A stretch of 64,000 nt of DNA from an uncultured Alphaproteobacteria bacterium (GTDB taxonomy: Bacteria; Pseudomonadota; Alphaproteobacteria; HIMB59; GCA-002718135): assembly GCA_902586695.1 (NCBI GenBank), contig CACIIL010000003.1, positions 1,639-65,638 of the forward strand. The letters run 5' to 3'. Within the stretch, counting starts at the first letter, position 1. Every line of letters starts with the position of its first letter. The notes under the pieces were generated by a model that worked only from the letters and a program-made list of their open reading frames with translations, was not told the origin of the DNA and searched no databases. Positions 1 to 64,000 of the stretch are shown piece by piece. Position numbers and translations under genes: made by a program.

Positions 1-426
1 AAAAACCAACCTATTGTTACTTATTATTGGACACCTACAAGTTTGATGGGAAAACCTGAAATTGATATGGTTCGTTTAACTGAGCCAGCTTATGATAAAG
101 CTTGTTGGGATGCTATGATGGTTGTTGTAAACAAAATCAAAGCAGATGGCCCAGATGCTTATGAACCTTCTTGTGCTAATGAGTACAAAGATATGGCTTT
201 AACTAAACTTGCTACTGGTAAATTTGCTGCTGATAATGCAGATATTATTAAATTTGCTGATGCTTATACTATTACTACTTCAGTAGTTAATAATATGTTA
301 GCATACTATGTTGATGAATCTGGCGGAGACATGGAAGCAACTGCTATGCATTACTTAGAAAACCATTCTGAATGGGAATCTTGGGTTCCTGCAGATGTAG
401 CTGCTAAAGTAAAAAGCTCATTATAA
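1..426 (+). CDS. proX: Glycine betaine/proline betaine ABC transporter substrate-binding protein, C-terminal part (5' end lies outside the window)
   Basis: Frame 1 is open from base 1 (KNQPIVTYYWTPTSLMGKP...), so the listed ORF 43..426 is only the tail of a longer CDS. The YYWxPT segment and W-rich acidic C-terminus are typical of ProX/OpuAC binding proteins. proW and proV follow directly. Confidence 0.8.
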   Translation, partial: KNQPIVTYYWTPTSLMGKPEIDMVRLTEPAYDKACWDAMMVVVNKIKADGPDAYEPSCANEYKDMALTKLATGKFAADNADIIKFADAYTITTSVVNNMLAYYVDESGGDMEATAMHYLENHSEWESWVPADVAAKVKSSL

Positions 427-440
427 TTAAATATAATTTT

Positions 441-465
441 AGCCAGGATCTAATTGATCCTGGCT
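441..465 (+). terminator. Perfect 10-bp stem / 5-nt loop hairpin between proX and proW (partial terminator or 3' stabiliser)
   Basis: AGCCAGGATC-taatt-GATCCTGGCT read directly from the sequence. It starts 15 nt after the proX stop and is followed by an A/T-rich stretch with only a weak T-tract. Confidence 0.6.
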
Positions 466-481
466 TCTAATAATTTAAATC

Positions 482-1669
482 ATGAACAATATATCAAATC
501 TTTTTATAAAAATTGCTTCGTCTATAATTTTTGTTTTACTTATTGTTTCTACTCATTATTTGTTAATACCTAAAAATATATTTTTTTTATTTTTAAAATT
601 AATTTTTATAATACCAACTATTATGTTTATTGTTAATTTAGTAAACTTAATTCCAAAAAATTTATTTTATCAAATTTCTAAAATTTTAGCTGCCATAGCT
701 ATGGTTGCTTTAATTGTTGTTAGTTATCTCTCATCTAAAAGAAAACCTGATAATGTTTCAGAACTATATACAGATTTTAGTTGGTTGATAAATTGGCCAA
801 AGTGGCTTGATACACCTTTTATGCATTGGATTAATAAAGGTTGGAGAAGTTTTATAGCAGACTATGGAGTAATATTTGATGCTATTGGTTACGGACTTCT
901 AAGAGGATATACTGAATTAAAGAGTGTTATTGTTCAGGCTCCATGGCCTGTGGTTATAATAGGAGTTATAGCTATTACTTATTTTACTAGTGGCAGAAAA
1001 CTTGGTACTACAGTTTTTGTTGGTTTTTGTACTTTCTTTATTGGATTTTTAAATCCTCGTTTTTGGGATAAGGCTATTGAAACCACTACTATGGTTGTTA
1101 TTGGAATAGCTATTTGTATTGTAATTGGAATTCCAATAGGAATAGCAATGGCAAGAAGTGAAAAAGTTAGAAATGCAATTTTGCCAATTCTTGATACAAT
1201 GCAGGTAATTCCAGCATTTTGTTATTTAATACCTGGAATTATTTTATTTGGTTTAGGAGCTATTCCTGCAATTATATCTATATTTATTTACGCTTGCCCA
1301 CCATTAATTAGATTAACTGATCTAGGAATTAGATTAGTTGATAAGGAAGTAATAGAAGCTGCTAGGTCATTTGGAGCAAGTAAAAAACAAATGTTATTAG
1401 GTGTTCAATTACCTTTGGCTTTACCAAATATTATGCAAGGAATTAATCAATGCACAATGATGGCTTTAGCAATGGTAGTTATAGCTTCAATGATAGGAAC
1501 TCGTGGTTTAGGTGATGAAGTCTTATTAGGATTGCAACAATTAAATGTTGGAGCAGCACTTGAAGCTGGTTTAGCTATTGTTTTATTAGCAATTGTGTTG
1601 GATAGAATGACTCAAGCTTATGGTGAAAAAATACAAGAACGTACTCAACCAACTAAAAAGAAAAAATAA
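482..1669 (+). CDS. proW: Glycine betaine/proline ABC transporter permease
   Basis: 395 aa multi-TM protein. The C-terminal half carries an ABC permease EAA-type loop (IEAARSFGASKKQMLLGVQLPLALPNIMQG). It has the long hydrophobic N-terminal extension seen in ProW/OpuAB and sits between proX and proV. Confidence 0.85.
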   Translation: MNNISNLFIKIASSIIFVLLIVSTHYLLIPKNIFFLFLKLIFIIPTIMFIVNLVNLIPKNLFYQISKILAAIAMVALIVVSYLSSKRKPDNVSELYTDFSWLINWPKWLDTPFMHWINKGWRSFIADYGVIFDAIGYGLLRGYTELKSVIVQAPWPVVIIGVIAITYFTSGRKLGTTVFVGFCTFFIGFLNPRFWDKAIETTTMVVIGIAICIVIGIPIGIAMARSEKVRNAILPILDTMQVIPAFCYLIPGIILFGLGAIPAIISIFIYACPPLIRLTDLGIRLVDKEVIEAARSFGASKKQMLLGVQLPLALPNIMQGINQCTMMALAMVVIASMIGTRGLGDEVLLGLQQLNVGAALEAGLAIVLLAIVLDRMTQAYGEKIQERTQPTKKKK

Positions 1670-1672
1670 TCT

Positions 1673-2719
1673 ATGCCAAAAATTGAAATCAAAAATGTAT
1701 ATAAAATTTTTGGAAATACTCCCACTGAAGTATTACCTATGGTTAAAAGTGGAGCCAACAAGGAAGAAGTTTTAGAAAAAACAGGACATACAGTTGGATT
1801 AGATAACGTGTCACTTTCAATAGAGGAGGGCGAAACATTTGTATGTATGGGGCTTTCTGGATCAGGCAAGTCAACTTTAATTAGACATTTAAATAGATTA
1901 ATCGATCCAACAGATGGTGATATTATTGTTGATGGAACTAATATTATGGAATTAGATGAACAACAATTAATTGATTTCCGTAAACATGAATTGAGCATGG
2001 TTTTTCAAAGGTTTGGTTTATTTCCTCATAAAACAGTTATTGAAAATATTGGCTATGGATTAGAAATTCAAGGTAAGGAAGCTGAAGAAAGAAGAAAACT
2101 TGCTATGATACAAATTGAGTCTGTAGGTTTACAAGGTTTTGAAGATCAATACCCAAGTCAACTTTCTGGAGGGATGCAACAAAGAGTTGGTTTAGCAAGA
2201 GCTTTAGCTACTAATCCTGAAATACTTCTCATGGATGAAGCTTTTAGTGCTTTAGATCCTTTAATTAGAAGTGACATGCAAAATCAACTTATTGAACTAC
2301 AAGCAAAATTAAAAAAAACAATTGTTTTTATCACTCATGACTTAGATGAATCTTTAAGATTGGGCGACCATATTGGTATTTTAAATGGCGGCAGACTAGT
2401 TCAGGCCGGTACGCCTGAAGAGATTATAATGAGTCCTGCAGATGATTATGTGGAAGCATTTGTTAAAGATGTAAATAGAGCAAAAGTACTTCGAGCTAAA
2501 ACAGTTATGATTAAAGCAAATGAATTTAATTCCAATGAGATAAAGCTGGCAGATGTTTTGAAAGTTGATGAAGGTTCATATATTGAACAATTTTTACCTA
2601 AGGTTCTGGCAGATAGATGTACTGTTATGGTTGTAGACAAAAAAGGCGATACTAAAGGGTATATTACTGAAAAAGAATTAGCTATTTCTCTAAGCAAAGA
2701 CGGTTACAATTTAAAATAA
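1673..2719 (+). CDS. proV: Glycine betaine/proline ABC transporter ATP-binding protein with C-terminal CBS-like tail
   Basis: Walker A GLSGSGKST, ABC signature LSGGMQQRVGLARAL and Walker B LLMDEAFSALD. A roughly 90-aa C-terminal regulatory tail resembles that of ProV/OpuAA. Confidence 0.9.
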   Translation: MPKIEIKNVYKIFGNTPTEVLPMVKSGANKEEVLEKTGHTVGLDNVSLSIEEGETFVCMGLSGSGKSTLIRHLNRLIDPTDGDIIVDGTNIMELDEQQLIDFRKHELSMVFQRFGLFPHKTVIENIGYGLEIQGKEAEERRKLAMIQIESVGLQGFEDQYPSQLSGGMQQRVGLARALATNPEILLMDEAFSALDPLIRSDMQNQLIELQAKLKKTIVFITHDLDESLRLGDHIGILNGGRLVQAGTPEEIIMSPADDYVEAFVKDVNRAKVLRAKTVMIKANEFNSNEIKLADVLKVDEGSYIEQFLPKVLADRCTVMVVDKKGDTKGYITEKELAISLSKDGYNLK

Positions 2720-2735
2720 ATTTTTTTTAAGATTT

Positions 2736-3512
2736 ATGATTTTAAAAAATAAAAAATTCATAATATCTGCTGCTGCTGATGGTATTGGATTTTCCATTTC
2801 AAAATTAATAGTTGAAAATGGTGGTAAGGTTTACTTAACTGATATTGATAAAAAAAATATTAATAAAATTAAAAGTAATAAAAAATTTAAAAATAAAATT
2901 TTTGCACAATTCCTTGATGTAAATAATTATGAAGATGTAAAAAAGTATTTTTTATCCCTTAAAAAACTAAAAAAGATTGATGGTCTAATTAATAATATAG
3001 GCATTGCTGGACCAACAAAATATCTAGAAAATATTTCAAATATAGAATGGGAAAATACTTTAAAAACTAACTTAAATAGTCATTTTTATTTTTCAAAGTT
3101 CTCAATTCCTTTTTTAAAAAAAAATAAATCTGGCTCAATTGTTAACATTTCTTCAACAGCTGGTTTATATGGTTTTCCTCAAAGAACACCTTATGCGGCA
3201 AGTAAATGGGCTATAATTGGCTTAACTAAAAGTTTAGCTATGGAGCTTGGCAAATATAATATTAGAGTAAATGCAATTTGTCCTGGCTCTGTTAAAGGTG
3301 ATAGAATGAAAAGAGTTATAAACTCTAAAGCAAAATTATTAAAGACTACCGCAAATAAAATACAAAAAGAATTTGAGTTGATGACCTCTATTCGCTCATT
3401 TGTAACAAAAGAAGATATAGCATCTATGGTGGTATATTTATTGAGTGATCATTCAAGAAATATTTCTGGACAAAGTATTTCAATTGATGGCCATACTGAA
3501 AGAATGATTTAG
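2736..3512 (+). CDS. Short-chain dehydrogenase/reductase (SDR), substrate unknown
   Basis: N-terminal dinucleotide-binding segment (ISAAADGIGFS), NISS and the YAASK (Y-x3-K) catalytic motif. Its stop overlaps the betA GTG start by 1 nt (TAGTG). Confidence 0.8.
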   Translation: MILKNKKFIISAAADGIGFSISKLIVENGGKVYLTDIDKKNINKIKSNKKFKNKIFAQFLDVNNYEDVKKYFLSLKKLKKIDGLINNIGIAGPTKYLENISNIEWENTLKTNLNSHFYFSKFSIPFLKKNKSGSIVNISSTAGLYGFPQRTPYAASKWAIIGLTKSLAMELGKYNIRVNAICPGSVKGDRMKRVINSKAKLLKTTANKIQKEFELMTSIRSFVTKEDIASMVVYLLSDHSRNISGQSISIDGHTERMI

Positions 3513-5140
3513 TGAATCAGCGATTTGACTACATAATTATAGGGGCTGGATCTGCAGGATGTGTTTTAGCCAATAGAATTGCAAAAGATAAAAAAAATAC
3601 TGTTTGCGTTTTAGAATCAGGACCTCAATCTAATTCATGGAAGGTCGATATGCCTAGTGCATTACTCTACACAATGCATGATCCGAAATATAATTGGAAG
3701 TATTACTCTGAACCAGAGCCATATTTAAATAATAGAAGAATTTTTTGCCCTAGAGGAAAAATGATTGGAGGATGCTCTTCTCATAATGGAATGGTATTTA
3801 TAAGAGGCAATCCATTAGATTTTGAAAGATGGGCATCATATGGTCTGTCAAATTGGAGTTATAAAAACGTATTACCTTATTTTAAAAAATTAGAGACTTG
3901 GTCAGGAGGAGAAAATTTGTATAGAGGAGGAAAAGGACCTCTAAAAGTCAACAGATCTAAAATTGATGAGAGATTTCCTTTATTTAAATCACTTATTAAT
4001 GCTGCTGCAGAAGCTGGTTATGAAACCTTTGAAGATGCTAATGGCTTTAAACAAGATGGATTTGGAACATTTGATGTAACAATAGATGGGGGCAAAAGAC
4101 AAAGTGTAGCAAAAGCATACTTAGAAGAAGTGAAAAATTTTAAAAATCTTATAATAAAACATAAAACAGATGTTTCAAAAATAATTTTTAAAGATAAAAA
4201 AGCTATTGGAGTAGAGATTAAAAATAATAATAAAACTGAAATATATCATTGCAATAAAGAAATTATACTTTCTGCCGGATCAATAAATTCACCAAAAATA
4301 CTTCAATTATCAGGAGTAGGGGATCCTAAGCTATTAAAGCAAAACAATATTGAGGTAATTCATGAATTACCTGGGGTTGGGCAAAATTTACAAGATCATC
4401 TTGAGATTTATATTCAGCATAAATCAAAAACAAATGACACTCTTTATAATTTATCTACTAATTATTTTACTCAAGCTATTGAGGGAATGAAATGGTTTTT
4501 ATTAAAGCAAGGAATGTTAACATATTCCCATCTTGAAGTAGGTGGTTTTGTCAAAACATCCAAAAAATATAAACATCCTAATATTCAATTACATTTTTTT
4601 CCATCATTGGTTATTAATCACGGTCTAACAAATCCTTCTTTCGATGGTTTTCAGTTTCATGCTAGTCCTAATCGTCCAAAAAGTAGAGGTTTTGTTAAAA
4701 TTAAATCTAATAATTATTTAGATAATCCAAAAATACAATTTAATTATCTTGAAGATCAAGAAGATTTGCAACAAATGCGTGATAGTGTCAAAATTGCTAA
4801 TAAAATATTTAAACAAGATAGTATGAAAAAATATCTTGGTGATCAATTAAGGCCGGGTTATGAGACTAATGACAAAGAGTTAGACGCTATAATAAGAGAA
4901 ACTGCTGATACCGCTTATCACCCATCATGTACAAATAAAATGGGAGTTGATAAGTTATCTGTCGTTGATCAGGAAACTAAAGTGCATGGTTTAGATAATA
5001 TAAGGGTAATTGACTCATCTATTATGCCAGATATTTTAAGTGGTAATTTAAATGCTGGAACCATAATGATAGCAGAAAAAGCAGCAGACATGATACTAGG
5101 AAAAGAAGAAACAACGATTAATGTGGAGTACTATAAATAG
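3512..5140 (+). CDS. betA: Choline dehydrogenase (GMC flavoprotein oxidoreductase)
   Basis: DYIIIGAGSAGCVLANRI FAD fold. It is colinear with E. coli BetA as I recall it (YNWKYYSEPEPYLNNRR, ELPGVGQNLQDHLE, AYHPSCTNKMG, NLNAGTIMIAEK). GTG start. It lies next to proXWV. Confidence 0.8.
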   Translation: MNQRFDYIIIGAGSAGCVLANRIAKDKKNTVCVLESGPQSNSWKVDMPSALLYTMHDPKYNWKYYSEPEPYLNNRRIFCPRGKMIGGCSSHNGMVFIRGNPLDFERWASYGLSNWSYKNVLPYFKKLETWSGGENLYRGGKGPLKVNRSKIDERFPLFKSLINAAAEAGYETFEDANGFKQDGFGTFDVTIDGGKRQSVAKAYLEEVKNFKNLIIKHKTDVSKIIFKDKKAIGVEIKNNNKTEIYHCNKEIILSAGSINSPKILQLSGVGDPKLLKQNNIEVIHELPGVGQNLQDHLEIYIQHKSKTNDTLYNLSTNYFTQAIEGMKWFLLKQGMLTYSHLEVGGFVKTSKKYKHPNIQLHFFPSLVINHGLTNPSFDGFQFHASPNRPKSRGFVKIKSNNYLDNPKIQFNYLEDQEDLQQMRDSVKIANKIFKQDSMKKYLGDQLRPGYETNDKELDAIIRETADTAYHPSCTNKMGVDKLSVVDQETKVHGLDNIRVIDSSIMPDILSGNLNAGTIMIAEKAADMILGKEETTINVEYYK

Positions 5141-5175
5141 GATTTAAGTATATATATATTTGTTTGTTTAAAGAT

Positions 5176-5346
5176 TTAATTTTTTCTTAATGTCCAACCA
5201 TATCTCTCTGAATAATAAGCATTAGAATTATCAATTAAATCAAGATCAATTTTTGAATCCAAAGATTTTTCTATTACTTTATTTTCAACAGTAATATTAT
5301 TAGGTTTACTAAGTTTATTTTCTTCGATTTTGTTTCTTCTTTTCAT
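5176..5346 (-). CDS. Candidate small ORF (56 aa), hypothetical, divergent from the RamB-like regulator
   Basis: Hand-translated from the minus strand as MKRRNKIEENKLSKPNNITVENKVIEKSLDSKIDLDLIDNSNAYYSERYGWTLRKN*. It is below the ORF-track cutoff. A 56-codon stop-free run is unusual in DNA this A/T-rich, and it fills most of an otherwise anomalous 318-bp spacer. Its ATG sits in the same TGTAAATTATG context as the regulator's ATG. Confidence 0.35.
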   Translation of the reverse strand: MKRRNKIEENKLSKPNNITVENKVIEKSLDSKIDLDLIDNSNAYYSERYGWTLRKN

Positions 5347-5461
5347 AATTTACATATTTTACAAATATCAAAAAAAATCAATAAAATACTAGAAAATTAG
5401 GGTAAATCTTGTAAATAAAGTATTTATATATTATGTAATTTTGTAAATTTTGTAAATTATG
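5344..5461. promoter_or_regulatory. Divergent control region bounded by an imperfect 26-bp inverted repeat that embeds both start codons; contains tandem TTTGTAAAT repeats
   Basis: The right arm, 5436..5461, reads taattttgtaaattttgtaaattATG. The reverse complement of the left arm, 5344..5369, reads gatatttgtaaaatatgtaaattATG; 21 of 26 positions are identical. TTGTAAAT occurs at 5409, 5441 and 5450. Confidence 0.5.
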
Positions 5462-6898
5462 GAAATAAACGAAATATCAAATATCGGTTCAAAAATAAGA
5501 AAAGAGAGAAGGTCTAGAGGTTTTTCTCAGTCAGAATTATCAAAAAAATTAGATATTTCAGCAAGTTATTTGAATTTATTAGAAAGTGGTAGAAGAACTA
5601 TTACTGTCCCACTTTTGATAAAAATAGGCAACGAGTTAGGTCTTTCTTTAAAAGACTTAACTTTAGAGAGTAATAAAAGAATTTTATCAGATGTAATGGA
5701 TGTATTGAGTAATGAAATGTTTGATGATCTTGATATTACAAATCAAGAAACAACTGAATTTATAAGTTCAAATCCTACCATAGCAAAGGCTTTACTTGCA
5801 TTAAATGATGCACATAAATCATTTAAGGATGATATGCAAAATAGACTTGAGTCTATGGATATAAATGCAACAGTAGTAGAGCGCCCAAGTCGTTTACCAG
5901 TAGAAATTGTATCTGATTTTCTTCAAGATAATAAAAATTACTTTGAAGATATTGAATTGGCTTCTGAAATATTAAGGAAAAAAGTTGGATTAGATGATGG
6001 TCATAATATTGGTTCTGGTCTTAAATTAACAAACTATTTAAAATTAAAACACGACGTTATAGTCGAAATTGTTCCTGCTAGTGAAGAATTAAAATCTGTT
6101 CGTAATTTTGACAAAAAAAATAAAAAATTGCAATTATCTGAAATGTTAACTTATACATCTAGAAACTTTCATTTAGCTTACCAAGCTGCTTATTTAGAAG
6201 CTGAAGATGTAATAGATAAAATTATTAATGAAAATAATATTGAATCCACAGAAGTTCTACCTCTTTTGAAAATTTCACTCATAAATTACTTTGCATCAGC
6301 AATGTTAATGCCCTACGATGATTTTTTACAAATTGCAAAAAAAAATAAATATGATATTGAAATACTAATGCATCATTATGCATGCAGCTTTGAACAAGTT
6401 ACTCATAGGCTAACTAATTTACAAAAAACAGGGAACGAAGGTGTTCCTTTTCATTTCTTAAAAACTGATATAGCTGGAAATGTCTCAAAAAGATTTTCTT
6501 TATCAGGTATACACATACCTAGACATGGCGGTTCTTGTCCAAGATGGAATGTATATATAGCTTTTTTAAACCCAGGAAGAATTCATCCACAAATATCTAG
6601 AATGCCAGATGGTAAAGTATATTTTTGTATTGCTAGAGCTTTTGAAAAAGGTATCGAAAAACATGGAATGCCAAAAAGTTTCGTATCTATTGGCTTAGGA
6701 TGCGATATAAAATATGCTAGAGATTTGATATATTCTGAAGGTATGGATATTCAAAATAAAAAATTACAAACTCCAATTGGTGTTTCATGCAGAATTTGTC
6801 CTCGAATTGACTGTCAGCAGAGAGCATTTCCTCCAATTGATAAGGAGTTAAAATTAAATATTAATTATAGAGGTACTTCACCATACGTAACACTCTAA
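5459..6898 (+). CDS. XRE-family transcriptional regulator with ImmA/IrrE-like and DUF2083-like domains (RamB/PrpR/ScfR architecture)
   Basis: N-terminal HTH (RSRGFSQSELSKKLDISASYLNLLESGRR). The 479-aa length and Cys-rich C-terminus (GGSCPRWN ... CRICPRIDCQQRAFPP) match the RamB/PrpR type of acyl-CoA-responsive regulator. Confidence 0.75.
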   Translation: MEINEISNIGSKIRKERRSRGFSQSELSKKLDISASYLNLLESGRRTITVPLLIKIGNELGLSLKDLTLESNKRILSDVMDVLSNEMFDDLDITNQETTEFISSNPTIAKALLALNDAHKSFKDDMQNRLESMDINATVVERPSRLPVEIVSDFLQDNKNYFEDIELASEILRKKVGLDDGHNIGSGLKLTNYLKLKHDVIVEIVPASEELKSVRNFDKKNKKLQLSEMLTYTSRNFHLAYQAAYLEAEDVIDKIINENNIESTEVLPLLKISLINYFASAMLMPYDDFLQIAKKNKYDIEILMHHYACSFEQVTHRLTNLQKTGNEGVPFHFLKTDIAGNVSKRFSLSGIHIPRHGGSCPRWNVYIAFLNPGRIHPQISRMPDGKVYFCIARAFEKGIEKHGMPKSFVSIGLGCDIKYARDLIYSEGMDIQNKKLQTPIGVSCRICPRIDCQQRAFPPIDKELKLNINYRGTSPYVTL

Positions 6899-7902
6899 AT
6901 CTTTACTAGCATTTTACCTATATTTTTTCCATTTAACAAATCAACAAATGCTTTTGGACAATTATTTAATCCCTCATATACAGTTTCTCTAATTTTAATT
7001 TTTTCACTTATTAACCATTCGGTCATATTTTTAGTAAACTCTCCTTTTTCATTTTCATGATCAAATATTAAGAAACCTTTAATTGTTAGTCTTTTTACTA
7101 AAACATGAGCCATATTTTTTAATCCTGATCCAGTAGTTGAAGCATTCATTTGTGATATACGACCACATATAATAATTTTGCCAAAATTTTTCATTCTGTA
7201 TATTGCGGCTTCTAGAAAATCTCCACCTACATTATCAAAATAAATATCAAAACCATCTGGAGCTATTTCTTTTAATTTTAAGACTAAATTATTCGTTTTT
7301 TTATAATTAAAAGCATGATCAACTTTCAATTCATTTTTTAACCATTCAACTTTTTCATCGGAACCTGTGCTAGCAATTACTTTACAATCATTTATTTTTG
7401 CTATTTGGCAAACAAGAGAACCAACGCTTCCTCCAGCAGATGATACTAAAACAGTTTGGCCTTTTTTAATACTAGCCATTTTGTATAAACCAATATAAGC
7501 AGTATGCCCTGTCATACCTAAGGGACCCAAAAATGATTGTAAAGGCAGGTTTTTTGAATTTATTTTTTCTAAATTAATTTCTTTCTCTACAAACTTATCT
7601 CTCCAGCCACAATTACTTAAAACAAAATCACCCGTTTTAAAATTTTTAGAATTGCTTTTTATAACCTGCCCTATAGCAGAACCTTCCATTGGTTCCCCTA
7701 ATTTAAAAGGTGGTTTGTAATTTTTCTTTTCTGTCATTCTCGCTCGCATATATGGATCTACTGACAACCATAAATTATTAACTAAAATTTCATTTTTTTC
7801 ACTAATAGATATTTTTACCTCTTTAATTTCAAAATCTTCTTCTTTTGGAATTCCGATTGGTATATAATTTTTTAGGGTGACAAACTTTGAATTAATTGAC
7901 AT
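6895..7902 (-). CDS. NADP-dependent medium-chain oxidoreductase (alkenal/enone reductase, CurA/YncB/PTGR1-like)
   Basis: 335 aa with an LSVDPYMR N-terminal motif and the nucleotide-binding segment VLVSSAGGSVGSLVCQIAK. It is the last gene of the BKACE-lcdH operon. Confidence 0.75.
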   Translation of the reverse strand: MSINSKFVTLKNYIPIGIPKEEDFEIKEVKISISEKNEILVNNLWLSVDPYMRARMTEKKNYKPPFKLGEPMEGSAIGQVIKSNSKNFKTGDFVLSNCGWRDKFVEKEINLEKINSKNLPLQSFLGPLGMTGHTAYIGLYKMASIKKGQTVLVSSAGGSVGSLVCQIAKINDCKVIASTGSDEKVEWLKNELKVDHAFNYKKTNNLVLKLKEIAPDGFDIYFDNVGGDFLEAAIYRMKNFGKIIICGRISQMNASTTGSGLKNMAHVLVKRLTIKGFLIFDHENEKGEFTKNMTEWLISEKIKIRETVYEGLNNCPKAFVDLLNGKNIGKMLVKI

Positions 7903-7904
7903 TC

Positions 7905-8840
7905 TTATATCTTATATTTTTTTAATAATTTTTGTAAATCTATTAAAAAATTATCTCTTATATTAGATAGATTTTTAATAGATTTATTTTTTGATTGTAT
8001 TTTTGTTCCTTTAATAATTTTGTTTTTTAAACTTTTAGTTAAATTTGGGGCTTTTAATTTTGTCCATGGTAGTTTTAAAGCTGGACCGAACTGCTCTAAC
8101 ATATGTTTCATCCCCATTTCACCTCCAGCAAGATGGAAAGTTAAAAAAGTGCCCATTATTGACCATCTTAATCCAGGCCCATAAATTATAGCATCGTCTA
8201 AATCTTTAGTAGAAGCATATCCTTCATTTATAATATGCAAAGACTCTCTCCACATGGATTCCTGTAATCTATCTGATAGATAGCCTGGTAATTCTTTTTT
8301 TAGAATTATGGTTTTCATTCCAATTTCAACATAAAATTTTTGAGCTTTAAAAATATTTTTTTTATCTGTCTCTTTTCCTCTAACTAATTCAACTAAAGGT
8401 AAAAGATAAACAGGATTAAAAGGATGAGCAATTATTACTCTTTTTGGGTTAATGCACTTTGATTGAATTTTTGTTGGTAATAAACCAGAAGAACTTGATG
8501 CAATAATTGAGTCTTTTTTTGAATGCAAACTTATCTCTCTTATTATTTTTTTTTTTAATTTCTCATTTTCTGGTGCATTCTCTTGAATTAGTTCAGCTTC
8601 AGCAACTGCTTCTTTAATTGATGTACAGAATTTTAACTGTTTTTTTATATTTATTTTATTTTTATAAAATTTTTTTAAAATTGGTTCTACTCTTTTTATT
8701 TCTTCTAATAAAAATTTTTTTTGCTTAATATTTGGATCATAAATATTTATTATTTTTTTATTATATAGAAATCTTATTACCCAACCTGTACCAATAACTC
8801 CTGTTCCTATAACTGCAACTTTATTAATTGAATTAGGCAC
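7905..8840 (-). CDS. lcdH: L-carnitine dehydrogenase (3-hydroxyacyl-CoA dehydrogenase fold)
   Basis: Near-colinear with Pseudomonas LcdH as I recall it: VIGTGVIGTGW, HPFNPVYLLPLVE, PGLRWSIMGTFLTFHLAGGEMGMKHMLEQFGPALKLPWT. It is adjacent to a BKACE gene. Confidence 0.85.
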   Translation of the reverse strand: MPNSINKVAVIGTGVIGTGWVIRFLYNKKIINIYDPNIKQKKFLLEEIKRVEPILKKFYKNKINIKKQLKFCTSIKEAVAEAELIQENAPENEKLKKKIIREISLHSKKDSIIASSSSGLLPTKIQSKCINPKRVIIAHPFNPVYLLPLVELVRGKETDKKNIFKAQKFYVEIGMKTIILKKELPGYLSDRLQESMWRESLHIINEGYASTKDLDDAIIYGPGLRWSIMGTFLTFHLAGGEMGMKHMLEQFGPALKLPWTKLKAPNLTKSLKNKIIKGTKIQSKNKSIKNLSNIRDNFLIDLQKLLKKYKI

Positions 8841-8844
8841 TTAT

Positions 8845-9735
8845 TTAAAAATGTTTTTTTAAATTTAATTTATCTCTTGCTTCTTTAGGATTAAGTATTT
8901 TAGCACCTAAATCATTTATTATTCTTGAAGATTTCTCAACTAATTGAGCATTAGAAGCTAGGACACCTCTTTCTAAATATAAATTATCCTCTAGACCAAC
9001 TCTTACATTGCCTCCCAGAATAACTGATTGGGCAACCATTGGCATTTGATGTCTTCCTATTCCAAAACCAGCCCAATTAGCTTCTTTAGGGATCATATCT
9101 GCCATTACTTTCATTGAAGATGTGTTTGCCGGTGCCCCCCAAGGAATTCCCAAACAAATTTGATATAATGGAGGTGAGTCAATTAAACCTTCTTTATATA
9201 ATTGATTTGCAAACCATAAATGACCCATTTCAAAAGCTTCCATTTCTGGTTTAATTCCTAAATCTTGCATTTTTTTTGCAGCTGCTCTTAATTGAACAGG
9301 AGTATGAATAAATGTCATATTTGAGTCTCCAAAATTTAATGAACCACAATCTAATGTACAAATTTCTGGCAATAATTCCTCAATATGTTCTAATCTATCC
9401 AAAGCATGTATCATGTCTGTATTTGGTCCTAAAGGATTTAAAGGATTTTTACCTTCTCCAACTTCAAAATCTCCACCCATTCCTGTGGTAAAATTAATTA
9501 TTACATCTGTATCTGAAGATCGAATTCTGTCCGCAACCTCTTTATAGTATTCAAGTTTTCTACTTGGTTTTCCATCTGTTTCTCTTACATGTATGTGCGC
9601 GACAGCAGCTCCAGCCTTTGCAGCATCAATAGAAGCTTCAGCTATTTCTTTGGGAGTAATAGGTAGGTCTGGATGCTTGCTAACAGTATCACCAGAGCCA
9701 GTTACAGCACAACTTATAACAACTTCATTATTCAT
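8845..9735 (-). CDS. Beta-keto acid cleavage enzyme (BKACE/DUF849), probable 3-dehydrocarnitine cleavage enzyme
   Basis: 296 aa TIM-barrel-type BKACE pattern ([12 protein letters not shown] ... VAHIHVR ... [12 protein letters not shown]). The gene is immediately upstream of lcdH, the context described for dehydrocarnitine cleavage. Confidence 0.8.
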
Positions 9736-9778
9736 TTTTCTAAAAAAATGATGTATCTCACTTACAGGAAATTAACAA

Positions 9779-10246
9779 GTGTCTATATATTTAAAAACAG
9801 GAAAAGTTTTACCAGAGTGGACTGACTATAACGGTCATATGAATTTAGCTTTTTATATTCACCTTTTTGACTCTTCTTGGGAGGTATTGCTAGAGAAGTT
9901 TAACATAGGCGAAAATTCAGCAAAAAACGAAAAAAGAACTACATTTGCAGTAGAGTCTCATACTACATACGACATGGAGGTCAAAGTAGATGATGAAGTA
10001 GAAATGAACCTTCTTTTTCTAGATTTTGATAAAAAAAGATTAGTTTACAAATTAGAAATGATACATAAAAAAGAAAAATATTTAGCCTCAACTTCTGAGG
10101 TTTGTTCTTTATATGTCGATTTAAATTCAAGAAGGGTGACTGAATTTGAAGATAGCAAAAAAAAATTAATTCAAAACTTTATTGATACAAATAAAGATCA
10201 ATTCAATTCGGATAATTTGCATCTTATTAATAAATTAAAAAAATAA
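9779..10246 (+). CDS. Hotdog-fold (4HBT-like) acyl-CoA thioesterase, probable betainyl-CoA thioesterase
   Basis: 155 aa with a GTG start. The N-terminal WTDYNGHMNLAFY pattern is typical of hotdog thioesterases. It is divergent from the BKACE/lcdH operon. Confidence 0.65.
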   Translation: MSIYLKTGKVLPEWTDYNGHMNLAFYIHLFDSSWEVLLEKFNIGENSAKNEKRTTFAVESHTTYDMEVKVDDEVEMNLLFLDFDKKRLVYKLEMIHKKEKYLASTSEVCSLYVDLNSRRVTEFEDSKKKLIQNFIDTNKDQFNSDNLHLINKLKK

Positions 10247-10816
10247 TTACAGACCAAGATAAACATGTTTATGTGGCTCTCTGTTAAATATTCTGTGTAC
10301 CATAGGAATAAATTCTTTTAATTTAATAGTATCATAATTTGGATCAAATGAATTTTGATCATAGGTTTCACAAAAATTTACAGTATCTTTAAAAAAAGGA
10401 TGATCAATAAACTTGTCTCTTAAGTTTCTATCTTGTCCATAGTGATGGTTATAATAATATGATTGAAACAAGCCATGTTTTTGTACAATCCAATGAGTTT
10501 TTTCGGAAACAAAAGGTCTTAAAACAGCAGCAGAAATTTCAGAATGATTCAAGGGTGCTATTTCATCACCAATATCATGAAGAAGTGAAGCAACAATCAT
10601 TTCTTCATCTGCATTATCTCTTAAAGCTCTTGAGGCTGCCTGTAATGAGTGCTCTAGTCTAGATACTTGATATCCACCCAAAGAAGAATCAAGACTTTTC
10701 AAAATTCTTATCACTCTATCTGCAGTTCCTTCAATATACTTATCTTCAAATTTGGCGAGAAGATCATAATCTTCTTTATCACCATCCTTCATTTCAATAA
10801 ATTTTACTTTATCCAT
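10247..10816 (-). CDS. HD-domain protein resembling PhnZ/TmpB/MIOX mixed-valent di-iron oxygenases
   Basis: 189 aa. Candidate ligands are H56 (RLEHSLQAA), H80-D81 (LLHDIGD), H91 (NHSEISAAVLR), H114 (QKHGLF) and D153 (TYDQ). They line up with the six metal ligands of PhnZ as I recall that sequence. Confidence 0.6.
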   Translation of the reverse strand: MDKVKFIEMKDGDKEDYDLLAKFEDKYIEGTADRVIRILKSLDSSLGGYQVSRLEHSLQAASRALRDNADEEMIVASLLHDIGDEIAPLNHSEISAAVLRPFVSEKTHWIVQKHGLFQSYYYNHHYGQDRNLRDKFIDHPFFKDTVNFCETYDQNSFDPNYDTIKLKEFIPMVHRIFNREPHKHVYLGL

Positions 10817-10817
10817 A

Positions 10818-11264
10818 CTAAATCTCTAAATAATAATTATAATATTCTCTGTCTCTTTTGTAATCAAGTGATTCATACAGCGCTTGAGCTTTTTTATTAT
10901 TAATAGCAGTTGATAATTCTATTAATTTAATCTTTTTTTTACGACCAAATTTTTTAGCAATATCCATTAAAGATTTGCCTATTCCATTTTGTCTAAATTC
11001 TTTTTTTACATATAAATCATACAAAACTAATTTTTTGTTAATATTTAAAGAATCAAATGTTTCATAAAGTTGTACAAAACCCACGGGTTCTTTATCGCAA
11101 AAACACAAAAAAATAGTAGATTCTTTTTTAGAAATTCTTTCCTTAATATATTGAGTTGATTTTTTAATTTCAGTTTTATATTTGTAAAACTGTCTATATA
11201 AATCAAATAGAAAACCAACTTCTTTATAATTTTCTTTTTTTGCTTTAATAATTTTTATTTTCAT
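10818..11264 (-). CDS. GNAT-family N-acetyltransferase
   Basis: 148 aa with the acetyl-CoA-binding segment (RQNGIGKSLMDIAKKFG). It overlaps the upstream MFS gene by 4 nt. Confidence 0.75.
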   Translation of the reverse strand: MKIKIIKAKKENYKEVGFLFDLYRQFYKYKTEIKKSTQYIKERISKKESTIFLCFCDKEPVGFVQLYETFDSLNINKKLVLYDLYVKKEFRQNGIGKSLMDIAKKFGRKKKIKLIELSTAINNKKAQALYESLDYKRDREYYNYYLEI

Positions 11265-12430
11265 TTTTTAAAAGATCTAATAAAACCAATTATAATACTA
11301 AAACTAGTAAAAATTAATAGACTATAAATAAACCCCTCATTTCCAGTTTGATCCATAACTAAACCTACCGATATTGGTCCAATAAACTCACCTAATTCAT
11401 ATATTATTATAAATACAGAGGTAACAATTGCAATTTGCTTAATATCATATCTTTCACCTAAATATGCTAATGAAACAGTATATAGACTAATGCTGGAACA
11501 TCCCCATATTATTACTGAAAAATAAACTGCAATATTTAAGTTTATTATTTTTAAAAGCAATATTGGCCATATAATATTTCCAAATAGAAGAATAAAAATA
11601 AATTTTCTTTTATCTACTTTATCAGACAAGGCTCCAACTAAAGGTTGCGTTATAACGCCAACAAAAGCTCCTAAGAAAAAATACAAACCAATTTGTTTAT
11701 CTGAAAAAAATTCATTTATCATAAAAGCTGGAAAAAGAGCTCCGAATGAAGAGTCATTTACGCCTGCCACAAATATAGCTATAAAAATGAAAGGAGCAAA
11801 TAAAACAAAAGAAAAATTTATTTTATTATTTTGACTAGGTATCTTTACTTCATGAATATGTTTTTTAATAAAAATGATAGTTAAAATTCTCAAAGACATT
11901 AGGATTAAGCAAATTATTACAGGTAAATTTCCTGAGCTTCCATAAAATGCAACAATTAATGGACCAACTCCAAACCCTATAGAAATAGAAGAATTATATA
12001 AACCTATAGCTTTCCCTCTATTTTTATCACTAGAAACTATGTTAGCCCAAGCATCCATTGTCATCCAATTCATCCCTCCCATAAGACCCATAACAAAATG
12101 ACAAATTGCTAGATTAATTGGATTAAAATAAGCAAACATAGAAATTATACATACAGTTTGTAAAGATACTGAAAATATAAGTGTCAAAAATAAACCAATT
12201 TTATTAAGTACTTTTGTGACTATAAAACCTGCTGACATTAATCCAAAAGAAAAACAAGAAGCTACAATTCCAATTGTAAATTCTGAATAACCTGCGTATT
12301 TTTGTAAAATTACTATAATTGTAAAAAAATATCCTAAAACAACGCCAGTAAAAAAAGCAACAATTGATAAATATTTAATACTAGAATTTACAGTGCTAAA
12401 ATCTGCATAATTTTTAATTGCAGAAAACAT
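11261..12430 (-). CDS. MFS transporter
   Basis: 389 aa, about 12 hydrophobic segments and an MFS loop motif (DKVDKRK). Confidence 0.75.
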   Translation of the reverse strand: MFSAIKNYADFSTVNSSIKYLSIVAFFTGVVLGYFFTIIVILQKYAGYSEFTIGIVASCFSFGLMSAGFIVTKVLNKIGLFLTLIFSVSLQTVCIISMFAYFNPINLAICHFVMGLMGGMNWMTMDAWANIVSSDKNRGKAIGLYNSSISIGFGVGPLIVAFYGSSGNLPVIICLILMSLRILTIIFIKKHIHEVKIPSQNNKINFSFVLFAPFIFIAIFVAGVNDSSFGALFPAFMINEFFSDKQIGLYFFLGAFVGVITQPLVGALSDKVDKRKFIFILLFGNIIWPILLLKIINLNIAVYFSVIIWGCSSISLYTVSLAYLGERYDIKQIAIVTSVFIIIYELGEFIGPISVGLVMDQTGNEGFIYSLLIFTSFSIIIGFIRSFKK

Positions 12431-12439
12431 TACGTAAAT

Positions 12440-13816
12440 TTAATCTTTCCATAAACCTTCTGTTTTAAGTTGTTGAAGAGAATTTTGAATAGCAGTAAAT
12501 AATTTTTCAACAAGATCATCAATTTGTGATTTTGTAATTATTAAAGCAGGAGATAAAACACAAATATGATAGAGCGGTCTAATAATTAAGCCTAATTTAA
12601 TTGATTCCTCATCAATTCTTGATCCTATAGCTTTATCTAAAATAAGTGCTTCCTTACTATCTTTATTTATTACACATTCTATGCCTGCCATTAATCCTTT
12701 ACCTCTTACATCTCCAACAATTGGTAATTCATACAATTTTTGTAATTTATTATGAAAGTAGGGTTCAATTTCTTGAACATGTTCAAGAATTTTATCTCGT
12801 TTGATTATTTCTATGTTTTTTAGTGCTGCAGCACAACATGCTGGATGCCCTGAATAAGTATAGCCGTGAAAAAAAAGTGCTGATTCTTTTTTAATATCAT
12901 TTAGTAATTTGTCAGAAAATAGGACAGCTCCAAGAGGCATATATCCTGAAGTAATTCCTTTAGCACAAGTTATGATATCTGGAACTATGTCAAAAACTTC
13001 TTCAGAAGAAAAAAAATGACCCATTCTTCCAAATCCTGTTACTACTTCATCTGATATATATAAAACATCATATTTTTTGCATATTTGCCATATTCTTTTT
13101 AAGTATCCTTCAGGAGGGACAATACAACCACCTGAAGCCATGACTGGTTCAGCAATAAAAGCTGCAACATTTTCTGATCCTAATTCTATTATTTTATCTT
13201 CAAATTCTTTTACAAGTTCATCACAAAATTCTTCAATTGTTTGGTTATTTTTTCTTCTATAAGAAAGAGGTGAGCTCAAATGATGAATGAAATTTTTTTC
13301 AAAATCAAAATTATTTTTTTCCCTATCTTTACCTGTTATCGATCCTGTAAGGTAAGTGCTTCCATGATAAGCTTTATGCCTAGTGATAAAATGTTTTTTA
13401 TTAGGTCTATCTAATATGTTATTATAAAACATAATAAATCGTAGAGCAGTATCATTGGCTGTAGAGCCATCAGTAGTAAAAAAAACTGTATTAAGATCGC
13501 CAGGAGACAATTCAGATAGAACAGAAGCTAATTCAGCAGAAATTTCACTAGATTCTGAAAAAGGGCTGCAATATTCCAATTTTTCAAGTTGATTTTTAAC
13601 AGCCTCACCTATCTCTTTATTTCCGTGCCCTATGTTATTGCACCACATTCCTCCAGGTCCATCAATGTATTCTTTTCCATTCTCATCATAAAGATATATA
13701 TTATCTGATTTTACAATAAGCTTGCGGTCATATGTTCCTCTACTTTCCATATCTTCATAAGGATGGAGAACAAGTTTATCTTTCTTATGGATTTCACTAA
13801 CATAATCATTTTTCAT
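12440..13816 (-). CDS. Class-III (omega) aminotransferase, PLP-dependent
   Basis: 458 aa with HGYTYSGHP, DEVVTGFGRMG and the PLP-lysine context ITCAKGITSGYMPLGA. Confidence 0.85.
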   Translation of the reverse strand: MKNDYVSEIHKKDKLVLHPYEDMESRGTYDRKLIVKSDNIYLYDENGKEYIDGPGGMWCNNIGHGNKEIGEAVKNQLEKLEYCSPFSESSEISAELASVLSELSPGDLNTVFFTTDGSTANDTALRFIMFYNNILDRPNKKHFITRHKAYHGSTYLTGSITGKDREKNNFDFEKNFIHHLSSPLSYRRKNNQTIEEFCDELVKEFEDKIIELGSENVAAFIAEPVMASGGCIVPPEGYLKRIWQICKKYDVLYISDEVVTGFGRMGHFFSSEEVFDIVPDIITCAKGITSGYMPLGAVLFSDKLLNDIKKESALFFHGYTYSGHPACCAAALKNIEIIKRDKILEHVQEIEPYFHNKLQKLYELPIVGDVRGKGLMAGIECVINKDSKEALILDKAIGSRIDEESIKLGLIIRPLYHICVLSPALIITKSQIDDLVEKLFTAIQNSLQQLKTEGLWKD

Positions 13817-13836
13817 GATTTAACTGTATCATTCAC

Positions 13837-13850
13837 TGAATGAGCATTCA
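13837..13850. promoter_or_regulatory. Palindromic operator candidate TGAATGAGCATTCA (site 1)
   Basis: Perfect 14-bp palindrome, flanked by further ATTCA/TGAAT half-sites (attcacTGAATgagcATTCAatgaaa). It lies exactly 20 nt upstream of the aminotransferase ATG at 13816. Confidence 0.6.
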
Positions 13851-13869
13851 ATGAAATAATTTTTATATT

Positions 13870-14646
13870 CTATTTATCTTTCCAATTCGGATCTGTTTTT
13901 TTAACAAAAGAAGAAGCTCCTTCTTTTAGATCTTCACTTCCATAAACTTTTTTTACCGATTCTAATGATCGCAAAATTTTAAATGATGGTATTTCCTTTT
14001 CGTTTTCTGTTTCTCTTAAAACTTCTTTAATTGAAGAATAAATTAAATTAGGTCCTTTTGAAATTTTATCAGCTATTTCCCAGGCTCTTTTTAATAAATC
14101 ATTTGTTTTAACAATTTCATTTACTAAACCCCAGTGTTTTGCTTCTTTGACATCCATCCATCTTCCAGTCATTAAAAACTCAACAGCTATGTGATAGGGT
14201 ATGCGTCTTCTTAATTTTATTGTAGCTGCGTCAGCTACAACTCCTACATTGATTTCAGGTAACGCAAATGTTGCGTGTTCTGCTGCAATTATAATATCTG
14301 CTGAAATCATAATTTCAAAACCACCACCGCACGCAATACCATTAACAGCTGCTATAATAGGTTTGTTCATATTAGGTAACTCTTGCAGTCCTCCAAATCC
14401 ACCAACACCATAATCTGCATCAGCAGCTTCTCCTTCATTAACAGCCTTTAGATCCCATCCGGCAGAAAAAAATTTTTCTCCGCCACCTGTAACGATAGCT
14501 ACTTTAAGTTTTGGATTATCTCTAAAGTCAGCAAATATGTCTCCCAACATTATACTTGTCTTAGCATCTATCGCATTAGCTTTTGGTCGATCGATAGTTA
14601 TCTCTAATATTGATCCTTCAATTCTTGTTTTAACTGGTTTGTCCAT
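13870..14646 (-). CDS. caiD: Crotonobetainyl/carnitinyl-CoA hydratase-like enoyl-CoA hydratase
   Basis: Near-colinear with E. coli CaiD as I recall it: GSILEITIDRPKANAIDAKTS, GEKFFSAGWDLKA, IAAVNGIACGGGFE, DPNWKDK C-terminus. Confidence 0.75.
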   Translation of the reverse strand: MDKPVKTRIEGSILEITIDRPKANAIDAKTSIMLGDIFADFRDNPKLKVAIVTGGGEKFFSAGWDLKAVNEGEAADADYGVGGFGGLQELPNMNKPIIAAVNGIACGGGFEIMISADIIIAAEHATFALPEINVGVVADAATIKLRRRIPYHIAVEFLMTGRWMDVKEAKHWGLVNEIVKTNDLLKRAWEIADKISKGPNLIYSSIKEVLRETENEKEIPSFKILRSLESVKKVYGSEDLKEGASSFVKKTDPNWKDK

Positions 14647-14654
14647 AAATTAAA

Positions 14655-16691
14655 CTATATTAAATAATGTATTAAAGCATCTACAGCAAATACACCTTTA
14701 CCTTTTTTACAAACTATTAGTGGATTTATATCAACTTCTGAAATTTTATCTGAATTTTTTTCAGCAAAAACAGCTACTTTTAATATTGTATTTATTAATG
14801 CATCAATATCAGCACTATCACTTCCTCTAAAACCAAATAATATTTTGCTAAATTTAAGTTTTTTTATTTCATCCAAAATTATTTTTTTATTTAAAGGTAA
14901 AAGTAGGGTAGTCGTATCTTTAAATAATTCGGTATAAATACCACCAGCACCTAATATTATTGTAGGTCCAAATTGGTTATCATTTTTTATGCCTATTATC
15001 ATTTCAAAAATCGAATTTGATATCATTTTTTCAATTAAAATATTACCTCTAAATTTATTTGTCTTTTGCTTTAATTCTTTTTCATTATTAATGTTAGTAA
15101 TAACACCTCCAATTTCAGTTTTATGAAAAACTGTAGTTGAATGTATTTTTGCAACTAAAGGAAATCCTATTTTTTTACAATCTCGCAAAATATTTTTTTT
15201 ATTTGTAATTAAAGATTTTGGTGTAGATATTTTAAATTTTTTTAGGATTAATTTTGATTCATATTCTGTATATGTTTTAATTTTATTTTTATAATTTTGT
15301 AAATTTTTTGAAATTTTAATTTCACTAAAATTACTCCAAGCTTTTGAAATTTTTATTGAATTACTTATGGCTAGTAAACTCTCTGACATACCCTGAAGTG
15401 GGACAACTCCTGACCTGAGACATTTTTCTCTTAGATGTTTAGGAAGGGTATCTGAAAGTGAAGAAATAATCGCTCCATTTTTTTTTATTTTTGATGATTT
15501 TATAAATTGATCTACTATAGCATCCCATTCTGCAGTGTCACAATCTTCTATATTTGGAAAATCTAACATCAGTGCATTTAAACCAAAATTAGTTTTAAAT
15601 ATTAATTTAAATGTTTTTGCTAATTGCTTAGGGTCATTCCAGTTGTATGTTTGTAGATCAAATGGATTTGAAATTATAACACTTGGGTGATTAACTTTTT
15701 TTAATTCATTTTTTATTTTTGTAGGTATTTTACCAAAATTTAACGACAAATTTTCTGCTACGTCTCCTATCATAGCCATATCACCACCTGATGGGCCCAT
15801 AATTGAAATTTTATCGTTATTTAAAACACCATGAGTGTGAAATAATTTTAAAATTTCACATAATTCTCCTAATGTATTACATCTAGCTACACCCATTCTT
15901 TGAAATAAAGAATCATATATATCTTCTTTCCCACTTAATGATCCAGTATGTGTTAATATTGTTTGAGACGCAGTTTTAGATCTGCCTACTTTAACTAATG
16001 CTATAGGAATTTTTTTTAATCTGGATTTTTTAAATACTTTTATTAACTTTTCTGTATTGGTAAAACTTTCAGCATAAATTCCAATAGCAGTAACTCTCTT
16101 ATCATCTAAAGCAAAATTAATGGCATCTTCTATAGTTATTTGTGATTGATTGCCGAGAGAAATTATATACCCAATTGGTAAAGATCTATTATTAAAACTA
16201 ATCGTATTACCAATAGTTCCGCTTTGACATATAATAGCAACACCTTTTTTAGTGGGTTTGCCTGCTACTTGATCAGACCATACTGAAATTCTATCCAAGT
16301 AATTTATAAATCCATAACAGTTTGGTCCAAGGAATGGCATTTCGCCAGCATTCCTAATTAGCTCATTAGTTTTATTAGTACCTTCTTTAGAATTAAGTTC
16401 AGAAAATCTCGAAGCTAAACAAACAGTTCCTCCAACACCTATGTCAGCAATATCTTTTATTAATTTTACTGTTTGATCTCTTGAGACAGCTAGATAAACG
16501 CAATCAGGTACTTCTGGAAGATCTTTAATATTTTTATAATATTTTTTTGCTTTGGAACTTTTACGTGAAGGATTAATATGCCAAACTTTACCTTGATAGC
16601 CAATAGTTTTATTGCCATCATAAACAAAGTCTGCCCAATACCCTCCAACTAAAGCAAGGCTTTTTGGTCTAAAAAGTTTTTTTAAATTCAA
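14655..16691 (-). CDS. ADP-forming (NDP-forming) acyl-CoA synthetase, fused CoA-binding/ligase and ATP-grasp domains
   Basis: 678 aa. The N-terminal CoA-binding fold (FRPKSLALVGG) and succinyl-CoA-synthetase-like flavodoxin domains are followed by a C-terminal ATP-grasp (FPLVAKIHSTTVFHKTEIGGV). Confidence 0.75.
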   Translation of the reverse strand: MNLKKLFRPKSLALVGGYWADFVYDGNKTIGYQGKVWHINPSRKSSKAKKYYKNIKDLPEVPDCVYLAVSRDQTVKLIKDIADIGVGGTVCLASRFSELNSKEGTNKTNELIRNAGEMPFLGPNCYGFINYLDRISVWSDQVAGKPTKKGVAIICQSGTIGNTISFNNRSLPIGYIISLGNQSQITIEDAINFALDDKRVTAIGIYAESFTNTEKLIKVFKKSRLKKIPIALVKVGRSKTASQTILTHTGSLSGKEDIYDSLFQRMGVARCNTLGELCEILKLFHTHGVLNNDKISIMGPSGGDMAMIGDVAENLSLNFGKIPTKIKNELKKVNHPSVIISNPFDLQTYNWNDPKQLAKTFKLIFKTNFGLNALMLDFPNIEDCDTAEWDAIVDQFIKSSKIKKNGAIISSLSDTLPKHLREKCLRSGVVPLQGMSESLLAISNSIKISKAWSNFSEIKISKNLQNYKNKIKTYTEYESKLILKKFKISTPKSLITNKKNILRDCKKIGFPLVAKIHSTTVFHKTEIGGVITNINNEKELKQKTNKFRGNILIEKMISNSIFEMIIGIKNDNQFGPTIILGAGGIYTELFKDTTTLLLPLNKKIILDEIKKLKFSKILFGFRGSDSADIDALINTILKVAVFAEKNSDKISEVDINPLIVCKKGKGVFAVDALIHYLI

Positions 16692-16694
16692 AGA

Positions 16695-17846
16695 TTATGC
16701 TCCAAGGGGTCTTAGAAGTGAACGTGAAATAATATGACGTTGAATTTCACTGGTTCCTTCCCAAATTCTTTCTATTCTTGCATCTCGCCATATTCTTTCA
16801 AGTGGAATATCTGACATCAATCCCATTCCACCAAGGATTTGAATAGCTTCATCTGAGATTCTGCTTAACATTTCAGTACAAAATAATTTTGTCATAGCCG
16901 CATCTTGAGATGTTAATGTTTTTTGATCAATTTTCCAAGCAGACTCCATTAATATCAAGTTTGCTAGTTTAATTTCTGTAGCCATATCAGCTAATTTAAA
17001 TGAAACACCCTGAAATTTTCCAATTACTTTTCCAAATTGTTTTCTATTTGCAGACCAATCCAAGGCTATATCAAAAGCTCTTTCGGCTCTAGATACAGAA
17101 GTTGCCGCAACAGTTAAACGAGTTGCTTCTAACCAAACATTCATTAGCTCAAAGCCTTTATCTTTTTCACCAAGAATATTTCTTGCAGGAATTCTGCAAT
17201 CATTAAAGTTTAAAATATTATTAACGTATCCTCTGTGAGAAACACAGTCATAACCTTTTGCAACCTCAACTCCTTTTTGTTTTAAATCAACTAAGAAACA
17301 CGAAAGTAAATTTCTACCTTTTTCATCTTCACCTGTTGAGGCAAAAAGTACTACAAAGTCAGATATGTGTGCATTAGATATAAAATGTTTTGTTCCATTA
17401 ATCACCCAATCATTACCATCCTTAACTGCTTTTGTTTTCATCCCCCGTAAATCTGAACCAGCTCCTGGTTCTGTCATTGCTATGCAATCTTTTCTCTCAC
17501 CTGTGATAGCTGGTTTTAAGTATTCATCGATTAATTCACCTTCACAGGCCATTAAGATATTTTGTGGTCGCCAAGCAACTTCCGCTAAAGCAAGTGATGC
17601 AAAACCGAGATGTTTTTCAACTAAAGTTAAATCAAAAGCATTTAAACCACCACCACCATGTTCAGTGGGCATATTGCAAGCATACAAACCTGCTTTAATA
17701 CTTTTTTGCTTAATTTCATCATACAATTCTTTTGGTAAATTATTTGTTTTTTCTAATAATTCTTCGTGTTGAAGCAATTCTGCTTTTACAAATGACTTAG
17801 TAGTATCAATTAAAAGATTCTGTTCTTCTGAAAGATTAAATTCCAT
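16695..17846 (-). CDS. Acyl-CoA dehydrogenase
   Basis: 383 aa with TEPGAGSD, QFGK.IG.FQ and the C-terminal IWEGTSEIQRHIISR. Confidence 0.85.
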   Translation of the reverse strand: MEFNLSEEQNLLIDTTKSFVKAELLQHEELLEKTNNLPKELYDEIKQKSIKAGLYACNMPTEHGGGGLNAFDLTLVEKHLGFASLALAEVAWRPQNILMACEGELIDEYLKPAITGERKDCIAMTEPGAGSDLRGMKTKAVKDGNDWVINGTKHFISNAHISDFVVLFASTGEDEKGRNLLSCFLVDLKQKGVEVAKGYDCVSHRGYVNNILNFNDCRIPARNILGEKDKGFELMNVWLEATRLTVAATSVSRAERAFDIALDWSANRKQFGKVIGKFQGVSFKLADMATEIKLANLILMESAWKIDQKTLTSQDAAMTKLFCTEMLSRISDEAIQILGGMGLMSDIPLERIWRDARIERIWEGTSEIQRHIISRSLLRPLGA

Positions 17847-17852
17847 TATTCT

Positions 17853-19055
17853 TTATGTAAACGCAGGTGTTTCATTTCTTCTTGGATTGTTAAAAAATTG
17901 CTTTTTAACCACTTTACATTCAGCCCAAATTTTTCTGTAATCCAGCTCTTCTGGATGATAAATTTCAGCATAAACATTTGATCCTAATTTATAATGTTCT
18001 TTGCTAACAAATCCAATCGCAATATTAGATTTTAGGACAGGGGACCACATTGCAGCTGTCACTATACCAATTTCTTTGGCTTGATTTTTTTTACTATTAT
18101 CGTAGAGTACAGAACCAACGGCAGGTTTATCTCCTTCAATATCTAATCCCACGAGTTTTTTTTCAGGACCTTTTTCTTTGTGTCTAATTAATGCCTGTTT
18201 TCCAGTAAAATACTCTTTATTTAGATTTACTAACCAGCCCAAACCTAATTCATAGGGGTTTCTCATTCTATTGGGTCTTAAAGCTTGTTCCGCAGACATA
18301 AAATCTACATTAGGTTGGATAAAACCAGCTTCAATTCTCACCATCTCAAGTGCATTCATTCCAGCTGCTAGTACTTTATAGTCTCTATTAAATTTAAATA
18401 AACTATCCCATACACCAATGGCTTGAGAAGGGTCACACCATATTTCATAACCTAAGTCTCCAGAAAAACCTGTTCTGGAAATTGTAACATTATGATTTTC
18501 AATATTATAATTATTAAAATGAAATGGTTTTAGGTTTTCTATATTTTCTACTTTTAATAAATTTAATATCTTACAAGATAATGGCCCTTGAAAAGCTAAA
18601 GCTGCAATTGATGGACTTATATCCTCAACACTTGCTTTAAATCCCGTAGCTGTGTCAGAAAACCAATTTAGATTTCGTTCTGCACAAAAAATTCTAAAAT
18701 GATTTTCATTAAAGCAAAATATTGTTCCATCATCAATTACCATTCCATCTTCATTGCACCATATGCCATAGACAACTTGGTTTGATTGAATATTAGTAAT
18801 ATCTTTTGTGATTAATTTATTAATAAACTTTTTAGCATCCTCACCTTTGATATCATATTTATGCATAGGAGTAATATCAATTACCCCAGCTGTATTTCTC
18901 ATTGAAGTATATTCAAGTTCTGTTGATGAGTACTCTTTAGCAACTTTATAACCAGCCCATCTATACCAATCATTTGCATAACAATGCTCAGATGTTCTTT
19001 CGTGAAAAGGTGTCTCTAAGAGAGGTTTTTTGTATGATATTTTTGATGTATTCAT
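17853..19055 (-). CDS. Aminomethyltransferase-family (GcvT/DmdA-like) folate-binding protein, stand-alone
   Basis: 400 aa with TPFHERT, EYTSMRNTAGVIDITP, SRTGFSGDLGYEIW and VRIEAGF, all typical of the GcvT fold. Its start overlaps the upstream flavoprotein's stop by 1 nt (TAATG). Confidence 0.75.
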   Translation of the reverse strand: MNTSKISYKKPLLETPFHERTSEHCYANDWYRWAGYKVAKEYSSTELEYTSMRNTAGVIDITPMHKYDIKGEDAKKFINKLITKDITNIQSNQVVYGIWCNEDGMVIDDGTIFCFNENHFRIFCAERNLNWFSDTATGFKASVEDISPSIAALAFQGPLSCKILNLLKVENIENLKPFHFNNYNIENHNVTISRTGFSGDLGYEIWCDPSQAIGVWDSLFKFNRDYKVLAAGMNALEMVRIEAGFIQPNVDFMSAEQALRPNRMRNPYELGLGWLVNLNKEYFTGKQALIRHKEKGPEKKLVGLDIEGDKPAVGSVLYDNSKKNQAKEIGIVTAAMWSPVLKSNIAIGFVSKEHYKLGSNVYAEIYHPEELDYRKIWAECKVVKKQFFNNPRRNETPAFT

Positions 19056-20521
19056 TATTTTAAATCCTCTATTACTTTTTTTGCAGCATTAAGACCGTTG
19101 ATACCTGTTAATCCTCCTCCAGGATGGGTTCCTGCACCACATAAATATAAACCATTTATAGGTGTAGAATATTGAGCTGATCCATAAAAAGGTCTCATCA
19201 TTAATAATTGATCTATTTCTAAATCACCGTGATGCCAATGCCCTCCTGCTATATTAAACTTTTCTTCCATTTTATTGGGAGTGATGAGTTTTTGTTTTAC
19301 TATTTTCATATCTGGAATAAATTTACTTAAAACTGAAACACATCTTTCAATTATTTCATTTTCTTGATGATTAGTATTAATTAAATACGGAACATAATAA
19401 ACATTAGCTGATAAGGTTTTTTGATTAACGTAAAACTCAAGGCATGGATTTTCAGAATATTTGTTATATTTATTAGCATTAAATGCATGTTCTATGTACT
19501 TAATACCAGGAGCATAAATAAACTTTCCGTTCATTTTTTTATCAATATTATTAATGTTAATTTCATTTTCTAACTCTAATTCAAGCTTAGCAACATTTCC
19601 TTTATTTCTAAAATTTTTAGTTCTTCTAATAAAATCAGTATCTAGGATTTCTGCACCTAATAAATTTAAATAAGTTGTTTTAGGGTCAGCATTAGACATT
19701 ACATATTTTGATTCAAAAACCTCACCATTTGTTAATTGAACGCCAGTGACAGAGTTATTTTGAGTTAATATTTTTTTAACTTCAGAGGATTTAATGATTT
19801 CAACAGTATTTTTATTACAGCAATCTTCTAACTGATTAATATATTCTGCAACTTCTATTTTGTTTAAATTAAAAATATTGTCATTGATAGCTTGTTTATA
19901 AAGTAAAGTTAATATTGAGCCTGGAGATCTTGGACCTAGGTTTGTTCCTAAAACAGCTTCATGGGATAATAGACCCATTAGATTATTGCTATTTAAATTA
20001 TCTTCTAAGTCATCTGCGATATTTAAACCAATTACTCTTAATAGTTCACGCATATTTTTTTTACCTAATTTTCTAATTTTCCATCCCATAGAAATTAATT
20101 GAAATAAGTCAGCTCTTTTACCTGATTTAACTCTTGGTGGTTTTTGAAACATAAATGCACCAAGAGTTTTTGAAAAGAATTTGTAGTTATTGATAATTGA
20201 CAAGAATTTCTTTTGATCATTTTCATCAGCATTTGTTTGAACAAAAGATAATTTGCCATTTTTATCTGACAAAATTGTATGATTTTGATTATCCTCTAGT
20301 GATATAATATTATTTGAATGATTAATATTATTAACATTAATCCCTAATTCTTTTTTAATGATTGGTGAGATACAGTTTATTGATTCTGCATATTCCGCTA
20401 ATCCTCCAACGTTTTCGTTTTTTTCAATTACCAAAACTTTTTTTCCTTTTTTTGATAAGTATGAAGATGCAACTAATCCATTGTGACCTCCACCAATTAT
20501 TATGACATCAAATTTTTTCAT
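19055..20521 (-). CDS. FAD/NAD(P)-dependent oxidoreductase, CrtI/PYROXD2-like (divergent paralogue)
   Basis: 488 aa with DVIIIGGGHNGLVASSYL and the C-terminal GLYLCGAGTHPGGGLTGINGLNAAK. It overlaps the upstream paralogue by 4 nt (ATGA). Confidence 0.75.
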   Translation of the reverse strand: MKKFDVIIIGGGHNGLVASSYLSKKGKKVLVIEKNENVGGLAEYAESINCISPIIKKELGINVNNINHSNNIISLEDNQNHTILSDKNGKLSFVQTNADENDQKKFLSIINNYKFFSKTLGAFMFQKPPRVKSGKRADLFQLISMGWKIRKLGKKNMRELLRVIGLNIADDLEDNLNSNNLMGLLSHEAVLGTNLGPRSPGSILTLLYKQAINDNIFNLNKIEVAEYINQLEDCCNKNTVEIIKSSEVKKILTQNNSVTGVQLTNGEVFESKYVMSNADPKTTYLNLLGAEILDTDFIRRTKNFRNKGNVAKLELELENEININNIDKKMNGKFIYAPGIKYIEHAFNANKYNKYSENPCLEFYVNQKTLSANVYYVPYLINTNHQENEIIERCVSVLSKFIPDMKIVKQKLITPNKMEEKFNIAGGHWHHGDLEIDQLLMMRPFYGSAQYSTPINGLYLCGAGTHPGGGLTGINGLNAAKKVIEDLK

Positions 20522-22146
20522 ATGTAATGTGTTGATATTTTCATCTTTAAATCTTTTAATATTTCTCTTGCTGCATTAGCTCCAGGTGCACCCATAACAC
20601 CTCCGCCAGGATGTGTGCTTGATCCGCACATATATAGATTTTTGATCGGTGTCTTATATTGAGCATAACCAGGTACTGGACGATTAAACATTAATTGGTC
20701 CATGGTTAGTTCACCTTGGAATATATTGCCTTCAGTTAAACCAACCTCAGCTTCTATTTCTTTAGGAGTTCTAATTTCTGCATGATTGATAATATCATTA
20801 AAGTTTGTGGAGTAATTGCCAATTCTATTCATTACATGTTTACCAAATTCAAGACGTTTCTCCTCAGTCCAACCTCCATTAGCTAAATTGTAGGGTACAT
20901 ATTGAATAAATACAGACATATAATGTTTTCCTTGTGGTGCCATAGTTGGATCATTGATGCTTGGAATGCACATATCAACATAAGGAAATTGTGACCACTT
21001 ACCATCCTTCCAATCATCGTAAGCTCCTTCCATCTCTTCTATGTTTTGCGTTATATGCAGATCACCAGTGCCAGCAGGATCACCAACTGGAATACTCTTC
21101 CAAATAGGAAGATCATCAAGAGCAATATTTAATTTTCCTGATGAGCCTCTAATTTTAAAATTTTTAACAGCTTTATAAAAATCACTAGGTAATTCTTTTT
21201 CTTCTACAACTTTTAAAAAAGTTCTTTTTACATCAAGGTTAGAAACTATTTTATCTGCATAAATTTCATCACCATTCTCAAGAACAAGTCCGTAACTTTT
21301 GTTATTTTTGATAAGAATCTGACTTACTGGTGAACCAGCTTTTATTTCACCATTGTTTGATTTTAAAGATGACGCCATAGCTTTTGTAATCGAGCCCATT
21401 CCTCCTCTGGAATAACCCCAAGCTCCAACAGTCCCATCTACTTCTCCCATGTAATGATGTAATAATACATAAGCTGATCCAGGGGAATAAGGCCCAAGCG
21501 CTGTACCTATTATTGCAGATCCTGCTAAATGTACTTTTACTATATCTGATTCAAAATATTCTTCTAAATAATCTCTTACGCTCATTGTCCAAAATCTTAT
21601 GGTGTCGTAAATTTCTTTTTCACCCAAACCACCAAGCTCATCTTTAGCTGCAAAGTATTTTGCAAATTCAAAAAGACCCATAATATCTTTTGGTTTAAAA
21701 GAAGTAGGGTCAGGAGGAGTCATTTTTAAAAGAGGTTTGATAATTTTGCACTGCCTCATTACATCTTTGCCAAACCTATCATAAGCTTCAGCATCTTTTT
21801 TTGAAAATTGAGCGATAGATCTGTAAGTTAAATCATGATCTTGATAATGTGCATAAAATCTACCATCATTAAGCATACTCGCACTACCTTCATAAGGTAT
21901 AATTTGAAGCCCATGATTTGATAATTCTAAATCTCTAAATATCTCAGGTCTTAATAAGCTGCAAACATATGAGCAATTAGAATAAGTCCAACCTGGATGC
22001 AATTCTCTGCTAACAGCTGCGCCTCCAACATATTCATGTCGTTCCACAACAATGACTTTGAGACCCGCCTTAGCCAAATAACAAGCTGTGGTTAATCCAT
22101 TATGACCACCACCAATTATAGCAACATCATATTTAGTTTTGTTCAT
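20518..22146 (-). CDS. FAD/NAD(P)-dependent oxidoreductase, PYROXD2-like (phytoene-desaturase superfamily)
   Basis: 542 aa, colinear with human PYROXD2 as I recall it: YDVAIIGGGHNGL, SYVCSLLRPEIFRDLEL, IAQFSKKDAEAY, GSAYVLLHHYMG, GAWGYSRGGMG, NIFQGELTMDQLMFNRPVPG, LYMCGSSTHPGGGVMGAPG. Confidence 0.75.
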   Translation of the reverse strand: MNKTKYDVAIIGGGHNGLTTACYLAKAGLKVIVVERHEYVGGAAVSRELHPGWTYSNCSYVCSLLRPEIFRDLELSNHGLQIIPYEGSASMLNDGRFYAHYQDHDLTYRSIAQFSKKDAEAYDRFGKDVMRQCKIIKPLLKMTPPDPTSFKPKDIMGLFEFAKYFAAKDELGGLGEKEIYDTIRFWTMSVRDYLEEYFESDIVKVHLAGSAIIGTALGPYSPGSAYVLLHHYMGEVDGTVGAWGYSRGGMGSITKAMASSLKSNNGEIKAGSPVSQILIKNNKSYGLVLENGDEIYADKIVSNLDVKRTFLKVVEEKELPSDFYKAVKNFKIRGSSGKLNIALDDLPIWKSIPVGDPAGTGDLHITQNIEEMEGAYDDWKDGKWSQFPYVDMCIPSINDPTMAPQGKHYMSVFIQYVPYNLANGGWTEEKRLEFGKHVMNRIGNYSTNFNDIINHAEIRTPKEIEAEVGLTEGNIFQGELTMDQLMFNRPVPGYAQYKTPIKNLYMCGSSTHPGGGVMGAPGANAAREILKDLKMKISTHYI

Positions 22147-22166
22147 TGTATTTTCTTATATTTCTT

Positions 22167-22180
22167 TGAATGAGCATTCA
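22167..22180. promoter_or_regulatory. Palindromic operator candidate TGAATGAGCATTCA (site 2) in the divergent tetR / flavoprotein-operon spacer
   Basis: The 14-mer is identical to site 1. It lies exactly 20 nt upstream of the minus-strand ATG at 22146 and 42 nt upstream of the TetR ATG. Confidence 0.65.
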
Positions 22181-22222
22181 ACCAAATTTCTTGTAAAATC
22201 AAGCTTTTTATGAAAAACTGTA

Positions 22223-22861
22223 ATGAATTTATTAAATATGAAACAAAGAAATCTTAGATCAGAAAATAAGAAAAATAGTAATTTAAAATTAATTTCTTCA
22301 ACAATTAAAAATTTATCAAAAAAAGGAATAAATGAATTAACTATGCATGATGTTTCGCAGGGAGCAGGCCTTTCCCAAGGTATAGTAAATTTTCATTTTA
22401 AAAGTAAGGAACTTTTATTAATAGAAACATTAAAGTATATTTCTAACGAGTATCTAGATTCATTTCAAAGAAGTATCGCAAAAAAAGGTAATGATCCAAG
22501 AAAAAAAATCATTGGAATTGTAGAAAATGATTTTAGTAAAAAAATTTGCACTAGAGAAAAAATTGCAGTGTGGTTTACTTTTTTTAGTGAAATTAAATAT
22601 AAACCCGCTTATCATCAAATTTGTAAAGAACGAGATATGTATTACCAATCTTTAACTGAAAATATATTTGATGAACTTATAAAAAAAGAAAAAGTGAAAT
22701 TATCTAAAAAAAATATTTCTAGAGGATTTCAAGCTTTGATTATGGGATTATGGTTGGATCAACTTGAAGATCCTGATACTTTTAACAGGATACAAGCAAA
22801 GAAAATATGTTTTGAGTTTATTAAATCTAATTTCCCCAAACAATTTAAGGGAATGTTTTAA
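22223..22861 (+). CDS. TetR-family transcriptional repressor, BetI-like
   Basis: HTH (LTMHDVSQGAGLSQGIVNFHFKSK). The effector-domain segments AVWFTFFSEIKYKPAY and ALIMGLWLD parallel E. coli BetI (KAWLAFWASSMHQP, ALIDGLWLR) as I recall it. Confidence 0.75.
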   Translation: MNLLNMKQRNLRSENKKNSNLKLISSTIKNLSKKGINELTMHDVSQGAGLSQGIVNFHFKSKELLLIETLKYISNEYLDSFQRSIAKKGNDPRKKIIGIVENDFSKKICTREKIAVWFTFFSEIKYKPAYHQICKERDMYYQSLTENIFDELIKKEKVKLSKKNISRGFQALIMGLWLDQLEDPDTFNRIQAKKICFEFIKSNFPKQFKGMF

Positions 22862-22863
22862 CA

Positions 22864-24042
22864 ATGTATAGCGGCATGACACCAAAAGCTTTGGAATGGC
22901 AATTAAAGATAAAAAAATTTGTTAATGATGAATTAATTCCTTGGGAGGTGCATGCAGAAAAAAATGAAGGTGAGTTACCCAAGGAAATTGAAAAAAAACA
23001 TCGGGAGATTGCTATTTCACTAGGTTTGCCGGGTATGGGTATTTCAAAAGAAAGCGGAGGCTTAGGATTAAATATGTTTGAACAGATGATAGTTTGGGAA
23101 CAATTAGGCCGAGTTACAAATGCATTATGCTGGTGTTTTTCAGAAGCTCAAGATTGGATGGAAAATAATTTTACTGATTATCAAAAAGAAAATTATTTTA
23201 GACCACTTTTAAACGGTACTAAAAAAGAATGTTATGCGATTACAGAAAAAGGCGCAGGTTCAGATGTGGAAGGCTCAATTGAAACAACAGCAGAAAAAAA
23301 GGGAGATCAATATATTATTAATGGCGAAAAATGGTATGTTACAAGTGCAAATCTAGCTGATTTTTTCTTTTTACAGGCAAAAATTAAATCTGGTTCAAAT
23401 GAGGGCAAGCATTCACTATTTATAATTGATAAGGATGAGAAAGGTATTGAGTTAATAGATAGCCCTAAGTTTAGTCATACATATGCTCATCATCATTCTA
23501 TTTATAGGTTTGATAATGTTTCAATTTCAGAAAAAAACATAATTGGTAATGAAGGTATTGGCATGGATTATACGCATTCCTGGTTTAGGCATGAAAGACT
23601 AGGTATAGCTGCAAGATGCTGTGGGGCTGCTCAAAGATTAATTGATGAAGCAACAATTTTTGCAAAAGAAAGAGAATCTTTTGGTGATAAAATTTCAAAC
23701 TATCAAGCTATACAATTCATGTTAGCAGATAGTGTAAATGAATTAGCTTCAACTAGATTGATGCTTTATGAGGTTTGTAAAGCTCATGATGCAAAACAAG
23801 ATGTAAAAATTTTACATGGAAAATGTTCTATGATTAAATTACTTGCATCTGAAATGGCTAATAGAATTGCTGATCGTGCAGTGCAGATTTTTGGTGGAAG
23901 AGGATATATGAGAGAAAATGTTGCAGAGCGTTATTATAGAGAATTAAGAGTGGACCGTATTTGGGAAGGAACAAGTGAAATTCATAGAATTATTATTGCA
24001 AATTCTCTTTATAAAAGAGGTTTGAAATCTTTAATTGAATAA
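22864..24042 (+). CDS. Acyl-CoA dehydrogenase (second copy)
   Basis: 392 aa with TEKGAGSD, FGDKISNYQAIQF and the C-terminal IWEGTSEIHRIIIAN. Confidence 0.85.
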   Translation: MYSGMTPKALEWQLKIKKFVNDELIPWEVHAEKNEGELPKEIEKKHREIAISLGLPGMGISKESGGLGLNMFEQMIVWEQLGRVTNALCWCFSEAQDWMENNFTDYQKENYFRPLLNGTKKECYAITEKGAGSDVEGSIETTAEKKGDQYIINGEKWYVTSANLADFFFLQAKIKSGSNEGKHSLFIIDKDEKGIELIDSPKFSHTYAHHHSIYRFDNVSISEKNIIGNEGIGMDYTHSWFRHERLGIAARCCGAAQRLIDEATIFAKERESFGDKISNYQAIQFMLADSVNELASTRLMLYEVCKAHDAKQDVKILHGKCSMIKLLASEMANRIADRAVQIFGGRGYMRENVAERYYRELRVDRIWEGTSEIHRIIIANSLYKRGLKSLIE

Positions 24043-24063
24043 ATAGGGAGCTGAAAAAAAATT

Positions 24064-24948
24064 ATGATAGGTTATTGGAAAAAAGTTTATGCAAAAAATG
24101 ATAATGTTAAAGCCTATACTTTATTATCACCCGCTCTAATTTTAATTATTTTGGCTATGGTTGTGCCAATGGCACTAATGTTGAGCTTTAGTATGTTTAC
24201 TCAAGTTAACATGATGGAGATAGATTATACTTTTACATTTCAAAGATATATTGATTTCTTTCAAAAAAATTTGCTGGTCACACTTCTCATAAAGTCTATC
24301 AAAATATCATTTTTAGTAACTTTAATTACACTGATCACAGCATACCCAGTTTGTTATTACATCGCTTTTTATGTCAAAAAAAACAAAATGTTGTGGCTTG
24401 TTTTACTCACTTTGCCTTTTTGGACATCTTATTTACTAAGAGTATTCTCTTGGAAGATTATTCTTGGAACAAAAGGAGTTATAAACTCTTCATTGATCAA
24501 CGCTGGAATTCTCAGCGAACCTCTTACATTTCTTATGTATTCAGAAACCGCGGTAGTTATTACGCTTACTCACGCATGGGCAGCATTTGCATTACTACCT
24601 TTATATGTTTCGTTAGAAAAAATTGACTTTTCGTTTATTGAAGCAGGAAGAGATCTTGGACTCTCTCGATTTGAAGTTTTTTGGAAAATTACATTTCCAT
24701 TATCTTTACCTGGTGTAATAGGAGCGATATTAATCATATTCATTCCTACAGTAGGTGATTATGTCACTCCAGCCTTACTTGGAGGAACTGATGGTCGTAT
24801 GCTTTCGAATATGATCCAGGCTTACTTTGGAAAAATAAATAATATTCCTCTTGGCGCAGCTTCAGCTACAATTATGTTAACAACTGTTATACTCATAACA
24901 ATAATTGTGTCGAATGTAACAAAAAGACTTACACAAAGGTTAACTTAA
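24064..24948 (+). CDS. ABC transporter permease, PotB-like
   Basis: 294 aa, 6 TM segments, EAA loop IEAGRDLGLSRFEVFWKITFPLSLPG. Confidence 0.8.
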   Translation: MIGYWKKVYAKNDNVKAYTLLSPALILIILAMVVPMALMLSFSMFTQVNMMEIDYTFTFQRYIDFFQKNLLVTLLIKSIKISFLVTLITLITAYPVCYYIAFYVKKNKMLWLVLLTLPFWTSYLLRVFSWKIILGTKGVINSSLINAGILSEPLTFLMYSETAVVITLTHAWAAFALLPLYVSLEKIDFSFIEAGRDLGLSRFEVFWKITFPLSLPGVIGAILIIFIPTVGDYVTPALLGGTDGRMLSNMIQAYFGKINNIPLGAASATIMLTTVILITIIVSNVTKRLTQRLT

Positions 24949-24950
24949 AA

Positions 24951-25760
24951 ATGAACGAAAAAAATAATACATTACTGATTTATACCCTTCTTTATTTTGT
25001 ATTTCTTTATGTGCCAGTTTTATTCTTACCTATATTTAGTTTTAACGATGCAAATTATATGTCATTCCCTCTCGCTGGATTTACAACGGAGCACTATGAA
25101 GAGATGTGGTCAAAAAGAAATCTACATAAGGCTCTATGGGCAAGTATAAAAGTAGGAGTTGTTGCGAGTGTCATTAGTACAACAATTGCACTATTTGCAG
25201 CAAAGGCATTTGCTCGATATAAATTTAGAGGGGAAAAGATTTCTTATGGAGGTATTATGATGCCATTTTTGATACCTGAAATTATCTTGGCTGTAGCTAT
25301 ACTGATAATTTGGATCAATCTTGGATTTAAATTAGGGCTAGTCCCAGTAACAATTGGCCATACTTTATTTTGTACACCTTTTGCAATGTTAATACTTATA
25401 GCCCGTATTGAAGGTTTTGATTTTTCACTTGAAGAGGCCTCTAGGGATTTAGGAGAGAATGCTTGGGGAACATTTTTTAGAGTTTCTTTTCCATTGTATT
25501 TACCTGGAATAGTTGCAGCTCTTCTTCTTAGTTTCATAATTTCTTTTGATGAATTTATTCTTGCATTTTTTTTAACTGGAAGTGACGCAACGTTACCTAT
25601 GTATATGTGGGGTCAAATGAGATTTGTTCAGAAGTTACCTCATGTACTGGCTTTAGGAGCAGTAATTATTGTTTTTACTACGTTTATTGTTTTGTTAGCA
25701 TTCTGGTTAAGAAATGTTGGACAAGGTAAAGCAAAGAAAGATATAGCTTTAAAATTATAA
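24951..25760 (+). CDS. ABC transporter permease, PotC-like
   Basis: 269 aa, EAA loop EEASRDLGENAWGTFFRVSFPLYLPG. Confidence 0.8.
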   Translation: MNEKNNTLLIYTLLYFVFLYVPVLFLPIFSFNDANYMSFPLAGFTTEHYEEMWSKRNLHKALWASIKVGVVASVISTTIALFAAKAFARYKFRGEKISYGGIMMPFLIPEIILAVAILIIWINLGFKLGLVPVTIGHTLFCTPFAMLILIARIEGFDFSLEEASRDLGENAWGTFFRVSFPLYLPGIVAALLLSFIISFDEFILAFFLTGSDATLPMYMWGQMRFVQKLPHVLALGAVIIVFTTFIVLLAFWLRNVGQGKAKKDIALKL

Positions 25761-25766
25761 AAAATT

Positions 25767-26849
25767 ATGAGCAATTCATTTATACAAATCAATAATATTT
25801 CAAAACATTTTAAAGATGTAAAGGCAGTTGATGATGTTTCATTTGAGATTAAAGAAGGTGAATTTTTTTCACTTTTAGGACCTTCTGGATGTGGAAAAAC
25901 AACATTGTTGAGGTTATTGGCAGGATTTGAATATCCAACTTCTGGAAATCTATTAATTGATGGGATAGATATTACTGCATTACCTCCAGACAAAAGACCT
26001 ACAAATATGGTTTTTCAAAACTATGCAATTTTTCCTCATCTTAATGTTGAAAAAAATATTAAATTTGGACTAAGAAAACTTGGCTTAAGTCATGATGAGA
26101 TAGGTAATAGAGTTAAAGATGTTCTTAAATTAGTAAAGCTTGAGGGCTATGAAGAAAGGTTTAGCAATCAACTATCTGGTGGTCAAAGACAGCGTGTTGC
26201 TCTTGCTAGAGCTTTAGTAAGGCAACCAAAAGTTCTATTATTAGATGAACCTCTAGGTGCTTTAGATAAAAAACTAAGAGATGAAATGCAATTAGAATTA
26301 AGAACTCTTCAAAAAAATATTGGAATTACTTTTGTATTTGTCACTCATGATCAACAAGAAGCCATAAGTATGTCAGACAGAGTTGCAGTTATGAATGATG
26401 GAAAAATTCAACAATTATCAGCACCCAACGAACTTTATAAGAATCCAAAAAATATATTTGTAAGTGATTTTATAGGTGAAACAAATTTTCTTAAAGCTGA
26501 GACTAAATCAAGTGATGGAGGATTCATCAATGTTTCAATCGAAGAATTGGGAGAATTTAAAATTAAAAATAATTTAAATATCGCAGCAAATTCTTCTGAT
26601 GTTGTTTGTAGTGTTCGCCCAGAATCTATGATGATTTCAAACGTGAAATCCGATTGGGATATTTGTCTTGATGCTAAGATTAGACAGACTTCATATTTAG
26701 GAGAAATGACTAGATTTTACGTTGAAGTTAAAGGAATAGATAAGACTATCACTGTTTCTTCACAACATTTTGACAACCAATCTTTTGAAAATAACGAGTG
26801 TTTTATAAGTATTAGTTTAGAAGATATTTCTTTATTGAATAAAAAATAG
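25767..26849 (+). CDS. ABC transporter ATP-binding protein, PotA-like
   Basis: Walker A GPSGCGKTT, signature LSGGQRQRVALARAL, Walker B LLLDEPLGALD and a C-terminal TOBE-like domain. Confidence 0.85.
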   Translation: MSNSFIQINNISKHFKDVKAVDDVSFEIKEGEFFSLLGPSGCGKTTLLRLLAGFEYPTSGNLLIDGIDITALPPDKRPTNMVFQNYAIFPHLNVEKNIKFGLRKLGLSHDEIGNRVKDVLKLVKLEGYEERFSNQLSGGQRQRVALARALVRQPKVLLLDEPLGALDKKLRDEMQLELRTLQKNIGITFVFVTHDQQEAISMSDRVAVMNDGKIQQLSAPNELYKNPKNIFVSDFIGETNFLKAETKSSDGGFINVSIEELGEFKIKNNLNIAANSSDVVCSVRPESMMISNVKSDWDICLDAKIRQTSYLGEMTRFYVEVKGIDKTITVSSQHFDNQSFENNECFISISLEDISLLNKK

Positions 26850-26874
26850 CCAGTCCTCAAAAAGAGAACAGGCT
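26848..26874 (-). terminator. Imperfect hairpin plus T-run; terminator of the binding-protein gene, overlapping the potA-like stop codon
   Basis: AGCCAGTCCTC-aaaaa-GAGAACAGGCT pairs at 9 of 11 positions. On the minus strand it is followed by TTTTTT. Confidence 0.5.
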
Positions 26875-26899
26875 ATTTAGATATTGAACTAAACTTTGA

Positions 26900-27988
26900 T
26901 CAACCGCCAGCAACCATTTCAGCCCATTGAGCTTCCATGTAATCAGTTACTTCATCTGAAGGCATCACAGAGAACATTCCATTTGAAAGGTGTTCTGCAG
27001 GATTAGATGCTACTCCACGTTCAGCTAATTCATCAGCAGTAATTGTGCTAAAGCCTTTCATGTTTGAATGACCATAACCCCACTCACTTAGTAAGTAAGC
27101 AGAAGTTTCAGCACTCGTAGCTCCATTAATCATTGCATATGCTTTATCAAGGTTTGCACCTTTAACAATGGCAAGCCCACAAGCCCACGTCATTGTTCCA
27201 TTAGCAGGTTGCATCATTTTTGCTCCCGCATTCCATGCAATTTCGTTCCAACCAAGAGCTACATCTATTTCTTCGTTACCTAGCGCCTCTACCATTGAGG
27301 AAGTGTCTCCGAAGAATGCACGTATTTGTCCGTTATCTCTCATTTCACGAAACTTATTGATACCTTTATCAATAGCAGCTTTAGTTAATTGATCTTTTTC
27401 TCTGATATCAATTCCAAGATGATGCATCATTAAAAATAATGAGTCAGCAGCTGAGTCTAATATACCAACTTTACCTTTTACTCTTGGATCTTCCATTAGA
27501 TCAAAACTTTCATTGTCAGCATTCATCCATGGAATTCGATCAGCCATGTAAAATAAAGTTGTATCACCCCAATCGATAGGTGCAAAATAGTTTTGACCAT
27601 CAACAATACCGCTTGGCAGGTCTCTGACTTCAGGGAACATATCATCCCAATTATCTATACGAGAAGTGTCTAATGGTTCAAGCACTCCAGCTCTTACCCA
27701 TCGAGCTATTTCACCTTGGCATGGCCAAGCTAAATCCACTTCAAAACCAGCTTTTAATTTTTGTAATCCTTCTTCAGCATCACCAAATGTTGCGTATTCT
27801 GGTGATCCATGTTCTTCTACATAAGATCCAAATAGTCCATCATCATCATATCCACCCCATAGAAAAACACTTCCAGGCTCATCAGCAAAAACCTTTGATG
27901 TGGTAAATAATCCGGTTATAAAAACCATCAATATTGCCACACCTAAAGTTTTTACTAAATAATTTTTAGTTTCATAGTATTTAGGCAT
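26900..27988 (-). CDS. Periplasmic substrate-binding protein, PotD/PotF-like, transcribed separately and convergent to the permease/ATPase genes
   Basis: 362 aa. It has an N-terminal signal peptide (LGVAILMVFITGLFTTSKVFA/DE), an acidic W-rich mature part and a G5 SD-like tract 4 nt before the ATG. Confidence 0.8.
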   Translation of the reverse strand: MPKYYETKNYLVKTLGVAILMVFITGLFTTSKVFADEPGSVFLWGGYDDDGLFGSYVEEHGSPEYATFGDAEEGLQKLKAGFEVDLAWPCQGEIARWVRAGVLEPLDTSRIDNWDDMFPEVRDLPSGIVDGQNYFAPIDWGDTTLFYMADRIPWMNADNESFDLMEDPRVKGKVGILDSAADSLFLMMHHLGIDIREKDQLTKAAIDKGINKFREMRDNGQIRAFFGDTSSMVEALGNEEIDVALGWNEIAWNAGAKMMQPANGTMTWACGLAIVKGANLDKAYAMINGATSAETSAYLLSEWGYGHSNMKGFSTITADELAERGVASNPAEHLSNGMFSVMPSDEVTDYMEAQWAEMVAGG

Positions 27989-28003
27989 TTTACCCCCAAT
28001 AAA

Positions 28004-28023
28004 AATTAATTAATTAATTAATT
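28004..28023. repeat. (AATT)5 self-complementary tetranucleotide repeat in the binding-protein gene leader/promoter
   Basis: Read directly: aatt aatt aatt aatt aatt, ending 16 nt upstream of the ATG at 27988. Confidence 0.9.
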
Positions 28024-28071
28024 GCTACATGAACAATAATTTGAGAAAATTTCAATAAAAAATAGCAATTT

Positions 28072-29547
28072 TTATAAATTAGGTTTTAATTTATTATTTT
28101 GAAACCATGGTTCTATCTGCTCTAATTGATAGCCTGCTTGGAAAACGGGTATATCATCATAAGGCTTTCCAACTATTTGTACCCCAGTAGGCACGCCATT
28201 ACTAGCTATTCCTGAAGGGATTGATAATACTGGTAATCGACAGAGTATATTAAAAGGATAACACAAAGTCCATCCAAGATCGGGTGAATTTATTTCTTTT
28301 CCATTAATTACTATTTTATCTTTAAACAGATTAATATCTGCCCTAACGGCAGGTATTGATAATGTAGGACAAATAAATGCATCGTATTTGTGTATTATAG
28401 GTCCAAATTCTTCATACATTTTACCAGCTATTTTATTGCATTCATATAATGTCATGCCTAAATCAACACCCATACTAGGATGATTAATTTTTTTTCTTTC
28501 AACTAATGCTTTGTTAATAATTCTAGCAGTCAAGCCAACATCTCTTGCATAATCTGTCAGCTCCTCTTCATGCTCAGGTATTAATTCTGCAATAAAATTA
28601 GCAAAAAGATGGGCATAATAATTATAACAAGTATCCTCAAGTTCTTTTTTGTTCCAGTTTATTTTAACTTCTTCAACTTTTGCACCTAATTCTTTTAATT
28701 TATTAATTATATCGAGTGTATTTTTTTCTACCTCTTTATCAATTTCAAAAAAACCAAGATTCATTGAATAAGCTATTTTCCAATTTTTAATATTATCAAA
28801 TTTATTAGGGATATTTAATTTGGGTTTTAAACTAGTAATATCTTTAGGATGTGGTCCTGACATTACATTTTGCATTAGAGCACAATCTTTTACTGTTCTT
28901 GCCATTGGACCAACTACACAATATTGATCATGATTAAAAGGAGCTGCCTGAGGATTTCGACCATGAGGAGGTTTAAATCCAACTAGACCACAGGCAGAAG
29001 CAGGTATTCTTATTGAACCTCCAATATCAGAACCAGTTGCGAGAGTTGAACATCCAGCAGCTAGAGATGCACCTGAACCTCCTGATGAACCTCCAGGTGT
29101 ATATTCCAAATTCCATGGATTTCTTGTAACGCCCCACAATTTCGAATGAGTGAATGAGGTAGTGGAAAATTCAGGCGTAGTTGTTCTGCAATGAATAACT
29201 GCTCCAGAATTAATAATTCTTTCAACATCAACCATAGTTTTTTTTGCTATGCGATCTTTTAATATCAAAGAACCATTAGTATTTGGCTGACCTTCGATAT
29301 CCTCTTCATCTTTGATAGCAACAGGTATACCTTCTAGAGGGAGTGTTTTGGAGTTTGTAAAATATTTTTGTTCTGATTTTTTTGCATATTCAATCGCTTT
29401 TTCATAAAAAGTAAAGTTATGAGCATTTATTTTAGGATTAATCTTTTGCGATCTTTCAATTACAGAATTTACTAGTTCTACAGGAGATAATGACTTATTT
29501 TTAAATTTTTTAATTGCTTCAACAGCTGATATATAATGTAGATCCAT
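28072..29547 (-). CDS. Amidase-signature (AS) family amidase
   Basis: 491 aa with the GGSSGGSGASLAAG signature, GSDIGGSIRIPA and a conserved K in AIKDE. Confidence 0.85.
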   Translation of the reverse strand: MDLHYISAVEAIKKFKNKSLSPVELVNSVIERSQKINPKINAHNFTFYEKAIEYAKKSEQKYFTNSKTLPLEGIPVAIKDEEDIEGQPNTNGSLILKDRIAKKTMVDVERIINSGAVIHCRTTTPEFSTTSFTHSKLWGVTRNPWNLEYTPGGSSGGSGASLAAGCSTLATGSDIGGSIRIPASACGLVGFKPPHGRNPQAAPFNHDQYCVVGPMARTVKDCALMQNVMSGPHPKDITSLKPKLNIPNKFDNIKNWKIAYSMNLGFFEIDKEVEKNTLDIINKLKELGAKVEEVKINWNKKELEDTCYNYYAHLFANFIAELIPEHEEELTDYARDVGLTARIINKALVERKKINHPSMGVDLGMTLYECNKIAGKMYEEFGPIIHKYDAFICPTLSIPAVRADINLFKDKIVINGKEINSPDLGWTLCYPFNILCRLPVLSIPSGIASNGVPTGVQIVGKPYDDIPVFQAGYQLEQIEPWFQNNKLKPNL

Positions 29548-29567
29548 AGATATTGCTTTAATTTAAT

Positions 29568-29581
29568 TAAATAGACATTCA
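29568..29581. promoter_or_regulatory. Degenerate operator candidate TAAATAGACATTCA (site 4)
   Basis: 9 of 10 half-site positions match TGAAT-N4-ATTCA. It lies 20 nt upstream of the amidase ATG at 29547, in the divergent amidase/GS-like spacer. Confidence 0.4.
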
Positions 29582-29605
29582 ATTATTTTTTTCATATAAA
29601 TTTAT

Positions 29606-30991
29606 ATGACTTTTAAAAATAGCAAAGTTTTAATTGCTACAGCTGATGAATTTAATTCTTTTAAAGAAAAAAATCCTGAAATTAAATATATAGATGCTAT
29701 TTTAAGTGACTTATCAGGTGTTATTAGAGGTAAAAGATTGCCAATTAACGATGCTGAAAAACTATTTAAGTCAGGAATTCAATTTTGTTATTCAACATTT
29801 TTACTAGATGTAACTGGTTATTGTCCTGATGCCGCAGGGAGAGGTTTTACTGATGGAGATCCAGATGCAACTTATTTTCCTGTGGCTGGCACTTTAAAAA
29901 AAATGCCATGGCATAAAGATTCTTTGGGGCAAGTTTTAATTACAATTCAAGATGACTCACGTTACAGCTCTATAATAGATCCAAGAAATGTACTAGCTAG
30001 AGTTTTAGAAAGAATTGAAGATTTAAATTTACATTTTAAAGTTGCTTTTGAATTGGAATTTTATCTTTTTAAAAAAAGAAAAAATATTTCTGAAAAACCA
30101 GAACCGGCAATATCAAATGAAACTAATAAACAAAGTGAAGGAACTCAAGTTTATGGAATGCGAGAATTAGATGAATTTTATGATTTTTTAGAAGATGTTA
30201 ATGAATTTTGCAAAATACAAAATATTCCTGCATCTACAGCTTCATCTGAATTTGCTCCTGGACAATTTGAAATAAATTTAAATCATACAAATGATATTCT
30301 TAAAGCAGCAGATGAATCAGCATTACTAAGAAGAGTGATAAAAGAAACTGCAATTAAGCATGATTATGAAGCAAGTTTTATTTCTAAACCATTTATTGAA
30401 CAAACAGGTAGTGGCATGCATGTTCATATAAGTTTATTTAATGAAAAAAATCAAAATATTTTTTCTGGAGCTGAAGAAGAGGGAACTGAACAATTACATT
30501 ACGCAATCGGTGGTTTACAACAAACATTATATGATAATTTTTTGATTTTTGCTTCTAATGTAAATTCCTATAGGCGTTTTGAGCCTGATCAATTTGTTCC
30601 TGTTAACAATTCATGGGGACCAAATAATAGATCAGTGGCTTTTAGAATACCAAGAAGTGATGAAAAATCTAAAAGGATTGAACATAGAGTTGCAGGAGCT
30701 GAAGCTAATTCTTATTTAGTTCTTTCTGCTATTTTATCTGGGATTCATTATGGTCTTATTAATAAAATATCTCCTACAAAATTTAGGATTGATAATGCTT
30801 GTACTGACCCAGATCCTAATATGCCCAAATCTATTGAAAAAGCTATTCAATTATTTGAAGACTCAAAATTTTGTATTGATTATTATTCAAAAGAATATGT
30901 GACAATGTATTCTGATTTAAAAAGAAAAGAAATTGAATCTTTTCGTTCTGAAATTTCTGATATTGAATATAAGTGGTATCTTAATCTTTAA
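29606..30991 (+). CDS. Glutamine-synthetase-family protein, gamma-glutamyl-amine ligase type (PuuA/GmaS-like)
   Basis: 461 aa with the GS catalytic motifs EFAPGQFEINL, GSGMHVHISLF, NSYRRF and NRSVAFRIP. Confidence 0.75.
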   Translation: MTFKNSKVLIATADEFNSFKEKNPEIKYIDAILSDLSGVIRGKRLPINDAEKLFKSGIQFCYSTFLLDVTGYCPDAAGRGFTDGDPDATYFPVAGTLKKMPWHKDSLGQVLITIQDDSRYSSIIDPRNVLARVLERIEDLNLHFKVAFELEFYLFKKRKNISEKPEPAISNETNKQSEGTQVYGMRELDEFYDFLEDVNEFCKIQNIPASTASSEFAPGQFEINLNHTNDILKAADESALLRRVIKETAIKHDYEASFISKPFIEQTGSGMHVHISLFNEKNQNIFSGAEEEGTEQLHYAIGGLQQTLYDNFLIFASNVNSYRRFEPDQFVPVNNSWGPNNRSVAFRIPRSDEKSKRIEHRVAGAEANSYLVLSAILSGIHYGLINKISPTKFRIDNACTDPDPNMPKSIEKAIQLFEDSKFCIDYYSKEYVTMYSDLKRKEIESFRSEISDIEYKWYLNL

Positions 30992-31850
30992 TTTTACCAT
31001 CCAGTGTTAATATTTCATGATATAAATCAGTTCTTCTATCTCTAAAAAGTCCCCAATTTCTTCTAAATAAATGATCTTCTTCAGTATTAATTTCAGCAAC
31101 AATTATTTCTTCTTTATCCTTTGATGCCTCTTCTAATATCTTACCTGATCTATCACATATAAAAGATCTACCATAAAAACCATTTGTTTGACCTTTAACT
31201 GATTCTGAACCAATTCTATTTGAAGCAACAACAGGAATTATATTTGCAGCGGCATGACCTTGCATCACTCTTTGCCAAGCTCCAGAGCTATCATAATCAC
31301 TCATTAATTCATCACCTATAGCTGTCGGATAGAACAAAACTTCTGCTCCTTTTAAAGCCATTATTCTCGCCACTTCAGGAAACCATTGATCCCAACAAAT
31401 ACCTATACCAATTTTACCATAAGCTGTTTCCCAAACTTTAAAACCAGTATTACCAGGATTAAAATAATATTTTTCTAAATAACCTGCTCCATCAGGAATG
31501 TGTGATTTTCTATATTTGCCAAGAATTCTTCCATCAGCGTCAATCACTGCTATCGAATTAAAATATGCATTGTTATCTTTTTCAAAAAAGCTAATTGGAA
31601 GAACAACTTGATATTTTTTTGCGATTTCGCTCATTTTATTTAATAAGCTATTATTTTCAAAAGTTTGGGCTAATTTAAAAATTTCTTCATCATACTGTAT
31701 GCAAAAATAAGGAGTTTGAAATAATTCTTGTAATAAGATTATATTTGCACCTTCTTTCGCAGCTTTTTCGATTAAATGGATAGATTTTTTTATATTATTT
31801 TCAATTTTCCAATCACAACTCATTTGAGTCGCAGCTACTTTAATCTTCAT
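30981..31850 (-). CDS. aguB: N-carbamoylputrescine amidase
   Basis: Nitrilase-superfamily protein, colinear with AguB as I recall it: VAATQMSC, LLQELFQTPYFC, YFNSIAVIDADG, YRKSHIPDGAGY, IGICWDQWFPE, LFYPTAIG. Confidence 0.88.
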   Translation of the reverse strand: MKIKVAATQMSCDWKIENNIKKSIHLIEKAAKEGANIILLQELFQTPYFCIQYDEEIFKLAQTFENNSLLNKMSEIAKKYQVVLPISFFEKDNNAYFNSIAVIDADGRILGKYRKSHIPDGAGYLEKYYFNPGNTGFKVWETAYGKIGIGICWDQWFPEVARIMALKGAEVLFYPTAIGDELMSDYDSSGAWQRVMQGHAAANIIPVVASNRIGSESVKGQTNGFYGRSFICDRSGKILEEASKDKEEIIVAEINTEEDHLFRRNWGLFRDRRTDLYHEILTLDGKIKD

Positions 31851-32064
31851 TTTTTAATCTCTTTTTTTCTTCTAAATAGTTATTTAAACTTATAATTTTT
31901 TTACTTGCATTTGTTTGAAAAAATGCTGGTATTAGAGAGTGAATAAAAGCCATTATTGAAGCTTTTAATAAATCAAATGATATTTTTTGAGCTACATACA
32001 TATGTTGTAAATATGTTTCGTTTGCATCTGTACAGTGTTTCTTTGATTTTTTAAACAAATTCAT
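31840..32064 (-). CDS. Small conserved hypothetical protein (DUF6356-like), between aguA and aguB
   Basis: The listed ORF runs 31840..32100. I place the start at the internal Met (MNLFKKSKKH...), 2 nt after the aguA stop, which avoids a 34-nt overlap. The ETYLQHM...IHSLIPAFFQT pattern matches my recollection of DUF6356 proteins. Confidence 0.5.
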   Translation of the reverse strand: MNLFKKSKKHCTDANETYLQHMYVAQKISFDLLKASIMAFIHSLIPAFFQTNASKKIISLNNYLEEKKRLKNED

Positions 32065-32066
32065 TT

Positions 32067-33110
32067 CTAAATGCTTAATGGTTGTTGTTGGGTTATGCAA
32101 TGAATATTTCCACCACCAAGAGAAATATCTATTCCATTAATTGCTATAACTTTTCTGTTAGGAAAAACTGATTGAATAATATTTTGAGCATTTTTATCAT
32201 ATTTTTCATCATCAAAAATAGGCATTACTATTCCATTATTTACAATATAAAAATTTATATAAGAGCTTGGCTCATCATCATTAGGTATGAGCCTTTTATA
32301 AGACATTTCAATTTCTATAATTTCTAATGGATGTTCTTTTGCATCCCGAGATGTTTTTAATATTTCTAAATTTTCATTTATCTTTTCATAAAAAGGATCT
32401 TGTTTATCATGACAGGATAAGGCTAGAACTTTTGATTGATCAACAAAACACGCAATATTATCAATGTGCCCATCAGTCCCTTCATCAGTCCCATTTTTTA
32501 GCCAGATAATTTTTTTAATATTTAAATATTTTTTTATATTATCTTCTATTTCTTCTCTAGTTAATCCAGGGTTTCTGTTTTTATTCAATAAGCATTGTTC
32601 AGTTGTGATCAATGTACCCTCACCATCTACGTGAATTGATCCTCCTTCAAGTACCATAGATGATTTAAAATATGTTGCAGAACTTTTATCGATCATGAAT
32701 TTAGCAATTTTGTTATCAGAGTCATGTGGAGAAAATTTTCCCCATCCATTAAATTCCCAATCAACACCTCCTAATTTTTTTTGATCATTGATTAGAAATG
32801 TAGCCCCAGAATCTCTTGCCCAACAATCATCATTTTTAAACTCATAAATTTTTATAGAATTATCAAGAAGTTTTTTTGCAGTTTCTATATCTTTAGGGTG
32901 GACAATCATGTTTACTTTTTCAAAATTTGATATTGCTTTGGCAACTTCGGCCCATTTGTGTCTTCCTTTTTCAAAATCAAAATGAGACCAGCTTTCAATT
33001 TCTGTATATGAATTTTTATTTTCAAATTCATGAGGCCATTGCATCCAACAACATTCATGAGGATACCATTCTGGAGGCATAAAAAAATTAAATTTTTGAG
33101 GATATGACAT
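32067..33110 (-). CDS. aguA: Agmatine deiminase
   Basis: 347 aa with MPPEWYPHECCWMQWPH, WARDSGATF, GGSIHVDGEGT, TDGHIDN and the C-terminal GGGNIHCITQQQP catalytic Cys. Confidence 0.88.
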   Translation of the reverse strand: MSYPQKFNFFMPPEWYPHECCWMQWPHEFENKNSYTEIESWSHFDFEKGRHKWAEVAKAISNFEKVNMIVHPKDIETAKKLLDNSIKIYEFKNDDCWARDSGATFLINDQKKLGGVDWEFNGWGKFSPHDSDNKIAKFMIDKSSATYFKSSMVLEGGSIHVDGEGTLITTEQCLLNKNRNPGLTREEIEDNIKKYLNIKKIIWLKNGTDEGTDGHIDNIACFVDQSKVLALSCHDKQDPFYEKINENLEILKTSRDAKEHPLEIIEIEMSYKRLIPNDDEPSSYINFYIVNNGIVMPIFDDEKYDKNAQNIIQSVFPNRKVIAINGIDISLGGGNIHCITQQQPLSI

Positions 33111-33185
33111 TCAATAAGTTACGTTACAGTTTTTAGATTTTGTAAATGAGTAATCATCTTTGTACCTTTTTTATTTGGTAAAACA

Positions 33186-34524
33186 TTAATTTTTATCCAT
33201 ATATTTATAATAAGCTAAGACTAATTTTAAGTAAAATAATCTTAGTTTTGGAAAAGGGAATTTGCTTGGTAAACCTTTGTAAAGTTTTGATATATTCAAA
33301 TTCTTACTGTTCGATACTATTAATTTTGCAAGTTCATTACCTGACCAAGGAGCTGTGTTCACTCCGTTTGCTTGATAGCCAAAACTATAATATATTTCAT
33401 CATCTTCGATTTTACCTATTGAGGGTGAAAATTTAGTTGTTATTGCAATAAGACCTCTCCAATGAAAATCAATATTAACATTATTCCAGTTAGGGAAAAC
33501 CTTTTTCATTTGAAGTTCCATATTTTTAGATTTTTCTAATGAAGATTTTTCACTACCAACCAAATCACCTCTTGCTCCAAATAGAAATCTATTATCTTTT
33601 AATAACCTATAATAAAAAAGAAGATTTCTTATGTTTAAAACTGGATTATTTGTAATAAAATTATGAGATTTAATTTCTTCAGTAGTAAGCGGTCTTGTAA
33701 TAATAATATTTGATATTACTGGCAAAATCATATTATTAAGTTTTGGAAAGATATCATCTTTATAGAAACCATTAGTTGCCATAACAACTTTATTTGCTTT
33801 TATAATACTACCATTTGAAATTATTATAAATTTACCTTTAGATTTTTCAATTTTTATAACTTTACTTTTTTGAAAAATTTTAACTCCAGCATTCTTAGCT
33901 GCATTTGCAATACCTAATAAAAATTTTAATGGGTTAATTGCAAAACCAGGTTTATATGACATTGCTCCATACTGCTCAATACCTCCGTGACCTACTTCAT
34001 TAAATTCTTCTTTCGAAAAAAACTTTTGTTTCAATTCCAAATTCTTTTTTATATGTTTCAGCTGCTTTTTTTATCTCATCAAAATAATTTGGATGTGGAG
34101 CTACTTCATAGTTACTATCACCTGTTAAATCACAATCTATATTATATTCCTTAATTGTATTTTTTGTAAATTTTGAACCTTCAATAGTATTTTGAAAAAA
34201 CTTTTTCGTTTCATCTTTTCCATATTTGTTAAACATTTTTTTAACAGACATTTTTGCTGGTGGGATACAGCAGAATCCAGCATTTCTTCCTGAAGAACCC
34301 CAACCAATATGACCTGCTTCAAGTAATATTACATCCTCATTATATTTCTTCGCTAATGATAATGCACATGACAATCCAGTATAACCACCACCTATTACAA
34401 CCACATTTGCATTCATATCTTGATCTAGTGTTTTATATTTATTTTTTGTATCAATTGTGGATTCCCAATAACTATTTACTGGTTTTTCAAAATTATAAAT
34501 ATCATTGTGATATAAGTTAGACAT
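33186..34524 (-). pseudogene. FAD-dependent oxidoreductase (DAO family, PuuB-like), interrupted by a frameshift in an A7/T7 run
   Basis: The N-terminal fragment is 34000..34524 (VVVIGGGYTGLSCAL FAD fold). The C-terminal fragment is 33186..34040 and starts only at a TTG. The frames join inside the A7 run 34016..34022. Removing one base gives ...GIETKVFSKEEFNEVGHGG..., which is colinear with the intact paralogue at 37238..38554. Confidence 0.75.
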
Positions 34525-34543
34525 AAGTTAGTATAAATTTCAT

Positions 34544-34557
34544 TGAATGCTTATTCA
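34544..34557. promoter_or_regulatory. Palindromic operator candidate TGAATGCTTATTCA (site 3)
   Basis: TGAAT-gctt-ATTCA has perfect 5-bp arms. It lies 19 nt upstream of the minus-strand ATG at 34524 and 11 nt upstream of the Rieske ORF, centred in a 44-bp divergent spacer. Confidence 0.55.
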
Positions 34558-34568
34558 ATCAATATTAT

Positions 34569-35810
34569 ATGATACATATGAATAATGCTGATCTAAAAAA
34601 TTTAATTCATAAGCAAAAACTTAATTTTTCTCTCGATCAGGAATTTTATGTAAATCAAGATATCTTTGATTTAGATATTAAAAATATTTTTTCTAAACAA
34701 TGGGTTTTTGTAGGACATATTTCAAGAATACCAAACCATGGTGATTATTTTCTTTTTAATATTGGCAAAGAATCAATAATTATTGTTCGTGATAATGATA
34801 ATTCAGTACATGCTCACTACAATGTATGTCGTCATCGTGGTTCTAAAATCTGCTTAGATAATGAAGGTAATTCAAAAACTCTAATTTGCCCTTATCATGC
34901 TTGGACATACAATTTAGATGGATCTTTAAAGGGGGCCAGACTAATGGATAAAGATTTTAACAAAAATGATTGGAATTTGCATAAATGCAATTCAAAAATA
35001 TTTGAGGGTTTAATATTCATTAATTTATCTGAAAAGCCAAATGATTTTGAAGAATTTATTTCTCCTACAAAAAAATTTATAGAATTTCATGATTTATCTA
35101 ATGCAAAGATAGCACATAGACAATATTATCCTACAAATGGAAATTGGAAACTTACACTCGATAATTTCCATGAATGTTATCATTGTCATCCATCACACCC
35201 AGAATACTGTCAAGTTCATGACAAAGATTATATCTTAGCATATGGGGCAGGAAGCAATACAGGTCCTTCTTCTGAAAAATTTAATAAAATATTATCAGAA
35301 TGGAATAAGAGAGTAAAAAAAATGGGTCATATTACAGGAGAATATTTTGAAACAGAATTTAACGATTATTCAAGAAGTGCTGAAAGAACACCATTAAAAG
35401 AAGGAATGTTTACAGAGACAAAATCTGGAAAACCAGTTTCTATTTTAATGGGAAAATTTAAAGAATATGATTGTGGATATACATCTGTTGGAACATCACC
35501 TTTTAATAGCCTTCTGATGTGTAATGATTTTGCTACCTTATTTACATTTATACCAGTTTCACCTTTATTAACTCAAGTTGAATTAATGTGGTTGGTTCAC
35601 AAAGATGCTGAAGAAGACAAAGATTACAATATTGAAGAAATGAAGTGGATGTGGGATGTTACTACTATTGCTGATAAAAGAATAATAGAAGATAATCAAA
35701 AAGGAGTGCTTTCTGATAAATATATACCAGGACCTCTATCTCAAATGGAAAAAGGATTAGTAAAATTTAAATCATGGTATTTGAAGCATCTGGAAAATAG
35801 TATAAGCTAA
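34569..35810 (+). CDS. Rieske [2Fe-2S] non-haem-iron oxygenase alpha subunit, GbcA (glycine betaine monooxygenase)-like
   Basis: Rieske motif CRHRGSKIC...CPYHAWTY. The catalytic-domain segments NWKLTLDNFHECYHCHPSHPE and WLVHKDAEEDKDYN...DNQKGVLSDKYIPGP parallel P. aeruginosa GbcA as I recall it. An alternative start is Met4 at 34578. Confidence 0.75.
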   Translation: MIHMNNADLKNLIHKQKLNFSLDQEFYVNQDIFDLDIKNIFSKQWVFVGHISRIPNHGDYFLFNIGKESIIIVRDNDNSVHAHYNVCRHRGSKICLDNEGNSKTLICPYHAWTYNLDGSLKGARLMDKDFNKNDWNLHKCNSKIFEGLIFINLSEKPNDFEEFISPTKKFIEFHDLSNAKIAHRQYYPTNGNWKLTLDNFHECYHCHPSHPEYCQVHDKDYILAYGAGSNTGPSSEKFNKILSEWNKRVKKMGHITGEYFETEFNDYSRSAERTPLKEGMFTETKSGKPVSILMGKFKEYDCGYTSVGTSPFNSLLMCNDFATLFTFIPVSPLLTQVELMWLVHKDAEEDKDYNIEEMKWMWDVTTIADKRIIEDNQKGVLSDKYIPGPLSQMEKGLVKFKSWYLKHLENSIS

Positions 35811-37171
35811 ACATTAAGTAGTAGATATTCTCTCTCCCAAGAACTTATAACCTTTAAATATGCTTGATTTTCAACTCTTCTTATTGCCGCAATTGTTCTA
35901 ATAAATTTTTGATTAAACACTTCATTAATTTGTTCATTATTTTCAAAAATTGAAATTGCTTCTTCAACATTTTTAGGTAGCGTACTTTTATCTTTACCAA
36001 ATACACTTTTTTTTGTTTCAGCAGTTGGTTTTAGTTTATTTTTAATACCCAAATAGCCAGCAGCTAAATTAGCTGCAAACACGAGATAGGGATTAGTATC
36101 CGCTCCAGATATTCTGTTTTCAATCCTCATACTATGTTCTTCATTTGATGGAATTCTAAAACCACAGGATCTATTTCCTAAACCCCAATTAGTATTTTTA
36201 GGAGCATCCCAAGTAGCATATAATCTTCTATATGAATTAATATTAGGCGCATGTATAGGCATAAGTATCGGTGTATAAGTCTGAAGTCCGCCTATATAAT
36301 TTTTCATTAAATTAGATATTGTATTTGTTTTACTGAAGAAAACATTCTTTTTATTTTTTTTCCTAACTAAGGATTGATGTAAATGTAAAGAACTACCAGG
36401 TTGATTTTCCATAGGCTTAGCCATAAATGTTGCATATAGTTTATGTTTTATAGCTGCTTGTCTTAAAGTTCTTTTAAATAAAAAAACTTGATCGGCTAAC
36501 TCTAATGGATCACCATGTTGAAAATTAATTTCCATTTGAGCTGAGCCACTTTCATGATTTATAGTATCTATTTCGATATCTTGTTGTTCACAAAAATTAT
36601 AAACATCTTCAAATAAATTATCAAATTCATTAACTGCATCAATTCCAAACGCTTGCTTGCCTGTTTCTTCCCTACCAGATTGTCCGACAGGAACCTCAAG
36701 AGGATAATCGGAGTCAGGATTAGGCTTAACCAAATAAAACTCAACTTCTGGTGATACAATAGGTTCATAACCTAAATCATCAAACAGTTTTAAAATTTTC
36801 TTAAGAACAGATCTGCTTGAATTAATAACGTTTGTTCCATTTAGGTTAATAGCATCACAAATTACTTGAGCAGTAGGATCTTCGTACCAAGGTACATTTC
36901 TAATAGTATTAAAATCAGGTCTTAAAATTACATCAATATCTGTTGGATTATAAACATCCATAGGAAGTTCTTCATCTTCTGTAGCATAACCTCCTGATAT
37001 TGTTTGGATAAAAACAGATTGTGGGAGTCTATGACTGTCGTTATCTAAACCTTTAATAAATTTTTTAGTAGGTAAAATTTTGCCCCTAGCTATTCCACCT
37101 AAATCTGGAACTAGACACTCAACTTCAGTAATAGAGTTATCTTTTAGCCATTTTTTAAATTTTTCTTTCAT
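35807..37171 (-). CDS. Glutamine-synthetase-family protein, gamma-glutamyl-amine ligase type (second copy)
   Basis: 454 aa with GSAQMEINFQHG, GSSLHLHQSL, NSYRRL and NRSCGFRIP. Confidence 0.75.
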   Translation of the reverse strand: MKEKFKKWLKDNSITEVECLVPDLGGIARGKILPTKKFIKGLDNDSHRLPQSVFIQTISGGYATEDEELPMDVYNPTDIDVILRPDFNTIRNVPWYEDPTAQVICDAINLNGTNVINSSRSVLKKILKLFDDLGYEPIVSPEVEFYLVKPNPDSDYPLEVPVGQSGREETGKQAFGIDAVNEFDNLFEDVYNFCEQQDIEIDTINHESGSAQMEINFQHGDPLELADQVFLFKRTLRQAAIKHKLYATFMAKPMENQPGSSLHLHQSLVRKKNKKNVFFSKTNTISNLMKNYIGGLQTYTPILMPIHAPNINSYRRLYATWDAPKNTNWGLGNRSCGFRIPSNEEHSMRIENRISGADTNPYLVFAANLAAGYLGIKNKLKPTAETKKSVFGKDKSTLPKNVEEAISIFENNEQINEVFNQKFIRTIAAIRRVENQAYLKVISSWEREYLLLNV

Positions 37172-37237
37172 ATGGATTAATAATTGGACTTATTCTTGTT
37201 TAGAGAAATAAATTAGATAAAGACATATATATTCTTT

Positions 37238-38554
37238 ATGTTTAACAAAAATAAAACCTATGAACAACATGATAATGAAAAAATAAGTTTTTATAGGAGT
37301 TCTGTATTAGATTTAAACTCAAAAGAACATTTAACTTCGGATATTGATATAGATGTTTGTGTCATTGGTGGAGGTTTAACTGGAATATCAACTGCATTAA
37401 ATCTAAGCAAAAAAGGATACTCAATTGTTTTATGCGAAGCTAGAAAAATAGGTTGGGGTGCGTCTGGAAGAAATGGTGGTCAACTAGGCATTGGGATGAG
37501 AAAAGACCAGTATACTATTGAGAAAAAGTTTGGGTTAACTCATGCAAAAGAGCTATGGAACATGGGATTAGAGTCTGTTGAAGAAGTAAAAACCTTAATC
37601 AATAAAAATAGAATTGATTGCCATCTTGTAAATGGAGTGATGTCTGCAGCATGTTTTAAAAAAGATTTAGAAGATTATCAATTTGAAATAGATCATATGT
37701 CAAAAAATTATCAATTTGAAGGATATAAATTTTTTAATAAAAGTGAAATCATGGATGAAATAAGTTCAGATATTTACTTATCTGGTATGTTAAATACAGG
37801 AAGTTATCACTTGAATCCTCTAAAATTAACAATAGGTTTAGCTAAATTAATACAAAAAAATAATGTAAGTATATTTGAAAATACTCCTGTTTTAAAAATT
37901 GTAGAAAAAAATGACAAGATTAATGTTTATACAAAAGATGCTTTAATAAAAGCAAGTAAAGTCGTAGTTGCCTGTAATGGTTACTTAGATAATCTTTTAG
38001 GAAGTAATAAAAATAAATTTATTCCAATAAATAACTATATTATTGCCACAGAACCTTTAGGAGAAAAAAAAGCAAAAGAGATAATTAGAAACAATTATGC
38101 GGTTTGTGATACTCGTTTCATAATAGATTATTATAGATTTTCAGAAGATTGGAGAATGATATTTGGAGGAGGTGAAACCTTAACTTCAAAGTTTGTTAAA
38201 AATTCTAATAATTTTGTAAAAAAACGAATGTTTAAAGTTTTTCCACAACTTAAAAAATATAAAATAGATTATTCATGGGGTGGCACTTTAGCAATAACTG
38301 TAAATAGACTTCCTTATTTTGGTACATCGATGAATGATAAATTATTATATGCTTTTGGATATTCTGGACATGGATTAGCTTTAAGTATTTTAGCTGGTAA
38401 GTTAATTGCAGAAAAAATAAATGGTGAGAGTGATAGATTTAAATTTTTTAGTGACATTAATCATTTATCTATTCCCTTTAGAGGTTTATTAAGAAGACCT
38501 ATCTATTCTAGTGCAATCTTATATTATAAGTTTAGAGATTTCTTGAATAGTTAA
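37238..38554 (+). CDS. FAD-dependent oxidoreductase (DAO family, gamma-glutamylputrescine oxidase PuuB-like), intact copy
   Basis: 438 aa with VCVIGGGLTGISTAL and GWGASGRNGG. It is divergent from the second GS-like gene. Confidence 0.75.
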   Translation: MFNKNKTYEQHDNEKISFYRSSVLDLNSKEHLTSDIDIDVCVIGGGLTGISTALNLSKKGYSIVLCEARKIGWGASGRNGGQLGIGMRKDQYTIEKKFGLTHAKELWNMGLESVEEVKTLINKNRIDCHLVNGVMSAACFKKDLEDYQFEIDHMSKNYQFEGYKFFNKSEIMDEISSDIYLSGMLNTGSYHLNPLKLTIGLAKLIQKNNVSIFENTPVLKIVEKNDKINVYTKDALIKASKVVVACNGYLDNLLGSNKNKFIPINNYIIATEPLGEKKAKEIIRNNYAVCDTRFIIDYYRFSEDWRMIFGGGETLTSKFVKNSNNFVKKRMFKVFPQLKKYKIDYSWGGTLAITVNRLPYFGTSMNDKLLYAFGYSGHGLALSILAGKLIAEKINGESDRFKFFSDINHLSIPFRGLLRRPIYSSAILYYKFRDFLNS

Positions 38555-38555
38555 A

Positions 38556-39497
38556 TTAATTATTGAATAATTTTTTATCTTTATATGTTGCTCTTTTTAG
38601 ACGATCATTAATTGTTTTACCCAGTCCAACTTCAGGAATGGGCGCAACAGCAATAGAAGCACAATCTGTTTTGTCTAAAATATTAAGATAATGATAAAAA
38701 TTGTGACTTGCCTCAATCAAATCTTCATCTTTGCTAAGATTCATATTTTTAATATTTGAATTTAGTTTATTTTTTCCATAATTTAATAAAGTTTCATTCT
38801 CTTTAACATAATCAACATTGATTCTTATTGGCTTAACAGGTGAGTAGTGTTTTTTTTGATTTCCTGGAGATATTTTAGAACCGTTTATATTAATAATATA
38901 GTGAGAAAATTTATTTTTTATTTCTTCTATTGTTAGGCTACCTAATCTTAAAATTTTACACCCGTCGCTAGTAGTTTGTATTACTGTGGACTCTAAACCT
39001 AATACTGATGCACCACCATCAATATAAAATATTTTTTTTAGATTATCATCTAAATCTTTTATAGAAGTAGTAGACGTTCTTGTTGCTATATTTGCACTAG
39101 GAGCTGCTAAAGGAAAATCTAAAATTGATAAAAGATTTAAAGCTATTTTATTATTAGGAATTCTACAACCTACAAGTTTTTGATTGTTTGAAACTAAATG
39201 TGAGATTTGAGAACTTTGCTTTTTCTCTAAAATTAAAGTTAAAGGTCCAGGCCAAAAAACACTTGCTAACTCATAGTCTTTTTCTTTTAGTATAAAATCT
39301 TTTTCTATTTGATTTAAATTAGCAAAATGACATATTAGGGGATTGCTTATTGGTCTTTCTTTTATTTCATATATCAATTCAATTGCTTGTAAGTTATTTG
39401 CATTAGCACCAATTCCATACACAGTTTCTGTGGGAAAAATAACAAGTTGACCATTAAAAAGTCTTTTTTTTGCTTCATCTATAGTTTTTTGATGCAT
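38556..39497 (-). CDS. tsaC: L-threonylcarbamoyladenylate synthase, Sua5 type (YrdC domain plus Sua5 C-terminal domain)
   Basis: 313 aa with VIFPTETVYGIGANA, GPLTLIL and APSAN. Confidence 0.85.
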   Translation of the reverse strand: MHQKTIDEAKKRLFNGQLVIFPTETVYGIGANANNLQAIELIYEIKERPISNPLICHFANLNQIEKDFILKEKDYELASVFWPGPLTLILEKKQSSQISHLVSNNQKLVGCRIPNNKIALNLLSILDFPLAAPSANIATRTSTTSIKDLDDNLKKIFYIDGGASVLGLESTVIQTTSDGCKILRLGSLTIEEIKNKFSHYIININGSKISPGNQKKHYSPVKPIRINVDYVKENETLLNYGKNKLNSNIKNMNLSKDEDLIEASHNFYHYLNILDKTDCASIAVAPIPEVGLGKTINDRLKRATYKDKKLFNN

Positions 39498-39558
39498 ATT
39501 TGTCTAAAATTTGTTTCATATAGTATTAAAATTGTTATTATCGCATTAATATTCTATC

Positions 39559-40191
39559 ATGGGAAAAGTCATAGCATTTTCTAATCAAAAAGGGGGGTCG
39601 GGAAAATCAACCCTCTCTGCTAATATTGCAGTTTTATGGAGTAATAGTGGATATAAAGTTGCAGTAATTGACGCAGATGCTCAAAAAAGCTTAACCTATT
39701 GGCTATCAGAAAGAACAAAATATTATGGTGCTGATGACATTGGTATAGATTCATATAATTTTGACATAAGAAGTATTGCAGAAGAAATTAAAAAAATTAA
39801 AAGAAAATATGATTTTATAATTATAGATAGCCCTCCCTCTATTACATTTGAGACTATTCAAATTATAAAAGTATCTAATGGTATATTTGTACCCGTTCAA
39901 CCAAGTCCATTGGATCTTATGGCCACTTTACCTTTTCTGCAAATAGCAAGAGATGAAAGAAAAAAACCATTGATTATTTTAAATAGAGTTATGCCAAGAG
40001 CTAGACTTACAGATGCTATGATATTAAGATTGAGATATTCTGGGGCAAAAATTGCTAGATCAAGGGTTTCGAGTAAAGTTATTTTTGCTGAAACATTTGC
40101 TGTTGGAAGGGGTGTTATAGATATTAACGTTACCTCTGACGCTTCGAAAGAGATTATTAATGTTGGAAATGAGATTTTAAGAAATCTCTAG
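39559..40191 (+). CDS. ParA/MinD-superfamily ATPase, orphan (no parB nearby)
   Basis: 210 aa with the deviant Walker A NQKGGSGKST and Walker B FIIIDSPP. Confidence 0.75.
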   Translation: MGKVIAFSNQKGGSGKSTLSANIAVLWSNSGYKVAVIDADAQKSLTYWLSERTKYYGADDIGIDSYNFDIRSIAEEIKKIKRKYDFIIIDSPPSITFETIQIIKVSNGIFVPVQPSPLDLMATLPFLQIARDERKKPLIILNRVMPRARLTDAMILRLRYSGAKIARSRVSSKVIFAETFAVGRGVIDINVTSDASKEIINVGNEILRNL

Positions 40192-40195
40192 AATA

Positions 40196-41474
40196 ATGAA
40201 TAATACAACGTCAGTTATTCTTGCAGCAGGTAAAAGTACAAGATTTATTTCAAAAAAATCAAAACTTGTACATGAATTAGCAGGACTTCCTGTTATTTCT
40301 CATGTTTACAATACTGCTAAAAAAATTTCTGGTAAAAATATCATTGTTGTATGCAATAGTCAAAATTACTATGAAATAAAGACTCTAATTAAAGGTTGTA
40401 AGTTTGTAATACAAAAAAACCAAAAAGGCACAGCAGATGCAATTGAAAAAGCAAGAAACTATATTAAAACTGAAAATTTTATTGTTTTATTTGGTGATGT
40501 ACCTTTAGTAAATAGTAATTCATTAAAAAAATTATCAAGAAATTTTAAAAATAATAAAATTGCAAGTATGATTTTATTTAATTCATCAAATCCTAAAGGT
40601 TATGGAAGAGTAATACTTAATAATAAAAAAGTGGAAAAAGTAGTTGAAGAAATAAATACTAGTAATTCTGAAAAGTTAATAAAGTTATGTAACTCAGGTA
40701 TTATGATGGTTAATAAAACTATTTTTTTTAAAAATATAAAGTTTATTAAATATCATAAAGAGAAAAAAGAGAGATTTTTACCCGACATTTTTAATATTTA
40801 TTTTACAAAGAATATTCCATTTTCATTTGTGGTATCTTCTGAGGATGAAATGAGTGGAATCAATAATTTATTTGATTATAACAAAGTCGAAAATCTTTTG
40901 CAGAGAAAATTAGTAAATAAATTTTTAAATAATGGTGTTTTAATTAAAAATCCAGAAACAAGTTATTTTAGCATAGATACTAAAATAGGTAAAAATGTTA
41001 TCATTGAAGAAAATGTTAAAGTAAGAAAAAAACGTGATTATTAAATCAGGTAGTCTAATTAAAAATTTTTCTGACCTAGAAGGTGTAGTTATAAAAGAAA
41101 ACTGTTCAATTGGTCCACATGCTCGAATAAGACCTGATTCAAAAATTAATCAAAATTGTAAAATTGGTAATTATGTTGAAATTAAAAATTCCAGTATTGG
41201 TAACAATACATCTATTAGTCATCTTGCATATGTTGGTGATACTAAAATTGGAAATAAAGTAAATATTGGAGCCGGATGTATTACTTGCAATTATGATGGT
41301 GTAAAAAAAAATAAGACAATTATTGGTAATAAAGCTTTTATTGGATCTAACACCTCTTTAATAGCTCCCGTAAAAATTGGAAATAATGTAAAAATTGCTG
41401 CTGGGAGTGTTATAAATAAGGATATTCCTAGTAATAAACTAGCAATTAGACGCCCTAATCTTAAAATTTACTAA
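40196..41474 (+). CDS. glmU: Bifunctional UDP-N-acetylglucosamine pyrophosphorylase / glucosamine-1-phosphate N-acetyltransferase, split by a frameshift in an A7 run
   Basis: The fragment 40196..41044 holds the nucleotidyltransferase domain (ILAAGKSTRF) and the start of the left-handed beta-helix. The fragment 41034..41474 (GTG start) holds the rest (IGAGCITCNYDG). The frames meet at A7, 41026..41032. Deleting one A gives ...NVKVRKNVIIKSGS..., which is colinear with E. coli GlmU. Confidence 0.8.
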
Positions 41475-41542
41475 ATTCTTAACTCTACAAGTTACATTAA
41501 TCTTGTTTACAGATTCTATTAAGTTTAATAGCCTAAATTAAT

Positions 41543-42916
41543 ATGAAAGAACAATGGTCACCAAATTCCTGGCGCTTAAAGCCTGCTAAACATCTTCCTA
41601 TTTATAAGGATGAGGATGTTTTAAATAATGCTTTAGATAAAATTAAAAAATTTCCTCCATTAGTTTTTGCTGGTGAAGCGAGATCTCTTAAATCAAGACT
41701 CTCCGATGTTTCAAAAGGAAAAGCTTTTCTATTGCAAGGAGGCGATTGTGCTGAAAGTTTTGCAGATTTTCATCCTGATAATATCAAAAATACTTTCAAA
41801 GTTATTCTTCAAATGGCTGTAGTATTAACTTTTGGAGCTTCATGTCCTATCGTAAAAGTAGGTAGGATAGCTGGTCAATTTGCTAAACCTAGATCATCTG
41901 ACAAAGAGACAATAAATGGAGTTGAGCTTGAGTCATACAAAGGCGATATAATAAATGGAATTAATTTTACAAAAGTTGATAGATCTCCTGATCCTGCTAG
42001 ACTGATTCAAGCATATAATCAATCTGCATCTACTTTAAATTTATTAAGAGCTTTTTCTCAAGGAGGTTATGCGAATTTAAATAAAATTCATCAATGGAAT
42101 TTAAACTTTGTTGAGGAAGAAAAAGCAAATAAATTTTCAGAAATTGCTGATAGAATTGATGAATGTTTAGCTTTTATGAAAGCTTGTGGAATTAATGATA
42201 ATAATGTTAGACAAATTAATGAAACAGAGTTTTTTACTAGTCATGAAGCTCTTTTATTAGAATATGAAGAAGCTTTGACTAGAATAGATAGTACATCAGG
42301 AAAATGGTACGATGTTTCCGCTCATATGTTGTGGGTAGGTGATAGAACTCGCCAATTAGATGGTGCACATATAGAGTTTGTAAGAGGTATTGAAAATCCT
42401 ATAGGAATTAAGATTGGTCCAACTACAGATGAAAATGAACTTCTTAAAATCATTGATTATGTAAATCCAGATAATGAAGGTGGTAAAATTACTTTAATTT
42501 GTCGTATGGGTGCCGATAAAATAGATAATCATCTTCCTAAAATCGTTAAAAAAATAAAAAGTGAAGGAAGGGCAGTAATTTGGGCTTGTGATCCTATGCA
42601 TGGCAACACTATTAAATCCAATACTGGATATAAGACTAGACCTGTAAGTAATATTTTTTCTGAAATTCAAAAATTTTTTGCAATTCACAGATCTTTAGGA
42701 TCATACCCAGGTGGGATTCACTTGGAAATGACAGGGTCTGATGTTACAGAATGTATGGGTGGTTTGCAGCAAATCACCGATGAAGATTTAAAAAATAGAT
42801 ATCATACCTTTTGTGATCCAAGATTAAATGCATCACAATCTATTGAAATAGCATTTTTAATTTCTGAATATTTAAAAGATGATAAATTTTTATCTTTAAA
42901 GTCTTCTCAAATTTAA
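41543..42916 (+). CDS. 3-deoxy-7-phosphoheptulonate (DAHP) synthase, class II
   Basis: 457 aa. The N-terminus [17 protein letters not shown], together with [11 protein letters not shown] and [13 protein letters not shown], is typical of class II (plant-like) DAHP synthases. Confidence 0.88.
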
Positions 42917-42937
42917 TTTTAAATATAAATTAATATT

Positions 42938-43678
42938 ATGAATTCAGACAAAAAAATTGAGTATATAACTAATTGGATAAAACAATACGCAAATTCACTA
43001 ATATTTCAGCCTCCTAGTCTTGTTATAGGAGTCTCTGGAGGGATAGATTCAGCAGTTACCAGTACTCTTTGTGCCAAAACAGGTTTTAAAACTATTGCTA
43101 TTTCAATGCCTATAAAACAAAACTCTTCTCAACATGATTTAAGCATAAAACATCTAGATTGGCTAAAAAATAATTTTGATAATGTTCAAACTCTAACCAT
43201 TGATCTTGATAAAGTTTTTGACTCTTTTTCATCTTTAATGAAAGGTTTTAATAATACTTTAGCATTTGCAAATTCAAGATCAAGATTAAGAATGATCACC
43301 CTTTATCAAGTTGCACAAGCTAAAAAAGGCATAGTAGTTGGAACAGGGAATAAAGTAGAAGATTTTGGTGTAGGATTTTATACTAAATATGGTGATGGAG
43401 GTGTAGATATCTCTCCAATCGCTGATTGCACTAAATCAGATGTATGGAATATGGGAAAATTACTTGGGGTAATTAATGAAATAATTGAAGCTGCTCCAAC
43501 AGATGGACTTTGGGATGATAGTCGAAATGATGAAAGTCAATTAGGTCTAACTTATCAACAAATAGAAGAAGCTATGGAAAACCCATCTAGTAAATTTTAT
43601 AATCGTTATTTAAAAATAAGAGAACCTAATATACACAAAATGAAACCAATACCCGTATGTATTTTACCAAAAAAATAA
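42938..43678 (+). CDS. nadE: Ammonia-dependent NAD+ synthetase
   Basis: 246 aa with the PP-loop GVSGGIDSAV, plus GTGNKVEDFGVGFYTKYGDG. Confidence 0.85.
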   Translation: MNSDKKIEYITNWIKQYANSLIFQPPSLVIGVSGGIDSAVTSTLCAKTGFKTIAISMPIKQNSSQHDLSIKHLDWLKNNFDNVQTLTIDLDKVFDSFSSLMKGFNNTLAFANSRSRLRMITLYQVAQAKKGIVVGTGNKVEDFGVGFYTKYGDGGVDISPIADCTKSDVWNMGKLLGVINEIIEAAPTDGLWDDSRNDESQLGLTYQQIEEAMENPSSKFYNRYLKIREPNIHKMKPIPVCILPKK

Positions 43679-43679
43679 A

Positions 43680-45014
43680 ATGAAATGTAGATTTGCTCCT
43701 AGTCCAACAGGTTTATTGCACGTTGGTAATGTAAGATCAGCTGTTTTAAACTGGGCATATTCAAAAAAAAATAATGGGAATTTTATCTTAAGATTAGATG
43801 ATACTGACAAGTCAAGATCCACAAAAGAATTTGAAAAAAAAATTAAAGAAAATTTAAATTGGCTTGGAATTAATTGGGATAAAACTTTTAATCAATCTAA
43901 ACGAGTTGAAAATTATAATTTTAAAATAGAAAAACTTAAAAATGATGGCCGTCTTTACCCATGTTTTGAAAGTTCAGAAGAGCTTTCTTTAAAAAAGAAA
44001 TCATTACTTGCTTCTGGTAAACCACCCATTTATGATAGATCTTCATTATTACTTAATGAAGAAGAAATTATAAAAAAAATAAGTTCTGGAAAGAAACCAC
44101 ATTGGAGATTTAAACTTGAGGAAGGCATAATTGAATGGGATGATTTAATCAAAGGAAATGTAAATTTTGATCCAAAAAATTTAAGTGACCCTATATTAAT
44201 TAGAGAAGATGGTTCACTTTTATATCACTTACCTTCAGTAATAGATGATATTGAAGAAGAAATTACACATATTATTAGAGGAGAAGACCATATATCTAAT
44301 ACTGCATTTCATATTCAGTTATTTAAAGCTTTGGATGCTAAAACTCCTCATTTCGCTCATCATCCTTTTTTAACCGATCAAGAAGGTAAAGGTTTTGGAA
44401 AGAGGATAGGTAGTCTTTCGATTGAGAATTTAAAATCAGATGGTTATGAACAAATTACTATTTTAAATTATTTAATTAATATAGGTTCAAGCGAAGAAAT
44501 TAAACCTGAAACAAGAATTGAAAATATAGTTGAATGTTTTGATATAAAAAATATATCAAATTCATCTGCAAAATTTTCAGAAAGAGTTCTAAAGTCTTTA
44601 AATTCAGATGTTTTAAAAAACTATAAATTTGAACAAGTAAATGAAAAATTAAATTTGGAAATTAAAGGAATTGATTTGGAAAAACTTTGGATATTTTCAC
44701 AAAATAATATTGAATTTTTAAATGATGTAAAAAATTGGGTTAAAACAATTGATGCTATTATTCCAATTGAACAACATGACATACCTAATAATTTAATAAA
44801 AGCAGCTATAGAAAACATTCCAGAAGAACCATTTACATATGAAACGTGGGATAAGTGGACTAAATCCATAATAGAACAAACAGGTTTAAAAGGTAAAAAC
44901 TTATTTATGCCTTTAAGGTTACTTTTGACTGGAAAAGACAAAGGGCCAGAGCTTAAAAATTTCTTACCTTTGCTTGACAAACAGACATTACTTAGAAAAT
45001 TTGGAAAAATCTAG
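43680..45014 (+). CDS. gltX: Glutamate--tRNA ligase (short form)
   Basis: 444 aa with RFAPSPTGLLHVGNVRSAVLNW and IIRGEDHISNT. The KMSKS-equivalent reads GFGKR. Confidence 0.8.
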   Translation: MKCRFAPSPTGLLHVGNVRSAVLNWAYSKKNNGNFILRLDDTDKSRSTKEFEKKIKENLNWLGINWDKTFNQSKRVENYNFKIEKLKNDGRLYPCFESSEELSLKKKSLLASGKPPIYDRSSLLLNEEEIIKKISSGKKPHWRFKLEEGIIEWDDLIKGNVNFDPKNLSDPILIREDGSLLYHLPSVIDDIEEEITHIIRGEDHISNTAFHIQLFKALDAKTPHFAHHPFLTDQEGKGFGKRIGSLSIENLKSDGYEQITILNYLINIGSSEEIKPETRIENIVECFDIKNISNSSAKFSERVLKSLNSDVLKNYKFEQVNEKLNLEIKGIDLEKLWIFSQNNIEFLNDVKNWVKTIDAIIPIEQHDIPNNLIKAAIENIPEEPFTYETWDKWTKSIIEQTGLKGKNLFMPLRLLLTGKDKGPELKNFLPLLDKQTLLRKFGKI

Positions 45015-45050
45015 AAAATTTTATTTATTTGTCTAATAGCTATTTTAAAT

Positions 45051-46637
45051 ATGAATATTGAAAATAAAATTTATTTATTTGATACAACTTTAAGAGATGG
45101 TCAGCAAACTACAGGAGTGAATTTTTCTGTCAGTGATAAAATGACAATTGCTAAGAGTCTTGATGATTTAGGTGTTGATTATATTGAAGGAGGTTGGCCA
45201 GGAGCAAACCCTACAGATAATGATTTTTTTTCTAGAAATTTAAACTTTTCTAAATCAAAATTTACAGCATTTGGAATGACTAGAAGACCTGGAAGAAGTG
45301 CTGAGAATGATCCTGGATTAAATTCTTTAATTAATAGTAATGCTAATACAATTTGTCTTGTTGGAAAATCATCATCTTTTCAAGTAAAAAGTGCATTAGG
45401 TATTTCAGAAGATGAGAACCTTTCAATGTTATCTGATAGTTTTAATTATTTAAGTATTAAAAACAAAGAATCTATTTATGATGCAGAACATTTTTTTGAT
45501 GGATTTAAACAAAACAAAGATTACTCACTTAAATGCTTAAGCATAGCACTAAATTCTGATGCTAGATGGATTGTTTTGTGTGATACTAATGGTGGAACAT
45601 TACCAAATGAAATCTCAGAGATAATTGATGAAGTTAAGAAAGTTATTCCTAAAGAAAGATTAGGTATACATGCTCATAATGATACAGAAAATGGTGTAGC
45701 AAATGCTTTAGCCGCTGTTAATACGGGTGTTAGACATGTTCAAGGAACAATTAATGGCCTTGGTGAAAGATGTGGAAATACAAACCTAGTTTCTTTGATA
45801 CCCTCGCTAGTATTGAAAACCAATTTTCATACAAATATTAGTAAAGAAAATTTAAAATCACTTACTAAATTATCTAATACCTTAAGTGAAATTTTAAACG
45901 AAACAAAACCTAAAAATGCACCCTATGTAGGTGAAAATGCATTTTCTCATAAAGGTGGTTTGCATGCTTCTGCTGTTGCTAAAAATCCATCAACTTATGA
46001 GCATATAGACCCAGAATTAGTTGGAAATTCTAGAAATGTTATTATCTCAGATCAAGCAGGTAAAGCTAATTTAATTAGTCAGTTAAAAAAATTATCAATT
46101 AAAATAGATAGTGAAGAATTAAATCAAATATTAGAATTGATTAAGCAAAAAGAAGCTGAAGGTTTTTCATATGATACTGCTTTAGCTAGTTTTGAATTAT
46201 TGGTAAGGAGACAAGTAGGTCAAATACAAGAGTATTTTAATCTTAATAAATTTAGAGTAACTGATGAAAGAAGATGGAATGCCAAAGGTAAATTAGTTAT
46301 AGATTCTGAAGCAACTGTTCATTTACAAGTTAAAAATGAAGAAAAAATGACAGTAGGTGTAGGAAATGGTCCAGTTAATGCAATAGACAGTGCTTTACGA
46401 CAAGCTTTAATTGATTTTTATCCAACATTAAATGATTTAAAACTTACAGATTATAAAGTTATGATTCTTTCCTCTGATAAAGGTACTGGTGCGATCACAA
46501 GGGTTCATATTGAATCAACAGATGATAGTAAACAACACTGGACAACAGTTGGAGTATCTTCAAATATTATTGATGCATCTTATAATGCAATCTATGACAG
46601 TATTACTTACAAACTATTTAATGATTTGAATAAGTAA
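45051..46637 (+). CDS. cimA: Citramalate synthase / 2-isopropylmalate-synthase family
   Basis: 528 aa with LFDTTLRDGQQ, HAHNDTENGVANALAAV and a C-terminal LeuA-type dimerisation/regulatory domain. The length and N-terminus fit the CimA subfamily. Confidence 0.75.
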   Translation: MNIENKIYLFDTTLRDGQQTTGVNFSVSDKMTIAKSLDDLGVDYIEGGWPGANPTDNDFFSRNLNFSKSKFTAFGMTRRPGRSAENDPGLNSLINSNANTICLVGKSSSFQVKSALGISEDENLSMLSDSFNYLSIKNKESIYDAEHFFDGFKQNKDYSLKCLSIALNSDARWIVLCDTNGGTLPNEISEIIDEVKKVIPKERLGIHAHNDTENGVANALAAVNTGVRHVQGTINGLGERCGNTNLVSLIPSLVLKTNFHTNISKENLKSLTKLSNTLSEILNETKPKNAPYVGENAFSHKGGLHASAVAKNPSTYEHIDPELVGNSRNVIISDQAGKANLISQLKKLSIKIDSEELNQILELIKQKEAEGFSYDTALASFELLVRRQVGQIQEYFNLNKFRVTDERRWNAKGKLVIDSEATVHLQVKNEEKMTVGVGNGPVNAIDSALRQALIDFYPTLNDLKLTDYKVMILSSDKGTGAITRVHIESTDDSKQHWTTVGVSSNIIDASYNAIYDSITYKLFNDLNK

Positions 46638-46638
46638 A

Positions 46639-47367
46639 TTGAAAAAAATAAATCCTACTATTATTTTAGTTAGACCCCAATTATCTGAAAACATTGGTAT
46701 GACTGCTAGAGTAATGGATAATTTTGGTCTTTCAAAGTTATCTATTGTAAATCCAAGAGATGGTTGGCCAAATAAAAAAGCAGAAACTTCATCTAAACAT
46801 GCAATAAAAATAATTGATAAAGCAAAAATTTACAGCAGTTTAGATAATGCAATATTAAAATATGATTTGGTAATTGCAACTTCTAATAGGAAGCGTTTTT
46901 TGACAAAAAAGTCATATAATAATTTTAATATTTTTAAAAAAAAAATTAAAAATTTTAAAAATATTGCAATATTATTTGGTCCTGAAAATTCAGGACTATC
47001 AAATAAAGATTTAAGATTGTCAAATTTTATATTTACTATACCCACTGCTTATTCAAATAAATCACTTAATTTATCACATTCTGTTTCTATAATTTCATAC
47101 GAATTATTTAATTTTAATCATGATTTAATAAAAAATAATAAAAATCAAAATATATATAATAACAAAGTAGATAAGAGAGAATTGATGATTTTTTTAAATT
47201 CCTTAATTAATGATCTGGATTTAAAAGGTTTTTTTAAACCTTTAGAGAAAAAGGAAAGTATGATTGATAATATTTATTCTATTTATAATAAAATTGATTT
47301 AACCAAGAAAGAGCTTCAAATGCTTTGGGGTATGCATAAAAAGCTTAAAAAACAGCCAAAATCATAA
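46639..47367 (+). CDS. SpoU/TrmJ-family RNA 2'-O-methyltransferase
   Basis: 242 aa, TTG start, with ENIGMTARVMDNFGL, LFGPENSGLSN and LNLSHSVSI. Confidence 0.75.
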   Translation: MKKINPTIILVRPQLSENIGMTARVMDNFGLSKLSIVNPRDGWPNKKAETSSKHAIKIIDKAKIYSSLDNAILKYDLVIATSNRKRFLTKKSYNNFNIFKKKIKNFKNIAILFGPENSGLSNKDLRLSNFIFTIPTAYSNKSLNLSHSVSIISYELFNFNHDLIKNNKNQNIYNNKVDKRELMIFLNSLINDLDLKGFFKPLEKKESMIDNIYSIYNKIDLTKKELQMLWGMHKKLKKQPKS

Positions 47368-47377
47368 AATATTCGGT

Positions 47378-47405
47378 TTGACATCAAAAAATTAATGTCT
47401 ATAAA
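47378..47405 (+). promoter_or_regulatory. Sigma-70-like promoter candidate upstream of rpsD
   Basis: TTGACA (47378..47383), a 16-nt spacer, then TATAAA (47400..47405). This predicts a very short leader before the ATG at 47418. Confidence 0.45.
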
Positions 47406-47417
47406 CCGCAATAATTA

Positions 47418-48038
47418 ATGACAAAAAGAATTTCTGCAAAATACAAAATAGATAGAAGATTAGGCTGTAATCTGTGGGGTAGACCAAAAAGCCCATATAA
47501 TAAAAGAAATACAAAGCCTGGTCAACATGGTGCAATAGCATTAAGAAAAAAACAATCAGATTATGGAAATCAACTTTTTGCAAAACAAAAACTTAAATTC
47601 TATTATGGTGATTTGACTGAAAAACAATTTAGAAGAATTTATACAAAAGCATCAAATATTAGAGGTGATACAAGCCAAATTCTTATTGAGCTTCTTGAAA
47701 GAAGATTAGATGCTATTGTTTATAGAATGAAATTTGTACCTACTATTTTTGCCGCTAGGCAATTAGTTAACCATGGTCATGTAAAAGTAAATGGTAAAAG
47801 AGTTAATATACCATCTTATTCCGTGAAGGATGGAGATGAGATTTCACTTAAAGATGGAAGTAAACAAATAAATATTGTTCAAGAATCTATTGTTTCTCAA
47901 GAAAGAGAAATACCTGAATACATAGAAGTTGATATTAAAGAATTTAAAGGAAGATTCTTGAGAGCCCCATTAATTCATGATGTTCCTTATCCAGTTACCA
48001 TGGAACCAAATTTAGTAATTGAGTTCTATTCTAGATAA
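47418..48038 (+). CDS. rpsD: 30S ribosomal protein S4
   Basis: 206 aa. It has an S4 N-terminal domain (KYKIDRRLG) and an S4 RNA-binding domain ([31 protein letters not shown]). Confidence 0.92.
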
Positions 48039-48042
48039 TTCA

Positions 48043-48912
48043 TTACTTTTTTATTGCATCATAAATAAATATTCCAACTCCAAACCAGATTATTATAAAA
48101 GCTAATAATTTTTCAAATTCCATATATTCCTCAAGAATAAAAATTGATGTAATAAAATGAAAACTTGGTGCAATGTAGAACAGCACACCAGCTAATCCTA
48201 ATGTTGTATATTTAAGTCCAAGATTAAACAAAAATAAAGGTATAATAGTCACAATACCTGTAAAAGCTAACATAATTGAATCAAAATTAAATTGAAAATT
48301 GAAATAACCAATGTTTAGAAAATTTAGGTATAATAAATAAGGAAGTGAAAATAATGAAATAAGACCTGACTCATAGAGTAATCCTAATCCAGGTGAAACT
48401 CTAATCTGTTTTCTGAGCAAACCATATATACCCCATGTTGTTCCAATTAAAATAGCAATATAAGGAAAATTATTTAGATTAAATACTAAAATCAAACATG
48501 CGGAAATCATTAATGATACTGAAATAAATTTTCTTATGTTTAGTTTTTCGTTTAAAAAAAAATATCCAAGAGAAATACTAATCATTGGGGTTAAGAAATA
48601 ACCTAGTGAAGCATCTTGCACTTTATCAATATTAACAGAATAAATAAAGCCTAACCAATTTGTTGCTATTAATAATGATGTAATTGATAAGATTATAATT
48701 TTTTTAAATGATTTAAATAATAATAAAAAATCTTTAATTTCATTTAAAAAAAATAAACAAATAAAAAGAAATACAAAAGACCAAATACCTCTATGCATTG
48801 CTACTTCTAATGATGGAACATATTTTATTTCATTAAAAAATAGTGGTTGAGGCATTCCCCACCAAATAGAGGCTAAACAGGCATAAAATATGCCTCTAGT
48901 TAAGTTATTCAA
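48043..48912 (-). CDS. rarD: EamA/RarD-family (DMT) transporter
   Basis: 289 aa, 10 TM segments. The N-terminus GIFYACLASIWWGMPQPLFF is typical of RarD. Confidence 0.7.
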   Translation of the reverse strand: MNNLTRGIFYACLASIWWGMPQPLFFNEIKYVPSLEVAMHRGIWSFVFLFICLFFLNEIKDFLLLFKSFKKIIILSITSLLIATNWLGFIYSVNIDKVQDASLGYFLTPMISISLGYFFLNEKLNIRKFISVSLMISACLILVFNLNNFPYIAILIGTTWGIYGLLRKQIRVSPGLGLLYESGLISLFSLPYLLYLNFLNIGYFNFQFNFDSIMLAFTGIVTIIPLFLFNLGLKYTTLGLAGVLFYIAPSFHFITSIFILEEYMEFEKLLAFIIIWFGVGIFIYDAIKK

Positions 48913-48913
48913 T

Positions 48914-49261
48914 TTAGGAGGGTTTTACGTCAATTCCTCGACTATTAAAAAATTCTATTAGTTCACCCGTTTCATGCATTTCTTTAACAATATCACATCC
49001 ACCAATAAATTCCTCTTTTACATATAGCTGAGGTATAGTCGGCCAATTAGAGAATTTTTTAATTCCCTCCCTCATTTCATTACTATCTAGAACATTTACA
49101 CTGCTATATTTGATACTTAAGTCTGAAAGAACTTGTACAATAGCAGCAGAAAAACCACACATTGGAAACACGGGAGTACCTTTCATAAATAAAACAACAT
49201 CATTTGATTTAATTTCATTTTTAATATTTTCTGTTACATCTATCATATTACTATCTTCCAT
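48914..49261 (-). CDS. grxD: Monothiol glutaredoxin (Grx4 family)
   Basis: CGFS active site (PMCGFSAA) and WPTIPQLYV. The true start may be the Met at residue 6. Confidence 0.88.
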   Translation of the reverse strand: MEDSNMIDVTENIKNEIKSNDVVLFMKGTPVFPMCGFSAAIVQVLSDLSIKYSSVNVLDSNEMREGIKKFSNWPTIPQLYVKEEFIGGCDIVKEMHETGELIEFFNSRGIDVKPS

Positions 49262-49264
49262 TTA

Positions 49265-49495
49265 TTACTCCGTTTTTGTTTTTAACATTAATGCATGCAA
49301 TTCATTACCCATTCTCCCTTTTAAAGAATCATAGACCATTTTATGTTGTTCAATTTTTGATTTCCCCTCAAATGATTTTGAAATAACGGTTGCGCTATAA
49401 TGATCTCCATCTCCACGCAAATCCTCAATAGTTATTATTGAATCAGGTATATTTTCTTTTATATATTTTTCTAAATCTTCTTTTGATAAAGGCAT
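49265..49495 (-). CDS. BolA-family protein
   Basis: 76 aa with a BolA-like pattern (GDGDHYSATVISKSFEGKSKIEQHKMVY). It is adjacent to grxD, the usual partner. Confidence 0.8.
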   Translation of the reverse strand: MPLSKEDLEKYIKENIPDSIITIEDLRGDGDHYSATVISKSFEGKSKIEQHKMVYDSLKGRMGNELHALMLKTKTE

Positions 49496-49532
49496 ATAAT
49501 TTAAATAGTTTATAAATATTCAAAAATAAAGA

Positions 49533-50825
49533 TTATTTAATTTTATTTTTAAATATCCAATCAATTTGATTACTTTTTGTCTTATTTTCAAGAATTTCTT
49601 CAAGTTCAAGTATAGTTATTGTTTTCATTAGTTTTTTATCATTTTTAAGCACGTTATAAAAACTCATTTTGGTAGACCATGCTTTCATTGCATTTTTTTG
49701 GATAATAGAGTAAGCAATTTCTCTAGAAAGTCCTTTTTTTGTTAATTTTAGAAGCAATTTTTGACTATAATGAAGTCCACCAAGCAAGTTTAAATTTTTT
49801 TTCATATTATCTGGGTATACTTTCATTGTAAGAATAATTTCATTAAGTCTATTAAGAGCAAAATCTAATGCTATTGAAATATCAGGAGCCATAATACGTT
49901 CTACACTAGAATGACTTATGTCTCTTTCATGCCATAAGACAACATTTTCCATAGATGGAATGACTGCACTTCGAATATATCTAGATAATCCAGTTAAATT
50001 TTCACTTAAAACAGGATTTCTTTTGTGTGGCATAGCTGAAGAACCTTTTTGATTAGGTCTAAATTTCTCTTCTACTTCTAATAATTCTGTTCTTTGCAAA
50101 TGTCTTATTTCAACTGCAAAACGTTCTATAGAAGATCCTATAATACCCAGTATTGAAAAAAAGAAAGCATGCCTATCTCTTGGTATTACTTGTGTTGAAA
50201 CATCTTCACATTTTAATTTAAATTTTTTAGCAACATATTTTTCTACACTAGGGTCTATACTGTCGTAAGTTCCAACTGGGCCTGAAATTGAACAAATACT
50301 TATTTCTTCAATTGCAAGTTCTAATCTATTTAAATTTCTTTTAAATTCATTGTAAAAAGATCCTAGTTTTAAACCGAAAGTAATAGGCTCTGCATGTATA
50401 CCATGACTTCTTCCTATCATCTGAGTGTATTTATATTTTAAGGATTTAGATTTTAAATTTTTTAACAAAGTTTTTAATTGTTTACGAATAATTTCACCTG
50501 TTTGTTTTAATTGAATTGAAAAACCTGTATCAATTATATCACTAGAAGTGACTCCATAATGAAAAAATTTAGATTGCTTTCCTATATATTTACTTACATT
50601 ATTAATGTATGCAACAACATCATGCTTTGTTTCTTTTTCTAATTTATTTATTTCTTTTACATTAAATTTAGCTTTTTTTCTTATTTCCTTTGCAGCTATT
50701 TTTGGAATAATTCCAATATGTGATAATTTTTCTGCAATTAATATTTCTATATCTGTCCAAATTTTGAATTTATTTTCTATTTTCCAGATATTTTCAATAT
50801 TAGGTCTATTATATCTAGGTATCAT
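49533..50825 (-). CDS. purB: Adenylosuccinate lyase
   Basis: 430 aa with the fumarate-lyase signature GSSAMPHKRNP. Confidence 0.9.
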   Translation of the reverse strand: MIPRYNRPNIENIWKIENKFKIWTDIEILIAEKLSHIGIIPKIAAKEIRKKAKFNVKEINKLEKETKHDVVAYINNVSKYIGKQSKFFHYGVTSSDIIDTGFSIQLKQTGEIIRKQLKTLLKNLKSKSLKYKYTQMIGRSHGIHAEPITFGLKLGSFYNEFKRNLNRLELAIEEISICSISGPVGTYDSIDPSVEKYVAKKFKLKCEDVSTQVIPRDRHAFFFSILGIIGSSIERFAVEIRHLQRTELLEVEEKFRPNQKGSSAMPHKRNPVLSENLTGLSRYIRSAVIPSMENVVLWHERDISHSSVERIMAPDISIALDFALNRLNEIILTMKVYPDNMKKNLNLLGGLHYSQKLLLKLTKKGLSREIAYSIIQKNAMKAWSTKMSFYNVLKNDKKLMKTITILELEEILENKTKSNQIDWIFKNKIK

Positions 50826-50833
50826 ATTATTTT

Positions 50834-51628
50834 TTATAAATCATTTATTGGAAAATCTGTATTGTTTTCTGACAATGTAAATATTTCATTACCATCCTCT
50901 GTAATTCCTATGGTATGCTCAAACTGAGCTGATAAAGATTTATCTTTTGTTACAGCGGTCCAACCATCATTTAAAATTTTAACTTTCCAGTCTCCTAAGT
51001 TAATCATAGGTTCAATAGTAAAAAACATACCTGGTTTTAGTTCGCTACCTTCACCATAATTACCATAATGAAGAACGCTAGGTGGTGTATGAAATTGCAT
51101 TCCTATTCCATGACCACAAAAGTCTCTTACAACAGAATATTTTTTTGATTCTGCATATTCTTGAATTTTATAACCTATATCACCTATATGTTTCCCTGGT
51201 TGAGCTTCTTTTATACCTATGTGAAGGCATTCAAAGGTGGTTTTTAATAAATCTAAATTTTTTTTATTAATTTTTCCAGCCACAAACATTCTTGAGCTAT
51301 CTCCATGCCATCCATCAAGTATTACAGTCACATCAACATTTATTATATCTCCATTATTTAATATTTTTTTTTCATTTGGTATACCATGACAGACAACATG
51401 ATTTACTGATGTGCAAACTGATTTTGGAAATCCTTTATAATTAAGAGGTGCTGGAATTGCCTTATTTTTAATAATTAGGTCATGACAAAAGTTATTAATA
51501 TCAAGAGTTGAGACTCCTGGTTTAATAAAATTGTATAGCTGATCTAAAACATATGCTGCTAATTTACCTGCCTTTCGCATTTTTATAAAATCATCTTTTT
51601 GATAAATAGGGATATTATTTGTTATCAT
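50834..51628 (-). CDS. map: Type I methionine aminopeptidase
   Basis: 264 aa with VCHGIP, DVTVILDGWHGD, FCGHGIG and TIEPM. Confidence 0.9.
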   Translation of the reverse strand: MITNNIPIYQKDDFIKMRKAGKLAAYVLDQLYNFIKPGVSTLDINNFCHDLIIKNKAIPAPLNYKGFPKSVCTSVNHVVCHGIPNEKKILNNGDIINVDVTVILDGWHGDSSRMFVAGKINKKNLDLLKTTFECLHIGIKEAQPGKHIGDIGYKIQEYAESKKYSVVRDFCGHGIGMQFHTPPSVLHYGNYGEGSELKPGMFFTIEPMINLGDWKVKILNDGWTAVTKDKSLSAQFEHTIGITEDGNEIFTLSENNTDFPINDL

Positions 51629-51691
51629 TTAATATTCTATTTAATGTTTTTATTTGTTAAATAACAGAATAATTATAGAAATATTTTATTT

Positions 51692-52438
51692 ATGAGTGTT
51701 TTTACAGCTGGAATTATAATAATTGGAGATGAAATATTATCAGGAAGAACTAAAGATACTAACGGAAACTTTATTGCTAAAAATTTAATTTCTTCTGGTA
51801 TTAAACTTGAGGAAATCAGAGTGATTCAAGATAACAAAGCAATAATAAAGGAATCTGTTAAATTATTTAGTGATAAGTATAATTACGTTTTCACAACTGG
51901 TGGAATTGGTCCTACACATGATGATATTACTTCTGAAAGTATAGCTGAAGCTTTTGATAAAGATTATAAAATTAATTCTGAAGCTTTTAAAATTTTAGAG
52001 AAATATTATCCAAAAGGAGAATTTAATACTAGTCGTCAAAAAATGTCTAAAATGCCTACTGATGTTGAATTAATTTATAATCCAATTACAGCTGCTCCAG
52101 GGTTTAAATTAAAAAATGTATTTGTGCTTCCTGGGGTTCCAAAGATGATGGAACAAATGTTTATTAATGTTTTAAAAAACTTAAAAAAAGGAAACCCCAA
52201 AAACATAACAACAATAGAGACTGATTTGTATGAAAGTAAGATAGCTCCATTTTTAAATGATATTCAAAATAAGTTTAATGAATGTTCAATAGGTAGTTAT
52301 CCTTATTTTAATTTTATTTCTAAGACAGGAGGAGTGAATATTGTTATTTCTTCATGGACGATGAATTCTTTAGATCAGGTAGAGAAAGAAATTATTAAGA
52401 TGATAAAATTTAATGGTGGAAATTGCTCTATTGTCTGA
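51692..52438 (+). CDS. CinA-like molybdopterin-binding (MoCF_BD) domain protein
   Basis: 248 aa with IIIGDEILSGRTKDTN and TTGGIGPTHDDIT. It lacks the C-terminal PncC deamidase domain. Confidence 0.75.
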   Translation: MSVFTAGIIIIGDEILSGRTKDTNGNFIAKNLISSGIKLEEIRVIQDNKAIIKESVKLFSDKYNYVFTTGGIGPTHDDITSESIAEAFDKDYKINSEAFKILEKYYPKGEFNTSRQKMSKMPTDVELIYNPITAAPGFKLKNVFVLPGVPKMMEQMFINVLKNLKKGNPKNITTIETDLYESKIAPFLNDIQNKFNECSIGSYPYFNFISKTGGVNIVISSWTMNSLDQVEKEIIKMIKFNGGNCSIV

Positions 52439-52456
52439 TAATACTTTTTTTTAATT

Positions 52457-52541
52457 GGCCTCGTGGTGGAATGGTAGACACAAAGGACTTAAAATCCTTG
52501 CCCTTTTGGGAGTGCCGGTTCAAGTCCGGCCGAGGCTACCA
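52457..52541 (+). tRNA. tRNA-Leu (anticodon UAA), class II with long variable arm, CCA encoded
   Basis: Folded by hand:
- Acceptor stem GGCCTCG/CGAGGCT, with a G1:U72 pair.
- D stem GTG/CAC.
- Anticodon stem AAGGA/TCCTT with loop CTTAAAA.
- Variable arm CCC-tttt-GGG.
- T arm GCCGG-TTCAAGT-CCGGC.
- Discriminator A, then CCA. Confidence 0.92.
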
Positions 52542-52557
52542 TTAATATTAAATAATT

Positions 52558-52932
52558 ATGTTTAGTTTTGTAACTTTAGGCACTAATGATTTGAATAAAA
52601 GTAAATTATTTTATGATGAATTACTTCAATATATTAATATTATAAATGTTGAGGAGACTGATAGATATATCGGCTATGCAAAAAAAAATACGTCAGAAAA
52701 AATTCAATTTTATCTTATGTTACCTCATAATAAACAAAAGGCGACTTTTGGTAATGGTAGCATGATTACATTTAATATTGATACAAAAAAAGAAGTTGAC
52801 AGTTTTTATCACTTAGCATTAAAACTAGGAGCAACTGATGAAGGCTTACCAGGACCAAGACATAATAAAGATTACTATGCATATTTTAGAGACTTAGAAG
52901 GAAATAAAATTTGTGCTTTTAGTTCAGATTAA
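52558..52932 (+). CDS. VOC (glyoxalase/bleomycin-resistance/dioxygenase fold) family protein
   Basis: 124 aa. The VOC assignment rests on N- and C-terminal segments (VTLGTNDLNKSKLFYDELL, YYAYFRDLEGNKICAF). Confidence 0.65.
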   Translation: MFSFVTLGTNDLNKSKLFYDELLQYINIINVEETDRYIGYAKKNTSEKIQFYLMLPHNKQKATFGNGSMITFNIDTKKEVDSFYHLALKLGATDEGLPGPRHNKDYYAYFRDLEGNKICAFSSD

Positions 52933-52934
52933 AC

Positions 52935-53693
52935 TTAAAATTGAAATTGTTCATTTAAAATTTTATCCTCGATAGAGTGATTGTTGTCGAATAAAATTTT
53001 ACAGTTTTTATCTTTAGATGATTGAATAGTAACCTCTTTAATATTTCTAAACTCTATATTATCTGCAGTTACACTAACTTTTCTATCTTTATAGTTTAGT
53101 ACATTAATTTTAATTATATTTTGTTCTGAAAGTAGGGCGCCTCTCCATCTTCTAGGTCTAAAAGCACTTATAGGTGTTAAAGCTAATAATTTTGAATCTA
53201 ATGGAAGTATACTTCCATGAGCAGATAAATTATATGCTGTACTCCCAGCAGAAGTAGAAACAAGTACTCCATCACAAATAAGTTCATTCATTCTTATTAT
53301 TTCGTTTATTTTAATTTGAAATTTAGATGCTTGATGACTTTGTCTCATTAATGATACTTCGTTATAAGCAATTGAGTCATATATTTTATCATTTTCATCT
53401 TTTGCTATCATTTTCAGAGGTTTTAAATCTGTTGATTTTGAATTCTTAATTAATTTTTCTAGGTTTTTATTAATGTTTGAGTTCATAAGAAAACCTACTG
53501 AACCATAGTTAATACCAAAAAAAGGTTTATTTAGTTGATTAAAATCATGAAGAGATTTTAATAAAATACCATCTCCCCCAATCGGGATAATTATGTCTGC
53601 TGTTTTAGGGTCTGTTTGTTTATATAAATTAACGTATTCGTCTTTAGCTTTAATAGCTTCTGAAGCGTTAGAGGAAATAAAATGAAATTTCAT
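52935..53693 (-). CDS. nadK: NAD kinase
   Basis: 252 aa with the GGDG motif (IIPIGGDGILL), NEVS and STSAGSTAYNLSAHG. Confidence 0.88.
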   Translation of the reverse strand: MKFHFISSNASEAIKAKDEYVNLYKQTDPKTADIIIPIGGDGILLKSLHDFNQLNKPFFGINYGSVGFLMNSNINKNLEKLIKNSKSTDLKPLKMIAKDENDKIYDSIAYNEVSLMRQSHQASKFQIKINEIIRMNELICDGVLVSTSAGSTAYNLSAHGSILPLDSKLLALTPISAFRPRRWRGALLSEQNIIKINVLNYKDRKVSVTADNIEFRNIKEVTIQSSKDKNCKILFDNNHSIEDKILNEQFQF

Positions 53694-54685
53694 TATCCAC
53701 CTGTCTCATTCATATGCCTAATAATATAAGGTTTAACCTCTGAGTTAATCATAAAATCATGTTTTTTAGGCTTTACACTTAAAGCAAATTTTATTTTTTC
53801 TTTTATATATTCATCACCTCTATCAGACCTTAAAATTTCCCTAAAATCTACATAATCATTTTGACCAAGACACATATACATTTTTCCTGTACTCGATATT
53901 CTTACTCTATTACATGTTGCACAAAAATTATTTGATAAAGGAGTTATAAAACCAATTTTTATATTTAGTTTTTCACTAGTGTAATAATTTGATGGACCGC
54001 CAGTTTTATAATCCGATTTATTAAAATTATAGACATCATTCAATTCTTTAAAAATTTTATCTAAGCTAACAAATTGCATATGCCTAGGCATATCAGTATC
54101 ACTCATTGGCATAACTTCAATAAATGTAAGATCTAGTGATTTACTATTTGCCCAATCAATAAGATTCTGTGATTGATCTTCATTAAAATTTTTAAATACT
54201 ACTGTATTAATTTTAACTTTAATCTTATTTTTTATTGCCTCTTCTATTCCTTCTAATGTATTTTTCAAGTTTCCAAAGCGCGTTATTTCTCTAAATTTTT
54301 TTTCTACAATTGTATCTAGTGATACATTAATTCTGTTAATCCCATTATTTTTTAAATCTTTTGCATATCTTTTTAATAAGCTTCCATTAGTTGTAAGGGT
54401 TATTTCTTTTAAGTTTGTATTTAATTTTTTCTTATTGAGATTTTGTATAAGGTGAATAATATTTTTTCTCACTAGAGGCTCACCACCAGTTAATCTTATT
54501 TTTTCTACACCTAATTCAATAAAATTATCACATAATCTTTCAATTTCTTCTAAAGTTAAAACTTCATTTTTAGGTAAAAAATTCATTTTTTCTTTCATGC
54601 AATAAACACATCTTAAATCGCATCTGTCAGTAACAGATACTCTTAAGTAGTTTATCTTTCTAAGAAATTGATCTACTAGTTTCAT
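53693..54685 (-). CDS. moaA: GTP 3',8-cyclase (molybdenum cofactor biosynthesis, radical SAM)
   Basis: YLRVSVTDRCDLRCVYCM (CxxxCxxC), a second cluster CATCNRVRISSTGKMYMCL and the C-terminal GG tail. Confidence 0.88.
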   Translation of the reverse strand: MKLVDQFLRKINYLRVSVTDRCDLRCVYCMKEKMNFLPKNEVLTLEEIERLCDNFIELGVEKIRLTGGEPLVRKNIIHLIQNLNKKKLNTNLKEITLTTNGSLLKRYAKDLKNNGINRINVSLDTIVEKKFREITRFGNLKNTLEGIEEAIKNKIKVKINTVVFKNFNEDQSQNLIDWANSKSLDLTFIEVMPMSDTDMPRHMQFVSLDKIFKELNDVYNFNKSDYKTGGPSNYYTSEKLNIKIGFITPLSNNFCATCNRVRISSTGKMYMCLGQNDYVDFREILRSDRGDEYIKEKIKFALSVKPKKHDFMINSEVKPYIIRHMNETGG

Positions 54686-54869
54686 TTATATTTATAATTT
54701 CAAGATTAATTTCAGAAATATCGATTGTTTTCTTTCCAACATTTTCAAAATTAACTGTTATTAATTCATTGATTGAAGATTGGATTTGACCAATTCCCCA
54801 TTCATTTTTTTTATTAGGGTTTATAACAAATATTCCAGGTGTAAAAAGACTTGAATAGTTTTCAATCAT
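54660..54869 (-). CDS. Small conserved hypothetical protein (DUF3553-like)
   Basis: 69 aa. The WGIGQIQS...VNFENVGKK pattern matches my recollection of DUF3553. Its 3' end overlaps the annotated moaA start by 26 nt. Confidence 0.5.
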   Translation of the reverse strand: MIENYSSLFTPGIFVINPNKKNEWGIGQIQSSINELITVNFENVGKKTIDISEINLEIININETSRSIS

Positions 54870-54894
54870 AAATAATTCTTATATATTATTTAGA

Positions 54895-55302
54895 TTAATT
54901 TAATCTTTTTTCAGCTTTTTCATGCATCTCTTGAGCTTCTAAACTTAAGGTCGCAACAGGTCTTGCTTCAAGTCGTTTTAATCCGATAGGTTCTCCAGTT
55001 TCTTCACAATAACCGTATGTTCCATCTTCAATTCTATGAAGTGCAGCATCAATTTTATTAATTAATTTTCTTTCTCTATCCCTTGTTCTTAGTTCAAATG
55101 CTCTATCAATCTCTTCAGAAGCTCTATCAGTGATATCTGGTTTGGCTACATTATCAGATTGTAAATTACTTAGAGTTTGATTGGATTCTTTCAGTAGATC
55201 AGTTTTCCAATCTAATAATTTTTGTCTAAAATATTGTTTCATTTTAGAATTCATAAACTTTTCTTTATTAGTTGGTTTGTAAGATTTTGATTTTTTTACC
55301 AT
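54895..55302 (-). CDS. dksA: RNA polymerase-binding transcription factor DksA (cysteine-poor, alphaproteobacterial type)
   Basis: It has the coiled-coil DxxDxA tip (DITDRASEE). The C-terminus YGYCEETGEPIGLKRLEARPVATLSLEAQ is colinear with DksA. I place the start at Met16 (MVKKSKSYKP...) by length comparison with alphaproteobacterial DksA; the ORF track extends to 55347. Confidence 0.8.
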   Translation of the reverse strand: MVKKSKSYKPTNKEKFMNSKMKQYFRQKLLDWKTDLLKESNQTLSNLQSDNVAKPDITDRASEEIDRAFELRTRDRERKLINKIDAALHRIEDGTYGYCEETGEPIGLKRLEARPVATLSLEAQEMHEKAEKRLN

Positions 55303-55408
55303 AATTTTCAACTCGAAACGATTTATCAAAAGATTTTTATAATTCAAGATTTATATATTCAAAAAAAATATTCATATATATCATATAGTTAATATTATTT
55401 TTATAAAA

Positions 55409-55423
55409 GAACAAAAATAGAAC
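55409..55423 (+). promoter_or_regulatory. Candidate alphaproteobacterial SOS (LexA) box GAAC-N7-GAAC upstream of recA
   Basis: GAACaaaaataGAAC read directly, 73 nt upstream of the first possible recA ATG. This is the direct-repeat LexA operator form established for Rhodobacter and Rhizobium. Confidence 0.5.
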
Positions 55424-55495
55424 TTTAAAAATGAGAACAAAACGTGTACAAAAAAAACATGATTTGCAAGAATCTTAATAAAAAACTAACAAATA

Positions 55496-56605
55496 ATGGA
55501 GAAAACAATGTCTCAAGCTAAATTAAAAGTAATAGATAATAATACGATGGATAAAGAAAACAGAGGTAAATCATTGGAAGCTGCCGTTAGTTTAATTGAA
55601 AAGAACTATGGAAAAGGCTCAATTATGAAGTTAGGTTCTAAAACAAATGTAGATATAGAATCAATTTCAACAGGTTCACTGGGTCTAGATATAGCTTTAG
55701 GTATTGGCGGTGTTCCAAAAGGTAGGATAGTTGAAATTTATGGTCCAGAAAGTTCAGGAAAAACTACTTTAGCAACTCATATTGTTGCAGAGTCACAAAA
55801 ACTTGGAGGCAATTGTGCATTTATTGATGCTGAGCATGCTCTTGACCCAGCATATGCAAAAAAACTTGGAGTTAATTTAGAAGAATTATTAATTTCACAG
55901 CCAGATACAGGAGAGCAAGGTTTAGAGATAGCGGATTCTCTTATAAAATCTGGCGGAATAGATGTTCTAGTAATAGATTCGGTGGCGGCACTAGTACCAA
56001 GAGCAGAACTAGAGGGTGATATGGGCGACTCTTTGCCAGGACTCCAAGCGCGGTTAATGAGTCAGGCTTTAAGAAAACTAACAAGCTCTATTGCTCAATC
56101 AAATACTTTAGTTGTGTTCATTAATCAGCTTAGAATGAAAATTGGTGTAATGTTTGGCAGTCCTGAAACAACTACCGGAGGTAATGCGCTTAAATTTTAT
56201 TCTTCAGTTAGAATGGACATAAGGAGAATTGGAGCTATTAAAGATAAAGATGAAATTATTGGAAACCAGACAAGAGTCAAAATAGTAAAAAATAAAGTTG
56301 CTCCGCCATTTAAAGTTGTTGAGTTTGATATTATGTATGGCGAAGGGATTTCTAAACTTGGAGAACTTGTAGATTTGGGTGTTAAAGCAGAAATTATTGA
56401 TAAAGCAGGTTCTTGGTTTGCCTATAAAGATCAAAAAATTGGCCAAGGAAGAGAAAATGTTAAAAACTTCCTTAAAGATAACCCACCAATTGCAAAAGAG
56501 ATTGAGAATAAAATTCTTGAAAATGCAGGTATAGTTGAAAAAGCTATGATGGAGGGCGAGACCAAGGTTAATAAAGAAAAAACTCAAGAAAAAACTGAAG
56601 AATAA
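55496..56605 (+). CDS. recA: Recombinase RecA
   Basis: Walker [10 protein letters not shown], plus [10 protein letters not shown] and an acidic C-terminal tail. By alignment to other RecA N-termini the true start may be Met18 (55547, [14 protein letters not shown]...). Confidence 0.95.
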
Positions 56606-56628
56606 ATTTTTTTTATAAGCAATAAAAA

Positions 56629-56652
56629 GAAGGGGCTCCGCCCCTTTTTTTT
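56629..56652 (+). terminator. Rho-independent terminator after recA
   Basis: A GGGGC-tcc-GCCCC stem is extended by A/T pairs and followed by a T8 run. Confidence 0.8.
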
Positions 56653-56691
56653 GTATTAGACATAATAATAATCAGGTTATAATACATCTTC

Positions 56692-59364
56692 ATGAATTCT
56701 AATCAAATTAGATCGACATTTTTAAATTACTTTAAAAAAAATAAACATAAAATTGTTCATTCAAGTCCACTAGTACCACATAATGACCCTACACTTATGT
56801 TTGCAAATTCTGGTATGGTGCAATTTAAAAATATTTTTACTGGTAAAGAAAAAAGAGATTATAATCGCGCAGTTACCTCTCAAAAATGTGTAAGGGCTGG
56901 AGGTAAACACAATGACTTAGAGAATGTGGGTTACACTACAAGGCACCATACATTTTTTGAAATGTTAGGAAATTTTTCTTTTGGAGATTATTTTAAAGAT
57001 TATGCAATAGAATTTGCATGGGATTTAATTACAAAAGAATTTGGTATAGATAAAAAAAAATTACTAGTTACTGTTTTTAATGAAGATGAAGATTCTTACC
57101 ATCTTTGGAAAAAAATTTCAGGTTTAGATGATGATAAAATTATAAAGATAAGTACATCAGATAATTTTTGGTCTATGGGTGATACAGGACCATGTGGTCC
57201 GTGTTCTGAAATTTTTTATGATCATGGTGATAAATTTCCTGGAGGTCCCCCAGGTAGTCCTGATGAAGATGGAGATCGATTTATTGAAATTTGGAATTTA
57301 GTTTTTATGCAATATGAGCAAATTAACTCCTCTCAAAGAATCAATCTTCCAAAACCTTCAATTGATACAGGGATGGGTTTAGAAAGAATGACAGCTTTAT
57401 TAAATGGTACAAATGATAATTATGATACTGATCTTTTTAAACCATTAATTAATAAGTCGATTGAGTTACTCAATATCGAAAGTTTAAATACAAGTCCGAG
57501 TCATAGAGTAATAGCAGATCATTTGAGAGCATCTTCATTTCTAATTGCAGATGGAGTTATGCCTTCTAATGAAGGTAGGGGCTATGTTTTGAGAAGAATA
57601 ATGAGAAGGGGGATGAGGCATGCCCATTCTCTTGGAAATAAAGATCCAATTTTTGCCAACATGTTTCCTAAATTATTGGAAACATTTCAGAATTCTTATC
57701 CTGAACTCGAGAGAGCCAAGGATTTAATTTTAAGTACTTTTTTGAATGAGGAAACCAAATTCAAAGAAACAGTAGAAAAGGGGCTTAAAATTTTAGAAGA
57801 AGAAGTTGCCTTATCTACACAAAAATTAGATGGAGAAATTGCATTTAAATTATATGACACATATGGTTTTCCTCTAGATTTAACTCAAGATTATCTCAGG
57901 TCAAAAAATATTGAGGTAGATATTGATTCATTCAATTTAAAAATGAAAGAGCAGAAGGATAGGGCACGACAAAGTTGGAAGGGTACTGGCGATATTGAAG
58001 ATCAAAAAAAATGGTTTCAAATTACTGAAAATTTAAACCCAACTGAATTTTTAGGATATGAGCAAACTGAAACTGAAAGTGAAATTATTTCTATTATTAA
58101 AAATGATTCTGAATCTGAACTTCTATCAGCGGGTGATGAAGCTATTATCATTCTTAATCAAACACCTTTCTATGGAGAAAGTGGAGGGCAAATTGGAGAT
58201 AATGGAAAAATTATTTGTGGTGATAATATTTTTGAAGTTTATGATACGACTAAATTATTCGGATCATTTTTTTTACATCATGGAAAAGTTAAAAATGGTC
58301 AATTTGCAAAAAAAGAGAGTGTGACTGCAATAATTGATACAAATAAACGTCAACTAACTAAGTGTAATCACTCTTCTACGCATTTATTACATTCTTCTCT
58401 TAGAAAAGTACTAGGCAATCATGTTTCTCAAAAGGGATCTTTAGTTAATAATGAAAAATTGAGATTTGATTTTAGTCATAATGAGCCAATAAGCTCTGAT
58501 AATATTATTAAAATTGAAAATTATGTTAAAATGGAAATTACTAAAAATTCTCCTGTTAATACAAAAATAATAGATCATCAAAAAGCTATTGAAGAAGGCG
58601 CTATAGCTTTATTTGGAGAAAAATATGGTGATGAAGTGCGTGTTGTATCTATGGGCAGTAAAGAGGGTGAAAAAATATTCTCAAAAGAGTTGTGTGGCGG
58701 TACACATGTGAATCATACAGGTGATATAATTGATTTTAAAATTATTAATCAGTCAAGTGTGGCATCAGGTATCAGAAGGTTAGAGGCTTTAACTAATATT
58801 TCTGTTAAGCAATTTGAAAATGAACAAATTCGATTAAATAAAAAAAAAGAAGATGATAATAAAATAAAAATTGATCAACTTATTAAAGAGATACAAAAAA
58901 TAGATGGTAACTTTACATATTCCAATAAAAATAATGATAGTTTGCCAAATCAAATTAAAGAATTAAGAAAAAGCTTAGATAATAAGAAGCAAAATTTAAA
59001 TAAAGAAAATACATCTCAAAATATTTTAAGTGAAAAGATTAACGATACAACATTTGTATATCTCGTTACGGATGATTACCCACCTAAGTTACTAAAGCAA
59101 TTTGTAGATGACCAGAAAAATAAATATCAACAAAAGTGTGTATCTTTAATTATATCTTCAAATGCTAATAAATTATCAATTGTTCTTGGTGCCACAAATG
59201 ACCTTATTGATAGTTTTGACTCATCAAAGATTATTCAGGAAGTTTCAAAAATATTAGGAGGAAAAGGTGGAGGAGGTCGTAAGGATATTGCTCAAGCTGG
59301 AGGAGCTGATTTAACTAACTTAGAAGATGCAATAAATAAAATTAGAGACAGTCTAAATTTTTAG
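56692..59364 (+). CDS. alaS: Alanine--tRNA ligase
   Basis: 890 aa with [10 protein letters not shown], the editing-domain HSSTHLLH...CGGTH motif and a C-terminal DHHA1-like domain ([16 protein letters not shown]). Confidence 0.95.
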
Positions 59365-60570
59365 TTTTTCTTCCAAATTTACTTTTAAAGCTTCTAGAAA
59401 GTCTTGAGTATTTAGCCATTTTTGATCAGAGCTAATTAGAATAGCTAAATCCTTTGTCATTTTCCCTGATTGAACAGTATTTATACATGTATCTTCAAGA
59501 CTCTTAGCAAAATTGACCAAATTAATATTGTCATCAAATTTACCTCTAAATTGCAAACCCCTAGTCCATGCAAATATTGACGCTATCGGGTTGGTCGATG
59601 TCTCTAAACCTTGTTGATGATTTCTATAATGTCTTGTTACTGTTCCATGAGCTGCTTCAGCCTCTACTGTTTTACCATCAGGTGTCATCAAAACACTTGT
59701 CATTAATCCAAGTGATCCATATCCTTGTGCAACAGAGTCAGATTGGACATCTCCATCATAGTTTTTACAAGCCCAAATAAAATTACCTTCCCATTTAAGA
59801 GCTGTTGCAACCATATCATCTATCAATCTATGTTCGTAAACTATATTTTTTTCTTTAAATTTTTCAGCAAACTCAGTTTGAAAGACATCTTCGAATAAAT
59901 CTTTGAATCTTCCATCATATACTTTCAAAATTGTGTTTTTAGTAGATAGATAAACTGGCCAACCTAGTTCTAATCCATAGTTAAAACATGCTCTTGCAAA
60001 ATCAATAATTGACTGATCAAGATTGTACATCGATAGAGCTATTCCTTCTTTTTCAAAATTATAAACATCTTTTGTGAAACCTTCACTTCCATCTGATGGT
60101 TCAAATACCATTTTTAGTTTTCCAGGTTTTGATATTAGTGTGTCTGTAGCTCTATACTGATCTCCAAAAGCATGTCTTGCTACTACAATAGGTTTATTCC
60201 AGTTTGTAACAATTCTTGGAACATTCTTGCAGATAATGGGTTGTCTGAAAATTGTACCTCCTAATATATTTCTTATTGTCCCATTAGGAGAACGCCACAT
60301 TTTTTTTAAATTAAATTCTTTCACTCTATCTTCATCGGGGGTAATAGTTGCACATTTAATGCCAACTCTATATTTTTTTACGGCTTCAGCTGCATCAATT
60401 GTAATTTGATCGTCAGTATTATCACGACTAGTAACACCTAAATCATAGTATTTTATGTCAATATCAACATAGGGAAGGATTAATTTATCTTTGATAAATT
60501 CCCATATTATTCTCGTCATTTCGTCCCCATCCATCTCAACGACAGGTGAATTAACTTTTATTTTGTCCAT
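59353..60570 (-). CDS. icd: NADP-dependent isocitrate dehydrogenase (homodimeric, eukaryote-like subfamily)
   Basis: 405 aa with [20 protein letters not shown] and NYDGDVQSD. Confidence 0.92.
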
Positions 60571-61109
60571 GATTTTAATATTTTATTTAATTCTTTAGGG
60601 TTCTTTATTACTTGGAATTGATTTTGTAAATTTTTATTTCCAAATTTATTTTCAATAATCTTTTCAAATTGTTTTATTAATGGAGACCAATAGTTATCAA
60701 AATTTAAAAAAATAATTGGTTTGTTATGCAATTTAAGTATCTTCCAAGATAAAACTTCTACTACTTCTTCTAAAGTTCCTGTTCCTCCAGGTAAGATTAA
60801 AAAAGCATCACCTAATTTAAATAATTTTTCTTTTCTCTTGCTCATATTTGAAACAATTTTTAAACTAGTTAGTTTAAGATTTAATTTTTCTTTTTTTATT
60901 AAAAATTTTGGAATAATTCCAATAACTTCATTATTTAAACTTATTAGAGTTCTTGCAATTTCACCCATTAATCCTATGTTACCACCTCCATAAATAACTT
61001 TAATATTATAATTTGATATAATTTCTGCGGTTTCTCTTGCCATTTTGTAAAATTTTTTATTTAATTTTTGTGATGAAGAACAGTAGATTGTTAGAGATTT
61101 TATTTTCAT
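60558..61109 (-). CDS. LOG-family (TIGR00730) nucleotide phosphoribohydrolase-like protein
   Basis: 183 aa with the [10 protein letters not shown] and PGGTGTLEE motifs. Confidence 0.8.
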
Positions 61110-61133
61110 AATTCTATATTAGCTCATTATTTT

Positions 61134-61802
61134 ATGCAGTTTAGAATACATAATGAAGGTTGGGTATATTTTGTTATTAGTTGCTTAATTACCATAATAA
61201 TAATACCTTTTTATACAGTTTTAGGTATATTATTATGTATTTTATCAGCATACATTTTTTATTTTTTTAGAGATCCAATTAGATCTATACCTAAAGATGA
61301 TGTAATTGTTTCTCCGGCAGACGGTTTAGTAACTTTTATAGGCAATAAAAAGAATCCATTAAAAGATAGTTTAGATGATAATAATTATACAAAAATTAGC
61401 ATTTTTCTTAGTGTGTTTGATGTTCATGTTAATAGGATGCCATTAGATGCTTCTATTCAGTCAATTAATTATATTCCTGGAAAATTTTTCAATGCAACAT
61501 TAGATAAATCTAGTAATGATAATGAAAGAAATATTATTTATGCAAAAAAAAATGGGGAAAGTTTTTTTATAGTCCAAATTGCTGGATTGATTGCTAGACG
61601 TATTGTTTGTAATTTAAAAAATAATCAAGAAGTAATAAAAGGTGATAGAATTGGAATTATTAAATTTGGAAGTAGGGTAGACTTATATTTACCTCAAAAT
61701 TACAATATTTTAATATCAAAAGGTCAAAAAGTTGTAGGTGGTGAAACAATAATTTCAAATCCAAATAATATACAAAATATAAAAAGCTCTATTTTAAAAT
61801 GA
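61134..61802 (+). CDS. psd: Phosphatidylserine decarboxylase proenzyme (short form)
   Basis: 222 aa with an N-terminal TM segment and an FGSR self-cleavage-type motif near the C-terminus (IKFGSRVDLYLP). It is coupled to pssA. Confidence 0.8.
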   Translation: MQFRIHNEGWVYFVISCLITIIIIPFYTVLGILLCILSAYIFYFFRDPIRSIPKDDVIVSPADGLVTFIGNKKNPLKDSLDDNNYTKISIFLSVFDVHVNRMPLDASIQSINYIPGKFFNATLDKSSNDNERNIIYAKKNGESFFIVQIAGLIARRIVCNLKNNQEVIKGDRIGIIKFGSRVDLYLPQNYNILISKGQKVVGGETIISNPNNIQNIKSSILK

Positions 61803-62512
61803 ATGAACAAAATATTATAAGTAAGTATGTGCCAAATTTTATTACACTACTTTCATTAAGTAGTGGTTTTACATCAATTAGATTTTCACTAAATAGTGAA
61901 TGGGAGTTAGCTATATATTTAATATTATTAGCAACTATATTTGATTTTTTTGATGGATGGTTTGCAAGAAAACTTAAGAGCGGATCAAATTTTGGTGCAG
62001 AATTAGATTCTTTAAGTGATTTCGTATCTTTTGGAGTGGCCCCAAGTTTTTTAATCTTTATGTGGTCTACACATTCTCTTGGATCTCTTGGTTGGGGATC
62101 AACTTTATTTTTTGTAATTTGTAGTGCACTTAGATTGGCAAGATTTACAGCTGATATCTATATTACTAATAAACCAATTGATAATAATGAATATTTTGTA
62201 GGTTTACCATCTCCAGCAGCAGCTGGATTAATACTTTTGCCATTGTTTATTTATTTTGAGTTTAATTTAAATTTTCTTAAAAATGAATATTTAAATTTAC
62301 TTATCACAGTTATTATTGGATTTATGATGATAAGTAAGATTCCCACTATTTCTCTAAAAAAAATTAAAGTAAGTCAAAAATACAAAAATTGGATATTCTT
62401 AATATTTGTTATTGTTAGTGTAGCCTTAATTTCTAAAATTTGGCTTACTTTAGTTATAGTTTCTGGATTTTATTTATTATCGATTGGTTATACTGTTTTA
62501 AAGAGCAGATAG
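61799..62512 (+). CDS. pssA: CDP-diacylglycerol--serine O-phosphatidyltransferase
   Basis: CDP-alcohol phosphatidyltransferase motif DFFDGWFARKLKSGSNFGAELDSLSD. It overlaps psd by 4 nt. Confidence 0.85.
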   Translation: MNEQNIISKYVPNFITLLSLSSGFTSIRFSLNSEWELAIYLILLATIFDFFDGWFARKLKSGSNFGAELDSLSDFVSFGVAPSFLIFMWSTHSLGSLGWGSTLFFVICSALRLARFTADIYITNKPIDNNEYFVGLPSPAAAGLILLPLFIYFEFNLNFLKNEYLNLLITVIIGFMMISKIPTISLKKIKVSQKYKNWIFLIFVIVSVALISKIWLTLVIVSGFYLLSIGYTVLKSR

Positions 62513-62513
62513 T

Positions 62514-64000
62514 TTAAGAATTAACTTTTTTTCTATACCAATTAGCAATGTTTTCTTTTAACATTAATGCTGAAGGAGTAACAATCAATGTTAGTATTGT
62601 TGCAAATATTAAACCGAAAACTATCGCTGTAGATAACTGCACCCACCATTGAGTGTCAGGAGAACCTCTTGTTACTTCTCTAGTAACAAAATCTATATTT
62701 GTCATAGTTACCATTGGAAGCAAACCAAGCACAGTTGTAGTAGTAGTTAGCAAAACTGGCCTTAATCTTTGTGCCCCTGTTTTAATAATTGCCTCTTTAA
62801 CAGTGTCAGTTTTATTTTTTAAAAAATCAAAAGTATCAATTAATATAATGTTATTATTAACTACAATTCCTGCAAGTGCTATTACACCAACACCTGTCAT
62901 AACAATACCAAAGGCTTGTCCAGTAATCATTAAACCTATTAAGACACCTGCTGTAGACATCACAACTGCAAAAAGTATTAATAAACCACTATAGAAACTA
63001 TTAAATTGTAAAAGCAAAATCATTAACATCATAAATAAAGCTACGCTAAAAGCTTTAGTTAAAAAAGATTGTGCCTCTTGCTGGTCTTGATTTTCTCCTA
63101 TCAATTCTGCTCTTACATTTGCATCTAATTTATATCTTGGTAAATCATTCATTAATTTACCTCTGATAAAAGGAGCTTCATCAGTTATACCAAGAACATA
63201 TTCTAACTCTCTCACCTTAAAATCTGCGAAAACTCCAGGTTTAACATCAGCTTGTATATTTATCGCATTTTTTGAGTCAACTCTAACAATGTTACCTTTT
63301 GTATTTGCAGCATTTATTTCAACAAAATTTGAAATAGGAACAAGTCCATTTTGAGTTGATATCCTTAAATTATTTATTGTATCTAAAGTTCTTCCTTCGT
63401 TTGGATATCTTAAATACATTGGAATACTATCATTGGAATCATCAGGTCTATACTCTCCTAATTTAAGTCCATTAGTTGCAAGTTTTATTACATTACCAAT
63501 TGAATTTATATTAACACCAAATTTAGAAGCCTGTTTTCTATCTACATTTATTTCCCATTCAATTCCAGGAGCAGGTAAATTATCTTCAATATTCATGAGA
63601 TCAGGGTATTTATCTATGAATGTTTTTAATTTTTCAGATTCAAGAAGAAGTAAATTTTTATTATTACTTGTTAATTTAATATTAACAGGCTTACCAGCAG
63701 ATGGCCCACCTTCTTGCTCTCTAGTCTCTACTTTTATCCCTTTTATTGATTTTGTAGAATTAAGTATTTCATCTAATATTACTAAAGAAGGTCTTCTTTT
63801 ATTCCAATCATTATATTCTAAACTTATTGAGCCTATAAAATCTTCAGATGCTTCAGATTGTTCAGAAACATTACCACTAAGAGAATAAATGCTTTTAAAT
63901 TCATTATTTCTATTTTGTATTTGTAGAATTATATTCTCAACTCTTGCAACATAATCTCTTTTTTCTTCTACTGATAAATTGCCTCTAGCAAATACAACTA
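62514..64000 (-). CDS. RND (AcrB/HAE1-type) efflux transporter permease, C-terminal part (5' end outside the window)
   Basis: The listed ORF 62514..63596 starts at an internal Met. Hand-translating upstream of 63596 keeps the frame open (...REQEGGPSAGKPVNIKLTSNNKNLLLLESEKLKTFIDKYPDLMNIED...). The C-terminal TM bundle and periplasmic-loop pattern are typical of AcrB-like pumps. Confidence 0.8.
   Translation of the reverse strand, partial: VVFARGNLSVEEKRDYVARVENIILQIQNRNNEFKSIYSLSGNVSEQSEASEDFIGSISLEYNDWNKRRPSLVILDEILNSTKSIKGIKVETREQEGGPSAGKPVNIKLTSNNKNLLLLESEKLKTFIDKYPDLMNIEDNLPAPGIEWEINVDRKQASKFGVNINSIGNVIKLATNGLKLGEYRPDDSNDSIPMYLRYPNEGRTLDTINNLRISTQNGLVPISNFVEINAANTKGNIVRVDSKNAINIQADVKPGVFADFKVRELEYVLGITDEAPFIRGKLMNDLPRYKLDANVRAELIGENQDQQEAQSFLTKAFSVALFMMLMILLLQFNSFYSGLLILFAVVMSTAGVLIGLMITGQAFGIVMTGVGVIALAGIVVNNNIILIDTFDFLKNKTDTVKEAIIKTGAQRLRPVLLTTTTTVLGLLPMVTMTNIDFVTREVTRGSPDTQWWVQLSTAIVFGLIFATILTLIVTPSALMLKENIANWYRKKVNS

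Follow-up and report, generated by a model that had tools for sequence, protein, structure and literature searches.

What do two flavoproteins and a folate-binding protein do together, when their genes are held in one tightly packed unit? The window, by which we mean the whole stretch of 64,000 nucleotides analysed here, from an uncultured alphaproteobacterium, carries three consecutive minus-strand genes joined by overlapping stop and start codons, as a preliminary description of this DNA had claimed:

20518..22146, minus strand: FAD-alpha, a PYROXD2-type flavoprotein of 542 aa, first gene of the operon
19055..20521, minus strand: FAD-beta, a divergent paralogue of 488 aa, whose start overlaps the alpha stop (ATGA)
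17853..19055, minus strand: a stand-alone GcvT-like folate-binding protein of 400 aa, whose start overlaps the beta stop (TAATG)

The alpha/beta overlap lies at 20518-20521, where the minus strand reads 'tac ata TGA' over 'ATG aaa aaa', and the beta/GcvT-like overlap at 19053-19057, read as 'aaa TAA' over 'ATG aat'. The preliminary description proposed that the trio acts as a unit for folate-linked oxidative N-demethylation. That proposal gains support from synteny, from scores unlike those of GcvT or DmdA, from conserved motifs, from neighbouring PurU genes, from a domain fusion and from human genetics. On gene context and homology we put at roughly 60% the probability that the trio works as a single functional unit: a split oxidative N-demethylase, coupled to tetrahydrofolate, whose substrates are tertiary and/or secondary N-methyl amines, and probably one of an uncharacterised kind.

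Conservation of the three-gene unit

Searching with the flavoprotein yielded 61 genome loci with adequate flanks, from Gamma- and Alphaproteobacteria, Acidobacteriota, Gemmatimonadota, Chloroflexota, Planctomycetota and Dormibacterota; a second FAD paralogue adjoins alpha in 60 of them, and alpha, the second paralogue and the GcvT-like gene occur together in 57. In the reciprocal search, all 34 metagenome loci found via the GcvT-like protein and having adequate flanks contain at least two adjacent flavoprotein genes. Linkage is thus near-obligate in both directions, and at least six bacterial phyla share the trio. Of 75 junctions between two FAD genes, 19 have a start/stop overlap of 4 nt, as have 11 of the 31 between an FAD and a GcvT-like gene; the chance expectation is roughly 5% at any one codon. 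The three-gene linkage is more than chance and not a local accident.

Does linkage mean a single enzyme? Alpha and beta might instead be free-standing amine oxidases that act in sequence, with the GcvT-like protein a soluble formaldehyde scavenger and no three-subunit enzyme at all. Variable gene order speaks for this arrangement, the GcvT-like gene being divergent or upstream in Acidobacteriota and beta preceding alpha in L026-L029 and L051, as do the pocket residues that beta conserves for itself, which are expected of a separate enzyme. Animal PYROXD2, moreover, occurs alone, with neither beta nor a GcvT-like partner, so alpha may need neither and the idea of an obligate complex is weakened. 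The scavenging role is the one proposed for DmmD, a stand-alone GcvT-domain protein serving dimethylamine monooxygenase, and DmmABC works without DmmD in E. coli (PMC5520151). However, start and stop codons overlap far more often than expected at both junctions, and the two-way co-occurrence across phyla is closer than a dispensable helper would usually show. We regard this arrangement as a serious possibility that falls short of even odds. It concerns architecture only, the chemistry being the same as in the split-demethylase reading.

The flavoproteins and the GcvT-like protein

Alpha aligns end to end with oyster PYROXD2 (XP_011443058; 38% identity over 545 columns, E 5e-121), which bears out the colinearity with this family given in the preliminary description. 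When 1.84 billion representatives were searched exhaustively, PYROXD2 clusters came within the top ~30, and across phyla the alpha sequences form a monophyletic clade to which eukaryotic PYROXD2 is sister. Beta is, as described, a divergent paralogue, sharing 29% identity with alpha along its whole length (E 3e-59) and just 25% with PYROXD2; it retains the GxGxxG...E and HPGGG motifs, and the residues invariant in alpha and PYROXD2 are swapped in beta for a conserved set of its own. Alpha exceeds the Pfam Amino_oxidase cut-off with 59 bits, and beta likewise exceeds it. Family membership alone does not settle amine oxidation, because the CrtI superfamily also holds C-C desaturases, ketolases and enoate dehydrogenases, and the poor structure model of alpha (pLDDT 59) yields no active-site argument.

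The third protein contains GCV_T (189 bits) and GCV_T_C and no fused flavoprotein domain, in agreement with its earlier description as a stand-alone protein of GcvT/DmdA type. It is not a conventional orthologue of either: its top curated matches are Tdm, through its C-terminal half (252 bits), the part of this TMAO demethylase that captures formaldehyde, and GcvT (227 bits against a cut-off of 300, and 184.5 against 235.85 for a second model), with DmdA lower still (166 bits against 410), all of these, Tdm included, being under cut-off. D109, G110, RTGxTGDLGYE, R240 and E242, motifs of the GcvT/Tdm type, are nearly invariant in 57 orthologues. The earlier statement that no characterised system has this composition holds as far as we searched, no precedent having been found for the flavoprotein partner family, the paired subunits or the breadth of distribution. 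For a GcvT-like protein that assists an N-demethylase as a separate helper, DmmD does set a precedent.

Could this simply be an ordinary glycine-cleavage T protein lying by chance beside carotenoid-type desaturases or ketolases? CrtO, a beta-carotene ketolase, is the best curated match of alpha, the source annotations read 'phytoene dehydrogenase-like', and the closest solved relative of the GcvT-like protein is T. maritima GcvT. Yet the flavoprotein scores, like those for GcvT, are far below cut-off (CrtO, 282 against 1000; CrtI family, 108 against 238), and the trio is conserved alongside amine-catabolic genes in several phyla, so that this reading is effectively refuted. Among the 58 largest ORFs of the window, which were annotated, we found no gcvH, gcvP or carotenoid gene.

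Operator boxes and the surrounding island

The preliminary description placed the trio at the head of an operon under a palindromic box, and the palindrome does lie between alpha and a divergent regulator gene. The boxes and the regulator are:

22166..22181: perfect palindrome TTGAATGAGCATTCAA (TTGAATG-AG-CATTCAA), in the divergent promoter region between alpha and the BetI-type TetR gene
22223..22861, plus strand: BetI-type TetR-family regulator (TetR_N and TetR_C_6)
13836..13851: second operator-like box CTGAATGAGCATTCAA, which differs from the palindrome by one mismatch, upstream of the aminotransferase gene
34543-34558: third box TTGAATGCTTATTCAA, just upstream of the GbcA-like Rieske gene

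The regulator scores 105.7 and 101.4 bits against BetI models, under cut-off; in many loci its gene and the trio are divergently oriented. The box recurs between TetR and FAD-alpha genes without mismatch in L001, with one mismatch each in L008 and L013, and in degenerate form in L007, L014 and L015; its conserved form at trio loci, together with a BetI-like repressor, is TTGAATG-N2-CATTCAA.

The other genes considered here are:

16695..17846, minus strand: acyl-CoA dehydrogenase 1 (Acyl-CoA_dh N, M and C domains)
14655..16691, minus strand: ADP-forming acyl-CoA synthetase (CoA_binding_2, Succ_CoA_lig and ATP-grasp_5 domains)
13870..14646, minus strand: CaiD-like enoyl-CoA hydratase (ECH_1, 201 bits)
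12440..13816, minus strand: omega-amine:pyruvate (class III) aminotransferase (NCBIfam PRK07036, 661 bits, exceeding the cut-off of 618)
11261..12430, minus strand: MFS transporter (MFS_1, 158 bits)
10818..11264, minus strand: GNAT acetyltransferase (weak RimI-like match), in 4-nt overlap with the MFS gene
22864..24042, plus strand: acyl-CoA dehydrogenase 2 (domain match)
24064..26849, plus strand: Pot-type ABC importer, two permeases and an ATPase (PotB-like, 185 bits, under cut-off)
26900..27988, minus strand: PotD/PotF-like solute-binding protein (weakly PotF-like, 45 bits in NCBIfam and E 1e-15 in PDB)
33186..34524, minus strand: DAO-type FAD oxidase gene, frameshift-split and divergent from the Rieske gene (two frames match one DAO gene)
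34569..35810, plus strand: GbcA-like Rieske oxygenase alpha subunit (340 bits with the GbcA model, cut-off 670)

The transcription unit described earlier has to be extended past the trio to include acyl-CoA dehydrogenase 1, the acyl-CoA synthetase and the hydratase. The dehydrogenase holds the same position in L085 and has 59% identical homologues in Steroidobacteraceae loci, an equivalent of the synthetase follows the GcvT-like gene in L007, L009, L016, L017, L086 and L087, and among curated models the hydratase scores best with crotonobetainyl-CoA hydratase (297 bits, cut-off 500). The second box sits in the 53 nt that separate the hydratase gene from the aminotransferase gene, and downstream of it come the aminotransferase, the MFS transporter, the GNAT gene and a 189-aa ORF. 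Amine, putrescine, polyamine and GABA:pyruvate transaminases are the nearest structures to the aminotransferase; orthologues 47-57% identical to it adjoin the trio in L001, L010-L012, L019, L024, L030 and L042, and in L083 an Aminotran_3 gene directly follows the GcvT-like gene. The MFS transporter recurs in L083 and L085, and the GNAT gene is linked to the trio in both of these and in L001.

On the other side of the regulator, orthologues of acyl-CoA dehydrogenase 2 (57-58% identity) adjoin the TetR gene and trio in L007, L009 and L015-L017, and alphaproteobacterial loci, as well as L001, have orthologues of the Pot-type importer (46-55%) linked to the trio. A SAR11 'PotD', SAR11_1336, binds glycine betaine and DMSP and not polyamines (PMC11485210). 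The two DAO frames, which meet at a run of seven A/T (34016-34022), together correspond to one DAO gene, which in L001 comes after the aminotransferase gene (43% identity). Quaternary-amine genes do surround the trio, as had been noted (a ProVW/ChoVW-type ABC transporter, BetA-like, carnitine-dehydrogenase-like, BKACE and GbcA-like Rieske genes), and so do polyamine genes (AguA, AguB, GlnA-like, amidase and Pot-type ABC).

Recurrent neighbours of the trio elsewhere are PurU, a Rieske oxygenase, the omega-amine:pyruvate transaminase, aldehyde dehydrogenase, amine transporters and the BetI-like repressor. PurU (422 bits, exceeding its cut-off) adjoins the trio in 12 loci. The Rieske gene is linked to it in 26 genome loci, within the operon in L011 and L083, and the Rieske gene of the window, which is probably co-regulated with the trio, is 36-39% identical to trio-linked Rieske genes. 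Amine-type neighbours include a PuuC/BADH-like aldehyde dehydrogenase, DAO-type oxidases, GlnA-like ligases and Pot or APC amine transporters. ETF genes do not recur near the trio, and no electron acceptor is evident there. One PYROXD2-like protein, P0158, carries a fused GFA formaldehyde-activating domain.

Candidate substrates and pathway

Which amines might the trio demethylate? The quaternary substrates first proposed, trimethylammonium compounds such as gamma-butyrobetaine and carnitine, are unlikely in view of flavin chemistry and the linked Rieske oxygenase. It is established chemistry that a quaternary trimethylammonium nitrogen, having neither a lone pair nor an N-H, is closed to flavin amine oxidation; the quaternary-amine demethylases known so far belong to the Rieske oxygenases or the methyltransferases. 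Because a Rieske oxygenase is linked to the trio and shares its box here, the trio more probably acts on the later tertiary and secondary amines, and the conserved omega-amine:pyruvate transaminase suggests that the product carries a terminal primary amine. The accessory genes suit several different N-methylated omega-amines.

In the pathway that we infer, the Rieske oxygenase would probably strip the first methyl from a quaternary precursor and the trio would complete demethylation. FAD-alpha and FAD-beta, as putative flavin amine dehydrogenases or oxidases, would convert N-CH3 to an iminium, acting either as a heteromer or consecutively; by analogy with DMGDH and SARDH they most likely differ in specificity, for example with one taking dimethyl to monomethyl and the other monomethyl to primary amine. 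The GcvT-like protein would bind tetrahydrofolate and trap the C1 unit as 5,10-methylene-THF, avoiding escape of formaldehyde, and exit of this unit via the folate pathway would account for PurU beside the trio in other lineages. The transaminase may then turn the primary amine into an aldehyde, and the carbon skeleton could be oxidised and, in CoA-ester form, processed by the synthetase, the dehydrogenases and the hydratase, the BetI-like repressor controlling the set through its presumed binding at the TTGAATG-N2-CATTCAA boxes.

The GcvT-like protein might alternatively work as the DMSP demethylase DmdA does, moving a methyl group from a quaternary ammonium or sulfonium compound to THF to give 5-methyl-THF, while the flavoproteins carry out a separate oxidation, C-C desaturation or C-N cleavage at a non-methyl carbon of the product. 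PurU adjacency is compatible with such a route, quaternary-amine genes are abundant in the island, and DmdA, whose model the protein does match, is a GcvT-family enzyme prominent in SAR11. The operon order of GcvT-like gene, ligase, acyl-CoA dehydrogenase and hydratase resembles DmdA-B-C-D, and among the desaturases and enoate dehydrogenases of the CrtI superfamily there are tandem paralogues, ChcC1/ChcC2 for example (weak matches here). Nevertheless we consider this route improbable: the DmdA score is far under cut-off and lower than those for Tdm and GcvT, the GFA fusion indicates formaldehyde and not methyl transfer, a Rieske oxygenase, the type of enzyme normally used on quaternary amines, is already linked to the trio and probably co-regulated with it, and the CoA genes of the window, used as queries, had no match beside the trio in the sampled Acidobacteriota loci.

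Human genetics bears on the same choice. The metabolite GWAS link between the PYROXD2 locus and methylated amines that the preliminary description mentioned is borne out: variants associate with N6,N6-dimethyl-lysine (P 1e-181 to 1e-214), and further mQTLs involve N2-acetyl-N6,N6-dimethyl-lysine, N6-methyl-lysine, N-methylpipecolate, dimethylamine and an N-methyl NMR singlet. All of the associated compounds are tertiary or secondary N-methyl amines, which argues against methyl transfer from a quaternary donor and agrees with N-demethylation of tertiary and secondary amines; if the trio is a folate-linked N-demethylase, it would suggest a function that can be tested for PYROXD2, an orphan enzyme in humans.

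The gene trio and its conservation across bacteria

The locus is built around three consecutive minus-strand genes, which encode two flavoproteins (protein 1 or alpha, and protein 2 or beta) and a GcvT-like protein (protein 3 or T). ORF calls bear out the layout given in the preliminary description, including its overlapping junctions: read on the minus strand, the stop of gene 1 and the start of gene 2 share ATGA, and the stop of gene 2 and the start of gene 3 share TAATG.

Genes of the trio
20518-22146 (-), gene 1, alpha, 542-aa ORF
19055-20521 (-), gene 2, beta, 488-aa ORF
17853-19055 (-), gene 3, GcvT-like, 400-aa ORF

Our best reading is that these genes encode a split, tetrahydrofolate (THF)-coupled oxidative N-demethylase for tertiary or secondary N-methyl amines. 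The surrounding window has a G+C content of about 29% and carries housekeeping genes beyond about 38.5 kb; a scan of it for promoters and terminators was uninformative in such AT-rich DNA (76 promoter-like sites against 82 expected). A 135-aa ORF at 17365-17772 (+), antisense within the acyl-CoA dehydrogenase gene, is most likely a chance ORF.

The association of the three genes, noted at first in this one locus, recurs widely. A diverse alignment of protein 1, run against one genome per species, found homologues at 46-65% identity in at least 80 loci. The matches listed include Steroidobacteraceae, Woeseiaceae, Porticoccaceae, Haliea, Kiloniella laminariae DSM 19542, Mesorhizobium, Leisingera and Rhodobacteraceae, as well as many Acidobacteriota, Gemmatimonadota, Chloroflexota, Planctomycetota and Dormibacterota; no Pelagibacterales genome is among them. 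An exact look-up of protein 1 gave no record. Its nearest relatives are marine-metagenome proteins with 84-91% identity, and one member of a cluster 91% identical to it bears a Pelagibacterales label, which makes the source SAR11-like. Among the matches listed, 61 loci have 3 kb or more of upstream and 3.5 kb or more of downstream sequence; in these, a second flavoprotein paralogue adjoins the first in 60, a GcvT-like gene lies within 3.5 kb in 58, and both are present in 57. Gene order varies (alpha-beta-T, beta-alpha-T, or T divergent from or upstream of alpha-beta), and linkage kept through such rearrangement argues for selection over shared ancestry of one arrangement. The reciprocal test gave the same picture: an alignment of the GcvT-like protein, searched against the independent JGI metagenome collection with at least 3.5 kb required on both sides, led to 34 loci, all of which have at least two adjacent PYROXD2-like genes.

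The exact 4-nt overlap of start and stop codons is found at 19 of 75 FAD-FAD junctions and 11 of 31 FAD-T junctions, against about 5% expected by chance; choosing the start codon nearest the upstream stop biases gaps towards small values, and only the exact -4 class was used. These overlaps and the near-obligate co-occurrence speak for a putative physical complex. It is quite possible, if on balance doubtful, that alpha and beta are instead separate enzymes acting in sequence with a soluble folate helper: animal PYROXD2 is free-standing, and DmmD, a stand-alone GcvT-domain protein from another N-demethylating system, is dispensable in E. coli.

Two unusual loci belong here as side observations. 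A 3.9-kb contig of a MAG labelled 'Methanobacteriota archaeon' (L077, JBQTHW010000275.1) carries an alpha-type flavoprotein gene and a Rieske gene, and since the contig is so short a binning error is likelier than an archaeal occurrence. An ENA contig with about 2x coverage (L002) encodes P0103, an apparent 904-aa alpha-beta fusion; its neighbouring genes are fragmented, so the fusion is probably a frameshift artefact, and we have not counted it as evidence of interaction.

The two flavoproteins and their GcvT-like partner

Both flavoproteins score above the cut-off of the Pfam Amino_oxidase family. Each has two motifs, GxGxxG...E at the N-terminal end and HPGGG at the C-terminal end; in protein 1 these read IIGGGHNGL...VVE and THPGGG, and alpha, beta and eukaryotic groups all conserve them. 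When 1.84 billion representative proteins were searched exhaustively, 2,106 relatives came out at E <= 1e-30. The top 30 or so matches include proteins of 575-613 aa in which the alignment starts 20-65 residues in, and by name these are PYROXD2 of oyster, mayfly and flatworm. The proposed kinship of protein 1 with PYROXD2 is therefore full-length and colinear, with 38% identity to the oyster protein over 545 columns (E 5e-121; query positions 4-534 against residues 41-582) and 38-41% identity to mayfly, flatworm and choanoflagellate relatives. Protein 2 is indeed a divergent paralogue, 29% identical to protein 1 (E 3e-59) and 25% identical to oyster PYROXD2 (E 9e-40). Animal PYROXD2 resembles protein 1 in its colinearity and in invariant residues missing from beta, and differs from it by an N-terminal extension of about 20-65 residues.

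In a distance-based neighbour-joining tree, built without bootstrap, the alpha proteins of all phyla form one clade, and animal and choanoflagellate PYROXD2 are its sister group. The beta proteins lie outside the alpha clade and never nest within the alpha proteins of their own phylum, which makes the alpha/beta duplication an old one and PYROXD2 a protein of the alpha type. Residue conservation follows the same division. Of 110 alpha columns that are at least 95% invariant, PYROXD2 retains 78 and beta no more than 53 to 60; S59, Y60, R66, Y226, H230, H231, W243, F413 and N474-I-F are common to alpha and PYROXD2 and replaced in beta. The replacements in beta are themselves conserved (A-H, Y/L-R, H-W-H), which suggests for beta an enzyme or subunit whose pocket differs, and not a decayed copy. 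We know of no beta paralogue or GcvT-like partner of animal PYROXD2. An AlphaFold2 model of alpha, based on an alignment of 22 sequences (64-91% identical), was too poor to use (mean pLDDT 59, pTM 0.54), and its poorly modelled regions (42-85, 210-252 and 467-498) hold the residues specific to alpha and PYROXD2. Foldseek searches of the PDB with this poor model gave the CrtI family first, followed by flavin amine oxidases (NicA2, MAO and putrescine oxidase), at TM-scores of only 0.26-0.38.

CrtI, CrtO and CrtD belong to the same flavoprotein superfamily as the trio's flavoproteins, and CrtI is the closest solved relative by sequence (4DGK, E 2e-17). The best curated matches of the two flavoproteins are likewise carotenoid enzymes, but far under cut-off, at 282 against 1000 for CrtO, 108 against 238 for crtI_fam and 77 against 580 for CrtD (NCBIfam). 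Unlike carotenoid desaturases and ketolases, the trio has no carotenoid gene context among the 58 largest ORFs annotated in the window, and its conserved neighbours are amine-catabolic and folate genes. Against these cut-offs and this context, it is extremely improbable that the locus is simply an ordinary GcvT beside carotenoid enzymes.

Protein 3 consists of GCV_T (189 bits) and GCV_T_C (42 bits), both above the Pfam cut-offs, and nothing else, in keeping with the earlier remark that no flavoprotein domain is fused to it. It falls under every curated cut-off. With scores of 227 against 300 for PRK00389, 184.5 against 235.85 for TIGR00528 and 130 against 459 for PRK13579 (GcvT models), and of 166 bits against 410 for the DMSP demethylase DmdA, it is neither a conventional GcvT nor a conventional DmdA. 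The model of the TMAO demethylase Tdm gives 252 bits against a cut-off of 1100, over positions 387-754 of 763 only (the C-terminal half), and the SoxA model 158 bits. No gcvH or gcvP was found among the 58 largest ORFs annotated in the window, nor in the Pfam-labelled loci L001, L002 and L083-L087; the conserved neighbours of gene 3 are the two flavoprotein genes. Among 57 trio-linked orthologues, D109 is conserved in 98%, G110 in 100%, R240 and E242 in 100%, and R-T-G-x-T-G-D-L-G-Y-E in close to 100%; these motifs have counterparts in T. maritima GcvT and in Tdm, with which they align.

Other genes point to a link with folate and formaldehyde. PurU, a formyl-THF deformylase (422 bits, above cut-off), adjoins the trio in at least 12 loci, and in Acidobacteriota it directly follows the flavoprotein pair. 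One relative from a Logan assembly (P0158, 816 aa) has an N-terminal GFA domain (PF04828, 59.7 bits), the domain of glutathione-dependent formaldehyde-activating enzyme, joined to a flavoprotein of PYROXD2 type; its place in the tree beside a choanoflagellate sequence makes a eukaryotic origin probable. Together with the conserved motifs of protein 3, these features lend indirect support to a THF-dependent step that would form 5,10-methylene-THF from an N-methyl group.

Comparison with known N-demethylating systems

The chemistry proposed for the trio is of a known kind. As in dimethylglycine and sarcosine dehydrogenases (DMGDH and SARDH), dimethylglycine oxidase (DMGO) and 4-methylaminobutanoate oxidase (MABO), a flavoprotein would oxidise the N-methyl group and a GcvT-fold module would capture the C1 unit on THF. 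The GcvT-like domains of DMGDH and of DMGO can be aligned with protein 3, and DMGDH and SARDH are a paralogous pair for successive methylation states, as alpha and beta may be. Those enzymes, however, fuse a DAO-type flavoprotein to the folate domain in one chain, whereas the trio has two separate flavoproteins of Amino_oxidase/CrtI type and encodes the folate protein by a gene of its own. The heterotetrameric sarcosine oxidase SoxABGD is also a multi-subunit folate-linked N-demethylase with a GcvT-like module, but its catalytic subunit SoxB is of DAO type, its GcvT-like module is fused into SoxA (about 960 residues), and it has small gamma and delta subunits, all features that the trio lacks. 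To our knowledge, all characterised folate-linked flavin N-demethylases use DAO-type flavoproteins. We propose that CrtI/PYROXD2 proteins are a second, unrelated flavoprotein lineage recruited to this chemistry, and that their version of it is split and has a pair of paralogous subunits.

The C-terminal domain of Tdm captures formaldehyde on THF. This half of Tdm is the best curated match of protein 3 (PDB 9Q59, E 2e-40), and the two have in common an A-L-(D/E) variant where true GcvT has A-R-D; Tdm differs in being one flavin-free chain of about 790 residues whose N-terminal half is catalytic. An organisational parallel is DmmD of Ruegeria pomeroyi and Methylocella silvestris, a stand-alone GcvT-domain protein encoded, like protein 3, in the same operon as an N-demethylating oxidoreductase. 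DmmD has been proposed to conjugate released formaldehyde to H4F, but its partner, the dimethylamine monooxygenase DmmABC, is a three-subunit enzyme and not a pair of CrtI/PYROXD2-type flavoproteins (PMC5520151). All SAR11 genomes lack dmmDABC (PMC5520151). The 'general amine oxidase' of N-limited Pelagibacter (PMC5520151), which we considered as a possible instance of the trio, is SAR11_1304, a monomeric sarcosine oxidase of DAO type.

The preliminary description knew of no characterised system of this composition. This stands for the literature we searched, which leaves most subscription journals outside and in which we found no description of the gene combination or of bacterial catabolism of N-methylated omega-amino acids; it has to be qualified for the stand-alone folate helper, which has a precedent in DmmD. 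As far as searched, there is no earlier description of such a system with this flavoprotein family, with an alpha/beta pair, with so broad a spread over phyla or with a connection to PYROXD2.

Pathway context, candidate substrates and human PYROXD2

Past the trio, the operon runs on through an acyl-CoA dehydrogenase (ACAD) gene, a gene for an ADP-forming acyl-CoA synthetase and one for a CaiD-like hydratase. Then the palindromic box occurs a second time, followed by an omega-amine:pyruvate transaminase (of the class acting on amines, putrescine, polyamines and GABA with pyruvate), an MFS transporter, a GNAT protein and a 189-aa ORF. In the divergent direction lie the TetR gene, another ACAD gene and the genes of an ABC importer of Pot type. 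We considered whether the ACAD, synthetase and hydratase genes, absent from locus L001, are an unrelated insertion and rejected this, as equivalents adjoin the trio in L007, L009, L016, L017, L086 and L087.

The palindrome noticed beside the trio is a perfect TTGAATG-AG-CATTCAA with gene 1 on one side and a divergent TetR gene of BetI type on the other. The window holds five matches with 0-2 mismatches, against 1.3 expected by chance, and four of the five are intergenic.

Boxes in the window
22166-22181, divergent region between trio and TetR gene, perfect palindrome
13836-13851, before the aminotransferase gene, second copy
34543-34558, in the DAO/Rieske divergent pair, before the GbcA-like Rieske gene, near-perfect
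29567-29582, divergent promoter between amidase and GlnA-like genes, near-perfect
3441-3456, just before the BetA-like gene, near-perfect

Their positions suggest one BetI-like regulon spanning about 35 kb. This box also stands between the TetR gene and alpha in L001, L008 and L013, and is degenerate in three gammaproteobacterial loci. Other loci show the accessory genes in different orders, and a Rieske alpha-subunit gene is present in at least 26 genome loci (80 listed).

Gene order in selected loci
L083, alpha-beta-T-transaminase-Rieske-DAO-PotBCA, one operon
L011, Fe-S flavoenzyme-alpha-beta-T-transaminase-Rieske
L086, transaminase-alpha-beta-T-synthetase-hydratase-DAO-GlnA-like
L009 (Kiloniella), transaminase-alpha-beta-T-synthetase-aldehyde dehydrogenase

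Several neighbouring genes call for comment in their own right. The binding protein at 26900-27988 (-), beside the ABC genes at 24064-26849 (+), is weakly PotF-like, and the PotD-annotated SAR11_1336 binds glycine betaine and DMSP (PMC11485210), so the polyamine label of this 'spermidine/putrescine' ABC system is unreliable. The DAO-type FAD oxidase gene at 33186-34524 (-) falls into two ORFs that overlap but lie in different reading frames, with the break at a seven-A/T run (34016-34022); together the parts match a single DAO gene after the aminotransferase in L001 (43% identity). A GlmU-like gene at 40196-41474 (+) also appears split: its 282-aa ORF holds the N-terminal uridyltransferase part only, and a 146-aa ORF overlaps its end, with the break beside an A7 run at 41026. 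The DAO gene may contain a homopolymer sequencing or assembly error or be a genuine pseudogene; this second homopolymer frameshift suggests sequence errors in the assembly rather than biology. Genes at 6895-9735 (-) resemble the carnitine-to-glycine-betaine module of an Arctic SAR11 genomic island, and the gene list of that paper does not mention the trio (PMC12421898). The 189-aa ORF (10247-10816, -), last in its gene string, has no NCBIfam match; it recurs in L085 at the corresponding position, has copies of 53-55% identity in three trio-bearing Steroidobacteraceae loci, and is probably an uncharacterised protein linked to the pathway.

What would such a trio act on? Flavin oxidation of amines requires a lone pair on the nitrogen, so that a quaternary trimethylammonium group, one of the substrates first suggested, should not be a substrate of the flavoproteins. 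The characterised quaternary-amine demethylases known to us belong either to the Rieske oxygenases or to the methyltransferases. All linked parts find a use in the simplest model, drawn from gene content, which has four steps: a Rieske oxygenase would remove the first methyl group, alpha and beta with the folate protein would remove the remaining one or two, the transaminase would deaminate the terminal primary amine, and the carbon skeleton would be oxidised and handled as a CoA ester. In bacteria, the candidates for the substrate are N-methylated omega-amino acids (derived from gamma-butyrobetaine, beta-alanine betaine or valerobetaine), N-methylated diamines and N6-methyl-lysines.

Human PYROXD2 is, as far as we know, an orphan enzyme with no known reaction. 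The link of its locus to methylated amines, raised in the preliminary description, is present in human genetic data: variants in PYROXD2 are associated with N6,N6-dimethyl-lysine in CSF (P 5e-181 to 4e-214), N2-acetyl-N6,N6-dimethyl-lysine (P 3e-85) and a 2.854-ppm NMR singlet (P < 1e-307), and also with N6-methyl-lysine, N-methylpipecolate and dimethylamine. N6,N6-Dimethyl-lysine, N-methylpipecolate and a urinary N-methyl signal are extremely strong metabolite QTLs of PYROXD2. These associations fit the reading of the trio as acting on tertiary and secondary amines. Published work places PYROXD2 in mitochondria, and a 2026 paper mentions only its mitochondrial role and these metabolite associations; a pairing of PYROXD2 with demethylase activity was not found in the literature searched, with most subscription journals outside the search.

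The human data also bear on the role of protein 3. It is clearly unlikely that it transfers a methyl group directly, in the manner of DmdA, while the flavoproteins catalyse another reaction: its score pattern, the GFA fusion, the human associations and the presence of a Rieske enzyme all speak against this.

A more speculative extension, which we consider rather unlikely as it stands, is that the whole PYROXD2 family consists of N-methyl-amine demethylases, of which the bacterial alpha/beta/GcvT-like trio is the folate-coupled form. If so, human PYROXD2 would demethylate free N6-methyl- and N6,N6-dimethyl-lysine and related amines, which would explain one of the strongest human metabolite QTLs. 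It might then be the gene for 'epsilon-alkyllysinase', an activity reported from rat kidney in 1963-64, which forms lysine and formaldehyde from free N6-methyl-lysine (PMC3936616). On the same supposition, the trio could be the missing secondary and tertiary methylamine enzyme of SAR11 and other marine bacteria without dmmDABC (PMC5520151). 

The reading of the trio as a folate-coupled demethylase would bear on the marine nitrogen and C1 cycles, through the final demethylation of methylated amines and osmolyte breakdown products in SAR11. The split form spans at least six bacterial phyla, and marine metagenomes hold it in abundance. The bacterial context gives a concrete and directly assayable hypothesis for orphan human PYROXD2, which reportedly underlies an infantile mitochondrial disorder. 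The annotations 'phytoene dehydrogenase-like' and 'aminomethyltransferase / glycine cleavage T' are probably wrong for thousands of proteins.
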